The notes: generated from the sequence alone by a model not told the origin. Numbered from the stretch's first letter, positions 1 to 64,000 are shown. The stretch is 64,000 nucleotides of DNA from Planctomycetota bacterium (GCA_965248445.1 CBDFJG010000001.1:558131-622130), one strand, 5' to 3'. Numbers and translations: made by a program.

Positions 1-1278
1 CTGCTCGCCGTCGTGTTCCTCGTCACGGTCTGCGCGGCTGTCGCCGCATCGCTTCTGGTCCCCGCGCTGGCGCGTCACGGTGAGGTCGAGACCTCCGTGG
101 ACCGCGACCGCGCTCTCGAACTCGCAGAGTCTGGCCTGGACCGCGGTATCGCGGCCATCCGGCGTCCCGGCGGCGAGATCACCGCGAACACGAGCGAGGC
201 CTTCACGATGCCGGGCTCGGGCTCCGTCGAGGTCGACTACCTGCTCGGCTCGACGAATGGGCTCGATGACGACGGAGACGGTACGGTCGACGACGCGGAC
301 GAGGACGAGTTCGTCGAGATCCGCAGCGTCGGTGTATTCGGCAGCGAGCGCCGCGGCGTGGCGGTCGTGCTGCGGCGAGCGGTCAACGCAGGTGCGCTTC
401 CGGCCGCGCTCATGTTGAACGGCACCGCGCCGATCCTCGATCTGCAGGGCGCGGACTACGTCTTCGACGGCGAGGAGCACGACCTGAACGGCGACCCTGT
501 GGGCGGCGGCACCGATCTGCCCGCAATTGTCTGTGTGTCACCCGCAAGCGACGTCGTGTCGCAAATCGCACCAACGGCATATGGGCAGTCTCTCGGTACC
601 GGAGGGGCGCCGCCGATCGTCTCGGGCCCCGCCGTGGGCCTGGACGAGTGGATCGACCAGCTCGAGATGTCGGCCGACACGACGCTGACCCCGGGGATCT
701 ACGAGAGCGGAACTTTCGGCTCGGCCACGTTCGAGGGCGTTCGCGCGACGTTCGCCGACGGCGACGTCCATCTGACCGGCACGACGCAGGGCGCCGGACT
801 CCTGGCGGTGCGAGGCGATCTGACGATCACGGGCGACTCTCAGTGGACAGGCGCCATCTTCGTGAGCGGGACGATCCGCATGACCGGCGGTGGTGCGCAG
901 AGCGTGGTGGGCGGCATCGTAGTCGGCCAGGCCATGGAAGGCGCAGCGTACTCCGCGACAGAACTCACTGCGATGACGGCGACCGAACTGGCGGCCGTTG
1001 ACGCGGCTTTCGCGGCATACGACACATCGATGTCGGACGTCTACCAGTGGGACGCGACGTCGGGAGAGTGGGTGCTCGTGCCGTACACCGGTGGCGGCTC
1101 TTCGGAAAACGAAGACGACGAAGACGACGAAGACGGCGGGACGCCCGGCTCCGGGCCGTCGATCACCGACCTCGCGGGGTCCGCGGAGGTGCTGCACGCG
1201 CCCGCCGCGATCGAACTGGTGCTCAGCCGCCTAGGCGCCGTGCGCGTCCTGGCGTGGCGCGAGATGGTCGCGCCCTAG
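1..1278 (+). CDS. Secreted or membrane-anchored protein, 5' partial (reading frame open to window start); possibly type IV pilus PilX-like
   Basis: Frame 1 is open from base 1; N-terminal hydrophobic helix LLAVVFLVTVCAAVAASLLVPALA; Gly-rich beta-strand-like repeats (GDLTITG, GAIFVSGTIRMTGGG); acidic run ENEDDEDDEDGG from tandem gaagacgac units. Function assignment is pattern-level only. Confidence 0.45.
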   Translation: MLAVVFLVTVCAAVAASLLVPALARHGEVETSVDRDRALELAESGLDRGIAAIRRPGGEITANTSEAFTMPGSGSVEVDYLLGSTNGLDDDGDGTVDDADEDEFVEIRSVGVFGSERRGVAVVLRRAVNAGALPAALMLNGTAPILDLQGADYVFDGEEHDLNGDPVGGGTDLPAIVCVSPASDVVSQIAPTAYGQSLGTGGAPPIVSGPAVGLDEWIDQLEMSADTTLTPGIYESGTFGSATFEGVRATFADGDVHLTGTTQGAGLLAVRGDLTITGDSQWTGAIFVSGTIRMTGGGAQSVVGGIVVGQAMEGAAYSATELTAMTATELAAVDAAFAAYDTSMSDVYQWDATSGEWVLVPYTGGGSSENEDDEDDEDGGTPGSGPSITDLAGSAEVLHAPAAIELVLSRLGAVRVLAWREMVAP

Positions 1279-1517
1279 CGTTCAGCCCGATCGAACAGCC
1301 CTCGCACGGGCTGGAAGCGGGTCCTGAGCCTCCGAAAGCGCCGGGCGTAGGTTTGCTCGAAGACGCCTGGGTGGTCGCCGAGAACGGCCTCGAAGCGACC
1401 GCGGACCAACTCGATGGCGCGGTCGATCTCGGCAGCGGGCACCTGCTCGGAGCAGATCATCGTGGCCACCTCGTGAGCGGCCTGGTCCAGCGCCTGGACC
1501 TCTGGGTGAACGCGCAT
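1275..1517 (-). CDS. Hypothetical small protein (80 aa)
   Basis: ATG at 1517 preceded by GGGAGG Shine-Dalgarno 5 nt upstream on the minus strand; convergent 4-bp overlap with the upstream gene stop. No recognisable domain. Confidence 0.4.
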   Translation of the reverse strand: MRVHPEVQALDQAAHEVATMICSEQVPAAEIDRAIELVRGRFEAVLGDHPGVFEQTYARRFRRLRTRFQPVRGLFDRAER

Positions 1518-1941
1518 GTCAGCCTCCCGGGCGCGGCATCCTACTGATCACGGGGGACGGGCGTCCGGCCAGCCCGCCTCACCGTAGTCGGCCCTCGTCG
1601 TCCACCTCGACGATGCGGGTCTGCCCATCGGACATGCGGACGGGGAGCGAGGCGGTCCAGCCGGTCGCGCTGCCCGCGGGTGCGATGTTGAGAGCGCCGA
1701 GCCCTGCGGGTTCGACGCCGGGGAAGGTGAAATCCGCGGGGTCGAGGGACGGTTCGTCGCGGTCGCGTTGCGCGTAGTACAGCGCCATCAAGCGTTCACG
1801 GGCCGGCCACGTCGGGTCGGCGGGAGCGTGGAGCGGGGCCTCGCCGGGCGGCAGCGCGGAGAACGTGACGTAGCCGTAACGCTCGGGGCGGCGGGGCGGT
1901 GCATGTCGATTGCGTCCTGCGGGGTCCAGACCCAGTTGTCT

Positions 1942-3442
1942 TGTAACCGTTCACCCCTTGACAGCGTGTGAGCCTCAGCGTGCGAGGGGCAGCGGGACCA
2001 TGACGGGCGGGTCGGCGCCGGTGAGGTGCGCGGCGACCGAGTCGGCGAGGAAGTCGAAGACTTGGTCGCCACGGCGTCGCAGCGTGGCCGCGGCGGTCAA
2101 CACGCGCTCGGCGAAGCGGAGTCCGCGAGCGGACTGGCTTCCGAAGGAGCCCTTGCGCCAGAGCACCGCTTTGCGGACCGCGCGCTCGGCGGCGTTGTTG
2201 GTCGGACTCACGTCCTGGGTCCGCGCATAGGTGAAGAGGGCGACCACGCGGGGGCGCAGATGGTTGGCCAGAGCCGAGTCGTCGTTCGCGATCAGTCGCT
2301 CGAGCCGTCCGCGCAGCACAGCGGCTTCGCCTTGCAGCCGGTCACGGTCGCCGTGCTCACCGAAGAGCCGGTAGCTGCGCATGACCGACTGCGCGATCAT
2401 GACGCCCTTGTTGCCGAAGCGGCGATGTTCTCGCGGGCCTTCGGCCAGCGCACGGAAGGCGCGCTCGATGTGCGCCCAGCAGAGCTGGCGGCGGGCAAGT
2501 GGGTGTGACTCGTAGGCACCCATCCGGTCGCTGATCACCGTGCCACCGAAGCGCCGCCCGATCAGCCGCCCTTTCGCCTTGGCACTGCGGCGGCGATCGA
2601 TCCCGAAGGCTGTGGCGTGCTCGCTCTCCGCCGCCCACAGCCAGCACACCCGGCCCCGTTCCTTCCACGACGTCTCGTCCACGTTGGCTCGCAGCGACGT
2701 GCGGACTGCCCCGAGGGCTTCGAGGTACGACGAGTGCAGAGCGTCACTGAGCCGACGCTCACAGTCGCTGATCTTGCCCAGCGACATCTTCACACCGAAG
2801 ATCTCACCGAGCAGCCGCTGCGTCTCCCGCACGCTCACGCGGTACACGCCGCGCAGCGCGCCGGCAAGTGTGGTCAGCCGCGGACCGAAGGCCCCGGTCG
2901 GCACGCCATCGGGCAGGACCGCCGTCGTGACCGCACGACAGCGCCGGCACCGCGCCTTGTGCAGCCGGTGCTCCCGCACCGTGACGAGCACGCGCGGGAG
3001 CACCGTCACCTGGTGCCGGTACGGATCGCCGATGCCCTGCTCGAGATCGTCGTGTCCGCACGCGTCGCAGAGGTCGGGACGGTGCTCCTTGGTCTCATCG
3101 ACGTTGGACGGATCCACCAGCTCGCGCGCCGTGCCCTCATGGCCCGGCTGTCCGCCCTGCTTGCGACCGCTACGCGGCCTTCGGCCGCGACGGCGCTTGG
3201 ACCACGCCGGGTCCGACGACGGAGGCCTCGAGCTGTTGCGGGAGTCACGCTTCAGACGCGACTCGAGCTCGTCGATGCGGCGCAGATGCTTCGCTTCGCG
3301 ACGCTCCAACTCCTCGATCCAGGCCAGAAGGCCCTCGACCATCGCCCGCAGATCCTCGTCCTGCCGCTCGCCCACAACATCTTGATCGACCGATGGCCGA
3401 ACGATCTGGATCCTGGCTCGCGACGAAGGGGTGAACGGTTAC
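1942..3442 (-). mobile_element. IS66-family single-ORF insertion sequence (type A) with 17-bp terminal inverted repeats
   Basis: GTAACCGTTCACCCCTT at 1942-1958 and its reverse complement AAGGGGTGAACGGTTAC at 3426-3442 flank the transposase ORF; no clean target-site duplication seen. Confidence 0.8.
1975..3375 (-). CDS. IS66 family transposase (TnpC-like)
   Basis: 466 aa; N-terminal coiled-coil/leucine zipper (LERREAKHLRRIDELESRLKRDSRNSSRPPSSD), CxxC...CxxC zinc-finger region, DDE-region motifs (VDETSW, LCWAHIER, NNAAERAVR) typical of IS66 transposases. Confidence 0.9.
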   Translation of the reverse strand: MGERQDEDLRAMVEGLLAWIEELERREAKHLRRIDELESRLKRDSRNSSRPPSSDPAWSKRRRGRRPRSGRKQGGQPGHEGTARELVDPSNVDETKEHRPDLCDACGHDDLEQGIGDPYRHQVTVLPRVLVTVREHRLHKARCRRCRAVTTAVLPDGVPTGAFGPRLTTLAGALRGVYRVSVRETQRLLGEIFGVKMSLGKISDCERRLSDALHSSYLEALGAVRTSLRANVDETSWKERGRVCWLWAAESEHATAFGIDRRRSAKAKGRLIGRRFGGTVISDRMGAYESHPLARRQLCWAHIERAFRALAEGPREHRRFGNKGVMIAQSVMRSYRLFGEHGDRDRLQGEAAVLRGRLERLIANDDSALANHLRPRVVALFTYARTQDVSPTNNAAERAVRKAVLWRKGSFGSQSARGLRFAERVLTAAATLRRRGDQVFDFLADSVAAHLTGADPPVMVPLPLAR

Positions 3443-3537
3443 CGTTCAGCGGCACCGTCTGGGACGTCAACAACCTCGGGTCGTTCAGCGTCTTCGAGGG
3501 CAACGACAACGGCTACCAGACGCTCTACCAGTAGTCC

Positions 3538-4377
3538 TCAGCCGGCCTGGATGGCGGTGATGCAGGCGACATCCACGATGTCGCCTGCAGTCGCGCCGCG
3601 CGACAGGTCGTTCATGGGACGAGCGAGTCCCTGCAGCACGGGCCCGAGCGCTGCGCCGCCCGCCAGCCGCTGCGTCAGCTTGTAGGCGATGTTCCCGGCA
3701 CCGAGGTCCGGGAACACCAGCACGTTGGCGTTGCCGCCGACCGCGCTTCCGGGCGCCTTGCGGGCCGCTACCGACGGAACCAGCGCAGCGTCTCCCTGCA
3801 ACTCCCCGTCCACCGTGAGCTCCGGCTCGCGACCGCGAATCAGATCGACGGCGCGGCGCACCTTCGCGACGTCGTCATGCTCGGCGCTGCCCTTCGTCGA
3901 GAAGGAGAGCAGTGCCACGCGCGGTTCCTCCTCGAGGAACAGGCGGGCGCTGGTGGCGCCGGCGATCGCGATGTCCGCCAGTTGCCCGGCCGTGGGGTCG
4001 GGCACCACGCCGCAGTCCGTGAACACGAAGGTGCGGCCGTCCGGCAGCGCCATCAGGAAGAAGCTCGAGACCGTGGTGATCCCGGTGGCCATGCCGATGC
4101 CGACGATCGCCGCGCGGACGGTCTCGGCGGTAGTGTGCACGGCGCCTGCGACGCAGCCGTCCGCGTCTCCGGCCCTCACCATCAGCGCGGCGCGAAGCAG
4201 TGGATCGTCGAGCGCGGCGCGCGCGTCCGCGACGGTCATCCCCTTGTGCGCGCGGGCCTCGGCGAGCATCTCCGCGTAGGCGTCGAGGCGATCGGCCGAC
4301 ACGGCCGGCGTCAGCGGCTCGGCCAGGCGCTCGTCTGCGAGCCGCGTCGCCGCTTCGCGCACACGGTCGTCCTCCAT
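3538..4377 (-). CDS. Phosphate acetyl/butyryl-transferase family protein (PTA/PTB-like)
   Basis: 279 aa from ATG at 4377; [24 protein letters not shown] and C-terminal [19 protein letters not shown] resemble PTA/PTB family. The N-terminus may lie further upstream (candidate GTG at 4389). Confidence 0.6.
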
Positions 4378-4442
4378 CTCGGGCAGCACGATCCGGCGCC
4401 GGCGCGCGCGGGCACGTTCGTGCAGGCGGTCGAGGACGTCGC

Positions 4443-6254
4443 TCACTCGGCGTCTTCCCCGAACGTCTCGACCAGACCGATGTCCACCGTGACCTCGGAG
4501 GCGAGCAGGTACTGCGCGTAAGTCTTGCCCTGCGCGTCGAGCAGCAGCGACAGCGTCCCTCCGCCACCCAGGCTCTCGTGCAGCAGGAAGTTCAGCGCGA
4601 GGAGGTTCGGGACCTCGAATCGCTCGACCTCGCCGTGACAGATGCCCTCGAAACGCTCCTTCACGAACTCTGCAGTCAGGTGACTTCGCATCCACGCGTA
4701 CACCGCCGGAGTGCGCGCGATGACACCGATGTTGCAGGCGTCTCCCTTGTCCCCGGAGCGGGCGAGACAGAGTTCTTCGAGGTGCACCACCGTGCGGCGG
4801 CCGCTGGTCGGGATGCGCGTGCCCGGCATCTGAGGGGTGAAGTCCTCTTGCCCGCCGGCACCCGGCACGGCGGACGACAGTTCCACCTCTCTGTCGCCGA
4901 CCACTACCCGCACGTTGATCACGTCGCGGCCGATGAGCGCCGGCCAGTAGCCGACGACACCCGAAGCGCGCGGCCGACCCTGGTCCGCGAGGTACGTGAT
5001 CCCCGGCACGGTGCCGAGCACACGCGGCACGAGTTGCACGGCAAACTCGTGTTCGAGCTTGTTGCGATCTGCGTCGCGCGCGGCGACCTGGAGCAACACC
5101 TCGGAGGGCGGCAGCGCATCGTCGTCGAGAGGCGGGTGCGTGGAGCTCCACCCGACCAGCGCGGTCTCGGTGTCCTGGTACTGATCGCGGCCGCCGGCCG
5201 AGTCCCAGAACGACTCCGCGACGACCTCCGCCTTGCGCAGGGCGTCGGGGCCGGAGATGAGGAGCCGCCCGAACGCGCGGTAGCCGTGGGAGAAGCTGAT
5301 CGAGACCTTGAACTTCTCCGGTGCCGGGCCACCGCGGGCGCCGGTGACGCGCACGCGGTTCTCCCCCACCTGCTCCAGCTGGATGGAGTCGAAGCGTGCG
5401 ATGCAGTCCGGCGCGATGTATCGCGGGGAGCCCATCTCGTACACGAGTTGTTCGCTCACCGTGTGTACGCTGACCAGTCCGCCTGTGTCCGGATGCTTCG
5501 TCACGACGAACGTCCCGTCGGCGTTCGCCTCGATGAGCGGATAGCCCATGTTCAGGAACGACGGCACGATCTGCCAGTCGGTGAAGTTGCCGCCGGTGCA
5601 CTGCGTACCGCACTCGATGATGTGTCCTGCGATCACCCCCGCGCCGAGGCGGTCCCAGTCGTCCTCCGCCCAGCCGAATTCGTGGATCATCGGGGCGAGC
5701 GTCACAGCGGTGTCGGTGATGCGACCCGCGAGCACAACGTTGGCTCCCATCGAGAGCGCCTGCGACACGGGACGGGCGCCGAGGTACACGTTCGCAGACA
5801 TGACGCTGTTCCGCTCGTCGGAGAGCGGGCGGCCGGTGTCCATGTGGTCGAGCGTCTCGCCGCGGGAGGCGAGCGCGTCGATGTCTTCGAACACGTCGTC
5901 GCCCAACACGACGCCGACGCGCAAATCGTCGGCGATACCGAGTTCCTCGGCCAGTGCAACGAGCGCATCGCGGCAGGCGAGTGGATTCACCCCGCCCGCG
6001 TTGCTGATGATCGTGACGCCCTTCTCGATGCAGAGCGGCAGGACGTCGCGCATCTGGCGCAGGAAGTCCGCGGCATAGCCCTTGGAAGGGTCCCGCTGGC
6101 GCTGCTTCTGCAGGATCGCCATCGTGACCTCGGCCAGGTAGTCCATGACCAGGTAGTCGATGGGCCCGCCCTCGACCTGCCTTTTCGCGGCGGTGGGATC
6201 GTCTCCCCAGAACCCGCCGCAGTTGGCGATGACGATGCGATCTCTACGCGGCAC
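4443..6254 (-). CDS. AtuA-like acyclic terpene utilisation family protein (DUF1446-like)
   Basis: 603 aa; GTG start at 6254 with GGAGG SD 5 nt upstream; N-terminal [14 protein letters not shown] pattern. Assignment from motif recollection, not a search. Confidence 0.6.
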
Positions 6255-6329
6255 GACGCCTCCTTCCGAAGCGCCACATTGTAGGCGTGCTGCGCCGAGA
6301 CTCGGTGGGCTTCGATGCGCGTGCTCGGA

Positions 6330-8855
6330 CTACTGCTCGATGTCGAAGTCCCGATTCCCGAGAAGCTCTCGAGTCTGGCCCTGGATCGTCACGTCCGCCG
6401 CGCTGTCCGTCGCCGGCAGGTTCTGCAGATCGGGCACGCCGTAGAACAGGTAGACCACGCCGCTCGGGTCGCCCGGCGGCCCGAACGTGAACGGGGACGC
6501 GACGTACACGTCCATGCGGCCATCGCCGTTGACGTCGCCCTTGCCCGCATACGTTCCGAAGCCGGCTGCCCTCTCGCTGCCGCCGATCCGCCGGGACGCC
6601 CCGGTCTGCTGGATCGTACCGATGAGATCGGTGGTGCGGAAGACGAAGGCCGCGCCGCCGAGGGAGACGCTCAGGGACGTGTTGGAGTCCGGAATGACCA
6701 ACTCGTCCCGGCCATTGCCGTCCAGGTCCGCGGCCAGCATGACTTCGACCCCCCATGACTGCAGGGACGGGTTGATCTTGACGTCGGCGTCGCTGGTGGA
6801 CTTCGAGCCGAACGATGCCCCGCCCTGGAACAGCCACACGGCTCCGCTGAACCCGCCCGTGAGGGGGTCGAACAGGATCAGGTCGCCTGTGGAGTCTCCG
6901 ATCACGTCGGCGATCAGCGACACGAAGCCGAGCGACTCCGTGGATTCCGCAGCCGTGATCACCGCGCCCGCCGAAGCGAGTGTCGGCTGATCCAGGAGAG
7001 ACAGTGCGCTGCCGCCGGCGAACACGTAGACGTCGTTGCCGCCGTCGCCCCCTTGCTGCAACGACACAATGTCGTCCTTCGTATCCCCGAAGAGGTTGCC
7101 ACACGCACGCACCCAGAGGACCGTGGAGCCCTCGCCCGTGACCTTCTGGCTCGCGTTGCTCGAGAGCCCGTTCACGATCACCGCCGCATCGAACACGTAG
7201 ATGAAGGGCTTGAAATCCGGAGAGGATCCGAACGACGTGACGACCAGATCCAGACGTCCGTCGCCGATCACGTCGCCCACGCAGATCGAGTTCCCGAACC
7301 CCTCCTGGCTGACGCCGCCGATCGTGACGTCGGCGTCGGCGAACGGATTGATCGAGCCCGCGAACCCCGCGCCGCCGAAGAAGATGTGCACCGCGCCGTC
7401 GATGTTGTTCGCGAACTGGTCCGCGACGATCAGGTCGTCCTGCCCGTCGCCGGAGAGGTCGGCTACTACGAAGCTCTGCCCGAACAGGTCGAACTGGTCC
7501 CCGGATGCAAAGAACGCGTCCACCGACGTGGCGGTTGAGAGCGCGGACGGCAGTGTGTCGCTGCCGAAGATCACTTGCACGTTGTTCGGGTTGAGCGCTG
7601 CTCCGCCCGCGCTTCCGGTCGCGATGACGATATCCGCGAACTGGTCGCCGTTCAGGTCGCCCGGCACTGTCATCGGCGGGACCACGCGATCCACGGAGCC
7701 GACGGCCTGGTACTCGCTGAAGTGCGAGACGATGGCCGTGATGAGGCCCGCACCGAAATCGACCGTGAAGTCGGTGACGTCCAGCAGTGCGATGTTCCCG
7801 TCCTCGTCCTTCACCGCGACCTGCACGTCGCCGGCCTCGTTGAACAGCGCCGGGTTGAACGGCAGGATGATCGTCGCGGCCACTCCGAACTGAAGGCCGT
7901 CCGGACCGAAGAACACCGCGGGACCGCCGGGGTCGGTCCCGTCGACCGGCACGCCGAGACCGCTTCCGATGATGATTGCCGACGGCTTGCCGAGCGCACC
8001 CGGTGGGACGAACACGGCTGCGCCTAAGAGGTCACCGAGCTCCCCCTCGGTGATGGCGAGGTTGCCCCCGGCCGGACCGATCACCTTGCCCCGTGCGTCG
8101 TCGCTGGCGAGTTTCGCGTCCGTGATCTCGACGATCTGCTTCTTGTCGGTCTTCGGCGCCTTGATGCCGATCGAGACGTCGACGTCGCCCCCCGGACCGG
8201 TGCTCGAGACGAACAACAGGTGATTGCCGAAGTCGCCGAGCACGACGTCCTTCTGCTTGTGCTTGCTCGCCCCTGCCTCGGGGGCCGGGAACGTGAACTC
8301 CGGGTCGTCGCCGCCGATGTCGACGGTCTCCATCACCGGCTCCGCATCCGATCGCTTGCTGGCCTTCGCCTGGAACTTGCACTTCGCGCCGGGATCGATC
8401 GCGAAGCCGACAATCTGCTGGCCGCCGGAAGTGTCCACCGTCTCCTTGAACTTCTTGGAGCTCTTCCACTTGACCTTCGCTTCGTAGTTCCCGACGGCGC
8501 TTGCCTGGATCACGACGCGGTACTTGCCGCTGACGGGAATCGGGAGCTTCTTGAGCTTCGCCCCGACACCTTTGACCGAGACCAGTCCGGCGGAGATCTC
8601 GGTGTCGCCCTGGTCGAGCACCTTGAAGGTCACGTTCGGCGCGGGAGTCCCGCCCTTGACCTTCTTGCCCTTTACAGAAACGGACAGCGTCGCACCGGCA
8701 GGAATGCACGCTGTGAGCGTCTCGAGCTCGTCCACCGGGTCGATCGTGCCGCGGACCTTCTGTCCGTTGGCGACCTCGATGTCGATGTCCGCGCGGCCGG
8801 TTGCCACGAGCGTGATCAGCACGAGGAGCGAAGCAAACGCGAATCGGCGGGACAT
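6330..8855 (-). CDS. Large secreted FG-GAP/VCBS-repeat protein (integrin-alpha-like beta-propeller repeats)
   Basis: 841 aa; ATG at 8855 with GGAGG SD; signal peptide MSRRFAFASLLVLITLVATGRA; repeated hydrophobic-FG...GD-hydrophobic-NGDGxxDL units (ADLSGDGQDDL, GDVIGDGRLDL, ADLDGNGRDEL, GDVNGDGRMDV). Confidence 0.8.
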   Translation of the reverse strand: MSRRFAFASLLVLITLVATGRADIDIEVANGQKVRGTIDPVDELETLTACIPAGATLSVSVKGKKVKGGTPAPNVTFKVLDQGDTEISAGLVSVKGVGAKLKKLPIPVSGKYRVVIQASAVGNYEAKVKWKSSKKFKETVDTSGGQQIVGFAIDPGAKCKFQAKASKRSDAEPVMETVDIGGDDPEFTFPAPEAGASKHKQKDVVLGDFGNHLLFVSSTGPGGDVDVSIGIKAPKTDKKQIVEITDAKLASDDARGKVIGPAGGNLAITEGELGDLLGAAVFVPPGALGKPSAIIIGSGLGVPVDGTDPGGPAVFFGPDGLQFGVAATIILPFNPALFNEAGDVQVAVKDEDGNIALLDVTDFTVDFGAGLITAIVSHFSEYQAVGSVDRVVPPMTVPGDLNGDQFADIVIATGSAGGAALNPNNVQVIFGSDTLPSALSTATSVDAFFASGDQFDLFGQSFVVADLSGDGQDDLIVADQFANNIDGAVHIFFGGAGFAGSINPFADADVTIGGVSQEGFGNSICVGDVIGDGRLDLVVTSFGSSPDFKPFIYVFDAAVIVNGLSSNASQKVTGEGSTVLWVRACGNLFGDTKDDIVSLQQGGDGGNDVYVFAGGSALSLLDQPTLASAGAVITAAESTESLGFVSLIADVIGDSTGDLILFDPLTGGFSGAVWLFQGGASFGSKSTSDADVKINPSLQSWGVEVMLAADLDGNGRDELVIPDSNTSLSVSLGGAAFVFRTTDLIGTIQQTGASRRIGGSERAAGFGTYAGKGDVNGDGRMDVYVASPFTFGPPGDPSGVVYLFYGVPDLQNLPATDSAADVTIQGQTRELLGNRDFDIEQ

Positions 8856-8886
8856 GACTCACCTCCCCCCGACCAGTATGCCACCC

Positions 8887-9246
8887 CTATGCCATGACCG
8901 CCCTGTCCCGTGAGCCCGGCCTGGCTGCGCTACTGGCCGGAGCCGAACTCCTGGTTCCCGATCGCCTCATCCCCAGCGCCGTCGATGATGAGGTGTCACC
9001 CGCATCGAGCACCTTGAACGTGACGTTCGGCGCCGGAGTCCCGCCCTTCACCTTCTTGTCCTTGGCGATGACGGTAAGCGTGGAGTCGCCTGGGATGCAG
9101 AGGGTGAGCGTCTCCTTCTCGGAGACGGGGTCGATCGTCCCGCGGACCTTCTGTCCGTTGGCGATCTCGATGTCGACGTCGGCGCGGCTCTGCACGCAGA
9201 GCGCCGCGAGGACGACGCACGCGGCGATCACGATCCGATTCCGCAT
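8887..9246 (-). pseudogene. Truncated paralogous copy of the FG-GAP protein N-terminal domain
   Basis: DNA 8993-9246 is ~80% identical to 8602-8855; encodes MRNRIVIAACVVLAALCVQSRADVDIEIANGQKVRGTIDPV... then diverges. Confidence 0.4.
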
Positions 9247-9415
9247 TCCCCACCTCCACTGGACGGCGCCCGGCCGCCACAACCTAGAGCTCCACGGCTG
9301 CGAACGGCCGCAGCCGGTCAACGTCCGATCTCCCAGGCGCAGCTCCAGAGCGCGCCCGGAATCACGAACGCGGGCTCCGTGAGGAACCCGCGTCGTGATG
9401 TCTCCTGAGCGTGGC

Positions 9416-10397
9416 TCAGGGGATGAAGACGTTACCCGTGCCGGAGTCACTCACGTTCGTACCCGAGATCCCCACGAACACGTTGCCCGGTCCGATCTGG
9501 TTGTTGTCACTCCCCGGCAGCAGACGCACGCCCGTGGTGAGGCTCTTGAGCTTGTTGGCGCGGATCGTGTTGCCGTCGGAGGTGTGCATCTCGATGCCCG
9601 TTCCGGCGCCGATCACCTTGTTGCGGCGCACGACGGAGTCGACCAAGTTGCCGGTGTAGATGCCGATGGCGCCGGGGTTCGCGAGCAGGATCTTGTTCCG
9701 GTCGACGAGGACGTCGTCTTCGTAGACGACGATCCCGTACTCGGCCGCGCCGGTGATCTTGTTACCGCGCACGACGGCGTTCCCGGCCGTGGCCCGGATG
9801 CCACGCGGCATCCCCTCGATACGGCAGCCCTCGACCAGCTGGTCGACGGTGGGCGACGTCGGTTCGAGGTAGATCCCGTAGACGAACCCAGCACCGACCG
9901 GCGCGAACACCTTGCACTTCAGGGCCTGGAGGCGCTCAGCGACGCGCAGCTCGAACACATGTCCCGTCGGGGCGCCGGTGAAGGTCGCGCTCACGCGCTC
10001 CATGGAGAGTCGGTCACACGCGCACGCCGCCAGGTGCGCTCATCGAGAGCTTCTGCAGCGTGACACCCGATGAGTTGAGCACGCGCATCGCGTACCCACC
10101 GCCGGCCTGGATGACCGTGGTGCCCTTACCGCGGATGAGCAGGTTGTCGACGTTGTTGACGACCACGTTCTCGGCGTACGTGCCGCCGACGATGAGGATG
10201 ACGTCTCCGTCATTCGCCGCATTCACGGCGCCCTGGATCGTCAGGTGGTCTTGCGGGACCCTCAGCACGTCGGCCATCGCCGTCGTCGTCAGAAGACCCA
10301 GTACCAAGCTCGAAAGCATGAACTTGCGCATCTCTTCCTCCTTCGAGGCCGGGTGGGCAACCAGCCCGCCGTTTCTTGGCCTCGACCCCCTGAACAC
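9416..10397 (-). pseudogene. Secreted right-handed parallel beta-helix repeat protein, split between two reading frames
   Basis: N-terminal ORF 10014..10397 (signal peptide MRKFMLSSLVLGLLTTTAMA, beta-helix start) and C-terminal ORF 9416..10003 (beta-helix repeats VVRGNKITG, VRRNKVIG, IRANKL) are adjacent but in different frames. Could be a genuine frameshift or a sequencing error. Confidence 0.5.
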
Positions 10398-10609
10398 GGG
10401 GGTGCGGAAGGCGCCGCAAGGTCGAGGCTTGTTCGAAGGAGGGACCCGAGCCTGGCCAGGCTCAGGGGGAACTCAGCGTCAGGGCGCGGGGGGTGCAGCG
10501 CATCCCCCGTGACCGCAGCCCTCCGTAGCGGTCGGAGACCGCGTAGGAGGGAGACACCCGTAGATGCCGCGGGCACGGGGATCGCCCCGCGATCCCCGTG
10601 CGGGCGCAT

Positions 10610-10942
10610 CTACGGCGTCTGGAGACGGATCTCGAGGTCCTGAGCGTCGTCCACGTACGCCTCGACCAGGAGGGTCCCGAGTCGGGAGGCGGCGGGGCCC
10701 GCAGTGGGCTCTCCGTCCAGCCTCCAGAGAGACTGGCAGCCCGGGCAGATCAGCCGGTCCAGGCTCTCATCCCACTCGAGGTCGCTACCGTCCACCGGAC
10801 ACTCCGCCGTGCAGGCAGCCAGGTGCGTCGTGTGGACCCGGACGAGCACCACGTTCTCCGTGAGTTCCTCTCCCCGCACGATACGGCTGGTGCCGACCCC
10901 GAGCCTGCGGCCGTGCAGGTCCACCTGCCACGTCCCGGGCAT
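10610..10942 (-). CDS. Hypothetical small Cys4 protein (zinc-ribbon or rubredoxin-like motif)
   Basis: 110 aa from ATG at 10942; CTAECP...(16 aa)...CPGC motif; lies directly downstream of the thiolase gene. Confidence 0.3.
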   Translation of the reverse strand: MPGTWQVDLHGRRLGVGTSRIVRGEELTENVVLVRVHTTHLAACTAECPVDGSDLEWDESLDRLICPGCQSLWRLDGEPTAGPAASRLGTLLVEAYVDDAQDLEIRLQTP

Positions 10943-11160
10943 GACCGGAACCGCTGTCGCGAATTCATCCGAGGGGCGAGTGATTCGCGAATACGTGCCG
11001 GCGGGCGCCGTGGGCACCGGGGACCGCGAAACCGGGATCTCGGGTGCTGCGCCGCTCTCGCGGCCGAGGTCCTCGTGGAGGCGCCGCAGGCCCCGGCCGA
11101 ACACGTCCAGCAGCCGCCGCCGGGACAGGCCCTCGCGGTCGTCGTCGCCTCCCACGCTCG

Positions 11161-12345
11161 TCAGGCCCTTTCGAACAGGACCGCCATGCCCATGCCTCCG
11201 GAGACGCAGAGCGTCGCAATGCCCCTCCGGGCGCCGCGTCTCTTCATCTCGTGAAGCAGCGTGACACAGATTCGCGAGCCCGTCGCGCCGATCGGATGCC
11301 CGAGTGCAATCGCGCCGCCGTTGACGTTCATCCGATCTCCGTCGATGTGCAGATCCCGGTCGCACGCGATCACCTGCGCCGCGAACGCCTCGTTCAGCTC
11401 GATGAGGTCGATGTCGTCGAGCGACAGGCTCTGCCGCTCGAGCAGTTGCCGCACGGCCGGCACCGGGCCGATGCCCATGATGTTGGGGTCGACCCCGGCG
11501 ACGGTCCAGTCGACCACGCGTGCCATCGGCTCCACGCCGAGCGCCTCTGCGCGCTCCGCCGTCAGCACGACCATGGCCGCAGCTCCGTCCGTGATGCCCG
11601 AGGAGTTGCCGGCGTGGACCGTGCCGTCCTTCTTGAAGACGGGCTTCAGCTTCTTCATGCGCTCCGCGGTGCTGTCCGCCCGCGGGTGCTCGTCGGTGTC
11701 GACGATCGTCGGGCCCTTGCGCCCGGGGATCTCGATCGCGAACGACTCGTCCTGCCAGACACCCCGCTCGGTGGCCGCGGCACATCGTGCCTGAGACCGC
11801 TCTGCATAGGCGTCCTGCTCGTCGCGGGAGATGTCGTACTGCTCCGCCAGGTTCTCCGCCGTCTTGCCCATGAGCTGATCGGAGATCGGACACTGGAAGC
11901 CGTCGCGGTACATCCCGTCCACGACCTCGGAGTTGCCGAGGCGGTAGCCGAAGCGCGCGTTCAGCAGGAAGTACGGCGTGTTCGACATCGACTCGGTACC
12001 GCCGACCAGGAGCGTGTCGCGCCGTCCGAGCTGGATCGCATCGTGGGCAAGCGCGACCGCCTTGAGCGACGACGCGCAGGCCTTGTTCACCGTCATGGCG
12101 GGAGAGCTGACGGGAACGCCGGCGCGGACCGAGACCTGCCGCGCCGTGTTGGTGCCGCCGCCGGCCTGCCGGCCGTGGCCGAAGAGCGTCTCCTGGACGT
12201 GCTCCGGCCCAACCCCGGAGCGGCGCAGCGCCTCGGTCGCTGCGGCAACTCCGAGGTCGGCGGGACTGAGCTTGATCAGCCCGCCCCCGAACCTCCCGAT
12301 CGGGGTCCGGACCGCTCCGGCAACGACAACTTCAACTGCGGACAT
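11161..12345 (-). CDS. Acetyl-CoA C-acetyltransferase (thiolase II)
   Basis: ATG at 12345 with GGAGGA SD; MSAVEVVVAGAVRTPIGRFGG, NKACASSLKAV (active-site Cys region), C-terminal GHPIGATGSRI and CVSGGMGMAVL thiolase signatures. Confidence 0.9.
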   Translation of the reverse strand: MSAVEVVVAGAVRTPIGRFGGGLIKLSPADLGVAAATEALRRSGVGPEHVQETLFGHGRQAGGGTNTARQVSVRAGVPVSSPAMTVNKACASSLKAVALAHDAIQLGRRDTLLVGGTESMSNTPYFLLNARFGYRLGNSEVVDGMYRDGFQCPISDQLMGKTAENLAEQYDISRDEQDAYAERSQARCAAATERGVWQDESFAIEIPGRKGPTIVDTDEHPRADSTAERMKKLKPVFKKDGTVHAGNSSGITDGAAAMVVLTAERAEALGVEPMARVVDWTVAGVDPNIMGIGPVPAVRQLLERQSLSLDDIDLIELNEAFAAQVIACDRDLHIDGDRMNVNGGAIALGHPIGATGSRICVTLLHEMKRRGARRGIATLCVSGGMGMAVLFERA

Positions 12346-12546
12346 CGAATTCCTCCGAACTCTTGTCTTGCGAACGCGAGAGCGTACCCGAGGCGGTGTG
12401 ACGGGGGACACGTCGCACGGGGCGTAGCCGCCTCGAAACCGTGGAAAACCAAGGCGTGGGGGCCGGCCGGGCCGGAGGGGCGCTATCCTCAGATGCCGGA
12501 ACAATGGGAACCCGCCAGGGGCTCCTCAACGTCCGACAGTGTGTCC

Positions 12547-12662
12547 GGCTCAACCGCTGACGCGGTTGATGCGGGGCTCGGCGGCGGATGCCGTCGAAGC
12601 ACGGAGGAGCCGCTTGGCGGGCGCGTTGTCTTCTGGCTCACCGGCTGACGCCGGTGATGCGG
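12547..12662. promoter_or_regulatory. Pair of 28-bp motifs, each with a perfect 7-bp palindrome, in a divergent intergenic region
   Basis: GGCTCAaCCGCTGACGCGGTTGATGCGG at 12547-12574 and GGCTCAcCGGCTGACGCCGGTGATGCGG at 12635-12662. Stems CAACCGC/GCGGTTG and CACCGGC/GCCGGTG differ by compensatory changes. Sits between the divergent thiolase and lipoprotein genes. Confidence 0.3.
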
Positions 12663-12900
12663 ATAGCAGCGGACAGATCGAAGAGACAAAACGCGGAGAG
12701 ACGGTTGATGCCCGCCCGAGACGACCACGAACTGAGCCTGGCCGCGCTGCGGCCGGCGTCCCCGATTGGGGACAGAACGGTCGTCTCTCGCCCTCAGCCC
12801 GTTCGGCCCGCGGTTCGCGTCTCTACCCTGCCAATACCAAAACGGCCCATCCCATGGCATGGATGACGCCGCGTCCTTGTTCGTCCGGAGGAGGTCCCCG

Positions 12901-14811
12901 ATGAACCACCGATCTCGCACTGCTGCGCGCCACGCGCGTCCCCTCGCTCTCATCACCGCCTTGGCCGTGCTGGCAGGCTGCTCCGCCGAGCTGACCGACA
13001 CCGGCGCGCTCGAACGGCAGGATGCCGTGCGCACCGTCGTCGCTCAGGATCTGGCCAAGCGGGTCGCTCCGCTGCCGGCTCCCGCGGTTCCGGTCGTCGC
13101 GGCCGGCGCGCTGCCGGTGACGGCGATCGCGGCTTCAGTGGCCGACATCGCACCCCTCGCGGCACCGCAGGAAGACGGCGTCCGCTTCGACGGCGAAGCG
13201 GCCCGCAAGCTCGCTGAGGAGAACGCGCGCTTGCAGGCCGAGCTCCGCCGCACCACGGAAGAGCTCGAGAGCACACGTCAGCGGGAGCGCGACCTGCGCC
13301 TGCCGCCACCGCCCAAGCCCGTGCTCGTCGAGAGCACGGACGGACAGGCGATCGGCGTCGGCGGCGGCCACCCCGTGCCCGACCCGATCCCCGGCACCGT
13401 ACCGCTGGCCGCAGCGCTCGGAGGGACGGTGTACGACCAAGGTCAGCCCGTCGAACGCGAGGTGGTCACCGGAGCCCGTGAGGACTTCGTGATCGTCGAC
13501 GACCGCGAGCCCGAGGTCATTTACGTCGAGGAGCAGGAGCCCGAGGTCATCTACGTCGAGCGCGAGGCGCCCGCCGTCGTGTACGAGCAGGTGGTCTACG
13601 AGACCGAGGTCGTCTACCAGTGGATCCCGTTCGGACACCGCCACTACATCGGCTGCGGACACCACTACTACGGCTGCCACGATCACGCCTGGTACTACAA
13701 CCTCGGCGGTCACTTGGACTTCCATCTGTCCGGGCACGACTGGGATCTGTACTCGCACTTCGGGTACTCGAACTCGTACCACCACGGCCACCACGGCTAC
13801 CGCTACCGCCACCACGGCGGCGGCCACCACTTCGCGTACTACGACCGCCACGACGACCATCACGACGACCACCGCACCGGTCGCCGCAAGGCCTTCAAGC
13901 GCGGCTTCCGCCAGGGCTTCAACGACGGCGTGGCTGCGGGCGGCGGCGTGGGCGGTGTCGGAGGCGGTGGCGCTGTCCCCGTGCGGCGCCGTCTGGGCGA
14001 TACGGGCACCACGGCGACGTCATCCACCGCGACGACACGTCGCGGCCGCGACGGCGGCGGTGCGACTGCCGGGCGGGAGAACCCGCGCGGCCTGAGCCCC
14101 ACCTCCAGCACCCGGAGTTCGACAGGCCGCACTCGGAGCACGACCGGTCAGGCCACCGAGTCGACGTCCCCGCGCCGACGCTTCGGCGTCTCCGGAGAGA
14201 GCACCTCGCCACGCACGACCCGGCGGGGCTCCGCAACGTCAACCGACCGCGGGACCAGCACGAACACGCGCCGTGACCGCGGCGCCGTCGCAACGGAGAA
14301 CCCGGTGACACGCACCCGGCGGGACCGCACGGCCGTGGACACAAACGGGACCACGCGCCGCAGCCAGAACACGCCGACCGTGGTGCGCACGCGCCGCAGT
14401 GGTCAAGCGGGCCAGCCCGGCCTCTCCGGGCGCCGTAACGTGAGCCGTACGACGTCGAACGTGACGCGCACGACCACTCCCACTGTGCGCACACGCACAA
14501 CGGCGCCCACGCGGCGCACGCGCACCGCTCCCACACAGCGGACGCAGCGGACGCCGGAGACCCGCACGCGGACGGCCCCGACCCCTCGGGTCCAGCGCTC
14601 GCCGCCGACCCGAACCCGCCGCGCACCGACGACCCGCCGCGCACCCACGACCCGCTCGGCCCCCACGCGCTCCCCCCAGGTGCGCAGGGCTCCACAGTCA
14701 GCGCCGTCACGCACCCGCCGATCGGCACCGAGGCCCCAGCAAAGAGCGGCACCGAGCACGCGAAACCGGGGCGGTAACGGCGGCGGCGCGAGGCGCCGGC
14801 GCAACCGCTGA
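12901..14811 (+). CDS. Lipoprotein with His/Tyr-rich segment and long Thr/Arg/Pro-rich low-complexity C-terminus
   Basis: ATG at 12901; lipobox LAVLAGCSAE; His-rich block HRHYIGCGHHYYGCHDHAWYY...HHGHHGYRYRHHGGGHHFAYYDRHDDHHDDH; C-terminal repeats RTRTAPT, TRRAPTTR. Whether the C-terminal third is really translated is uncertain in this GC-rich DNA. Confidence 0.55.
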   Translation: MNHRSRTAARHARPLALITALAVLAGCSAELTDTGALERQDAVRTVVAQDLAKRVAPLPAPAVPVVAAGALPVTAIAASVADIAPLAAPQEDGVRFDGEAARKLAEENARLQAELRRTTEELESTRQRERDLRLPPPPKPVLVESTDGQAIGVGGGHPVPDPIPGTVPLAAALGGTVYDQGQPVEREVVTGAREDFVIVDDREPEVIYVEEQEPEVIYVEREAPAVVYEQVVYETEVVYQWIPFGHRHYIGCGHHYYGCHDHAWYYNLGGHLDFHLSGHDWDLYSHFGYSNSYHHGHHGYRYRHHGGGHHFAYYDRHDDHHDDHRTGRRKAFKRGFRQGFNDGVAAGGGVGGVGGGGAVPVRRRLGDTGTTATSSTATTRRGRDGGGATAGRENPRGLSPTSSTRSSTGRTRSTTGQATESTSPRRRFGVSGESTSPRTTRRGSATSTDRGTSTNTRRDRGAVATENPVTRTRRDRTAVDTNGTTRRSQNTPTVVRTRRSGQAGQPGLSGRRNVSRTTSNVTRTTTPTVRTRTTAPTRRTRTAPTQRTQRTPETRTRTAPTPRVQRSPPTRTRRAPTTRRAPTTRSAPTRSPQVRRAPQSAPSRTRRSAPRPQQRAAPSTRNRGGNGGGARRRRNR

Positions 14812-15034
14812 CGCACGATTTATCAGACTGAGAGTGAGCGAGGGTGCCGCCCGGCGGCACCCTCGCGCTCGTTTGCAGAGCACGCTCACAGTCACGATAC
14901 GCGCGGCGGAAGCGCGTCGCGCACCGACCCGTCGGGACGACCTGCAAGACCCCGTTTCTCGCGCTGAGATTCGCCTCAAAACGCGAACTTTCGGGAGCCT
15001 TCACGCAGGCTCGGATTCGTGCCGATGAGAGCGC

Positions 15035-15445
15035 GTGAGAACAGCTCAGGCCACGGCCCTCCCTCCCGTCTACACACCCGCATCCGCAGTGAAGGCGCTG
15101 CCGCTGATCCGCTCGATCGCGCGTGATGCGCATGCGACGTATCTGCGACTGCGCGAACGCCTCGCCGCGTTCAACGACTTCAAGTCGCTCGAGGAACTCT
15201 CGAGCGATCTGAGCCTTCCACACAAGGTCCGCGACGACCTTGCGGAGTTGCGGGACCACGTCGTCGAACTCGGTGACCACCTGGGCGCCCGTTTCGGCGA
15301 GCCCGAGCTGGGGATCGTGTATCTGGACGCGCGTCTCGGCCGCCGCCGGGTGCAGCTCTGCTGGAAGCTCGGCGAGGAGACCATCCGGTACTGGATCCCG
15401 GTGGACGGCGACTACGACGAGCGCCGGCCGCTCCCGGGCGTCTAG
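15035..15445 (+). CDS. Hypothetical protein (136 aa)
   Basis: ATG-initiated ORF at the left edge of the IS island; no recognisable motif. Confidence 0.4.
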   Translation: MRTAQATALPPVYTPASAVKALPLIRSIARDAHATYLRLRERLAAFNDFKSLEELSSDLSLPHKVRDDLAELRDHVVELGDHLGARFGEPELGIVYLDARLGRRRVQLCWKLGEETIRYWIPVDGDYDERRPLPGV

Positions 15446-15449
15446 CCCG

Positions 15450-17114
15450 AATCGTTCACCAGCCGGGAATCTGAGCGGGCCGTCGTCTGTCTAAGTGCTC
15501 GTACTCGCTAGTACTTGCACCGACAGGAGCGCCGGCCCGATGACGACAGACTGTAGCCCGCAGGGGACCCTCTTCGCGGGCATCTGTGGACGCACCGCGG
15601 TGACGCGCTTCGACGCCGGTACCGTGACGAGCGACGGGGGCGTGCTGCTGCTCGAGCGGGTCGATCGTCGCATCGATCTGCTCTCGCGGTTTGCGCGCTG
15701 CTTCGGGGACCACCGGGACCCGCGTCGGGTCGAGCACACGGTCGGCCAGATGCTGCGTCAGCGGGTCTTCGGGCTGTGCGCGGGCTACGAGGATCTGGTG
15801 GACCACGACCATGTCGGCAAGGACCCGCTGTTTGCCGCGGCGTGCGGCAAGCGCGAGGGTGCTCTGGCCACGCACCCGACGCTCTCGCGGCTCGAGACCA
15901 CGCAGCTCGGCGCCACGGCACAGACGCGCTACGCCAAGATCGAGATGGACCAGGAGCGCGTGGACAGCGTGCTCAGCGACGTCTTCTGCGAGGCCATGGG
16001 GCCGGAGGATCCGGGCCTGCTCGTGCTGGACCTGGACCACTCCGACGTGCGGCTGCACGGCCGGCAGGAGGGCCGCTTCTTCCACGGCTACTACGGGCAC
16101 TACTGCTACCTGCCGCTGTACGTCTTCTGCGGCGAGCACCTCTTGCTCGCTCGGCTCCAGACCGCTGACAGAGATCCCGCGCGCGGAGTCGTGGACGAGC
16201 TCCGTGCGCTGGTCTTACGTCTGCGGCGCCGCTGGCCCCGGGCCAAGGTGCTCGTGCGCGCAGACTCGGGCTTTTGCCGCGAGGAGCTGATGGCCTGGTG
16301 CGAGGCCGCCGGCCACTTCTACCTGCTGGGCATGGCGCGCAATGAGCGCCTTGAGCGACACGTCGAAGACGCGCTCGATGAGGCCGCAGCCCGTGCCGTG
16401 CAGACCGGCCGAGCAGCCCGGGTCTTTCGCGACTTTGCCTGGACCACGCTGGGGAGCTGGAGCCAGAGGCGTCGCGTGGTCGCCAAGGCCGAGCACCTGC
16501 CGGGCGGCAAGCGCAATCCCCGCTTCGTGGTGACCAATCTGCCGCCTCGTAGCTGGAGCAGCAAGCGTCTCTACGAGCAGCTCTACTGCGCCCGGGGCGA
16601 GGCGGAGAATCGCATCAAGGAGCAGCAGCTCGAGCTCTTCGGCACCCGTCTGTCGGTGCACACGATGCAGGGCAACGCCGTGCGGATGGCCATGTCGGCC
16701 ATGGCCTACGTCCTGACCTGTGCGCTGCGACGCATCGGTCTCGCCGGCACCGAGATGGCGCGTGCGCAAGCCGGCACGATCCGCCTGCGGCTGCTCAAGA
16801 TCGGCGCGCTCGTGCGGATCACGACGCGCCGGATCTGGGTCTCGATGTCCTCGTCGTGGCCCTGGCAGCACGTCTTCGAGCGCTGCGCGCAACGACTGCT
16901 GGCATCCCCGAAGCCGACCTGACGTCCCGCCGCGCCGTCCGCCACACCACCGCCCGGCCTACGGTCTGCCCACACCGCAGAATCCGCGCCGTTTCGGCCG
17001 CTCACTCGCGTTGCCCTTGTGGCAACGACGACAGCATCCGCCCTCGCCTGGCCAAGATCTGACCCTGTGGACTCCGAAAGCACCGTCATCGCGACGTCTC
17101 GTGAACAGATGCGG
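15450..17114 (+). mobile_element. IS1380-family insertion sequence (boundaries approximate)
   Basis: Contains an intact IS1380-type transposase; terminal inverted repeats could not be identified by eye. Confidence 0.5.
15495..16922 (+). CDS. IS1380 family DDE transposase
   Basis: 475 aa (likely true start at ATG 15540); GYEDLVDHDHV and C-terminal RGEAENRIKE motifs typical of IS1380 transposases. Confidence 0.85.
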   Translation: MLVLASTCTDRSAGPMTTDCSPQGTLFAGICGRTAVTRFDAGTVTSDGGVLLLERVDRRIDLLSRFARCFGDHRDPRRVEHTVGQMLRQRVFGLCAGYEDLVDHDHVGKDPLFAAACGKREGALATHPTLSRLETTQLGATAQTRYAKIEMDQERVDSVLSDVFCEAMGPEDPGLLVLDLDHSDVRLHGRQEGRFFHGYYGHYCYLPLYVFCGEHLLLARLQTADRDPARGVVDELRALVLRLRRRWPRAKVLVRADSGFCREELMAWCEAAGHFYLLGMARNERLERHVEDALDEAAARAVQTGRAARVFRDFAWTTLGSWSQRRRVVAKAEHLPGGKRNPRFVVTNLPPRSWSSKRLYEQLYCARGEAENRIKEQQLELFGTRLSVHTMQGNAVRMAMSAMAYVLTCALRRIGLAGTEMARAQAGTIRLRLLKIGALVRITTRRIWVSMSSSWPWQHVFERCAQRLLASPKPT

Positions 17115-17386
17115 CTAAGTCCGATGAACAACGCCGCCGAGCGCGCGGTCCGCAAAGCGGTGCTCTGGCGCAAGGGCTCCTTCGGAAGCCAGTCCGCTCG
17201 CGGACTCCGCTTCGCCGAGCGCGTGTTGACCGCCGCGGCCACGCTGCGACGCCGTGGCGACCAAGTCTTCGACTTCCTCGCCGACTCGGTCGCCGCGCAC
17301 CTCACCGGCGCCGACCCGCCCGTCATGGTCCCGCTGCCCGTCGCACGCTGAGGCTCACACGCTGTCAAGGGGTGAACGGTTACCTG
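17115..17386 (+). mobile_element. 3'-terminal remnant of an IS66-A element
   Basis: Encodes the last ~75 aa of the IS66-A transposase (NNAAERAVRKAVLWRKGSFGSQSARGLRFAERVL...) followed by the terminal repeat AAGGGGTGAACGGTTAC at 17370-17386. Confidence 0.7.
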
Positions 17387-17759
17387 GACAACGGGCGAGC
17401 GAGGGTGAAGTGGGGCATGGACTATCGCGTGAAATTCGGTCCCTTCGGATGGTTGCTGGGCCAAACCATGATGAAGTTGATGATGGGCAAGATCCTCGAC
17501 GGCAATCTGAAGGGTCTCGCCAACAGAGTTCGGTCGAACCGGCCTGCGGCTTCATAAGCGGCCGGAGCGGCCCGTTTCTCAGCCCTCCGCGGCGTCCGCG
17601 CCGCTGGAGCCATCGCGGGTTCGGTGTCCTTCTCCGCGTGGTGCTTGGCAGCACACGATGACCACGCCGGCCCTTCACCACCGCAAGGCGGGCCACCGCC
17701 CCTCCCGTATGACACAGGAGGTCGCTCACTAAACTCCAAGACGCGGTGTCTCAGAATCG

Positions 17760-17790
17760 TTGACACGTCCCGGCGATCCGCGGGTAGGAT
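17760..17790 (+). promoter_or_regulatory. Candidate sigma70-like promoter upstream of the kinase gene
   Basis: TTGACA at 17760-17765 and TAGGAT at 17785-17790; the 19-bp spacer is longer than optimal. Confidence 0.2.
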
Positions 17791-17957
17791 CGCGGAGATT
17801 CAGGTGAGAGGTCTGGGCCGAGAGGGGTTCATGCACCAACGCCACCCGGCAGCGGGTCGCGTAACTGGGCGACACTCTGGATCTCCTGCTCGGCATGGGC
17901 GGTCTCCTTGGAGAGTCGAATCTGCGGCGTGCGGTCCGCCGAAGCAAGGAAGGGTTC

Positions 17958-20120
17958 ATGCACCAACGCCACCTAAAGAGAGTAGGGCAACGTCTCGGGA
18001 AGTATCAGCTTCGCAAATTAATCGGGGCGGGTAGCACGGGGGCGATTTACAGAGCTTATGACGAGTCGCTTAGCCGAGAGGTCGCGATCAAAATATTGCT
18101 CAACGAGCGTGCGGAGAATAAGCTATACTTGGAACGCTTTCGATCCGAAGCCAAAGCGGCCGGCCAGCTTAGGGACCAGCATGTCGTTGCGGTCTATGAA
18201 CTCGGAGAAGATCGCGACACACATTTCATTGCGATGGAATTGGTCGATGGCGGGAGTGTCGCTGACGAACTCAAAAAGCGGGGCGCATTCCCGGTCACCG
18301 AAGCCACCCACATCACGGCAGATGCCTGCCGCGGCTTGAGTGCCGCTCATCAGCTTCGACTGGTGCATCGCGACATTAAACCGGAAAACCTTCTGAGAAC
18401 GAAGAACCAGCTAGTAAAGATTGCGGACTTTGGCCTGTCAAAGGGCGATTTCCGGAAGCACAACCAACTCACGATGACCGGCGAAATTCTCGGCACACCT
18501 TACTTCATGAGCCCGGAGCAATGCGAAGGTGCACCGGTAGACGAGCGAAGCGACATTTATTCGCTTGGGGCGACATACTACATGCTGCTCACGGGAGCTT
18601 ACCCCTATTCCGAAGCAACGACAATAATGCAAGTCATGCATTTGCATTGTTCGGACAAGGAGCTCGATCCCTGTCTTGTCCACGCGAAACTTCCTGATCA
18701 ATGCTCTGCAATCGTAAAAAGGGCGACTGCAAGGAGTCCGGACGACCGATACCAAACGGTCGATGACATGCTTGTCGATCTCGAGGAGCTTCTAGCCGAT
18801 CAGGACCGGATCTCCCAAAACACAAAGAAACGTGGAGAGACCAAGAGGAAGCGACAAGTTGTGATGGTATCGATCATTGTGGCCGTGGTGGTTGCCGGCG
18901 CCACCTTGCTCATGTTGAATGCGAATAGAACAACAGGAGAGGCAAGGCATGGCGAACGTTCTCCAGCCAGCCGCCGATTTTCCGGTGCGCTGTCACAAGG
19001 AGTCACCGCGGACACCGTTACCTTTGGCACGACGACGGCCTACTCCGGCACCGCCGGTGATCTTGGCCGCAACATAGTATACGGGATCAGAGCTTGTTTC
19101 AAGGCAGTTAATAAACAGGGAGGAATACACGGGCGGAAGCTGGAGCTTGTTGTGCTCGACGACGGATACGAGCCAGTTAGAGCATTGAACAATATACGGA
19201 TACTCTTTGAAGAGAAACAAATATTTGCAACGATCGGCAATGTTGGAACGCCGACGGCAAAGGCGATCCTCCCCTACACTATTGAGAATCGCTACCTGTT
19301 GTTCGCGCCATTCTCCGGTGCCAAGCTACTTCGGCGGGACCCACCGGACCGATACGTTTTTAATTTTCGCGCGAGCTACACCGAGGAGATTGCCGCCATG
19401 ATGCAATACCTCGTCGAATTGCGTAAGATTGATCCGCAAAAAATCGCGGTCTTTGTCCAGGACGATTCGTTTGGAGACAGTGGTTTTGATGCGGTCGTTC
19501 AAGCATTGAGCGAGCATGAAATTGAGGGGAAGGATGTATTGCGGGTTAAGTATCGACGCAACAGTGTCGAGGTGGAAGATGCCGTGAAGGAGATCGTGCG
19601 CGAAATTGAGAACGTCGATGCTATCGTCATGATTTCGACGTATGAGCCAACTGCCAAATTTGTCAGATCGGTCAAAGACAAGAGTAAGAAAGAAATACAT
19701 TTCGCAGCGGTGTCGTTTGTTGGCAGTCGCGGCTTGGCCGAAGAATTTCGCGAGATGGGCGCACGCTCACGCTATGGTGAGGGCGTCATTGTTACCCAGG
19801 TCGTGCCGCACTATGATGCGAAGGCTAAGGGGGTGAATCGCTATCGACAGTTACTGCGGGAACATTGCCCAGAAGCGCGGCCAAGTTTTGCTTCGTTGGA
19901 GGGTTTTATTGCAGCGGAGTGCCTTGTCAAAGGATTGGAAGCCGTGGGGCCGAACCTGACTACGGAACGTCTTGTCGATGCGCTTGAGAACATCAAGGAT
20001 TTGGATCTCGGAGTGGGGCCGCTCCTCAGCTTTGGACGATTTCGGCATCAGGCTTCAATGAAGATCTGGGGGACAATTCTAGACGACGAAGGCAACTACA
20101 AGAGTCTGAAGCTTGAATAA
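17958..20120 (+). CDS. Receptor-type Ser/Thr protein kinase fused to a periplasmic binding-protein (type 1, LivK-like) sensor domain
   Basis: 720 aa; kinase motifs GAGSTGAIYRA, AIK, HRDIKPENLL, DFGLS, SPEQ; transmembrane helix VVMVSIIVAVVVAGATLLML; C-terminal half resembles branched-chain amino-acid binding proteins. GC content is visibly lower than flanking DNA. Confidence 0.85.
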   Translation: MHQRHLKRVGQRLGKYQLRKLIGAGSTGAIYRAYDESLSREVAIKILLNERAENKLYLERFRSEAKAAGQLRDQHVVAVYELGEDRDTHFIAMELVDGGSVADELKKRGAFPVTEATHITADACRGLSAAHQLRLVHRDIKPENLLRTKNQLVKIADFGLSKGDFRKHNQLTMTGEILGTPYFMSPEQCEGAPVDERSDIYSLGATYYMLLTGAYPYSEATTIMQVMHLHCSDKELDPCLVHAKLPDQCSAIVKRATARSPDDRYQTVDDMLVDLEELLADQDRISQNTKKRGETKRKRQVVMVSIIVAVVVAGATLLMLNANRTTGEARHGERSPASRRFSGALSQGVTADTVTFGTTTAYSGTAGDLGRNIVYGIRACFKAVNKQGGIHGRKLELVVLDDGYEPVRALNNIRILFEEKQIFATIGNVGTPTAKAILPYTIENRYLLFAPFSGAKLLRRDPPDRYVFNFRASYTEEIAAMMQYLVELRKIDPQKIAVFVQDDSFGDSGFDAVVQALSEHEIEGKDVLRVKYRRNSVEVEDAVKEIVREIENVDAIVMISTYEPTAKFVRSVKDKSKKEIHFAAVSFVGSRGLAEEFREMGARSRYGEGVIVTQVVPHYDAKAKGVNRYRQLLREHCPEARPSFASLEGFIAAECLVKGLEAVGPNLTTERLVDALENIKDLDLGVGPLLSFGRFRHQASMKIWGTILDDEGNYKSLKLE

Positions 20121-20267
20121 CGCAAAAACCGAACTCATCGAACGCACGAGCTTCCCGACGAAGTCCGCGGGTTCGGCTTCGAGTTGCTCGCGGTCGCCGT
20201 GCGTCTTGTACTCGCGCACACCCCGCATCAGTGCCTGCGCGATGTCGAGTCCGGCCTCACCGAAGCA
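20120..20267 (-). pseudogene. Short remnant of an IS110-family transposase
   Basis: Minus-strand translation GYACFGEAGLDIAQALMRGVREYKTHGDREQLEAEPADFV parallels the IS110 copy at 24057-24842; abuts the IS1595 end. Confidence 0.3.
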
Positions 20268-20947
20268 TGCATATCCGGTTAATGACCGCGCCCACTACAT
20301 CTTGTGCTAGAAGGGCAGCGGGCTTGCAGGCTCGTCGGCGTAGACCTGTTCGTACGTGCGCGGCGGCGTCTTCGCCGCGATGCCGAGGACCGTCTGGAAC
20401 GCTGCCTGCGGCGTGCGTCTCCTGTTGAACCGGAACGTGAACTCGTCGAGATACCGCTGCAGGTGCTTCTCCGAGACCCGGCCGTGGTGCGTGCCTACGA
20501 GCCAGGTCTTGAGGTTGGAGAAGACCAGGTGGTGCAGGTGCCTCAGGACGTCCGCCTGCGCCGCGCCCATCATCGTGGACTCGATCCCGTGCTCGTAGCC
20601 GAGTTTCTCGACTGCGTCGTAGGTCTCGTGGCCGTCGGTCACGACGAGCGCCCCACGCTCGATGCTGTCCTTGACGAACGCCAGCAGGTGCGGCTTCGAT
20701 GAGGCCGGCACGTGGCGCAGCCGGATGCGTCCGGGCTGTGTGCCTCTCTTCGTCGGACGCACCTCGACCGCGCCGACCACGACGGCCTTGTCTGCCGCGG
20801 TGCGCTCCTCTCGGCCTCGAAACGGCGCTCCGATCAGCGCCTCGTCGACCTCGACGACGCCGAACAACTGCGCGCGCTCCGGCGCGACCATCGCAGATCG
20901 CAGTTTCTGGAGCATCTGGTACGCGGTCTCGTAGCGGGTCAGACCGA
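20268..20947 (-). mobile_element. IS1595-family element, 5'-truncated copy
   Basis: Terminal repeat GCATGCATATCCGGTTAATGACC at 20268-20290; transposase C-terminal 202 aa (ORF 20307..20915) near-identical to the full copy at 24838-25878; identity ends at about 20947. Confidence 0.75.
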
Positions 20948-22270
20948 GCTGTCGCTGGAGCCAGGGTCGAGCGGAACCTGTTCAGCGGCCAGCGGTCCGA
21001 CGACCCCGGCGTCGACATCGACGGGCCGAACGCCGTGGTGCAAAAGAACCGGTTCGTCTACGGCCTCGGCGTCGGCATCCAGGTCGATGCCGAGAACGGT
21101 GGAACGGCCACGGTCTGCAAGAATACGGTCGATTCGATGGCGGGCGACTCCTACATCCTGGTGGAGAACGCGGCGGGCCCCAGGGTCCTGAAGAACGTCT
21201 TCAAGAACGCTTACATTGGCGATAGCTACGACCACGTCATCGACCTCCAGTCCTGTGACGACGCCCTAGTCTCCGGCAACAAGATACTGACGATGAACTA
21301 CTCCATCGAGAGGGGGATCAACGTCGCGGGCGAACGGGCGACGGTAACGAAGAACTGCATCGAGAACGTGAATGGCTACTACTACGACCTGTATTGCATC
21401 TACGTGCAGGGGAACGACGCCGCGATCAGCCGCAACAAGATCCGGATCTGCGGCGCCGGGGAGGAATCCGACACGTATGCGATCTACGTTTCCGGGAACA
21501 CAGCGAGCGTCACGCGAAACGCGATCAACGACATAGCTGGTGGCGGCGACGAGATCTTCGGGGTCTATATCGACGGCGACGACGGCTCCATCGACGGCAA
21601 CCGGATCAGCCACCTGAACGAAGAGTACACGTACGCCATCTACTACACCGGCCACAGGGCCCGGATCGTCAAGAACAGGATCGCGCACGTGATGGCTGAC
21701 GGGGACATCTACGTCCGCGGCGATGACTTCCTGATCGAGAACAACACCGTCAGGGACGGAGCGTACTACTGCACCGGTATCTACACGCGCGGATCCGCCA
21801 CGATGCTCGGGGCGGCGGTGATCCAGCGGAACTCACTGAGCTTTCTCGGGTCGGACGGCATCGACCACGGAGGCAACGGGGTGGTCATCCGCGACAACAA
21901 GCTGAACCACCTGGCGGGGTTCGGGGTGATTGCGGACGGAAACGACAACGTGCTGATCGGTAACAGTGTGTCGGGCACGTACACGGCCGCTTTCCACATC
22001 GATGGCAACGACAACAGCGTGACGGGTTGTGCCGCCAGGGACAGCGACGGAGACGGGTTCAGGATCCAGGGCAACAACAACACGCTGGAGAACTGCACGG
22101 CGTCCAACTGCGCCGCCGAGGGCCTCGACAACAGCGGCACCGACACCAGCGCGATGAACTGCCGGTTCACCGGCTCCCGAATCGACTACGCCGGCAACAA
22201 CAACATGATCGACGACACCGGAACGACGTTCGGGACCGGAAGTGCCGCGACCGCGCCCGAGATCAACTGA
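20948..22270 (+). pseudogene. Right-handed parallel beta-helix repeat protein, 5' end replaced by the IS1595 fragment
   Basis: Repeats of the form hydrophobic-x-x-N-x-hydrophobic and G-N-x-hydrophobic (VTKNCIENV, ISRNKIRI, VTRNAIND, IVKNRIAHV, VIRDNKLNHL); the N-terminal region and signal peptide are missing upstream of 20948. Confidence 0.65.
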
Positions 22271-22394
22271 CCTCGGGACCATCGAGATCGGGACACCCGC
22301 GCGGACGGGTCCTGCGGATACCGAGATGGGATGAGATCCCGTCTTCTCGACCAAGGTTCTTAGAGCGTTGTTGGCGCTGCCCGCCTCGCCTGCG

Positions 22395-23926
22395 GTACCC
22401 GTTCAGGGTATGACGATCCGCGGCCTCAGCGCGTGATCGGGAGCGCGACGAGAGCCGGCGGCGAGCGGTTGTGCGCGAGTGCCGCGCTGACGTCTGCGAG
22501 GTAATCGAAGACGCTCTCGCCACGCTGGCGGAGCGTGGCGGTGACGGTCAGGATGCGCTCGACGAAGCGGAGTCCGCGCTCGCTCTGACTTCCGTGCGTT
22601 GCGCGTCTCCACAGGACCGGCTTGCGCACCGCGCGCTCAGCGGCGTTGTTCGTCGGGGAGACGCCAGGGACGTCGGCGAAGGTCCACAGAGCCTCCGCTC
22701 GGTCGAGCAGATGCCGAGTCGTTCCGCGTACTCGGCGGTGCTTGCTGTCTGCGCCGCGCACGAGCAGCGTCAGGAGTCGGTCCCATGTGAGACGCAGCTC
22801 ACGCCGCATGCGGTCGCGGTCCCCGTGCTCGCCGAAGTGACGCTGAGCTCGCATGACAGCCTGGGCGAGACGCACGGCCTGCTTGCCGAAGCGCCGGCCG
22901 CCGCGCGAGCCCTCGGCCAGCGCTCGAAAGTCCCTCTCGAGATGCGCCCAGCAGATCTGGCGGCGCTCGGTGGGATGCTGGTCGTAAGCGCCCATACGGT
23001 CGGTCACGAGGACGCCCCTGAAGCGCTTGCCCACGAGTCGCCGCATGGCCTTGGCGCTCCTGCGCCGATCGATACGATGGACCGTGGCGTGCTCACAGAC
23101 CGCGCTCCACAGCCAATGCAGCGTGCCACGACGCGACCACGGTGTCTCGTCTACATAGGCGACGCTGCTCGTGCGTACGGCCCCGAGGGCCTCGATGTGC
23201 GCTGAGGAGATGGCTCCCGACACCCGCTCCTCGATCGCACTGACCGTGCCCGGTGACATCGAGACGCCGATGACGTCACGCAACAGACGACTGGTCTCGC
23301 GCCGCGACAGGCGGAAGACGCCGACCAGAGCCGCGGTGAGCGCACAGAGTCGCGGGCCGAAGGGACTCGCCGTCACACCGCTTGGCAGCGAGGCAGTGGA
23401 CGTGGCGCCACAGTCCGTGCACCGTGCCCGGTGCAACCGGTGCTCGGTCACCTGGATCAGCCGTGGCGGGACCTCGAAGACCTGCTGGCGTGTCGGGGCG
23501 CGATCGATCGGGACGAGCACGTCGCTCCCACACGCGCTGCACTCGCGCGGGCGGTGGTCCTCTACGCCATCGACCTCGGACTCGTCCACGAGCTTGCGCG
23601 TCGCCCCTTTGTGGCCGGGCTGCGCACCCTGGCGCTTGTCCGACGGCGGCTTGCGCCGCCGCCGCTTCTTGGACCACGACGGATCCGAGGACGGTGGGCG
23701 CGAGGAGGTGCGGGAGTCCCGGCGAAGACGGCTCTCGAGATCGTCGATCCGTGCCGCCTGCCGCTCGATCACCTCCGCCTGCTCGGCAATCGTCTCGTCC
23801 CGAGCGTCCAGACGACGGGTCAGGCGCTCGACCAGATCACGCAGCTCATCGGTGCCCACATCCGATTCATCGACCGAACGGAAAGCGATCTGGATCCGAG
23901 CTCAGAACCAAGGGCTGAACGGGTAC
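22395..23926 (-). mobile_element. IS66-family single-ORF element (type B), copy 1, with 8-bp target-site duplication
   Basis: Terminal repeats GTACCCGTTCAGGGT (22395-) and AGGGCTGAACGGGTAC (-23926); flanked by direct repeats CGCCTGCG at 22387-22394 and 23927-23934. Confidence 0.9.
22426..23859 (-). CDS. IS66 family transposase
   Basis: 477 aa; identical protein to ORF 29963..31396; coiled-coil N-terminus, zinc-finger cysteines, NNAAERAVRKPVLWRR motif. Confidence 0.9.
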   Translation of the reverse strand: MGTDELRDLVERLTRRLDARDETIAEQAEVIERQAARIDDLESRLRRDSRTSSRPPSSDPSWSKKRRRRKPPSDKRQGAQPGHKGATRKLVDESEVDGVEDHRPRECSACGSDVLVPIDRAPTRQQVFEVPPRLIQVTEHRLHRARCTDCGATSTASLPSGVTASPFGPRLCALTAALVGVFRLSRRETSRLLRDVIGVSMSPGTVSAIEERVSGAISSAHIEALGAVRTSSVAYVDETPWSRRGTLHWLWSAVCEHATVHRIDRRRSAKAMRRLVGKRFRGVLVTDRMGAYDQHPTERRQICWAHLERDFRALAEGSRGGRRFGKQAVRLAQAVMRAQRHFGEHGDRDRMRRELRLTWDRLLTLLVRGADSKHRRVRGTTRHLLDRAEALWTFADVPGVSPTNNAAERAVRKPVLWRRATHGSQSERGLRFVERILTVTATLRQRGESVFDYLADVSAALAHNRSPPALVALPITR

Positions 23927-24837
23927 CGCCTGCGCGCGGGGACCGCGCTCGGCGGGCCGCGAGGACAGGTTGGGTGGTGCGACGCCTTCGCCTGTCGGCT
24001 CGGGCATGAATCCGGGGCGGCGGAGCGCGCGCGAGTTCGCTCGGAAGACTCGTGGCTCATGCGGGCACCTGCGTGGCCGACGTGGCCACGGGTGTGGGCC
24101 GGGGGACGAAGGGCTGTTTGTTTCGAGCCACCCAGTGGACGGCGACCAGGAGCTTTCGCATGGACGCGACGAGGGCGACCTTCGGGAGCTTGCCCTGGGA
24201 CCGAAGCCGTTCGTAGAAGGCGCGCAGCCAGGGGTTCCTGCGCACCGCGGTCAGGACGGGCATCCACAGGGCCCTGCGCAGCCGGGCGTGCCCGATGCGG
24301 GTGATGGCGGCGCGTTGGCCCTGGTTGCGTCCGGACTGCTTGAGTGCCGGGACGACCCCGATGTATGACGCCAGCGCCTTGGCGTCGCGGAAACGAGTGA
24401 TGTCGCCCAGCTCCGCGACGAGCCGCGCGGCGGTCTGTGGCCCGATGCCGTCGATGGTCGTGAGGAGCTTGCCGACCTCGTGGTGCTCCAGGGTTCCCCC
24501 GATCAGCTTCTCCAAGTCGCGAAGGCGCCGGCGCAGCAAGTCCAGATCCTCGCAGGCGTACCGGACCTGAGTGCGATAGGCCTCGGCGTGGTGGCGGCCC
24601 ACGGACGACTTGGCTGCACGGACCAGGTCTTGGGCAAGCTGCCGCCCGACTCGGTGACGTCCGTCGTAACGGAGCGCGGCGAGTCGCTTGACCGAGACAC
24701 CCACAAAGGCCTGCGCGGTGGGATGGCGGTTGAGCAGCGCCGTGGCGAGTTCGCTGTCGAGGGTGCGGACGTGGCGTGTGAACTCCGGGAAACCCAGGTC
24801 CACCAAGCGGTGAAGCCGGCGGACCCGGTCTCCAAAG

Positions 24838-25878
24838 CATGCATATCCGGTTGACGACCGTGACCCCAAGGGGTAGTGTCTCGGACGCATGCCGAAGCCG
24901 GGCTACCCTCGCAACATCGTGGAGTTCACGGAGCAGTTCGCGACGGAAGAGCAGTGCCTCGAGTACCTCGTGCAGTGTCGTTGGCCCGACGGGTTCCGCT
25001 GCCGCCGGTGCGGCGGCAAGAAGTACTGGCCCCGTCCAGATCGAAGAGCGATGCGGTGCGTGGGCTGCGACCTGATCACGTCGGTCACCGCGGGCACAGT
25101 GCTGCATCGCAGCCGGCTGCCGCTGAAGTCCTGGATGTGGGCCGCGTACTTGATGACGACGGACAAGCGGGGCGTCTCTGCGCTCGCACTCCAGCGACAG
25201 CTCGGTCTGACCCGCTACGAGACCGCGTACCAGATGCTCCAGAAACTGCGATCTGCGATGGTCGCGCCGGAGCGCGCGCAGTTGTTCGGCGTCGTCGAGG
25301 TCGACGAGGCGCTGATCGGAGCGCCGTTTCGAGGCCGAGAGGAGCGCACCGCGGCAGACAAGGCCGTCGTGGTCGGCGCGGTCGAGGTGCGTCCGACGAA
25401 GAGAGGCACACAGCCCGGACGCATCCGGCTGCGCCACGTGCCGGCCTCATCGAAGCCGCACCTGCTGGCGTTCGTCAAGGACAGCATCGAGCGTGGGGCG
25501 CTCGTCGTGACCGACGGCCACGAGACCTACGACGCAGTCGAGAAACTCGGCTACGAGCACGGGATCGAGTCCACGATGATGGGCGCGGCGCAGGCGGACG
25601 TCCTGAGGCACCTGCACCTGGTCTTCTCCAACCTCAAGACCTGGCTCGTAGGCACGCACCACGGCCGGGTCTCGAAGAAGCACCTGCAGCGGTATCTCGA
25701 CGAGTTCACGTTCCGGTTCAACAGGAGACGCACGCCGCAGGCAGCGTTCCAGACGGTCCTCGGCATCGCGGCGAAGACGCCGCCGCACGTACGAACAGGT
25801 CTACGCCGACGAGCCTGCAAGCCCGCTGCCCTTCTAGCACAAGATGTAGTGGGCGCGGTCATTAACCGGATATGCATG
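24838..25878 (+). mobile_element. IS1595-family element, full-length copy with 8-bp target-site duplication
   Basis: 22-bp imperfect terminal repeats CATGCATATCCGGTTGACGACC / GGTCATTAACCGGATATGCATG; direct repeat CTCCAAAG at 24830-24837 and 25879-25886. Confidence 0.85.
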
Positions 25879-25908
25879 CTCCAAAGTCCTGGACCACGCG
25901 ATCCCTGA
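24889..25908 (+). CDS. IS1595 family transposase (C-terminus frameshifted relative to the truncated copy)
   Basis: N-terminal zinc-ribbon CRWPDGFRCRRCGG...CVGCD; DDE-type core; a 2-bp difference near 25786 gives a different C-terminal tail that reads through the terminal repeat. Confidence 0.8.
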   Translation: MPKPGYPRNIVEFTEQFATEEQCLEYLVQCRWPDGFRCRRCGGKKYWPRPDRRAMRCVGCDLITSVTAGTVLHRSRLPLKSWMWAAYLMTTDKRGVSALALQRQLGLTRYETAYQMLQKLRSAMVAPERAQLFGVVEVDEALIGAPFRGREERTAADKAVVVGAVEVRPTKRGTQPGRIRLRHVPASSKPHLLAFVKDSIERGALVVTDGHETYDAVEKLGYEHGIESTMMGAAQADVLRHLHLVFSNLKTWLVGTHHGRVSKKHLQRYLDEFTFRFNRRRTPQAAFQTVLGIAAKTPPHVRTGLRRRACKPAALLAQDVVGAVINRICMLQSPGPRDP

Positions 25909-26630
25909 GTCTGACGAGCTCGCGCAGTTCCTCGGTGCCGGAGTCGGGCAGCCGCGTGGGCTCCGGGCGTTTCTGGCGAGCGAACCGGGCGAGCCCGAGG
26001 GCGTCGATGGCATCGGTCTTGGTCCGCTGCAGGTCCTCGCCGGCGAAGCGGTGGGTCCGCAGCGGATTGATCAGCACCATGGCGAAACCGCGCGAGAGAA
26101 GCTCCGCCGCCAAGTTGCGCCAGTAGTGCCCGGTCGCCTCCAAGGCCACGAGCACGTCTCGAGGGACGCCGAGCAACTCGAAGAGCTCCTCGTAGCCCTG
26201 TGCGTCCTCACCGAAGGCGGTGGGCCGCACCAGGATCTCTTCGTCCTCGTCCATCACCGCCACGACGTGCTTCTTCGAAGCGATGTCTATCCCCGCGTAG
26301 CGCATCGTGCACCTCCTGTCATGCGACGAGGAGGACCGGGAGCCTCGGAGCCGGCGACCGTACTCATCCTTGTTCATGCGAGGACGCGCGTCTGCGCGCC
26401 TCAGGATCCCGTCCGAGCGTGGGTCGCCGGTCGAGGGCGCCAATCTCATCTCCGAGGACTGCGCCTCGTGAAGGCCGCGGCGACCCTCTCCCGGCTCTCG
26501 TCGATCTCTGTCCACCGTAGGTCGCGGGCATGAGTGGACGTCATACAAGAAGGCCGGTCCCTGCCTCGGTGTAACCCGTAGCGGTTTCCAGAGGCGCTGA
26601 CGGGCTTGCGAGCCCGAGGAGGAACCGGCT

Positions 26631-27674
26631 ATGGCAAAGGCTACACGTTTCGTGATCGGGATGGACCTGGGCGACCGCGTGGTGCCTGTGTGTGTGCTGG
26701 ACCGCAAGACGGGCGAGATCGTGGGCGAAGGGCGCGTCGCGACGACGCGTGCTCGCCTGACGGAGTTCCTCGGCGAGATCGAGCGCTCGAAGGTGGTGAT
26801 GGAGAGCGGGACGCACTCGCCGTGGATCAGCCGCCTCGCCGAGGGTCTTGGTCACGACGTCATCGTGGCCGATGCGCGTCGGCTGCGCGCGGTGTGGGAC
26901 TCGCCCAAGAAGAGTGACCGCCGCGACGCGCTGGTTCTGGCGCAACTGGGGGCCGGGCACCCAGGGCTCCTTCATCCGGTGTCTCACCGGAGCGAGCGCG
27001 CACAGACCCACATGGTCGTGCTCCGAGCGCGCGAGCGTGTGGTCGACGCGCGTACGAAGTTGGTCAATGCCGCGCGGGGCTCGGTGAAGTCGCTCGGGTA
27101 CCGATTGCCCGCTTGCTCCGCTCCGAGCTTCCATCGCAAGGCACGCGAGGCGGTGCCGGAAACCCTCGTGGACGCCCTGGCCCCGTTGTTCGACGCGATC
27201 GCAGCGTTGACGGAGAGCATCGCGCGCTACGACCGCGAAGTCGAGCGTCTCGGCCGCGACGCGTATCCGGTGACACGACGCCTTCGCGAGGTACCCGGCT
27301 GCGGTCCCGTCACCGCGCTCGCCTACGTGCTCGTCGTCCACGACCCAGAGCGCTTCTCGCGCAATCGCGACGTGGGCGCGTACGTCGGTCTCGTCCCGCG
27401 CCAGGACCAGTCGGGCAAGATCGATCGCCAACTCAGGATCACGAAGTGCGGCGACCGGATGCTCCGCCGGCTGCTCGTGCAGTGCGCGCACTACGTGCTC
27501 GGACCACACGGGCCCGACAGCGACCTGAGACGCTGGGGTCTGGAGCTGGCGCAACGGGGCGGGAAGAACGCGAAGAAACGGGCGACCGTCGCGGTCGCCC
27601 GCAAGCTCGCCGTGCTCTTCCACGCTCTGTGGATGAAGGACCGCGCGTACGAGCCGCTCGCTCGAGCGGCGTGA
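26631..27674 (+). CDS. IS110 family transposase (second, different member)
   Basis: 347 aa; N-terminal RFVIGMDLGDR DEDD-type domain; C-terminal LREVPGCGPVTALAYV helix-hairpin-helix region typical of IS110/IS1111. Confidence 0.85.
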   Translation: MAKATRFVIGMDLGDRVVPVCVLDRKTGEIVGEGRVATTRARLTEFLGEIERSKVVMESGTHSPWISRLAEGLGHDVIVADARRLRAVWDSPKKSDRRDALVLAQLGAGHPGLLHPVSHRSERAQTHMVVLRARERVVDARTKLVNAARGSVKSLGYRLPACSAPSFHRKAREAVPETLVDALAPLFDAIAALTESIARYDREVERLGRDAYPVTRRLREVPGCGPVTALAYVLVVHDPERFSRNRDVGAYVGLVPRQDQSGKIDRQLRITKCGDRMLRRLLVQCAHYVLGPHGPDSDLRRWGLELAQRGGKNAKKRATVAVARKLAVLFHALWMKDRAYEPLARAA

Positions 27675-27971
27675 TGACCGACTGAACACCACGAACAACA
27701 CGGGAGTCTGATCGACCGAGCAACGCGCCCACCCGGGCGATGCCCATCTCCCAACTCGAAGGCGCGACGACTGCGGTGGCTGAACGGGCCCGGCCCCGGC
27801 CGAGGCCGCGTAACTGATGGCAGCGTCGCCCTCGAGCGGATGCCTCAACGTGCACCGGGTCCAAACGACCCCCTGACGAGTGCGGATGGATGCGTGCAGA
27901 GGGAGCCGGCATCGGCTGCGGTGGACGGATCGCCAAGTCGATCCGACGCCTTGACACAAGAGGCCTTCTCA

Positions 27972-29502
27972 TGGACGTTCAGCCATTGTGTCTGAGCCCG
28001 TATCCAGATCTCCGAGCGGGTTGACGATGAACACCATGTGGGCAAGGACGACCTCCGCGAGTTGATCGAGCGGCAGTCGCGGCGTCTCGCTGCCCAGGAC
28101 GAGAAGATCGCTGAGCAGCAGCGTGTCATCGAGGGGCAGCAGGAGGAGATCGCAGATCTTCGGAACCGCCTGAAGCGGGATTCGCGCAACTCGTCGCGGC
28201 CGCCGTCCTCGGACGCGCCGTGGTCCAAGCGTCGGCGCCGGCGAAAGCCCCCGTCGGACAAGAAGCAGGGCGGCCAGCTGGGTCACGAGGGCAGGACGCG
28301 GCGGCTGGTGGACGAGGACGAGGTCGATGACGTCGAGGACCACCGCCCGAGCGAGTGCTCGAGCTGCGGGGGCAAGGAGCTCGAGCCGCTGGCGCGTCGT
28401 CCGCACCGCCACCAGGTGTGGGAGATCCCGCGGGTGCTGGTCCCGGTGACCGAGCATCGTCTTCACCGTGCGCGCTGCCGGGAGTGCGGCGAGGTGGTGG
28501 CGGCGGCGTTGCCCGAGGGCGTCACCAAGAGCGCCTTGGGCCCGCGGCTGAGCGCGCTTGCGGCATCCTTGAGCGGCGTCTACCGCGTGAGCCGCCGCGA
28601 GGTCTCCCGGCTTCTCTCGGAGGTCTTCGGTGTGACGATGTCGCCCGGCACCGTGAGCGCCATCGAGGGACGGCTCGGTGAAGGGCTCTCGCTGCCGCAC
28701 ATCCAGGCGCTTGGCGCGGTGCGCACGAGCTCGGTGGCCAACGTGGACGAGACGCCGTGGAGCGAACGTGGCGAGCTGCGCTGGCTCTGGACCGCGGTGG
28801 CCGAAGGCGTTACCGCGCACCGCATCGACTCCCGCCGCAACGCGGCCGCGATGAAGCGCCTGATCGGCCGGCGCTATCGCGGGGTGCTGGTGACCGACCG
28901 CATGGGCGCCTACGACAAGCACCCGCTCAAGAGGCGCCAGCTCTGCTGGGCCCACTTGGAGCGCGACTTCCGCGCTCTCGCCGAAGGGCCGCGGGGCGGA
29001 TGGGTCTTCGGCAAGAAGGGCGTCGAGATCGCGGGGGCCGTGATGCGAGTGCACCGCGGCTTCCGCGGCCACGGCGACCGCACCCGGCTCGCGCGCCAGC
29101 TCCGCGATCCCAAGCGCCGGCTCCGCCGCCTGCTCGAACGCGGGGCACGCGCCAAGCACTGTCCGGTCAGGGGCATGTCCAAGCACCTGCTGGCGCGCTT
29201 CGATGCGCTCTTCACCTTCGCCGAGGTCCCCGACGTCGACCCTACGAACAACGCCGCCGAACGCGCGGTCCGCAAGCCGGTGCTCTGGCGCAAGGGCTGC
29301 TACGGCAGCCAGTCCGCTCGCGGCGAACGCTTCGTCGAGCGAGTGCTCACGGCCACCGCGACGCTGCGCCGCCGGGGGGGCAAGTCTTCGACTTCCTCGC
29401 CGACTCGCTCGCCGCGCACGTCTCCGGCGCCGACCCACCCGTCCTCGTCAGCCTGCCGATCCCGCGCTGAGGATCAGGGCCCCCGAAGGGCTGAACGGGT
29501 AC
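27972..29502 (+). mobile_element. IS66-family element (type C) with degenerate left end
   Basis: Right terminal repeat GAAGGGCTGAACGGGTAC at 29485-29502; left end only partially matches (ACGTTCAGCC near 27972); boundaries approximate. Confidence 0.55.
28038..29470 (+). pseudogene. IS66 family transposase with frameshift in a G-homopolymer
   Basis: Protein matches IS66 transposases until a 7-G run at 29374-29380; the expected C-terminus (GGQVFDFLADSLAAHVSGADPPVLVSLPIPR) continues in the +1 frame (ORF 28757..29470). Confidence 0.8.
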
Positions 29503-29931
29503 GTCGAGGTCGCCCGCAATGCGATCACCGGCACTCCGGCTCCTCGGCTCGTCCCTCAGGCCGCCTCGGCCTGAGGCTGGATACCCACGTGAACGGGTAC
29601 TCGCGCTCTACCGGAGACTCCAGGTGACTCGCCCGTTCTCTGCCCCCTGTTCCAGTATGACGACCGACATCAATGGCGACTTCAGTCGGACGTCTCGACT
29701 GTCCACAATCTCACCGCCCGCGATCGTCTGTGACACCGTCTCCTTGTCCAGCGTGTTGAAGTAGACGGTCAACCGCGAACCAGCCGGTTCGGGAGCGTCA
29801 TTCCGTACGACGACCGCCCGTCCTCGTCGAGGGAGGTTCGGGGTCGATCTGATCCAGATCCGGAACGTCTTCGCGCGCGACAGCGCTGAGGTGGTCGTGA
29901 TGTCGCGGGCGGTGTCGGGCGTTCCATCCAC

Positions 29932-31463
29932 GTACCCGTTCAGGGTATGACGATCCGCGGCCTCAGCGCGTGATCGGGAGCGCGACGAGAGCCGGCGGCG
30001 AGCGGTTGTGCGCGAGTGCCGCGCTGACGTCTGCGAGGTAATCGAAGACGCTCTCGCCACGCTGGCGGAGCGTGGCGGTGACGGTCAGGATGCGCTCGAC
30101 GAAGCGGAGTCCGCGCTCGCTCTGACTTCCGTGCGTTGCGCGTCTCCACAGGACCGGCTTGCGCACCGCGCGCTCAGCGGCGTTGTTCGTCGGGGAGACG
30201 CCAGGGACGTCGGCGAAGGTCCACAGAGCCTCCGCTCGGTCGAGCAGATGCCGAGTCGTTCCGCGTACTCGGCGGTGCTTGCTGTCTGCGCCGCGCACGA
30301 GCAGCGTCAGGAGTCGGTCCCATGTGAGACGCAGCTCACGCCGCATGCGGTCGCGGTCCCCGTGCTCGCCGAAGTGACGCTGAGCTCGCATGACAGCCTG
30401 GGCGAGACGCACGGCCTGCTTGCCGAAGCGCCGGCCGCCGCGCGAGCCCTCGGCCAGCGCTCGAAAGTCCCTCTCGAGATGCGCCCAGCAGATCTGGCGG
30501 CGCTCGGTGGGATGCTGGTCGTAAGCGCCCATACGGTCGGTCACGAGGACGCCCCTGAAGCGCTTGCCCACGAGTCGCCGCATGGCCTTGGCGCTCCTGC
30601 GCCGATCGATACGATGGACCGTGGCGTGCTCACAGACCGCGCTCCACAGCCAATGCAGCGTGCCACGACGCGACCACGGTGTCTCGTCTACATAGGCGAC
30701 GCTGCTCGTGCGTACGGCCCCGAGGGCCTCGATGTGCGCTGAGGAGATGGCTCCCGACACCCGCTCCTCGATCGCACTGACCGTGCCCGGTGACATCGAG
30801 ACGCCGATGACGTCACGCAACAGACGACTGGTCTCGCGCCGCGACAGGCGGAAGACGCCGACCAGAGCCGCGGTGAGCGCACAGAGTCGCGGGCCGAAGG
30901 GACTCGCCGTCACACCGCTTGGCAGCGAGGCAGTGGACGTGGCGCCACAGTCCGTGCACCGTGCCCGGTGCAACCGGTGCTCGGTCACCTGGATCAGCCG
31001 TGGCGGGACCTCGAAGACCTGCTGGCGTGTCGGGGCGCGATCGATCGGGACGAGCACGTCGCTCCCACACGCGCTGCACTCGCGCGGGCGGTGGTCCTCT
31101 ACGCCATCGACCTCGGACTCGTCCACGAGCTTGCGCGTCGCCCCTTTGTGGCCGGGCTGCGCACCCTGGCGCTTGTCCGACGGCGGCTTGCGCCGCCGCC
31201 GCTTCTTGGACCACGACGGATCCGAGGACGGTGGGCGCGAGGAGGTGCGGGAGTCCCGGCGAAGACGGCTCTCGAGATCGTCGATCCGTGCCGCCTGCCG
31301 CTCGATCACCTCCGCCTGCTCGGCAATCGTCTCGTCCCGAGCGTCCAGACGACGGGTCAGGCGCTCGACCAGATCACGCAGCTCATCGGTGCCCACATCC
31401 GATTCATCGACCGAACGGAAAGCGATCTGGATCCGAGCTCAGAACCAAGGGCTGAACGGGTAC
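29932..31463 (-). mobile_element. IS66-family element (type B), copy 2, no target-site duplication
   Basis: Same terminal repeats and same internal ORF set as copy 1; flanks CCATCCAC and ACGCGCGC do not match; right end abuts a truncated IS1380 transposase. Confidence 0.85.
29963..31396 (-). CDS. IS66 family transposase
   Basis: 477 aa, identical to ORF 22426..23859. Confidence 0.9.
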   Translation of the reverse strand: MGTDELRDLVERLTRRLDARDETIAEQAEVIERQAARIDDLESRLRRDSRTSSRPPSSDPSWSKKRRRRKPPSDKRQGAQPGHKGATRKLVDESEVDGVEDHRPRECSACGSDVLVPIDRAPTRQQVFEVPPRLIQVTEHRLHRARCTDCGATSTASLPSGVTASPFGPRLCALTAALVGVFRLSRRETSRLLRDVIGVSMSPGTVSAIEERVSGAISSAHIEALGAVRTSSVAYVDETPWSRRGTLHWLWSAVCEHATVHRIDRRRSAKAMRRLVGKRFRGVLVTDRMGAYDQHPTERRQICWAHLERDFRALAEGSRGGRRFGKQAVRLAQAVMRAQRHFGEHGDRDRMRRELRLTWDRLLTLLVRGADSKHRRVRGTTRHLLDRAEALWTFADVPGVSPTNNAAERAVRKPVLWRRATHGSQSERGLRFVERILTVTATLRQRGESVFDYLADVSAALAHNRSPPALVALPITR

Positions 31464-40527: not shown

Positions 40528-41537
40528 AGACGCACCTCGACAAGATCGCTTCCTGCACCATCAACGCGAAGCTCGACCGCGAGGTCGAGGTCAGCGACCA
40601 GCTCGCGCCGGAACTCGGGCGGGTGGTCGTCGTGCGCGCATTGCGCGAGAAGACCGTCTACGACAAGGTCGAGCTGGTCAGCGGCCGCATGGCGAAGATC
40701 AGCAAGGACGACGTGATCGCGGGTGTGCTCGGCCGGCGTCGCGCGTTGCGCGGCTTCGTCGGTGACATCCCGGACGAGATCCGCGTCGGCGACCGGGTGC
40801 ACATCCTGAACATCGGCGGCGTCGTCGGCGTCGTCGTATCGGGCAACCTCGACCTCGGACAGCCGCTGCTCTGCGAGGTCGTGGGCGCGGTCATGCACAA
40901 CGGCGAACCGGCCAGCATCTCGAAGGGCATCCCGCCTCCGCCGGACACGCTCGGTGACGTGCCACTGATCCTCGTCGAAGGCACGTGCATGAACTCGGGC
41001 AAGACTTACGCGGCTGCAACGCTCATCCAGAAGCTGACGCAGCGGGGCTACCGGCTGAACGGCGCGAAGTTGACGGGCGTCGCGTGCATGCGCGACCAGC
41101 TCAACATGGAGGACCACGGAGCCGTGCGCACGAAGAGCTTCCTCGACGTGGGGCTGCCCTCGACCGTCGGCGTCGACGACGTCGCGGGCGTGGCGCGAAC
41201 CCTCCTCGCGGACCTCGCGAGCGACAAGCCCGACGCGATCATCGCCGAACTCGGCGACGGCATCATCGGCTACTACGGCTGCGACAAGATCCTGGCCGAC
41301 CCGGAGATCCGCAGGGCGACCAAGGCGCACGTCATGTGCGCCAACGACCTCGTCGGCGCGTGGGGCGCGGTCGAGGTCATGCGCAAGTGGGGTCTCGAGA
41401 TCGACGTGCTGACCGGACCGGCGACGGACAACGACGTGGGCGAGGGCTACGCGAAGCAGGAACTGCGGCTGCCGGCAGCGAACGCACGGCTCAACCCGCA
41501 CAAGCTCGCCGACCTGGTCGAAGGCCTGGTGTTCTGA
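40524..41537 (+). CDS. P-loop-containing protein of unknown function embedded in the arginine operon (possibly DUF1611/DgcN-like)
   Basis: 337 aa; ATGA overlap with argG stop and TGATG overlap with argC start; Walker-A-like GTCMNSGKT. Family assignment is from recollection and unverified. Confidence 0.55.
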   Translation: MKTHLDKIASCTINAKLDREVEVSDQLAPELGRVVVVRALREKTVYDKVELVSGRMAKISKDDVIAGVLGRRRALRGFVGDIPDEIRVGDRVHILNIGGVVGVVVSGNLDLGQPLLCEVVGAVMHNGEPASISKGIPPPPDTLGDVPLILVEGTCMNSGKTYAAATLIQKLTQRGYRLNGAKLTGVACMRDQLNMEDHGAVRTKSFLDVGLPSTVGVDDVAGVARTLLADLASDKPDAIIAELGDGIIGYYGCDKILADPEIRRATKAHVMCANDLVGAWGAVEVMRKWGLEIDVLTGPATDNDVGEGYAKQELRLPAANARLNPHKLADLVEGLVF

Positions 41538-42604
41538 TGATCGCGACGGCCGGACCGTCGACGCGATTCAAGATCGCCATCGCCGGTGCCAGCGGCTACG
41601 GCGGCGCGGAGATGCTCCGCTGGATCGCGGTGCACCCCAATCTCGAGGCGTGCGCGGTGACGTCGCGCCGCAACCAGGGGCGCGCCGTGCCGGAGGTGCA
41701 CCCGAATCTGGCCGGCTTCCACGACGACCTGAACTTCGTCGGTAACGTCGACGACATGCTCGCGACGGAGCCGCAGGCAGTCGTGCTCGCCGTGCCGCAC
41801 AAGACCGCTGCCGACATGGCGCTGAAGGTGCAGACGGCACTCCCGGACGTCCCGATCGTGGATCTGTCCGGCGACCATCGCCTGGACGACCCGGACTCGT
41901 ATCGCGCGCACTACGGCGTGACGCACCCCCACCCCGGCGCACTGACGTCCGGCGAGTGGGTGTACGGGTTGAGCGAGGCAAACCGCGATCGCATCTGCAA
42001 CGCGCGTCTCATCGCCAACCCCGGCTGCTACGCGACCGGCGCGGCACTCGCCGCGCTGCCGCTCTCGGAAGAAGGGCTGATCGCCGGACCGGTGCGGCAC
42101 GTGGCGATCACCGGCTCGTCCGGCGGGGGCGTCGAAGCAAGACGCGGAACTCACCATCCCGAACGGGTCGAGAACGTGCGCGCATACAAGGTGCTGGCGC
42201 ATCAGCACGTGCCCGAAATCGTGCGGTGCCTGCGCGAACACGGGATGGGCGACCACGCGTGGCACATGGTCCCGCAGTCCGGTCCGTTCGCCCGCGGCAT
42301 CCTGACGACGCTGTTCGTCGAGCTCACGCGAGAGATGACGGGCGACGAGTTGCGCGGCATCTACGACGGCGCGTTCGAGAACGAGCCTTTCGTGCGCATG
42401 CGCGACGGCTCGCCGCAGATCGCCCACGTGCACGGCACGAACTTCTGCGACATCGCCGTGCACGTGGATGGCAAACAGGCAGTCGTGCTGTCGGCGATCG
42501 ACAACCTCGGCAAGGGCATGGCCGGACAGGCCGTGCAGAACCTGAATCTCCTCCTCGGCCTGAACGAGGCCGCTGGCATCGCGGTGCCCGGGAGCCGGCC
42601 GTGA
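41537..42604 (+). CDS. argC: N-acetyl-gamma-glutamyl-phosphate reductase
   Basis: N-terminal Rossmann IAIAGASGYGGAEMLR; catalytic-Cys region LIANPGCYATG. Confidence 0.9.
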   Translation: MIATAGPSTRFKIAIAGASGYGGAEMLRWIAVHPNLEACAVTSRRNQGRAVPEVHPNLAGFHDDLNFVGNVDDMLATEPQAVVLAVPHKTAADMALKVQTALPDVPIVDLSGDHRLDDPDSYRAHYGVTHPHPGALTSGEWVYGLSEANRDRICNARLIANPGCYATGAALAALPLSEEGLIAGPVRHVAITGSSGGGVEARRGTHHPERVENVRAYKVLAHQHVPEIVRCLREHGMGDHAWHMVPQSGPFARGILTTLFVELTREMTGDELRGIYDGAFENEPFVRMRDGSPQIAHVHGTNFCDIAVHVDGKQAVVLSAIDNLGKGMAGQAVQNLNLLLGLNEAAGIAVPGSRP

Positions 42605-43767
42605 CCGAGGATATCCGCGACGCCGAGGCGCGGTACGGCATCCCGACGTACTCGCAGCTCCCGCTCACACTGGTGCGCGGCGAGGGCTGCTACGTCTGGG
42701 ACAGCGACGGCAACCGACACCTCGATCTCTACGGCGGGCACGCGGTTGCGCTGACCGGGCATTGCCACCCGCGCGTCGTGGCGGCGATCCGAGAGCAGGC
42801 AGGCAAGCTGCTCTTCTACAGCAACGCCGTGTCGAGCGACGTGCGTGCACGCGCACTCGAAGACCTGGCAGCGACGGCGCCCGAAGACGGCTTCCGCGTG
42901 TTCCTCTGTAACTCGGGGACAGAGGCGAACGAAGCCGCCATCAAGCTGGCGCGAAAGACGACCGGACGCCGTGAGGTCCTCTCGATGGAGGGCGGTTTCC
43001 ACGGCCGCACGATGGGATCGCTGTCGGCGACACACCTCGGCCACTACCTCGCGGACTACGCCCCCGGAGTGCCGGGACACCGGTTCATCCCGTTCGGCGA
43101 CCTCGACGCCGCAAGCGCCGCGATCAGCAGCGAGACCGCTTCGGTCATGCTCGAGCCGATCCAGAGCATGGCGGGGATGCAGACCGCCACGGACGAGTAC
43201 CTGCGCGCGCTCCGCGCGCGGTGCGACGAACACGGTGCGCTGCTGCACTTCGACGAGGTGCAGACGGGGCCGGCGCGGACCGGAACCTGGTGGTACGGCG
43301 ATCACGGCGGGGTCGTGCCGGATCTCATCAGCACGGCCAAGGGCCTGGCGAGCGGCGTACCCGCGGGTGCGGTGCTCGCGCGGGCGAACGTCGCCGAGGC
43401 GGTTCGGCACGGCGACCAGGGCACGACGTTCGGCGGCGGGATGCTCGCGTGCGCGGCGATCTCGGCAACGCTCGCCGTCGTGCGCGACGAGGGCCTGCTC
43501 GAGAACGCGACCCGGCGCGGCGCCGAGATCACAGAAGGCGTCTCGGCGCTCGCGGGCGTCACGGACGTGCGCGGACGCGGCATGCTGTTAGGGATCGCGC
43601 TCGATCGGCCGGCCAAGCCCGTCGTCGCGGCGCTACGCGATCGAAGGATCCTGACCGGCACGACGGTCGGCGATGCGCACGTCCTGCGCATCCTGTCCCC
43701 CATCACACTCGGCGACGCTCAGGTGGCGACGTTCATCACACAGCTGGGCGAGGTGCTCGATGCGTAA
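42601..43767 (+). CDS. argD: Acetylornithine (class III) aminotransferase
   Basis: GTG start overlapping the argC stop; CNSGTEANEAAIKLARK; PLP-lysine region DLISTAKGLASG; FDEVQTG. Confidence 0.85.
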   Translation: MTEDIRDAEARYGIPTYSQLPLTLVRGEGCYVWDSDGNRHLDLYGGHAVALTGHCHPRVVAAIREQAGKLLFYSNAVSSDVRARALEDLAATAPEDGFRVFLCNSGTEANEAAIKLARKTTGRREVLSMEGGFHGRTMGSLSATHLGHYLADYAPGVPGHRFIPFGDLDAASAAISSETASVMLEPIQSMAGMQTATDEYLRALRARCDEHGALLHFDEVQTGPARTGTWWYGDHGGVVPDLISTAKGLASGVPAGAVLARANVAEAVRHGDQGTTFGGGMLACAAISATLAVVRDEGLLENATRRGAEITEGVSALAGVTDVRGRGMLLGIALDRPAKPVVAALRDRRILTGTTVGDAHVLRILSPITLGDAQVATFITQLGEVLDA

Positions 43768-44761
43768 CCTGCTCTCGCTGGCGGACCTGCCGGGCAGGGA
43801 ACTGGAAACCCTCCTCGCAGAGGCCGCGCGCATCGCGCGTGACGGCCCGGATCCCACGGCCCTGCGCGGCAAGCGCGTCGCTCTGCTCTTCCTCAACCCA
43901 TCGCTGCGCACGCGCACGTCGATGGAACTCGCCGCCAAGACGCAGGGGGCGCACTCCGTCACGCTCGTGCCCGGCGCCGACGCTTGGAAGGTGGAGCTCG
44001 AACGCGGCGCGGTCATGAATGGAGAGGCTGCGGAGCACATGGTGGACGCGATCCGCGTGCTCTCGCGCATGTGCGACGGGATCGGCGTCCGCACGTTCGC
44101 TGGATTGCGCGACGCCGACGAGGACCGGCAGGAGCGCGTGCTCTCTCTCATCGCGGAGGAGAGCACCGTTCCCGTCGTGAACATGGAGTCGGCTTTGGAT
44201 CACCCGCTCCAGGCGCTGGCCGACCTGCAGACGCTGCAGGAGGAACTGGGTGATCTGCGCGGTGCGCCGGTCGCGCTGACGTGGGCGCCTCATCCGAAGG
44301 CGCTGCCGATGGCGGCGGCCGCCGCTTTCCTGCGCGGTGCCGCGCGCGTGGGCGCGGACGTCCGCGTCGCCGCCCCCGAGGGGTTCGCGCTGCCGGACGA
44401 ACTCGTGGAGGAGGCGCGCACGCTGCTTCCCGGCACCGGCAGCGTCTCCACCACGAACGACCAGCGAGCGGCCGTGCAAGGCGTGCGCGCCGTGTACGCC
44501 AAGGCCTGGGCGGCTCCGGCTCTCTACGCGGATGCGGCCGCCGGAAGCGCTGGACGCGATCGAAACGCCGCCTGGACCGTCACGGAGGGTCTGATGGCGG
44601 AGGGCGCCGACGCGGTGTTCCTCCACTGCCTCCCCGTGCGCCGCAACGTGGTCGTCACGGACGAGGTGCTGGACGGGCCGCGCAGCCGCGTGTACCGCGA
44701 AGCGGAGCACCGGTATCACACGGCTTGCGCCGTGCTGAGCCGCGTGCTGGGAGGCGCGTGA
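43760..44761 (+). CDS. Transcarbamylase of the N-acyl-ornithine type (ArgF-prime-like)
   Basis: Carbamoyl-phosphate motif region SLRTRTS, HCLP motif present, but the canonical ornithine-binding DxxxSMG segment is replaced (VYAKAWAAPALY). Confidence 0.7.
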   Translation: MRNLLSLADLPGRELETLLAEAARIARDGPDPTALRGKRVALLFLNPSLRTRTSMELAAKTQGAHSVTLVPGADAWKVELERGAVMNGEAAEHMVDAIRVLSRMCDGIGVRTFAGLRDADEDRQERVLSLIAEESTVPVVNMESALDHPLQALADLQTLQEELGDLRGAPVALTWAPHPKALPMAAAAAFLRGAARVGADVRVAAPEGFALPDELVEEARTLLPGTGSVSTTNDQRAAVQGVRAVYAKAWAAPALYADAAAGSAGRDRNAAWTVTEGLMAEGADAVFLHCLPVRRNVVVTDEVLDGPRSRVYREAEHRYHTACAVLSRVLGGA

Positions 44762-45672
44762 TGGACGACGTGAAGATCCTGATGCAGGCGCTGCCCTACA
44801 TCCGCGCGCACCGCGGGAAGACGTTCGTCGTCAAGTTCGGCGGCGCGGTCGTGGAGAACACGGAGGCCTTGGCCACTCTCGCAAAGGACGTGTCCCTGCT
44901 CACGAGCGTCGGCATCGACATCTGCATCGTCCACGGTGGCGGGCCGCAGGCGACGGCGATGTCCGAGAAGCTCGGCCTCGCGCCGAAGTTCGTCGAGGGT
45001 CGCCGCATCACGGACGCCGACACGCTCGAGATCGCGAAGATGGTCTTCGCGGGCAAGATCAACCTCGAGATCCTCGGCGCCCTGCGCGCGCAGGGCTTGA
45101 GTGCGGTCGGGCTCTCCGGGGTCTCCGGCGACCTCGTGCAGGCCGTCCGTCGCCAACCCACGGAGTATCGCGACGACGATACGGGCGAGAAGCGTGTGGT
45201 CGACATGGGCCACGTGGGCGACATCGAAAGTGTCGACACGTACCTGCTCCGAGAGCTGATGGACACGGGCCACGTACCGGTCGTGAGTTCGCTGGCCGCG
45301 GACGGTGACGGCAACTTCCTGAACATCAACGCCGACACGGTCGCGACGGCCATGGCGGTCGATCTCGCGGCCGACAAGTTCCTGCTGATGACCAACGTCG
45401 ACGGCATCCTCCGCGACAAGGACGACCCGTCGTCCCTCGTCGCGACCGTGACCGCCGCCGAGGCGGAGAAGCTGATCGAGGACGGTGTGATCGCCAGGGG
45501 CATGATCCCGAAGGTCAACAACGCCCTCGACGCGCTGCGCGGCGGCGTGGATCGCGTGCACATCCTGAACGGCGAGCGTCCGCACACGCTCCTGACCGAG
45601 CTGCTCACGAAGCGCGGCAACGGCACCTTGCTCACGCTGGAAGAACAGCCGCCGGGGTACCTCATCGGATGA
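44761..45672 (+). CDS. argB: Acetylglutamate kinase
   Basis: FVVKFGGAV, IVHGGGPQ, amino-acid-kinase family pattern; ATGA overlap with the upstream stop. Confidence 0.9.
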   Translation: MDDVKILMQALPYIRAHRGKTFVVKFGGAVVENTEALATLAKDVSLLTSVGIDICIVHGGGPQATAMSEKLGLAPKFVEGRRITDADTLEIAKMVFAGKINLEILGALRAQGLSAVGLSGVSGDLVQAVRRQPTEYRDDDTGEKRVVDMGHVGDIESVDTYLLRELMDTGHVPVVSSLAADGDGNFLNINADTVATAMAVDLAADKFLLMTNVDGILRDKDDPSSLVATVTAAEAEKLIEDGVIARGMIPKVNNALDALRGGVDRVHILNGERPHTLLTELLTKRGNGTLLTLEEQPPGYLIG

Positions 45673-46757
45673 GCACGCCGGTGTTCACCGCGGACGACCC
45701 GGTCGACCTGACCGTGCGCCTGGTCGAGACGCCGTCGGTCTCCGGCGGTGAGTCGGCGGTCGTCGGCCTGATCGCCGAGGGGCTGCGCGCCGCAGGACTG
45801 CGGCCGATCGTGACCGGCCGCAACGTGCATGCCGTCGTAGAGGGCAAGCGCCCTGGCCGCCACACGCTCCTGCTGCAGGGGCACATCGACACGGTGCCCG
45901 CTGGACAGGATTGGACCCGCGATCCGTGGCGCGCGTCGCGAGAGGACGGGCGGATCTACGGCCTCGGGTCCAACGACACGAAGGGCGGCGTCGCCGCGAT
46001 GATCTGCGCTTTCGCGGACCTCGCGAAGACGCGGGACTTCGGCGGGACGCTCGTGTTCGCTGCCACATGCGATGAGGAGACCGGCGGCGAGGGCCTCGAG
46101 ACACTGCGCCCCCACCTGCCGCCGCTGACCGGCGCGGTGATCGCTGAGCCGACGACGCTGCGAGTCTGCACGGCTCAGCGCGGGTTGATGCGAATCGTCG
46201 TCGCGTGCCACGGCCGTTCCGCGCACGCGTCGCGACCGTGGCAAGGCAGCAACGCGATCGAGTTGGCGCTGGCCGACATCGCGGCTCTCCGCGCGATCGA
46301 GGCGCCGGACGTGCACCCGCTGCTCGGACGCACGACCTGCACGCCCACCATGATCGAAGGCGGCGTCGGGTCCAACGTCGTCCCGCCGCTCTGCCGCTAC
46401 ACACTCGACGTGCGCCCCACGCCCAACTACCCGAACGCGTGGTGGGAGGAGCGCATCCGGGCCACGGTCCAGGGCGAGATCGAGGTGTTCCGGGGTCGCA
46501 TGGTGCCGGTGGAGACCGAGCCCGGAGACCGGCTCGTGCAGGCGGCACTCCTGGCGGCCGCCACCGGCGACGCGGCACCGTTCGGCGGCGTCAGCGATCT
46601 GTTCCACGTGCGCGACGTCGCCGGCGTCGTGCTCGGTCCAGGGCGCTCGGAGCAGAGCCACTCCCCCGACGAGTGGGTGGAGGAAGAACAGGTGCGTGCG
46701 GCGGTCGCCGTGTACCGCGACCTTGTGCTGAGTTACCTGACGGGAGAGGCCGCATGA
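45669..46757 (+). CDS. argE: M20-family deacylase (acetylornithine or acetylcitrulline deacetylase-like)
   Basis: LLLQGHIDTVPAG metal-binding His/Asp region, GSNDTKGG, M20 dimerisation region; ATGA overlaps on both sides. Confidence 0.75.
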   Translation: MSTPVFTADDPVDLTVRLVETPSVSGGESAVVGLIAEGLRAAGLRPIVTGRNVHAVVEGKRPGRHTLLLQGHIDTVPAGQDWTRDPWRASREDGRIYGLGSNDTKGGVAAMICAFADLAKTRDFGGTLVFAATCDEETGGEGLETLRPHLPPLTGAVIAEPTTLRVCTAQRGLMRIVVACHGRSAHASRPWQGSNAIELALADIAALRAIEAPDVHPLLGRTTCTPTMIEGGVGSNVVPPLCRYTLDVRPTPNYPNAWWEERIRATVQGEIEVFRGRMVPVETEPGDRLVQAALLAAATGDAAPFGGVSDLFHVRDVAGVVLGPGRSEQSHSPDEWVEEEQVRAAVAVYRDLVLSYLTGEAA

Positions 46758-48172
46758 CCAAACGCAAGAACCCCGCGACATCGCGCACATCCAAGCGGGG
46801 CCTGTGGGGCGCACGGTTCGACGGCGGACCGTCGGCCGCGATGCGCGCGATCGGGGACTCGCTGCACGTCGATCAGCGTCTCGTGGACCAGGACCTCCGC
46901 GGGTCGATCGCTCACGCGCGCATGCTCGGAGACCAGGGCATCCTACGGAAGGCCGACGCACGGAAGATCGTGAGCGAGCTCGGCAAGATGCGACGCGAGA
47001 TCGCGCGCGGGGAACTCGTCGTGGAGGGCGCCGACGAGGACGTCCACTCCTGGATCGAACGCGTCCTGACGGAGCGGATCGGCGACGACGGCGCACGGCT
47101 GCACACGGCCCGAAGCCGCAACGATCAGGTTGCCACGGCGTTCCGCCTCTTCCTGCGGGACGGGACCGCGGAGGTCAACGACGCTCTGCGCGCACTGCAG
47201 TCGTCTCTGGTCGCGCGGGCGGCCGAGATGATCGGCGTCATCGTGCCGGCGTACACGCACCTCCAGCGGGGCCAACCTGTGCTTCTGTCGCACCAGTTCC
47301 TGGCCTACGTGGAGATGCTCGAGCGCGACCGCGGACGGTTCCTCGACCAGGCGCGCCGCATGAACGAGTGCCCGCTCGGCGCGGGCGCGGCAACCGGCGT
47401 GCCGTATCCCATCGACCGCGCCGCGACGGCGAAGGAACTCCTGTTCGATCGGCCGACAGCCAACTCCATGGACAGCGTGGCGGATCGCGACTTCGCTGCG
47501 GAGTGGCTGGCCGCAGCGGCAATCCTCGCCGTGCATCTCTCGCGGCTGGCCGAGGACATCTGCCTATGGGCGTCGTCCGAGTTCGGGCTTCTCTCGCTCG
47601 GCGACGCGGTCTCGACGGGCTCGTCGATCATGCCTCAGAAGCGCAACCCCGACGGCGCGGAGCTTGTGCGCGGGAAGGCCGGTCGCGTGATCGGCTCGCT
47701 GGTGTCCCTTCTGACGACCCTCAAGGCGCTGCCGCTGACGTACAACCGCGACCTGCAGGAGGACAAGGAGGTCGTGTTCGACGCGCTCGACACGTCCCTC
47801 GTGTGCCTGCGCATGCTGGACGACACGCTCGCAGAGAGCCGCTTCGTGCCGGAGGCGGCCGCGCGGCTGCTCGAGGGCGGACACCTGCTGGCGACGGAAC
47901 TGGCGGACTTCCTCGTCGGGAAGGGCGTCCCGTTCCGACTCGCGCACGAGGCGGTCGGCGAGGTTGTGAAGGAGTGCGACGACCGAGGCGTCGACCTCTC
48001 CGAGCTGTCGGAGGAGGACCTGGTCGCGCTGCACCCGCGCTTCGCGGACTGCGCAGAGACACTCGACTTCGCCAGCGCCGTGGATCGGCGCGACCACCTC
48101 GGGGGCACGGCGACGAAGCGCGTACGCGCTGCCATCCGCAAGTGGGTGCGCCGCCTCGCGCCGCGGAGGTAG
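46754..48172 (+). CDS. argH: Argininosuccinate lyase
   Basis: Fumarate-lyase signature GSSIMPQKRNPD; 472 aa from ATG at 46754 (the ORF track extends an N-terminal artefact from 46205). Confidence 0.9.
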   Translation: MTKRKNPATSRTSKRGLWGARFDGGPSAAMRAIGDSLHVDQRLVDQDLRGSIAHARMLGDQGILRKADARKIVSELGKMRREIARGELVVEGADEDVHSWIERVLTERIGDDGARLHTARSRNDQVATAFRLFLRDGTAEVNDALRALQSSLVARAAEMIGVIVPAYTHLQRGQPVLLSHQFLAYVEMLERDRGRFLDQARRMNECPLGAGAATGVPYPIDRAATAKELLFDRPTANSMDSVADRDFAAEWLAAAAILAVHLSRLAEDICLWASSEFGLLSLGDAVSTGSSIMPQKRNPDGAELVRGKAGRVIGSLVSLLTTLKALPLTYNRDLQEDKEVVFDALDTSLVCLRMLDDTLAESRFVPEAAARLLEGGHLLATELADFLVGKGVPFRLAHEAVGEVVKECDDRGVDLSELSEEDLVALHPRFADCAETLDFASAVDRRDHLGGTATKRVRAAIRKWVRRLAPRR

Positions 48173-48181
48173 TCGATCCGG

Positions 48182-48760
48182 ATGGAACTCGACGACGCCG
48201 TCGTGCGCAACGCTTTGCGCCCCGCCACCGGAGACTGGCGATCGTCGAACGACCTGAAGGACGCCGCCGTACTTCTGCCGTTGCTGCGTCGGGACGGCGC
48301 CGATCACCTGCTCTTCACGCTGCGCCGCGCGGACCTGCCCGACCACCCAGGCCAGGTTGCGTTCCCCGGCGGGTCACGCGACGCGGGCGAGGATGTCGTG
48401 ACGTGCGCCCTGCGCGAGACCGAGGAGGAGGTCGGGCTCCCGGCCGACCTGCTGACGCCGCTCGGCCGCCTGCCGGAGCGCGTCTCGATCGCGGGCTTTC
48501 TCGTCGCGCCGGTCGTTGCGCGGCTCACACGTGAGCATCCGCCCGTGCCGGATCTGCGCGAGGTCGAGGACGTCTTCGACGTCCCACTCTCCGCACTCCT
48601 CGACAAGAGCCTCTGGCGTTTCGAGTCGCTCTCGACACCTCGGGGCAACTTCAACCACATCCCGTACTTCGACGGCGGACGCCACACTGTCTGGGGACTG
48701 ACCGCCGTGATCGCCCGCGACTTCCTGCGCAGCGTGCTGGAGTTCGATCCGGGCCCGTGA
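48182..48760 (+). CDS. NUDIX hydrolase (CoA-pyrophosphatase-like)
   Basis: Nudix box GGSRDAGEDVVTCALRETEEEVGL. Confidence 0.75.
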   Translation: MELDDAVVRNALRPATGDWRSSNDLKDAAVLLPLLRRDGADHLLFTLRRADLPDHPGQVAFPGGSRDAGEDVVTCALRETEEEVGLPADLLTPLGRLPERVSIAGFLVAPVVARLTREHPPVPDLREVEDVFDVPLSALLDKSLWRFESLSTPRGNFNHIPYFDGGRHTVWGLTAVIARDFLRSVLEFDPGP

Positions 48761-50127
48761 CCGACTCGACGTTCGAGTTGACGTCCTTCGTGCAGGCAAC
48801 GCCGCAGACAGTGTTCGACTGGCATGCACGACCGGGTGCGCTCGAACGCCTCGCTCCGCCGTGGGAGCGCGTCGAATTCCTGCAGAAGGCTCCGCTCAGC
48901 GTCGGCAGCCAGGTGGTGCTCCGCGTGTCGGCACCCTGGCCCCGCAGGTGGGTGATTGAGCACATCGAGGTGCAACCGGGCAGGTCCTTCCGCGACGTGT
49001 AGGTGACTGGGCCCTTCGGGAAGTTCGACCACCAGCACCTCTTTGCAGCCCAAGCGGTGGGTTGCCTGTACTCGGACCGTATCGTCTACCAGTTGCCACT
49101 CGGGCGGCTGGGTCACGCCGTGGGGAGCGGCGTGTTGCGCGCGAAGCTCGCGCGGTCATTCGCGTATAGGCATCGGACAGTGTGCGGCGATCTCGCCGCC
49201 CGACGTGCGTTGCCATCGGAGCAGACCATGTTGATCGCGATCACTGGCGCCGGCGGGCTCGTCGGGCGCGCCCTGGTACCGTTCTTGACCACCGGCGGGG
49301 ACGAGGTCGTGCGGCTCGTCCGCCGCGACCCGAGTTCCGAGGACGAGGTCGCGTGGAGCCCCGCCGACGGGACCGTCGACACGCGCGGTCTGCGCGGCGT
49401 GGACGCCGTCGTGCACCTGGCCGGCGAGGGCATCGCCGACGGGCGCTGGAACGCCGCCAAGAAGGAGCGCATCCGCGCCAGCCGCGTGGACGGCACGGCA
49501 GCCATCGCGAAGGCCATCGCCTCGATGGACGAGCCCCCGCGCGTGCTCGTGTGCGCGTCTGCCATCGGGTTCTACGGCGACCGCGGCGACGAAGAACTGA
49601 CCGAGGACAGCGCCGCCGGGACAGGGTTCCTCCCGGAGGTCTGCCAGGCCTGGGAAGACGCTGCCGCTCCCGCCAGGGAAGCGGGAATCCGCGTCGTGAA
49701 TCTGCGCATCGGCATCGTGCTGTCCGCGCGCGGCGGCGCCCTCCACAAGATGCTGACGCCCTTCAAGCTCGGTGCGGGCGGAGTGATCGGCAGCGGCGAC
49801 CAGTGGATGAGCTGGATCGCGATCGACGACGTGCTGGGAGCGATCCGTCACGCCATCGCACAGGAGCAGATGACGGGTCCGGTGAACGTCGTCGCACCGC
49901 AACCCGTGACGAACCGGACGTTCACGAAGACGCTCGGCCGCGTACTCCGGCGTCCCACCGTTCTCCCGCTCCCGGCGTTCGCCGTGCGGCTGGTGTTCGG
50001 ACAGATGGGCGAAGATCTGCTGATCGCCGGACAGCGGGTGCTGCCCCGTCGCCTGGCGGCCCACGGATACGCGCTCCAGTACACCGACCTCGAGACCGCC
50101 CTCCGCCATCAGCTCGGCAAGGGCTGA
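48757..50127 (+). CDS. SRPBCC-domain / TIGR01777-type NAD-dependent epimerase fusion, interrupted by an in-frame TAG at 49000-49002
   Basis: One continuous frame; the SRPBCC-like domain is split by the TAG; epimerase part has Rossmann IAITGAGGLVG and a DUF1731-like C-terminus. Confidence 0.6.
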
Positions 50128-50155
50128 GTCCCGCTGCGACGACTATCCTGCACGC

Positions 50156-50479
50156 ATGGCGGGTGGATTCCTGGAGGAGCTCACAGACCCGAGTGCGAAG
50201 GCCATGCGGTCGCGCACCGTCGCGCAGACGGCGCTCGTCCTCGGGGTCTCGTCGCTGGTGTTCGTACCGACGGTCGGACTGCGCGCGCTGCTGCTCTGCC
50301 CGGTGGCGTGGCTCATCGGCCACGTCGATCGGGCGAACGCGAGGACTCAGGGCAACCGGCCGGACCCGTCAGGCGAACTCGGCCGCTCGATCGGGAAGTT
50401 CGTGACGCTCATCGGCGCCGCGCCGGTCGCGATCTGGGGGTTCGTCTGGTGGCTCCACAGCTGGAGCTTCGGCATATGA
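50156..50479 (+). CDS. Hypothetical small membrane protein (107 aa)
   Basis: ATG start; two predicted hydrophobic helices. Confidence 0.35.
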   Translation: MAGGFLEELTDPSAKAMRSRTVAQTALVLGVSSLVFVPTVGLRALLLCPVAWLIGHVDRANARTQGNRPDPSGELGRSIGKFVTLIGAAPVAIWGFVWWLHSWSFGI

Positions 50480-50501
50480 ACCCACACTCGAGGCTCGGAA
50501 C

Positions 50502-50924
50502 GTGTCGCTGATCCTGCGCTGCCCGAAGTGCGCGACGGAGATCGTGATTCGCCGCAGGCATCGCGGTGCGACCGTGCCATGCCCCCACGACGGTTGCCCC
50601 GGCGACGTCCAGGTACCGCAGGAGTTCGACTCGCAGGGGCGTGTCCGCGAACTGCTCCAGGACCGCAAGCGCGCCGAGGGGATGACGGCCTTCGCGCTCG
50701 CCTCCTGCGTGATCTGGATTCCGATCGTGCCGGCGTTCGTGTGGTTCCACGCGCTGCGCCGGATCTGGAGTGCGCGCAGAGAGAACCGAGTGGTCACGCT
50801 CGACCTCTACACGGCGCGGACAACTGCGATCGTCGCGTTGATCGGGCAGCTGGCCTGGTACGCCGCGCGGTACGCGCACGAATCCCACGGCGTCGGCTTC
50901 AAGCCCTTCATGAGCTGGTGGTAG
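50502..50924 (+). CDS. Hypothetical zinc-ribbon membrane protein (140 aa)
   Basis: N-terminal CPKC...(16 aa)...CPHDGC zinc-ribbon followed by two hydrophobic helices. Confidence 0.4.
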   Translation: MSLILRCPKCATEIVIRRRHRGATVPCPHDGCPGDVQVPQEFDSQGRVRELLQDRKRAEGMTAFALASCVIWIPIVPAFVWFHALRRIWSARRENRVVTLDLYTARTTAIVALIGQLAWYAARYAHESHGVGFKPFMSWW

Positions 50925-51031
50925 CCCGCAGCCGGGCCAACGGAACACAGCGGCGCTCTGTGACCTCGGAGGCACCCCGCGCGTCCTGACCTGCGCGACA
51001 TCTCGGCTCGTATACTCACCCCGGAGGAGTC

Positions 51032-51559
51032 ATGCCGACCACGGACACAGAGAAGTTCACGCGCCGCGAGTACAACCAATTGCCCGAGGGCTTCCCCGCC
51101 TACCTCCTCGACGGCATGCTCGTCCGCGAGCCTGCCCCGACATTCAGCCATCAGGCGATCGTCGGCGCGTTGTACCTCCGCCTCGTCGCAGTGGCGCCCC
51201 GCCGCGTCCTGATGTCGCCGGTGGACGTCGTCATCGACGACTGGAACGTCCTGCAGCCCGATGTACTGGTGTTCCGTCCCGGCCGGCGGGCCGGGGTCGA
51301 CACGCCGGCCGAGGAGATCCCAGTGGCCGTCTTCGAGGTGCTCTCGCCGTCGACCGCTCGTCGCGACCGGAGAGAGAAGACGGCGGCCTACCTGCGCGCC
51401 GGGATCGAGGAGGTGTGGCTCGTCGACCCCGTCGCCTGCGAGGTCACGATCGTCACCGCTGTCGGTCGGAGCCACCTCTCCGCGAACGAGTACGCGGAGT
51501 CGAAGGTGATACCCGGCCTGCGCTTCACGTGGTCCGAGATCGTGCGCGACCTGGGCTAG
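51032..51559 (+). CDS. Uma2-family (DUF820) putative endonuclease
   Basis: ATG with GGAGGAG SD and TATACT -10-like hexamer upstream; PD-(D/E)xK-like VFEVLSPSTARRDRREKTAAYLRAGIEEVWLVDP. Confidence 0.8.
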   Translation: MPTTDTEKFTRREYNQLPEGFPAYLLDGMLVREPAPTFSHQAIVGALYLRLVAVAPRRVLMSPVDVVIDDWNVLQPDVLVFRPGRRAGVDTPAEEIPVAVFEVLSPSTARRDRREKTAAYLRAGIEEVWLVDPVACEVTIVTAVGRSHLSANEYAESKVIPGLRFTWSEIVRDLG

Positions 51560-51566
51560 CTCGCTT

Positions 51567-53741
51567 TCAGTTCTCGCCGTCGTAGGGCACGTCGAGCTCG
51601 TTCGCCACGAATGCCCACTTGTCGGCGACCTCGTCGATCTGCTTGCTGACCGGCTTTCCGGCGCCGTGACCCGCGCGGGTCTCGATCCGGATCAGGCACG
51701 GCGCGTCGCCGCCCTGCGCCCGCTGGAGTGCCGCGGCGAACTTGAAGCTGTGCGACGGCACGACGCGATCGTCGTGATCGCCCGTCATCACCATCGTGGG
51801 CGGGTACGAGGCACCCTCCTCGAGGTTGTGGTACGGCGAGTACTCACGGATATAGGCGAACGCATCCGGCTCATCTGGTGAGCCGTAGTCCGAGACCCAG
51901 GCCCATCCGATCGTGAACTTGTGGAAGCGCAGCATGTCGAGCACGCCCACGGCCGGGATGCACGCGCCGAACAGATCCGGCCGCTGCGTCATGCACGCAC
52001 CGACGAGCAGCCCGCCGTTGCTCCCGCCCGCGATGGCGAGCTTCGGCGTCGACGTGTACTTCTCCGCGATCAGCCACTCGGCGGCCGCGATGAAGTCGTC
52101 GAACACGTTCTGCTTGCGCTCGAGCGTGCCGGCCGCGTGCCACTCCTCGCCGTATTCCCCGCCACCCCGCAGGTTCGCGACGGCATGCACCCCACCCATC
52201 TCGAGCCACACGAGGTTCGATATGGCGAATCCGGGTGTCAACGGGATGTTGAACCCGCCGTAACCGTAGAGGTACGTCGGGTTGTTCCCGTCGAGCACGA
52301 GGCCCTTCTTGTGCGTCAGGAACATCAGGATCCGCGTCCCGTCCTTCGAGTTGTAGAAGACCTGCTCCGTCTCGAACGCGGTGCGCTCGAACGGCAGTTC
52401 GACGCGGCGGAAGAGCGTGCTCTCACCGGTCACGACGTCGTAGCGGTGGATCTCCGTCGGCGTCGTGAAGCTCGAGTACGCGTAGTGCGTGACGTCATCG
52501 CCGACGTGCCCGCCGAAGCCCGTCGCCGTCCCGAGCCCGGGCAACGGCACGTCGCGAACGTGTGAACCGTCGAGCCCGTGCACCCGCACGAGGCTGCGCG
52601 CGTCCTGCAGGTACTCGCAGACGAGGTGATCTCCGACACGTGAGACGTTCCTCAGCGTCTCGTCGGCATGCGGGATCAGCTCGACCCACTGGTCGCGCGC
52701 CGGCCGGTCGAGGTCGATCGCGAGGACCCGGCCGCGCTCGGCATCGAGATCGGTGCGCACGATGAAGCGGCGGCCGACGTTGGCCACGACGTCATAGCTC
52801 GCGTCGTTCTCGTCGAGCAAGCGGACGAGCTCACCCTCGCGGCCGTCGTCCAGATCGACGTAGTGGATGCGGTTCTCGCGCGCCGTGCCTTCCCACACGT
52901 AGATGACCAGGAACGCCCCGTCCTCGCTCACACGGGCGCCGAAGCCGCGCTTGGGGTGCTCGGGATCCTGGAGAACCACGCGATCTCCGTTGGGATCGGT
53001 CCCCAGCGCATGGAACTGCATGCGCTGCTTCTCGTTCTTGCTCTCGTACTCCTCGCCTTCCGCGGGCTGGTCGTAGCAGCTGTAGTAGAAGCCGCTGCCG
53101 TCCCGGGCCCACGCGGCGCCGCTGAACTTCGCCCACTCGACTCGATCCGCGCGGTCCGCGCCGGTGGCCACCTCGCGTACACGCCACTCGATCCAGTCGG
53201 AGCCGGCGATCTGTACTGCATACGCGACCAGCGCGCCGTCGGGACTCGGCGACACCTGCCCGAGAGCAACGGTGCCGTCCTCGGACAACTTGTTCGGATC
53301 GATGAGCGCGCGCGGCTCGGCGCCGTCGTGATCCACCACGTACAGAACGCTCTGGTCCTGCAGCCCGTCGTTGTGGCGGTAGAACGTCTTACCGCCGCGC
53401 CGGTAAGGAACGTCGTACCGTTCGTGGTCCCACAGGTCCTCGATCCGCTTGCGGATGGCGGCCCGCTGAGGGATGCCCGCGAGATGCGCCTGCGTCACCG
53501 CGTTCTGCGCCTCGACGAACGCAGCCGTTGCCGGACTGTCCAGGTCTTCCAGCCAGCGGTACGGATCGGCGACCTCGACACCGTGCAACGTCTCAACGAC
53601 GTCGCCGCGACGCACGTCGGGGTAGGCCGGCGCTTCGGTGGTCTCGCTCATGGGTTGGTCGCCTCCGCAGGCCGCCACGATCGAGACAGCCGCCAGGACG
53701 GCGAAGACTCGGACAGAGTGGGCACCTGTTTGCATCTGCAT
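51567..53741 (-). CDS. Prolyl oligopeptidase (S9A family), secreted or lipoprotein form
   Basis: Catalytic Ser region GGSNGGLLVGA; N-terminal beta-propeller and C-terminal alpha/beta hydrolase domains; signal peptide with AACGG. Confidence 0.85.
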   Translation of the reverse strand: MQMQTGAHSVRVFAVLAAVSIVAACGGDQPMSETTEAPAYPDVRRGDVVETLHGVEVADPYRWLEDLDSPATAAFVEAQNAVTQAHLAGIPQRAAIRKRIEDLWDHERYDVPYRRGGKTFYRHNDGLQDQSVLYVVDHDGAEPRALIDPNKLSEDGTVALGQVSPSPDGALVAYAVQIAGSDWIEWRVREVATGADRADRVEWAKFSGAAWARDGSGFYYSCYDQPAEGEEYESKNEKQRMQFHALGTDPNGDRVVLQDPEHPKRGFGARVSEDGAFLVIYVWEGTARENRIHYVDLDDGREGELVRLLDENDASYDVVANVGRRFIVRTDLDAERGRVLAIDLDRPARDQWVELIPHADETLRNVSRVGDHLVCEYLQDARSLVRVHGLDGSHVRDVPLPGLGTATGFGGHVGDDVTHYAYSSFTTPTEIHRYDVVTGESTLFRRVELPFERTAFETEQVFYNSKDGTRILMFLTHKKGLVLDGNNPTYLYGYGGFNIPLTPGFAISNLVWLEMGGVHAVANLRGGGEYGEEWHAAGTLERKQNVFDDFIAAAEWLIAEKYTSTPKLAIAGGSNGGLLVGACMTQRPDLFGACIPAVGVLDMLRFHKFTIGWAWVSDYGSPDEPDAFAYIREYSPYHNLEEGASYPPTMVMTGDHDDRVVPSHSFKFAAALQRAQGGDAPCLIRIETRAGHGAGKPVSKQIDEVADKWAFVANELDVPYDGEN

Positions 53742-53828
53742 CTCTCTGGTCCAGCGCCACCCGCGCGCGCCGAGCCGCAGATCGTAGCCCGGCCGCAGGC
53801 TTCGTCCACGCGCAGGTCGGGCGCGGCG

Positions 53829-55006
53829 TCAGCTGAGGCCGGAGAGCGCCTGATCGACGTCCGCCCAGACGTCCTCGACGTGCTCGATCCCGCACGAGAT
53901 ACGCAGGAGCCCGTCGCCGATCCCGAGCAGTTCGCGCTGCTCGGCGGTCAACGCGGCGTGAGACGACGTGGCGGGGTGCGCCACGGTCGTCGTCACGCCG
54001 CCCAGGCTGGGCGTGAACGTGAGCAGGCGCAGGGCCCGCACGAAGTCGTCGACGCGAGCCCGCGAACCCGTGTCGAACGCCACGAGCGCGCATGCGCCCG
54101 AGTGATGCACGGCCCCACCGCCGGGTGTTCGCGCAGGCGTGCGGCCAGTGTCGCCGCGTTCTGGCACCCGCGCTCCATGCGGAGTGCGAGCGTGCGCAGC
54201 CCGCGGTCGCAGAGCCACGCGTCGAACGGACTGGCCCGGCCGCCCAGGTGGACCGACTTCGTGCGCACACGGTCCATATCCGCTGTGGTGCCGCACACGA
54301 CACCGACCGTCACGTCGTGGTGTCCGCCGAGGAACTTGGTCCCCGAGTGCAAGACGATGTCTGCGCCCTCGGTGAGCGGGCGGGAGAGCATCGGCGTCGC
54401 GAACGTCCCATCTACGACGAGGCGGACGTCCGCATCTCCGCACGCAGCCGCTAGCGCGGCGACGTCCACGCGGCGGAGCAGGGGATTCGAGATGGACTCG
54501 ACGAGCAGCAGCTTCGGGTTGCCGCCGGCCGCCGCGCGGACGGCGTCCGTGTCGTACGCATCGACCGCAACGACATCGATGCCCAGCGGCCCGAGGTCGC
54601 CCTCTAACAGTCCCATCGTGCCGCCGTACGCGTCGGACTGGACAAGGACCGCGTCTCCGGAAGATGCGAAGGCCAGCACCGTCGCCGAGATCGCCGCGAG
54701 TCCGCTCGCCGTCGCCACGCCGTCCTCGGCCTCCTCGAGCGCCACCATGGACAGCTCGAGCGTGCGGCCGTTCGGGTGGCCGTACCGCGCGTACGCGTAT
54801 CCCTCGCGACCGGACAGTGGACGGAGCGACGCGGCCACGTCCTCGAAGTCGTACGCGGTGCTGACCTGCAGCGGCGGCCGGTGCGGGCGCGCGCGCAGGC
54901 CCGGGGGCTGCTGCTCGGGAGCAGGTGCGCGGGCGCCACGGGCCGCCTGCGTCTCCCTGCGCTGCACCGCTTCTCTGGGCGGCGCCGGCGGCTCCTTGTC
55001 ACTCAT
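53829..55006 (-). pseudogene. PLP-dependent trans-sulfuration family enzyme, disrupted by frameshift/indel
   Basis: N-terminal frame (53993..55006) carries the core up to ...[10 protein letters not shown]...EHPAV; the conserved C-terminus ([18 protein letters not shown]...[14 protein letters not shown]) is in another frame (53829..54443); ~18 residues expected between the two appear missing near 54090-54130. Confidence 0.6.
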
Positions 55007-55028
55007 CCGAGCAGGGTACCCCGCCGAC

Positions 55029-56402
55029 TCAACGGGTTCGAAGTGGAGCGTGGAACTTCACGAAGAGCCGGCCGGCACGGGTCACGACCAACACCCGGCC
55101 CGCGAGGGCCTCCGGGGCACCTTCCGGCGGCAGCGTGACATCGCACTCGACCCAGACCGAGAGGCGTCGGCCTGCGCCCAGCGCGGTCCGCCTCGTGGGC
55201 TGTCCGATGCGCAGCCGCTCATCCGTGAACTCCAGCAGCGGAGACGCAACCAAGTCGGCCGTTCGCAACCCCTTCGCGAAGTGCAGACCAACGTGCAGAC
55301 GCACGAGGGCGCGTCCCGTGCTGTCGCCGACGATCACGGTCTCGACGGTGATGCGCTCCCCGGCGTTCTCGGACCCGGCGAAATCAAGCTCGCTACGCTC
55401 GACCGTCTTGCGCACGCGCGGATCGAGCAACTCCGCACCGGAGAGGCCCGTACGGAGGTCGAGCGGGTGCTCGTCGCGCGGCTGTATCGACCGCCGGGCT
55501 TCGCTGACCCACGGATAGAACGGGTACGGCTTGTCGAGCAACGGCCCGTACTGCTGGATGCGACGACGCCAGATGTACTGCTTCTTCCGGAGATCCAGGG
55601 CGCCGGACCAGGCGTCCACAGCCCGTTGGAAGTCCCCCGGCTGCGCACCGTTCGAGTCGTGGCGCATGCGATGCGCAACGCCCAGGCGGAACCGCGCGGC
55701 CGCGTCCTCGGAGTGCGTGTCGACGTACGCGCCGATCGTCTCAATCGCTCCGTCGCGAGCGTCCTCGGAGCCCCACAGCAGGGATGTCAGGGCCTCGAAG
55801 TACTTGCGATCGGGAGCCGTCCGAGCCATCCCGTCGAGCTCGATCAGACGACCCTTGGCGTGCGCGCCGTCGGCCGGCGGCAGGTCATCGGGGGCGTCGA
55901 ACGCGACGTCGAGGAACTCCTTCTCGATCGTCTCGAGCGTCGGCCGTTTGGAACGCACGACGCCGTGTTCGTCGACCAGCGTCAGGTTCGGCACGGCGGC
56001 AGCCCCCGTGACGTTCAGCGGATCCCACAGGATCGGCCAGTCGATCTCGTGCCACTGAGCGAACAGGCGCGCGCGGTCCCGGTGCTGTTCCTGCACGATG
56101 CCGATGACCGCGAGCTTCCCGCTCTTGCGCCACTTCTCGGTCGCGCGGTGCCACACGGGCACCTTCTTGCGGCAACCCGCTCACCAGGAGGCAAACTCGA
56201 TCAGGAGCAACTTCTTGCCGCGGTAGTCCGAGAGGCGGACCGTCTGCTCACCGTCGATCGTTGGCAATCGCACGTCGGGCAGGACCTCCCCGATCGCGGC
56301 CCGTGCCGGCTCTCGGTCGCCCGCGATCGCCACGGCGCTGAGCGTAACGACAAGCATTGTCGCGAGCCTGCGTGGACGCATCACAAGCCTGCGTGGACGC
56401 AT
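55029..56402 (-). CDS. Candidate selenoprotein: secreted TlpA/ResA-like thioredoxin-fold protein with in-frame TGA (Sec) at 56181-56183, plus ~300-aa C-terminal domain
   Basis: ORFs 56181..56402 and 55029..56162 share a frame and are separated only by the TGA; translation ...GKKLLLIEFASW-[TGA]-AGCRKKVPVW... puts the TGA at the first Cys of a thioredoxin CxxC motif; signal peptide present; hairpin 18 nt downstream. Confidence 0.6.
56147..56180 (-). promoter_or_regulatory. Candidate SECIS-like hairpin downstream of the in-frame UGA
   Basis: mRNA: UGA-GCGG-GUUG-CCGC-AAGAAG-GGUGCC-CGUGU-GGCACC; perfect 6-bp stem with 5-nt loop 18-34 nt after the UGA, preceded by a 4-bp minihairpin. Confidence 0.3.
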
Positions 56403-56773
56403 CAGAAGAAGCCGTGATCCAGGTCCACCTCGTGGCTGTCCAGGACCCCTTCACTCAGCCGGATCGTGACTGTGCCGTGCGTGTTTCCCGGATCGATGTC
56501 CGCAGCGACACGCGCAAAGCGATCCTTGCCGTGGGAGTCCTTCCACCGCACGCGGACCTTTTCGGTCGGTGCGGTGGGCTCGACCTTGACGCTGTCGCTG
56601 GCGCCGTCTTCCAGATCATCGAGCGGGTACTCCGTCCCCTGTACCTCGACCCGCACTGACGTGAGTGTCACGCCGGACACGTTCTCGACGACAACCCGGA
56701 TGCCCTTGCCGAGCGCCACCCACACGAAGAGTGCGATCGTGAGCACCGCGACGACTACCGCGACCTTCTTCAT
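56402..56773 (-). CDS. Small membrane-anchored or secreted protein (123 aa)
   Basis: ATG at 56773 overlaps the upstream stop (ATGA); its own stop overlaps the next start (ATGA); N-terminal hydrophobic helix MKKVAVVVAVLTIALFVWVAL. Confidence 0.5.
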   Translation of the reverse strand: MKKVAVVVAVLTIALFVWVALGKGIRVVVENVSGVTLTSVRVEVQGTEYPLDDLEDGASDSVKVEPTAPTEKVRVRWKDSHGKDRFARVAADIDPGNTHGTVTIRLSEGVLDSHEVDLDHGFF

Positions 56774-58605
56774 TCGTCGTCCTCTTCTTCGGTGGCGGGC
56801 GGCACTTCGCTCGCGAGCGGGATCCACTCGACGTACCCGATCATCATCTCCTCCGAAGTCTGCTCCCCGAAGCGCACTCTGCGCGTGGGGTCGGGATTGG
56901 CCGGGTTGTCGGCGCTGTTGTCGAACCACGCAACGCAGTCGATCCGCGCTCCGGCAGGCACGTCGATGGGATCGCGGAGGCGGTAGTTCAGCTGCCAGTT
57001 GAAGTCGTACCGCGGCACGTCGAGGAGCCGCGTGCGCTCCCCGTCCGGCAGCACCAGTTCGTAACGGAAGCCGGCACCGCGGAGGTGCATGTGCGGCGTG
57101 AGAGACAGCAGACGCGCCGGCTGGCGGAACGAGTGGTCCGCGCGAACTGCGTGGCGCTTCGCACCGGGGGGGATGCGGAAGCGAGTATTGTGGATGCCCG
57201 TCGAACGCACCTCGTGGTCCGGGGGGCCGTCCGTGAACACGAGACCGAGCCGCGGTCGGTCCTGCACCGCCTCGCCGTTCGGCGTGTAGTGGATCTGGAA
57301 GCGCAGGCGCGCGCCCTTCGGCAAGAAGCGCCCGGACGCGCGCGGGAACACCAGGTGGTTCTGTCCGGGGACCATCGCTGCGAAGTACCCGGAGACACCA
57401 TTCTGGTCGCGCGGCTGCTCCATCATCCGCGGGTGTGACGCCGGATAGTGGCAGAACACGAGGATGTGGTGCACGACCTGGGGGTGCGTCGGCTGCACCT
57501 CGAACGCGCGCACCCACTTGTCCTCGTCGAACGACGTGGTCAGCGTCTGATACTGGTACTGCATGATGCCGTCGGCCGGCACGTCGGTCGTCTTGGGCAC
57601 GTCGATCACGACGTCCGGCCGGCCGATGTTCCAGCCGGTCGCCCGCGCGATCGGTAGGGGCGCGTCCGACGTCTCGCCCTCTGGGCAGTCGCCCGCGATC
57701 CACTCGAGAAGCGTCGCGCGCTCCCGCTCGGTGAGACTCAGGTCGTTGCCCATCGGCACGGAGTGGGCCGCGTCGGCAAACCACGGCGGCATGACCCGAC
57801 GCTCGACGACATCGGCGATCATCGCGCGATGCCCGCGCACCTCCTTGTACGACGTCAGCGAGAAGGGCGCGCTTTGCTGCGGCCGATGGCACGAGACGCA
57901 CCGACGATCGACGATGCGCGCCACGCTGCCGTGGTACGTCGGCAGTTCCTCCGCCGCAAGCGCATCGCCGGCTGCGACTGCGCACCCCGGAGCGGTCGTG
58001 GCGGCGACGTCCGGCGCGGCGTTCGCCGCCACCGACGCCAGCGCGTCACGCAGGTAGTGGTGCCGCGCCGCCGCGAGCGCGTAGCCGAACCCGTAGCGAT
58101 CGTCGATCGCACCGCGGTAGACCAGTGTGCGCGCGCCGTCGAGGACGAACGCCTCGGTCGTCGTCCCGACGCGCAGCGCCCGGGCCAGCTCACCGCCTGG
58201 ATCGTGGATCCAGCGGCCGGAGACACCGGTCTTCTCCCGGCTCGTGCGCACCATCTCGACCGTGTCGGCCTCACCGACGCCGAGCACGATGCAGACGATC
58301 CCGTCTTTCTCGAACTGCGCCGAGAGTGACTTCTGCGTCGGGCCGTACCGCTTGGACAGCGGGCACGTGGTCGAACGGGCGAGCACCACGACCGTCTTGC
58401 CCCTGTACTCCGACAGCCGTCCGACCTTGCCGTCGATGTCAGAGAACGCCGCGTCCGCAACGAGGACCCCGACGCCGGCTGCGGCCGCGTCGAGTGTGCG
58501 CGGCGCCTGGCGCACGGCGCTCTCGCCCTCCCCCGCGGTGATGCTCACGGGCCACGCGACGCACGCAATGCCGAGGAGGGTCAGCAGAGTGCGTATGACC
58601 GTCAC
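56770..58605 (-). CDS. Periplasmic fusion protein: thioredoxin-like (CxxS) domain + c-type cytochrome (CxxCH) + Cu-monooxygenase-like domain
   Basis: GTG at 58605 with GGGAGA SD, overlapping the upstream stop (GTGA); signal peptide TLLTLLGIACVAW; redoxin-like block with TTCPLS; heme motif CVSCH; C-terminal His/Met pattern HHILVFCHY ... HMHLRG ... MMIGY reminiscent of type II Cu monooxygenases. Confidence 0.7.
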   Translation of the reverse strand: MTVIRTLLTLLGIACVAWPVSITAGEGESAVRQAPRTLDAAAAGVGVLVADAAFSDIDGKVGRLSEYRGKTVVVLARSTTCPLSKRYGPTQKSLSAQFEKDGIVCIVLGVGEADTVEMVRTSREKTGVSGRWIHDPGGELARALRVGTTTEAFVLDGARTLVYRGAIDDRYGFGYALAAARHHYLRDALASVAANAAPDVAATTAPGCAVAAGDALAAEELPTYHGSVARIVDRRCVSCHRPQQSAPFSLTSYKEVRGHRAMIADVVERRVMPPWFADAAHSVPMGNDLSLTERERATLLEWIAGDCPEGETSDAPLPIARATGWNIGRPDVVIDVPKTTDVPADGIMQYQYQTLTTSFDEDKWVRAFEVQPTHPQVVHHILVFCHYPASHPRMMEQPRDQNGVSGYFAAMVPGQNHLVFPRASGRFLPKGARLRFQIHYTPNGEAVQDRPRLGLVFTDGPPDHEVRSTGIHNTRFRIPPGAKRHAVRADHSFRQPARLLSLTPHMHLRGAGFRYELVLPDGERTRLLDVPRYDFNWQLNYRLRDPIDVPAGARIDCVAWFDNSADNPANPDPTRRVRFGEQTSEEMMIGYVEWIPLASEVPPATEEEDDE

Positions 58606-59024
58606 GCGTCTCCCTCGCCGGAATCCCCCGCCGCGTGCAGACGCCACCGCATCCCGGCGAACGTCAGGAGCAGCGCGGGTGCAATGGTCAACAGCTGCGC
58701 CAACCGCCCGATCTCGAAGACGAGTTGCGCGCCGGTGACCCAGAGGAGCGAGTAGAGCGCCGCACCTACGCCGAGCCAGAGCGCGCGCCCCGTCCACGGA
58801 CGTCCGTTCCACATGCCCGCCGCGGCGAGGCCCGGGAAGAGGACGTACGCGATGAAATCCGGAGGTACGAAGCTCCAGGCGAAGTGTGGCTCGACGCCCG
58901 CCGGCAGGTACTGCTCCGCCACGAGTTCAGGACGCAGAAGCGTGACGACGATGCCCGCTGTGCCCGCGAGCGACAGCGCGATCAGCGCAGCGGTCCACCA
59001 GCGTCTCTCCCCCCGTGCGAGCAT
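58602..59024 (-). CDS. Small polytopic membrane protein (140 aa), possibly DoxX/MauE-like
   Basis: Four predicted hydrophobic helices; stop overlaps the downstream start; 36 bp after the lipoprotein gene. Confidence 0.5.
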   Translation of the reverse strand: MLARGERRWWTAALIALSLAGTAGIVVTLLRPELVAEQYLPAGVEPHFAWSFVPPDFIAYVLFPGLAAAGMWNGRPWTGRALWLGVGAALYSLLWVTGAQLVFEIGRLAQLLTIAPALLLTFAGMRWRLHAAGDSGEGDA

Positions 59025-59060
59025 CTGACCCTTCTAACAAAATTGGGCTACCAGTCCCGG

Positions 59061-59627
59061 TCACCAGTGATGGCCGAACCCGAAGCCGTAGCCGTGGTGG
59101 CCGCCGTAGTGGCCGAACCCGAAGGACCAGTGGCCGTAGTGCGGGTACGCGTCATGGTAGGCGTATCGCACCCGCTCGAAGTTGACGTGTCCGTCCGCGG
59201 TCTTGTTCCCGACGAGGGCCCTCCAGCGGACGGCCAGGCCGTCGAGGTCGACGTCGACGTCCTCGGGGAGCCCGAAGTACGCCGTGAACTGCCGCGACGT
59301 ACCAGCCGGGACCGTCGTGTCACCGTCCGGGCCGAAGCCCACCAGCGGTAGGTCGATCAGGTCGGCCGACACGGCGTTCAGGTGCTCCTTCTGGAGCGTG
59401 ACGTCCCGGTCGGGTGGCGCTTCGATGCGGAGCCGGACGTCCACCGACTCGGGCAGTCCGTCGGCGGCCGAGGCGCGGCGCACACCTTCGACGGCGGCGA
59501 GCACGCGGGCCTTGCTCTCGGTGACAGCGACGGCGGGAGCCGGCGAGTACTGAAAGCCGGGACGGTAGGTGGAGCAGGCGGAGAGCAGCAGCAGGGCCGC
59601 CGCGGGAATGAGGATGCGATGGGTCAT
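59061..59627 (-). CDS. Lipoprotein with C-terminal His/Gly/Tyr/Trp-rich tail
   Basis: ATG at 59627 with GGAGAG SD; lipobox LLLLSAC; tail HYGHWSFGFGHYGGHHGYGFGFGHHW. Confidence 0.65.
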   Translation of the reverse strand: MTHRILIPAAALLLLSACSTYRPGFQYSPAPAVAVTESKARVLAAVEGVRRASAADGLPESVDVRLRIEAPPDRDVTLQKEHLNAVSADLIDLPLVGFGPDGDTTVPAGTSRQFTAYFGLPEDVDVDLDGLAVRWRALVGNKTADGHVNFERVRYAYHDAYPHYGHWSFGFGHYGGHHGYGFGFGHHW

Positions 59628-59709
59628 GGTGTCTCTCCGTGAGGAGGGTGTCCGGGGGACCCGCCGCTAAGAGGGTACCCTCCCGCTTCGAACCGACAGG
59701 AGAACGTCC

Positions 59710-64000: not shown

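Follow-up and report, generated by a model that had tools for sequence, protein, structure and literature searches.

The reading that we favor, and consider reasonably probable, is that the window (the 64-kb stretch of DNA analyzed here) contains a lineage-specific, probably co-transcribed five-gene cluster, in which the core protein P3 would be a self-contained periplasmic copper monooxygenase and P5 a selenoprotein of a separate and widespread family. The evidence is given below for the gene organization, the domains and ligands of P3, its narrowly distributed partners, and the in-frame UGA codon of P5.

Organization of the Gene Cluster

Five tightly packed genes encoding envelope proteins, P1 to P5, were located directly on the minus strand at positions 55029-59627 (Table 1), with GC3 values of 0.81-0.89. 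The host is an uncultured, high-GC, Planctomycetota-like bacterium. A gap of 36 nt separates P1 from P2, followed by 4-nt overlaps at P2/P3 (GTGA) and P3/P4 (ATGA) and a 1-nt overlap at P4/P5 (TGATG). An initial annotation of this DNA had listed three 4-nt overlaps (GTGA, ATGA, ATGA), of which the first two are present and the third is not; it had also counted six genes, a number reached only when the Sec gene is split into two ORFs or a downstream PLP-enzyme gene is added. The PLP-enzyme gene starts 22 nt downstream of P5. At the opposite end, the order tdk-P1 is retained in two compared loci, L001 and L088. Neither a sigma-70-like promoter (consensus scan) nor an intrinsic terminator (scan) was found anywhere within 53500-60000. 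The missing promoter and terminator signals are compatible with a single transcript but do not prove it. Judging from the overlaps, the short junctions, and the lack of a predicted terminator, the five genes are probably co-transcribed.

Table 1. Positions of the cluster genes, their domains and signals, and adjoining features in the window.
Feature	Position	Strand	Characteristics
P5, 457-codon selenoprotein	55029..56402	-	signal peptide, TlpA/ResA-like thioredoxin fold, W-U-A-G-C
SECIS-like hairpin GGUGCC-CGUGU-GGCACC (P5)	56147..56163	-	starts 18 nt past UGA
In-frame UGA, candidate Sec codon 74 of P5	56181..56183	-	site of first Cys in thioredoxin CxxC
Tandem 21-nt duplication of P4-stop/P5-start junction	56363..56404	-	20/21 identical; absent from L088
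P4, 123-aa membrane-anchored protein	56402..56773	-	N-terminal transmembrane helix; ATG overlaps P3 stop
P3, 611-aa tri-domain fusion (thioredoxin-like + cytochrome c + PHM/DBH-like core)	56770..58605	-	GTG start overlaps P2 stop
P3 PHM/DBH-like two-subdomain copper monooxygenase core, ~aa 325-600	56806..57633	-	candidate CuH and CuM ligands
P3 mono-heme c-type cytochrome domain, ~aa 224-312	57670..57936	-	C236-V-S-C239-H240-R241, M272-P-P-W275
P3 thioredoxin-like/PRX-like domain, ~aa 45-215	57961..58473	-	C81-P-L-S84, C208
P2, 140-aa hydrophobic polytopic membrane protein	58602..59024	-	no family assigned
P1, 188-aa lipoprotein	59061..59627	-	lipobox LLSAC|STYR; Gly/aromatic/His-rich C-terminal tail
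Divergent intergenic region between P1 and tdk, presumed cluster promoter region	59628..59709		no sigma-70 consensus found
tdk, thymidine kinase	59710-60276	+	TK Pfam 8e-35

Domain Architecture of P3

P3 is identical to the database protein P0001 and is secreted or membrane-anchored, residues 3-16 forming a hydrophobic helix at the N-terminus. Its domain architecture and fold were assigned directly. In the thioredoxin-like domain, C81 and C208 are invariant in 44 homologs, and the second Cys position of the motif, S84 in P3, is occupied by Cys in roughly half of them. The AhpC-TSA model scores 32.2 bits with P3, passing the Pfam cut-off of 26, and is matched by all 44 family members. In the heme domain, CxxCHR and MPPW are invariant across the same 44 homologs; the CxxS and CVSCH motifs of the initial annotation, which correspond to C81..S84 and C236-H240, are both present. 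Matches to heme-domain Pfam models were obtained with Cytochrome_CBB3 (38/44), Haem_bd (26/44), and Cytochrom_C (18/44), and P3 of the window itself lies below the Pfam threshold for Haem_bd (16.8 against a cut-off of 27). P3 has the features of a c-type cytochrome, namely export, CxxCH, and M272 as the candidate distal ligand, and covalent heme attachment is accordingly a predicted property.

The C-terminal region holds a two-subdomain β-sandwich catalytic core of the PHM/DBH type, together with the complete ligand set of His-His plus His for CuH (candidates H379, H380, and H439) and His-x-His plus Met for CuM (candidates H505, H507, and M587). None of the six residues varies among 44 sequences with identities of 44-83%. 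The copper ligands of PHM are H107, H108, H172, H242, H244, and M314, a numbering that agrees with mutant names in PDB titles, and their groups are spaced by about 64/70/70 residues. The spacing in P3 is 59/66/80, and the equivalence with PHM was drawn from the order and spacing of the groups. P3 of the window fails the Cu2_monoox_C model (PF03712; 12.9 bits against a cut-off of 23), which 43 of the 44 family members match at E ≤ 0.05 (best, 1.4e-11). No P3 match was reported for the N-terminal model Cu2_monooxygen (PF01082), and a sequence profile run against PDB sequences did not detect the similarity between P3 and PHM even at E ≤ 10. From the conserved residues we infer that P3 would bind two Cu ions and catalyze O2-dependent C-H hydroxylation, with heme and copper occupancy and the monooxygenase chemistry being predictions alike.

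In the mechanism that we propose, the heme c domain would accept single electrons from periplasmic carriers and deliver them to CuH, the presumed direction of flow, thereby standing in for the ascorbate of the animal enzymes. CuM would bind O2 and hydroxylate a C-H bond of the substrate. The thioredoxin-like domain may hold or present a thiol-containing substrate through C81 and C208, or may be a redox or copper-handling accessory.

The P3 family comprises more than 727 proteins, mainly in Planctomycetota, Verrucomicrobiota, and Armatimonadota, and no fewer than 552 stretches were confirmed in genomes of species representatives, that of the cultured Limnoglobus roseus among them. It is a large and experimentally uncharacterized family, on which a literature search found no paper.

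Partner Proteins and Conservation of the Cluster

P1 is a near-orphan, which matched no Pfam or NCBIfam model and gave only three database hits. Its homologs are confined to L088 (85% identity) and L001 (38%), with one further protein at 35%. Its lipobox Cys is invariant among these homologs. The tail carries 8 His among the final 34 residues, and the tails in L001 and P0243 contain few. The earlier description as a His-rich lipoprotein hence holds for the lipobox and for the tail of this copy, while His-richness is limited to this genome and the relative at 85% identity. P2 had been called DoxX-like, a reading that is unsupported because no Pfam or NCBIfam family, including the DoxX Pfam model, was matched at E ≤ 0.1; its homologs are restricted to L001 (33% identity) and L088. 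P4 adopts an Ig-like, 8-strand β-sandwich fold, in which no metal- or redox-active residue is conserved. It may be a clade-specific accessory partner of P3, gained in the clade nearest this genome, and P1 and P2 would be still more recent additions to the cluster.

Neighborhood distribution was determined by an HMM six-frame search of 91 loci, which gave a nested pattern: P3+P4 in five genomes, P1-P4 in three, and P1-P5 in two. P4 accompanies P3 only in the five closest genomes. Among the 80 species-representative loci, P4 stands beside P3 in one (L008), and P1, P2, and P5 in none; the other co-occurrences came from three separately fetched loci (L088, L001, and L002). A P5 homolog of the closest species representative lies on a different contig. 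Across 85 loci no conserved neighbor of P3 was found, and most genomes carry P3 without P1, P2, P4, or P5 as neighbors. This narrow, nested co-conservation therefore indicates a lineage-specific cluster around a self-contained enzyme and no widely conserved system. The dedicated, conserved multi-protein module of the initial annotation was not borne out, its partners being confined to five, three, or two close genomes; that the genes are largely not co-conserved elsewhere, an outcome which the annotation itself had named as refuting, tells against the module and does not touch the fusion protein. L001 retains P1-P4 in synteny at only 33-62% identity, and L088 retains P1-P5. The tight coupling and the retention in L001 argue that at least P1-P4 work together within this clade, so that the term accessory may understate their role.

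P5 as a Selenoprotein

P5 matches AhpC-TSA with 46.5 bits (AhpC-TSA/Redoxin fold, E 4e-12), and its thioredoxin fold leads into a TPR-like helical region, with a β domain at the C-terminus whose family Cys pair is lost in the window copy. The sequence FASW-TGA-AGCR is common to seven loci (the window, L088, L006, L007, L089, L090, and L091) spanning at least three phyla, Planctomycetota, Acidobacteriota, and Myxococcota. The protein is conserved on both sides of the UGA in these loci, with variation at nearby synonymous sites, and the GC3 values flanking the codon are 0.81 and 0.85. Among homologs, this position is also occupied by Cys (P0209) or Ser (P0162). Nearly all of the best homologs in databases (about 115 of 120) are truncated directly after the UGA, and 108 of the 120 best matches begin at PxWH, right after this codon; the P5 family is routinely mis-annotated in databases.

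The hairpin, with a 6-bp stem and a 5-nt loop, occupies the same position in all seven loci. Its closing pair covaries among G-C, G-U, C-G, and U-A, with one C.A mismatch, and the Val codon of the stem reads GUG in 7/7 loci, that of the loop being variable. The 67-nt segment containing it gave a fold z-score of only −1.4, and the hairpin matched no Rfam model. Genes for selA, selB, selD, and tRNA-Sec were not found within the 64-kb window; selA adjoins the P5 homolog in L090, and a second split Sec-Prx-like gene adjoins that in L091. The UxxC selenoprotein suggested by the initial annotation, and with it the identification of P5 as a genuine selenoprotein, is strongly supported by the conserved UGA and hairpin, the Cys form, and the truncated homologs, from which actual Sec insertion can be predicted. 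P5 would act as a periplasmic TlpA/ResA-like thiol-disulfide reductase of the UxxC type, with UGA readthrough aided by the SECIS hairpin. Owing to the 21-nt duplication at its start, P5 begins with MRPRRLV-MRPRRLA and has a second ATG in frame. A functional link with P3, such as re-reduction of Cys81, is speculative because the two genes are adjacent in no genome other than this one and a single close relative.

Alternative Explanations

That translation truly ends at the TGA at 56181-56183, making P5 a pseudogene or two genes (with products of 73 aa and about 377 aa), is hardly credible. Gene callers do annotate P5 in this manner (P0121, 375 aa), and Sec machinery is not seen in the window, but the identical TGA recurs in seven loci across several phyla amid varying synonymous sites, GC3 is 0.81 and 0.85 to either side, and the codon coincides with the catalytic Cys of a thioredoxin motif for which a Cys homolog exists; the conserved downstream hairpin and the homolog adjoining selA point the same way. 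It is likewise improbable, though less extremely so, that the PHM-like domain of P3 is no hydroxylase and instead uses its two copper sites, together with the heme and the Cys, for Sco-like copper sequestration or trafficking, oxidase or peroxidase chemistry, or mere electron transfer. Against this stands the full set of monooxygenase ligands, the CuM Met among them, which is invariant down to 44% identity, and the entire two-subdomain core is kept, a pattern that typifies catalysis by PHM, DBH, and TBM.

The five proteins could also constitute a single module dedicated to electron transfer or metal handling in the envelope, in which the His-rich P1 tail binds or delivers copper, P2 anchors the complex or carries electrons, P4 is a scaffold, and the Sec reductase P5 maintains P3 thiols or copper in the reduced state. 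The single-strand arrangement with its two 4-nt overlaps, 1-nt overlap, and 36-nt gap speaks for it, as does the synteny in L001, kept despite low identity, and in L088; TlpA-type reductases, moreover, reduce the copper-site cysteines of Sco and CoxB. We nevertheless regard such a module as unlikely, for hundreds of genomes carry P3 without any partner, P5-family genes are found in unrelated genomic contexts, the MAG OFTM316 has P3 and P5 homologs on separate contigs, the His-richness of the P1 tail is unconserved, P4 has no conserved metal or redox residue, and P2 has no family match. A more far-reaching proposal, which we hold to be quite doubtful, is that the P3 family represents previously unrecognized self-sufficient bacterial PHM/DBH-type monooxygenases with a built-in cytochrome c as donor, in which the single Cys of the thioredoxin-like domain forms a mixed disulfide with a Cys-containing peptide or protein substrate, capturing it for hydroxylation in the periplasm; in this clade P4, P1, and P2 would be dedicated accessories, and P5 would release or recycle the Cys81 mixed disulfide.

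Comparison with Known Systems

P3 shares just 17-20% identity with the ascorbate-dependent copper type II monooxygenases, namely peptidylglycine α-hydroxylating monooxygenase (PHM), dopamine β-hydroxylase (DBH), and tyramine β-monooxygenase (TBM; PF01082/PF03712). It differs from them in being bacterial and periplasmic, in having no DOMON or PAL domain, and in carrying N-terminal cytochrome c and thioredoxin-like fusions, which implies a heme electron donor instead of ascorbate. Copper nitrite reductases fused to cytochrome c are known, and the cytochrome domain of cellobiose dehydrogenase reduces LPMOs. These heme-fused or heme-served copper enzymes share the logic of P3, in that a tethered heme feeds single electrons to a mononuclear copper site, but their copper domains are unrelated and the analogy is purely functional. 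PRX-like/TlpA-ResA-type proteins (PDB 3u5r SMc02350, 2ywi, and 2cvb/2ywo) stand alone, whereas the corresponding domain of P3 is built into a three-domain enzyme and keeps only the first Cys of CxxC invariant (CPLS in the window).

Sec-containing TlpA-like and Prx-like UxxC families have been listed, with entries such as 'thiol-disulfide isomerase-like protein (UxxC)' and 'Prx-like thiol:disulfide oxidoreductase (UxxC)' (PMC13188914). P5 resembles the Sec TlpA/ResA-like and Prx-like oxidoreductases in its signal peptide, AhpC-TSA/Redoxin fold, Sec for the first redox Cys, and helical/TPR region. It also partially matches the NCBIfam model NF041054, 'ResA-like WAxxUGC motif-containing protein' (1e-15), but lies outside this equivalog because its score of 57.7 bits does not reach the cut-off of 300; its motif is W-U-A-G-C (UxxC), not UGC. 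The P5 family is marked by a conserved core of its own (QYIWRRRIQQYGP..DKPYPFY), and its C-terminal β domain bears a Cys pair.

Gene Arrangement and Surroundings

Five minus-strand genes were located at 55029–59627 in a window of approximately 69% GC and were termed P1 to P5 from 59627 downward; they code for a lipoprotein (P1), a small membrane protein (P2), a fusion protein (P3), a membrane-anchored protein (P4) and a candidate selenoprotein (P5). Their GC3 of 0.81–0.89 is high, as it should be in real genes. The initial annotation described a six-gene translationally coupled operon, a count that is reached only when the Sec gene is split into two ORFs or the following PLP gene is added. P1 and P2 are separated by a 36-nt gap, and the subsequent junctions read GTGA (P2/P3), ATGA (P3/P4) and TGATG (P4/P5), so that the 4-nt overlaps claimed for the central genes hold at the first two of these, but not at P4/P5, where the overlap is 1 nt. 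The five genes are predicted to be co-transcribed. A divergent thymidine kinase gene lies upstream of P1, and a Cys/Met-metabolism PLP gene begins 22 nt past P5. A consensus scan of 53500–60000 gave no sigma-70-type promoter and no intrinsic terminator, and an Rfam scan of 53500–60500 gave no family match, the sole hit being a chance one to an miRNA.

A tandem 21-nt duplication copies the P4-stop/P5-start junction (TGATGCGTCCACGCAGGCT..), which repeats the P5 N-terminus as MRPRRLV/MRPRRLA and provides two candidate start codons; it is missing from L088, an 85%-identical relative. The PLP gene is broken across two frames, with positions 17–272 of the Pfam profile matched in one ORF and 293–380 in the other, and the break reflects either pseudogenization by a frameshift or a fault in the assembly; its L088 ortholog is intact (389 aa). 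Three right-handed β-helix genes are dispersed over the window, two of which match NosD, and in L088 a β-helix gene separates P5 from the PLP gene, a position where the window has none. The remaining features, including an insertion-sequence-rich half, are collected in the table.

Features of the window (window coordinates)
Feature	Coordinates	Strand	Description
P1	59061-59627	-	188-aa lipoprotein, lipobox LLSAC
P2	58602-59024	-	140 aa, hydrophobic
P3	56770-58605	-	611 aa from a GTG start; same sequence as database protein P0001
P4	56402-56773	-	123 aa
P5	55029-56402	-	457 codons, single in-frame TGA at 56181-56183
Tandem duplication	56363-56404	-	21 nt, 20/21 identical
PLP gene	53829-55006	-	broken across two frames
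Insertion-sequence-rich half	1975-31463
IS66-family transposase genes (four)	1975-3375, 22426-23859, 28038-29627, 29963-31396
IS1595	24889-25908
IS110	26631-27674
DDE_Tnp_1_4 transposase	15495-16922
Identical copies	22395-23926, 29932-31463		100% identical across at least 1,532 bp
β-helix genes matching NosD	20699-22270, 32209-33360
β-helix gene	60599-61753		Beta_helix only, under cut-off
RRM-type RNA-binding protein	61998-62306	+	small, Gly/Arg-rich tail
DTW-domain protein	62500-63996	-	498 aa; DTW at residues 114-297, then roughly 200-aa uncharacterised extension

Domain Organization of the Fusion Protein P3

The N-terminal part of P3 was assigned to AhpC-TSA/Redoxin, exceeding the Pfam curated cut-off; the window protein also matched a haem-binding domain and Cu2_monoox_C, both below threshold. 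When 44 homologs (44–83% identity) were searched, AhpC-TSA was found in all 44, Cu2_monoox_C in 43 (best 1.4e-11), Cytochrome_CBB3 in 38 and Cytochrom_C in 18. Residues invariant in the alignment of these homologs are C81-P82 of a CPxC/S motif and C208, C236-x-x-C239-H240-R241 and M272-P-P-W275, and H379-H380, H439, H505-x-H507 and M587. The CPxC/S motif is CPLS in the window protein, and its second Cys occurs in roughly half of the homologs. The last six residues follow the order of the ligands at the two mononuclear copper sites of peptidylglycine α-hydroxylating monooxygenase (PHM), CuH (His-His, His) and CuM (His-x-His, Met), and are spaced roughly as they are. The ligand numbering of PHM is established, and PDB entries of the PHM mutants H107A, H108A, H172A and M314I agree with it. 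The family-level Pfam matches, the invariant CxxCHR and MPPW motifs and the CuH/CuM-type ligand set uphold the earlier tri-domain reading of P3 as a thioredoxin-like, cytochrome c and copper-monooxygenase-like fusion.

A profile of the whole of P3 retrieved 3u5r, 2ywi and 2cvb from the PDB sequences at about 1e-20. The profile of its C-terminal domain matched no PDB sequence even at E ≤ 10, which indicates that the kinship with the monooxygenases is remote, and a sequence-profile tie to PHM in the PDB was dropped for that reason. What ties P3 to PHM is its fold, its ligand set and the PF03712 match at family level. A literature search for bacterial fusions of PHM-like domains with cytochrome c or redoxin returned nothing relevant; no paper describing the P3 architecture was found, and its domains are already partly visible in precomputed Pfam annotations.

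Distribution of P3 and Its Neighbors

More than 727 proteins of about 600 aa related to P3 were obtained by protein search, usually annotated as "redoxin domain-containing protein" or "peroxiredoxin". A scan of species-representative genomes yielded at least 552 confirmed P3 stretches; these are labeled Planctomycetota, Verrucomicrobiota or Armatimonadota, apart from a few with further labels, and one carrier is the cultured Limnoglobus roseus PX52 (locus L079). A homolog of 41% identity (L067) lies on a contig binned as an archaeal Nitrosopumilus sp. MAG; a bacterial contig placed in the wrong bin is more probable here than a true archaeal P3.

The surroundings of P3 vary. It stands alone in L003, and in the Planctomycetota MAG locus L004 (1–10774) two paralogs of 610 and 637 aa alternate on the same strand with two large genes for Ser/Thr protein kinases. 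In L002, P3 precedes a 122-aa gene and an RND-efflux/MarR block in convergent orientation, and in L001 the order runs tdk / 181 aa / 130 aa / P3 / 124 aa and on to RND/MarR, the PLP enzyme and an S9 peptidase. Clustering of the flanking ORFs across 85 P3 loci gave no conserved partner, and this candidate relationship was rejected, as the widest cluster covered 14 loci. That cluster consists of large secreted proteins which, judged by eye from their sequence, are putatively of the DUF1501 / DUF1549–DUF1553 type. Proteins of this type are abundant in PVC genomes.

Co-occurrence was finally evaluated with six-frame HMM searches across all 91 fetched loci. An ORF-based HMM screen overlooked L002 owing to the overlap of long spurious ORFs that high-GC DNA produces, and tblastn with P1, P2, P4 and P5 understates P4, as it overlooked the 122-aa ORF behind P3 in L008, a P4 homolog by hhalign (probability 99.9). 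Among the 91 loci, a P4 gene behind P3 is present in five, namely the window, L088, L001, L002 and L008, which are all and only the loci with P3 identity of at least 55%; P1 and P2 are confined to the window, L088 and L001; P5 lies beside P3 in the window and L088 only. In MAG OFTM316, P3 and P4 are paired on one contig (L008), and the closest P5 homolog lies on another (L006). Co-conservation is therefore nested and shallow, and the five genes are a recent lineage-specific assembly around P3, a protein that normally works without P1, P2, P4 and P5 as neighbors.

Among the small proteins, P1 is almost without relatives, having 3 database hits; its lipobox Cys is invariant. The His-rich tail ascribed to it is present here (YAYHDAYPHYGHWSFGFGHYGGHHGYGFGFGHHW, 8 His in 34 residues), but His content falls in L001 and in the database protein P0243, so a conserved metal site was rejected. 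P2, with homologs in L001 (33% identity) and as fragments in L088, matched nothing in Pfam or NCBIfam, and its designation as DoxX-like was rejected on this ground. The family of P4 is small, with 70 representatives among 1.8 billion proteins; its members have roughly 122–130 aa, an N-terminal transmembrane helix and a β-sandwich, and their alignment has no conserved Cys, His or Met. The confident P4 model (pLDDT 94.5) matched generic Ig-like domains only, giving no functional lead.

P5 as a Mis-Annotated Selenoprotein

Judged from its sequence, P5 is a real selenoprotein belonging to a widespread mis-annotated family, and Sec is predicted to be inserted at its TGA. This codon lies within W-U-A-G-C, at the first Cys of the thioredoxin motif of an AhpC-TSA/Redoxin fold (E 4e-12). 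Among the best 120 homologs, 108 begin at "PxWH" directly past the UGA position, about seven begin slightly further downstream, and two are full-length in frame with C-A-E-S or S-A-A-S. Identical FASW-TGA-AGCR was found in all six homologs whose upstream DNA was read, namely L088, L006, L007, L089 (Vicinamibacteraceae MAG), L090 (Myxococcales MAG) and L091; around the TGA, the protein is conserved on both sides and nearby synonymous sites vary. A 6-bp hairpin with a 5-nt loop (xGUGCC-NNNNN-GGCACx') starts 18 nt past the UGA in 7/7 loci, closed by G-C, G-U, C-G or U-A with one C.A mismatch; the Val codon in its stem is GUG in all seven, and that in the loop is variable. Further support is added by the selA (selenocysteine synthase) gene convergent with the P5 homolog in L090 (125–2131), and by a second gene, split by an in-frame TGA, directly preceding the homolog in the metagenome contig L091 (segments 3106–3753 and 3782–5224). 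The latter gene is AhpC-TSA/Prx-like with the motif ASW-U-PYC, and both adjacent selenoprotein genes were mis-called as ORF pairs. No Sec machinery was detected among 30 ORFs tested in the 64-kb window, and no tRNA-Sec there.

Most family members end in YALYxxCExxxGxC..RQD, a Cys pair in a β domain (e.g., P0124, P0149, P0209 and L089). Both Cys are lost in the window P5 (55029–55200) and in L006, so the C-terminal domain of this P5 may be degenerate. The YxxCxxxxGxC pattern suggested a DsbD-α-like domain, for which Pfam gave no support. In L089 (1–4265), genes for an ECF sigma factor, a zf-HC2 anti-sigma factor, a Redoxin and a DsbD_TM (CcdA-like) protein form a cluster that runs divergently from the P5 homolog, a context that hints at a regulated periplasmic thiol-reducing pathway including P5-family proteins.

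Proposed Function and Alternatives

P3 combines an export signal with a haem c site and the full copper core of the type found in PHM and dopamine β-hydroxylase (DBH), and we infer that it is a periplasmic monooxygenase. The tethered cytochrome c domain, if loaded with haem, would feed single electrons to CuH in place of ascorbate, and CuM, if occupied by copper, would activate O2 for hydroxylation of a substrate C-H bond. The thioredoxin-like domain, with its invariant nucleophilic Cys and C208, may tether a thiol-bearing substrate or play a redox or copper-handling role. P4 would have been gained first, followed by P1 and P2, as accessory envelope proteins of the clade. P5 would act as a Sec-dependent periplasmic thiol-disulfide reductase, with or without P3 among its targets.

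The initial annotation holds in most respects, apart from the gene count and one junction, and its interpretation is right for P3 and P5. It took the products together to suggest one dedicated envelope electron-transfer or metal-handling module. The overlapping junctions fit such a module, and the gene-neighborhood comparison of 91 loci, with P4 in 5, P1/P2 in 3 and P5 in 2, makes it an overstated and rather unlikely reading. A non-hydroxylase role for the copper domain of P3 is slightly less likely still, and the invariance of all six ligands argues for the monooxygenase. That the TGA of P5 is a true stop agrees with how most database entries are drawn; it is highly improbable given UGA at the redox-Cys position with the same context and hairpin in seven loci, in line with the earlier UxxC call.

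With P3 as a monooxygenase, its large family, with one member from the cultured L. roseus, would offer a tractable system where electron delivery could be triggered and followed optically, and would hint at novel periplasmic hydroxylation chemistry in Planctomycetota, Verrucomicrobiota and their relatives. Entries for the P5 family number more than 1,000, and nearly all are annotated as a "hypothetical protein" that is truncated at the N-terminus and has lost its active site, which bears on annotation pipelines and on estimates of selenium use by soil and aquatic bacteria. The main value lies in the bacterial haem-fused PHM/DBH-type family and the systematically truncated selenoprotein family; the operon is of lesser weight because it is limited to a few close relatives.

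Comparison with Known Systems

The curated model nearest to P5 is NCBIfam NF041054, "ResA-like WAxxUGC motif-containing protein", for which P5 reached 57.7 bits where 300 is the cut-off, and which differs in motif. A 2026 review lists Sec-containing TlpA-like, thiol-disulfide-isomerase-like and Prx-like UxxC families (PMC13188914). This partial match and the listed families place P5 among described Sec redox families, as a new member or a sister family.

PHM, DBH and tyramine β-monooxygenase are regarded as animal, ascorbate-dependent enzymes, for which the electron route to and between the two distant copper sites is a long-standing question. Whereas these animal enzymes use ascorbate, the large bacterial P3 family has the same copper core covalently joined to a haem c domain.
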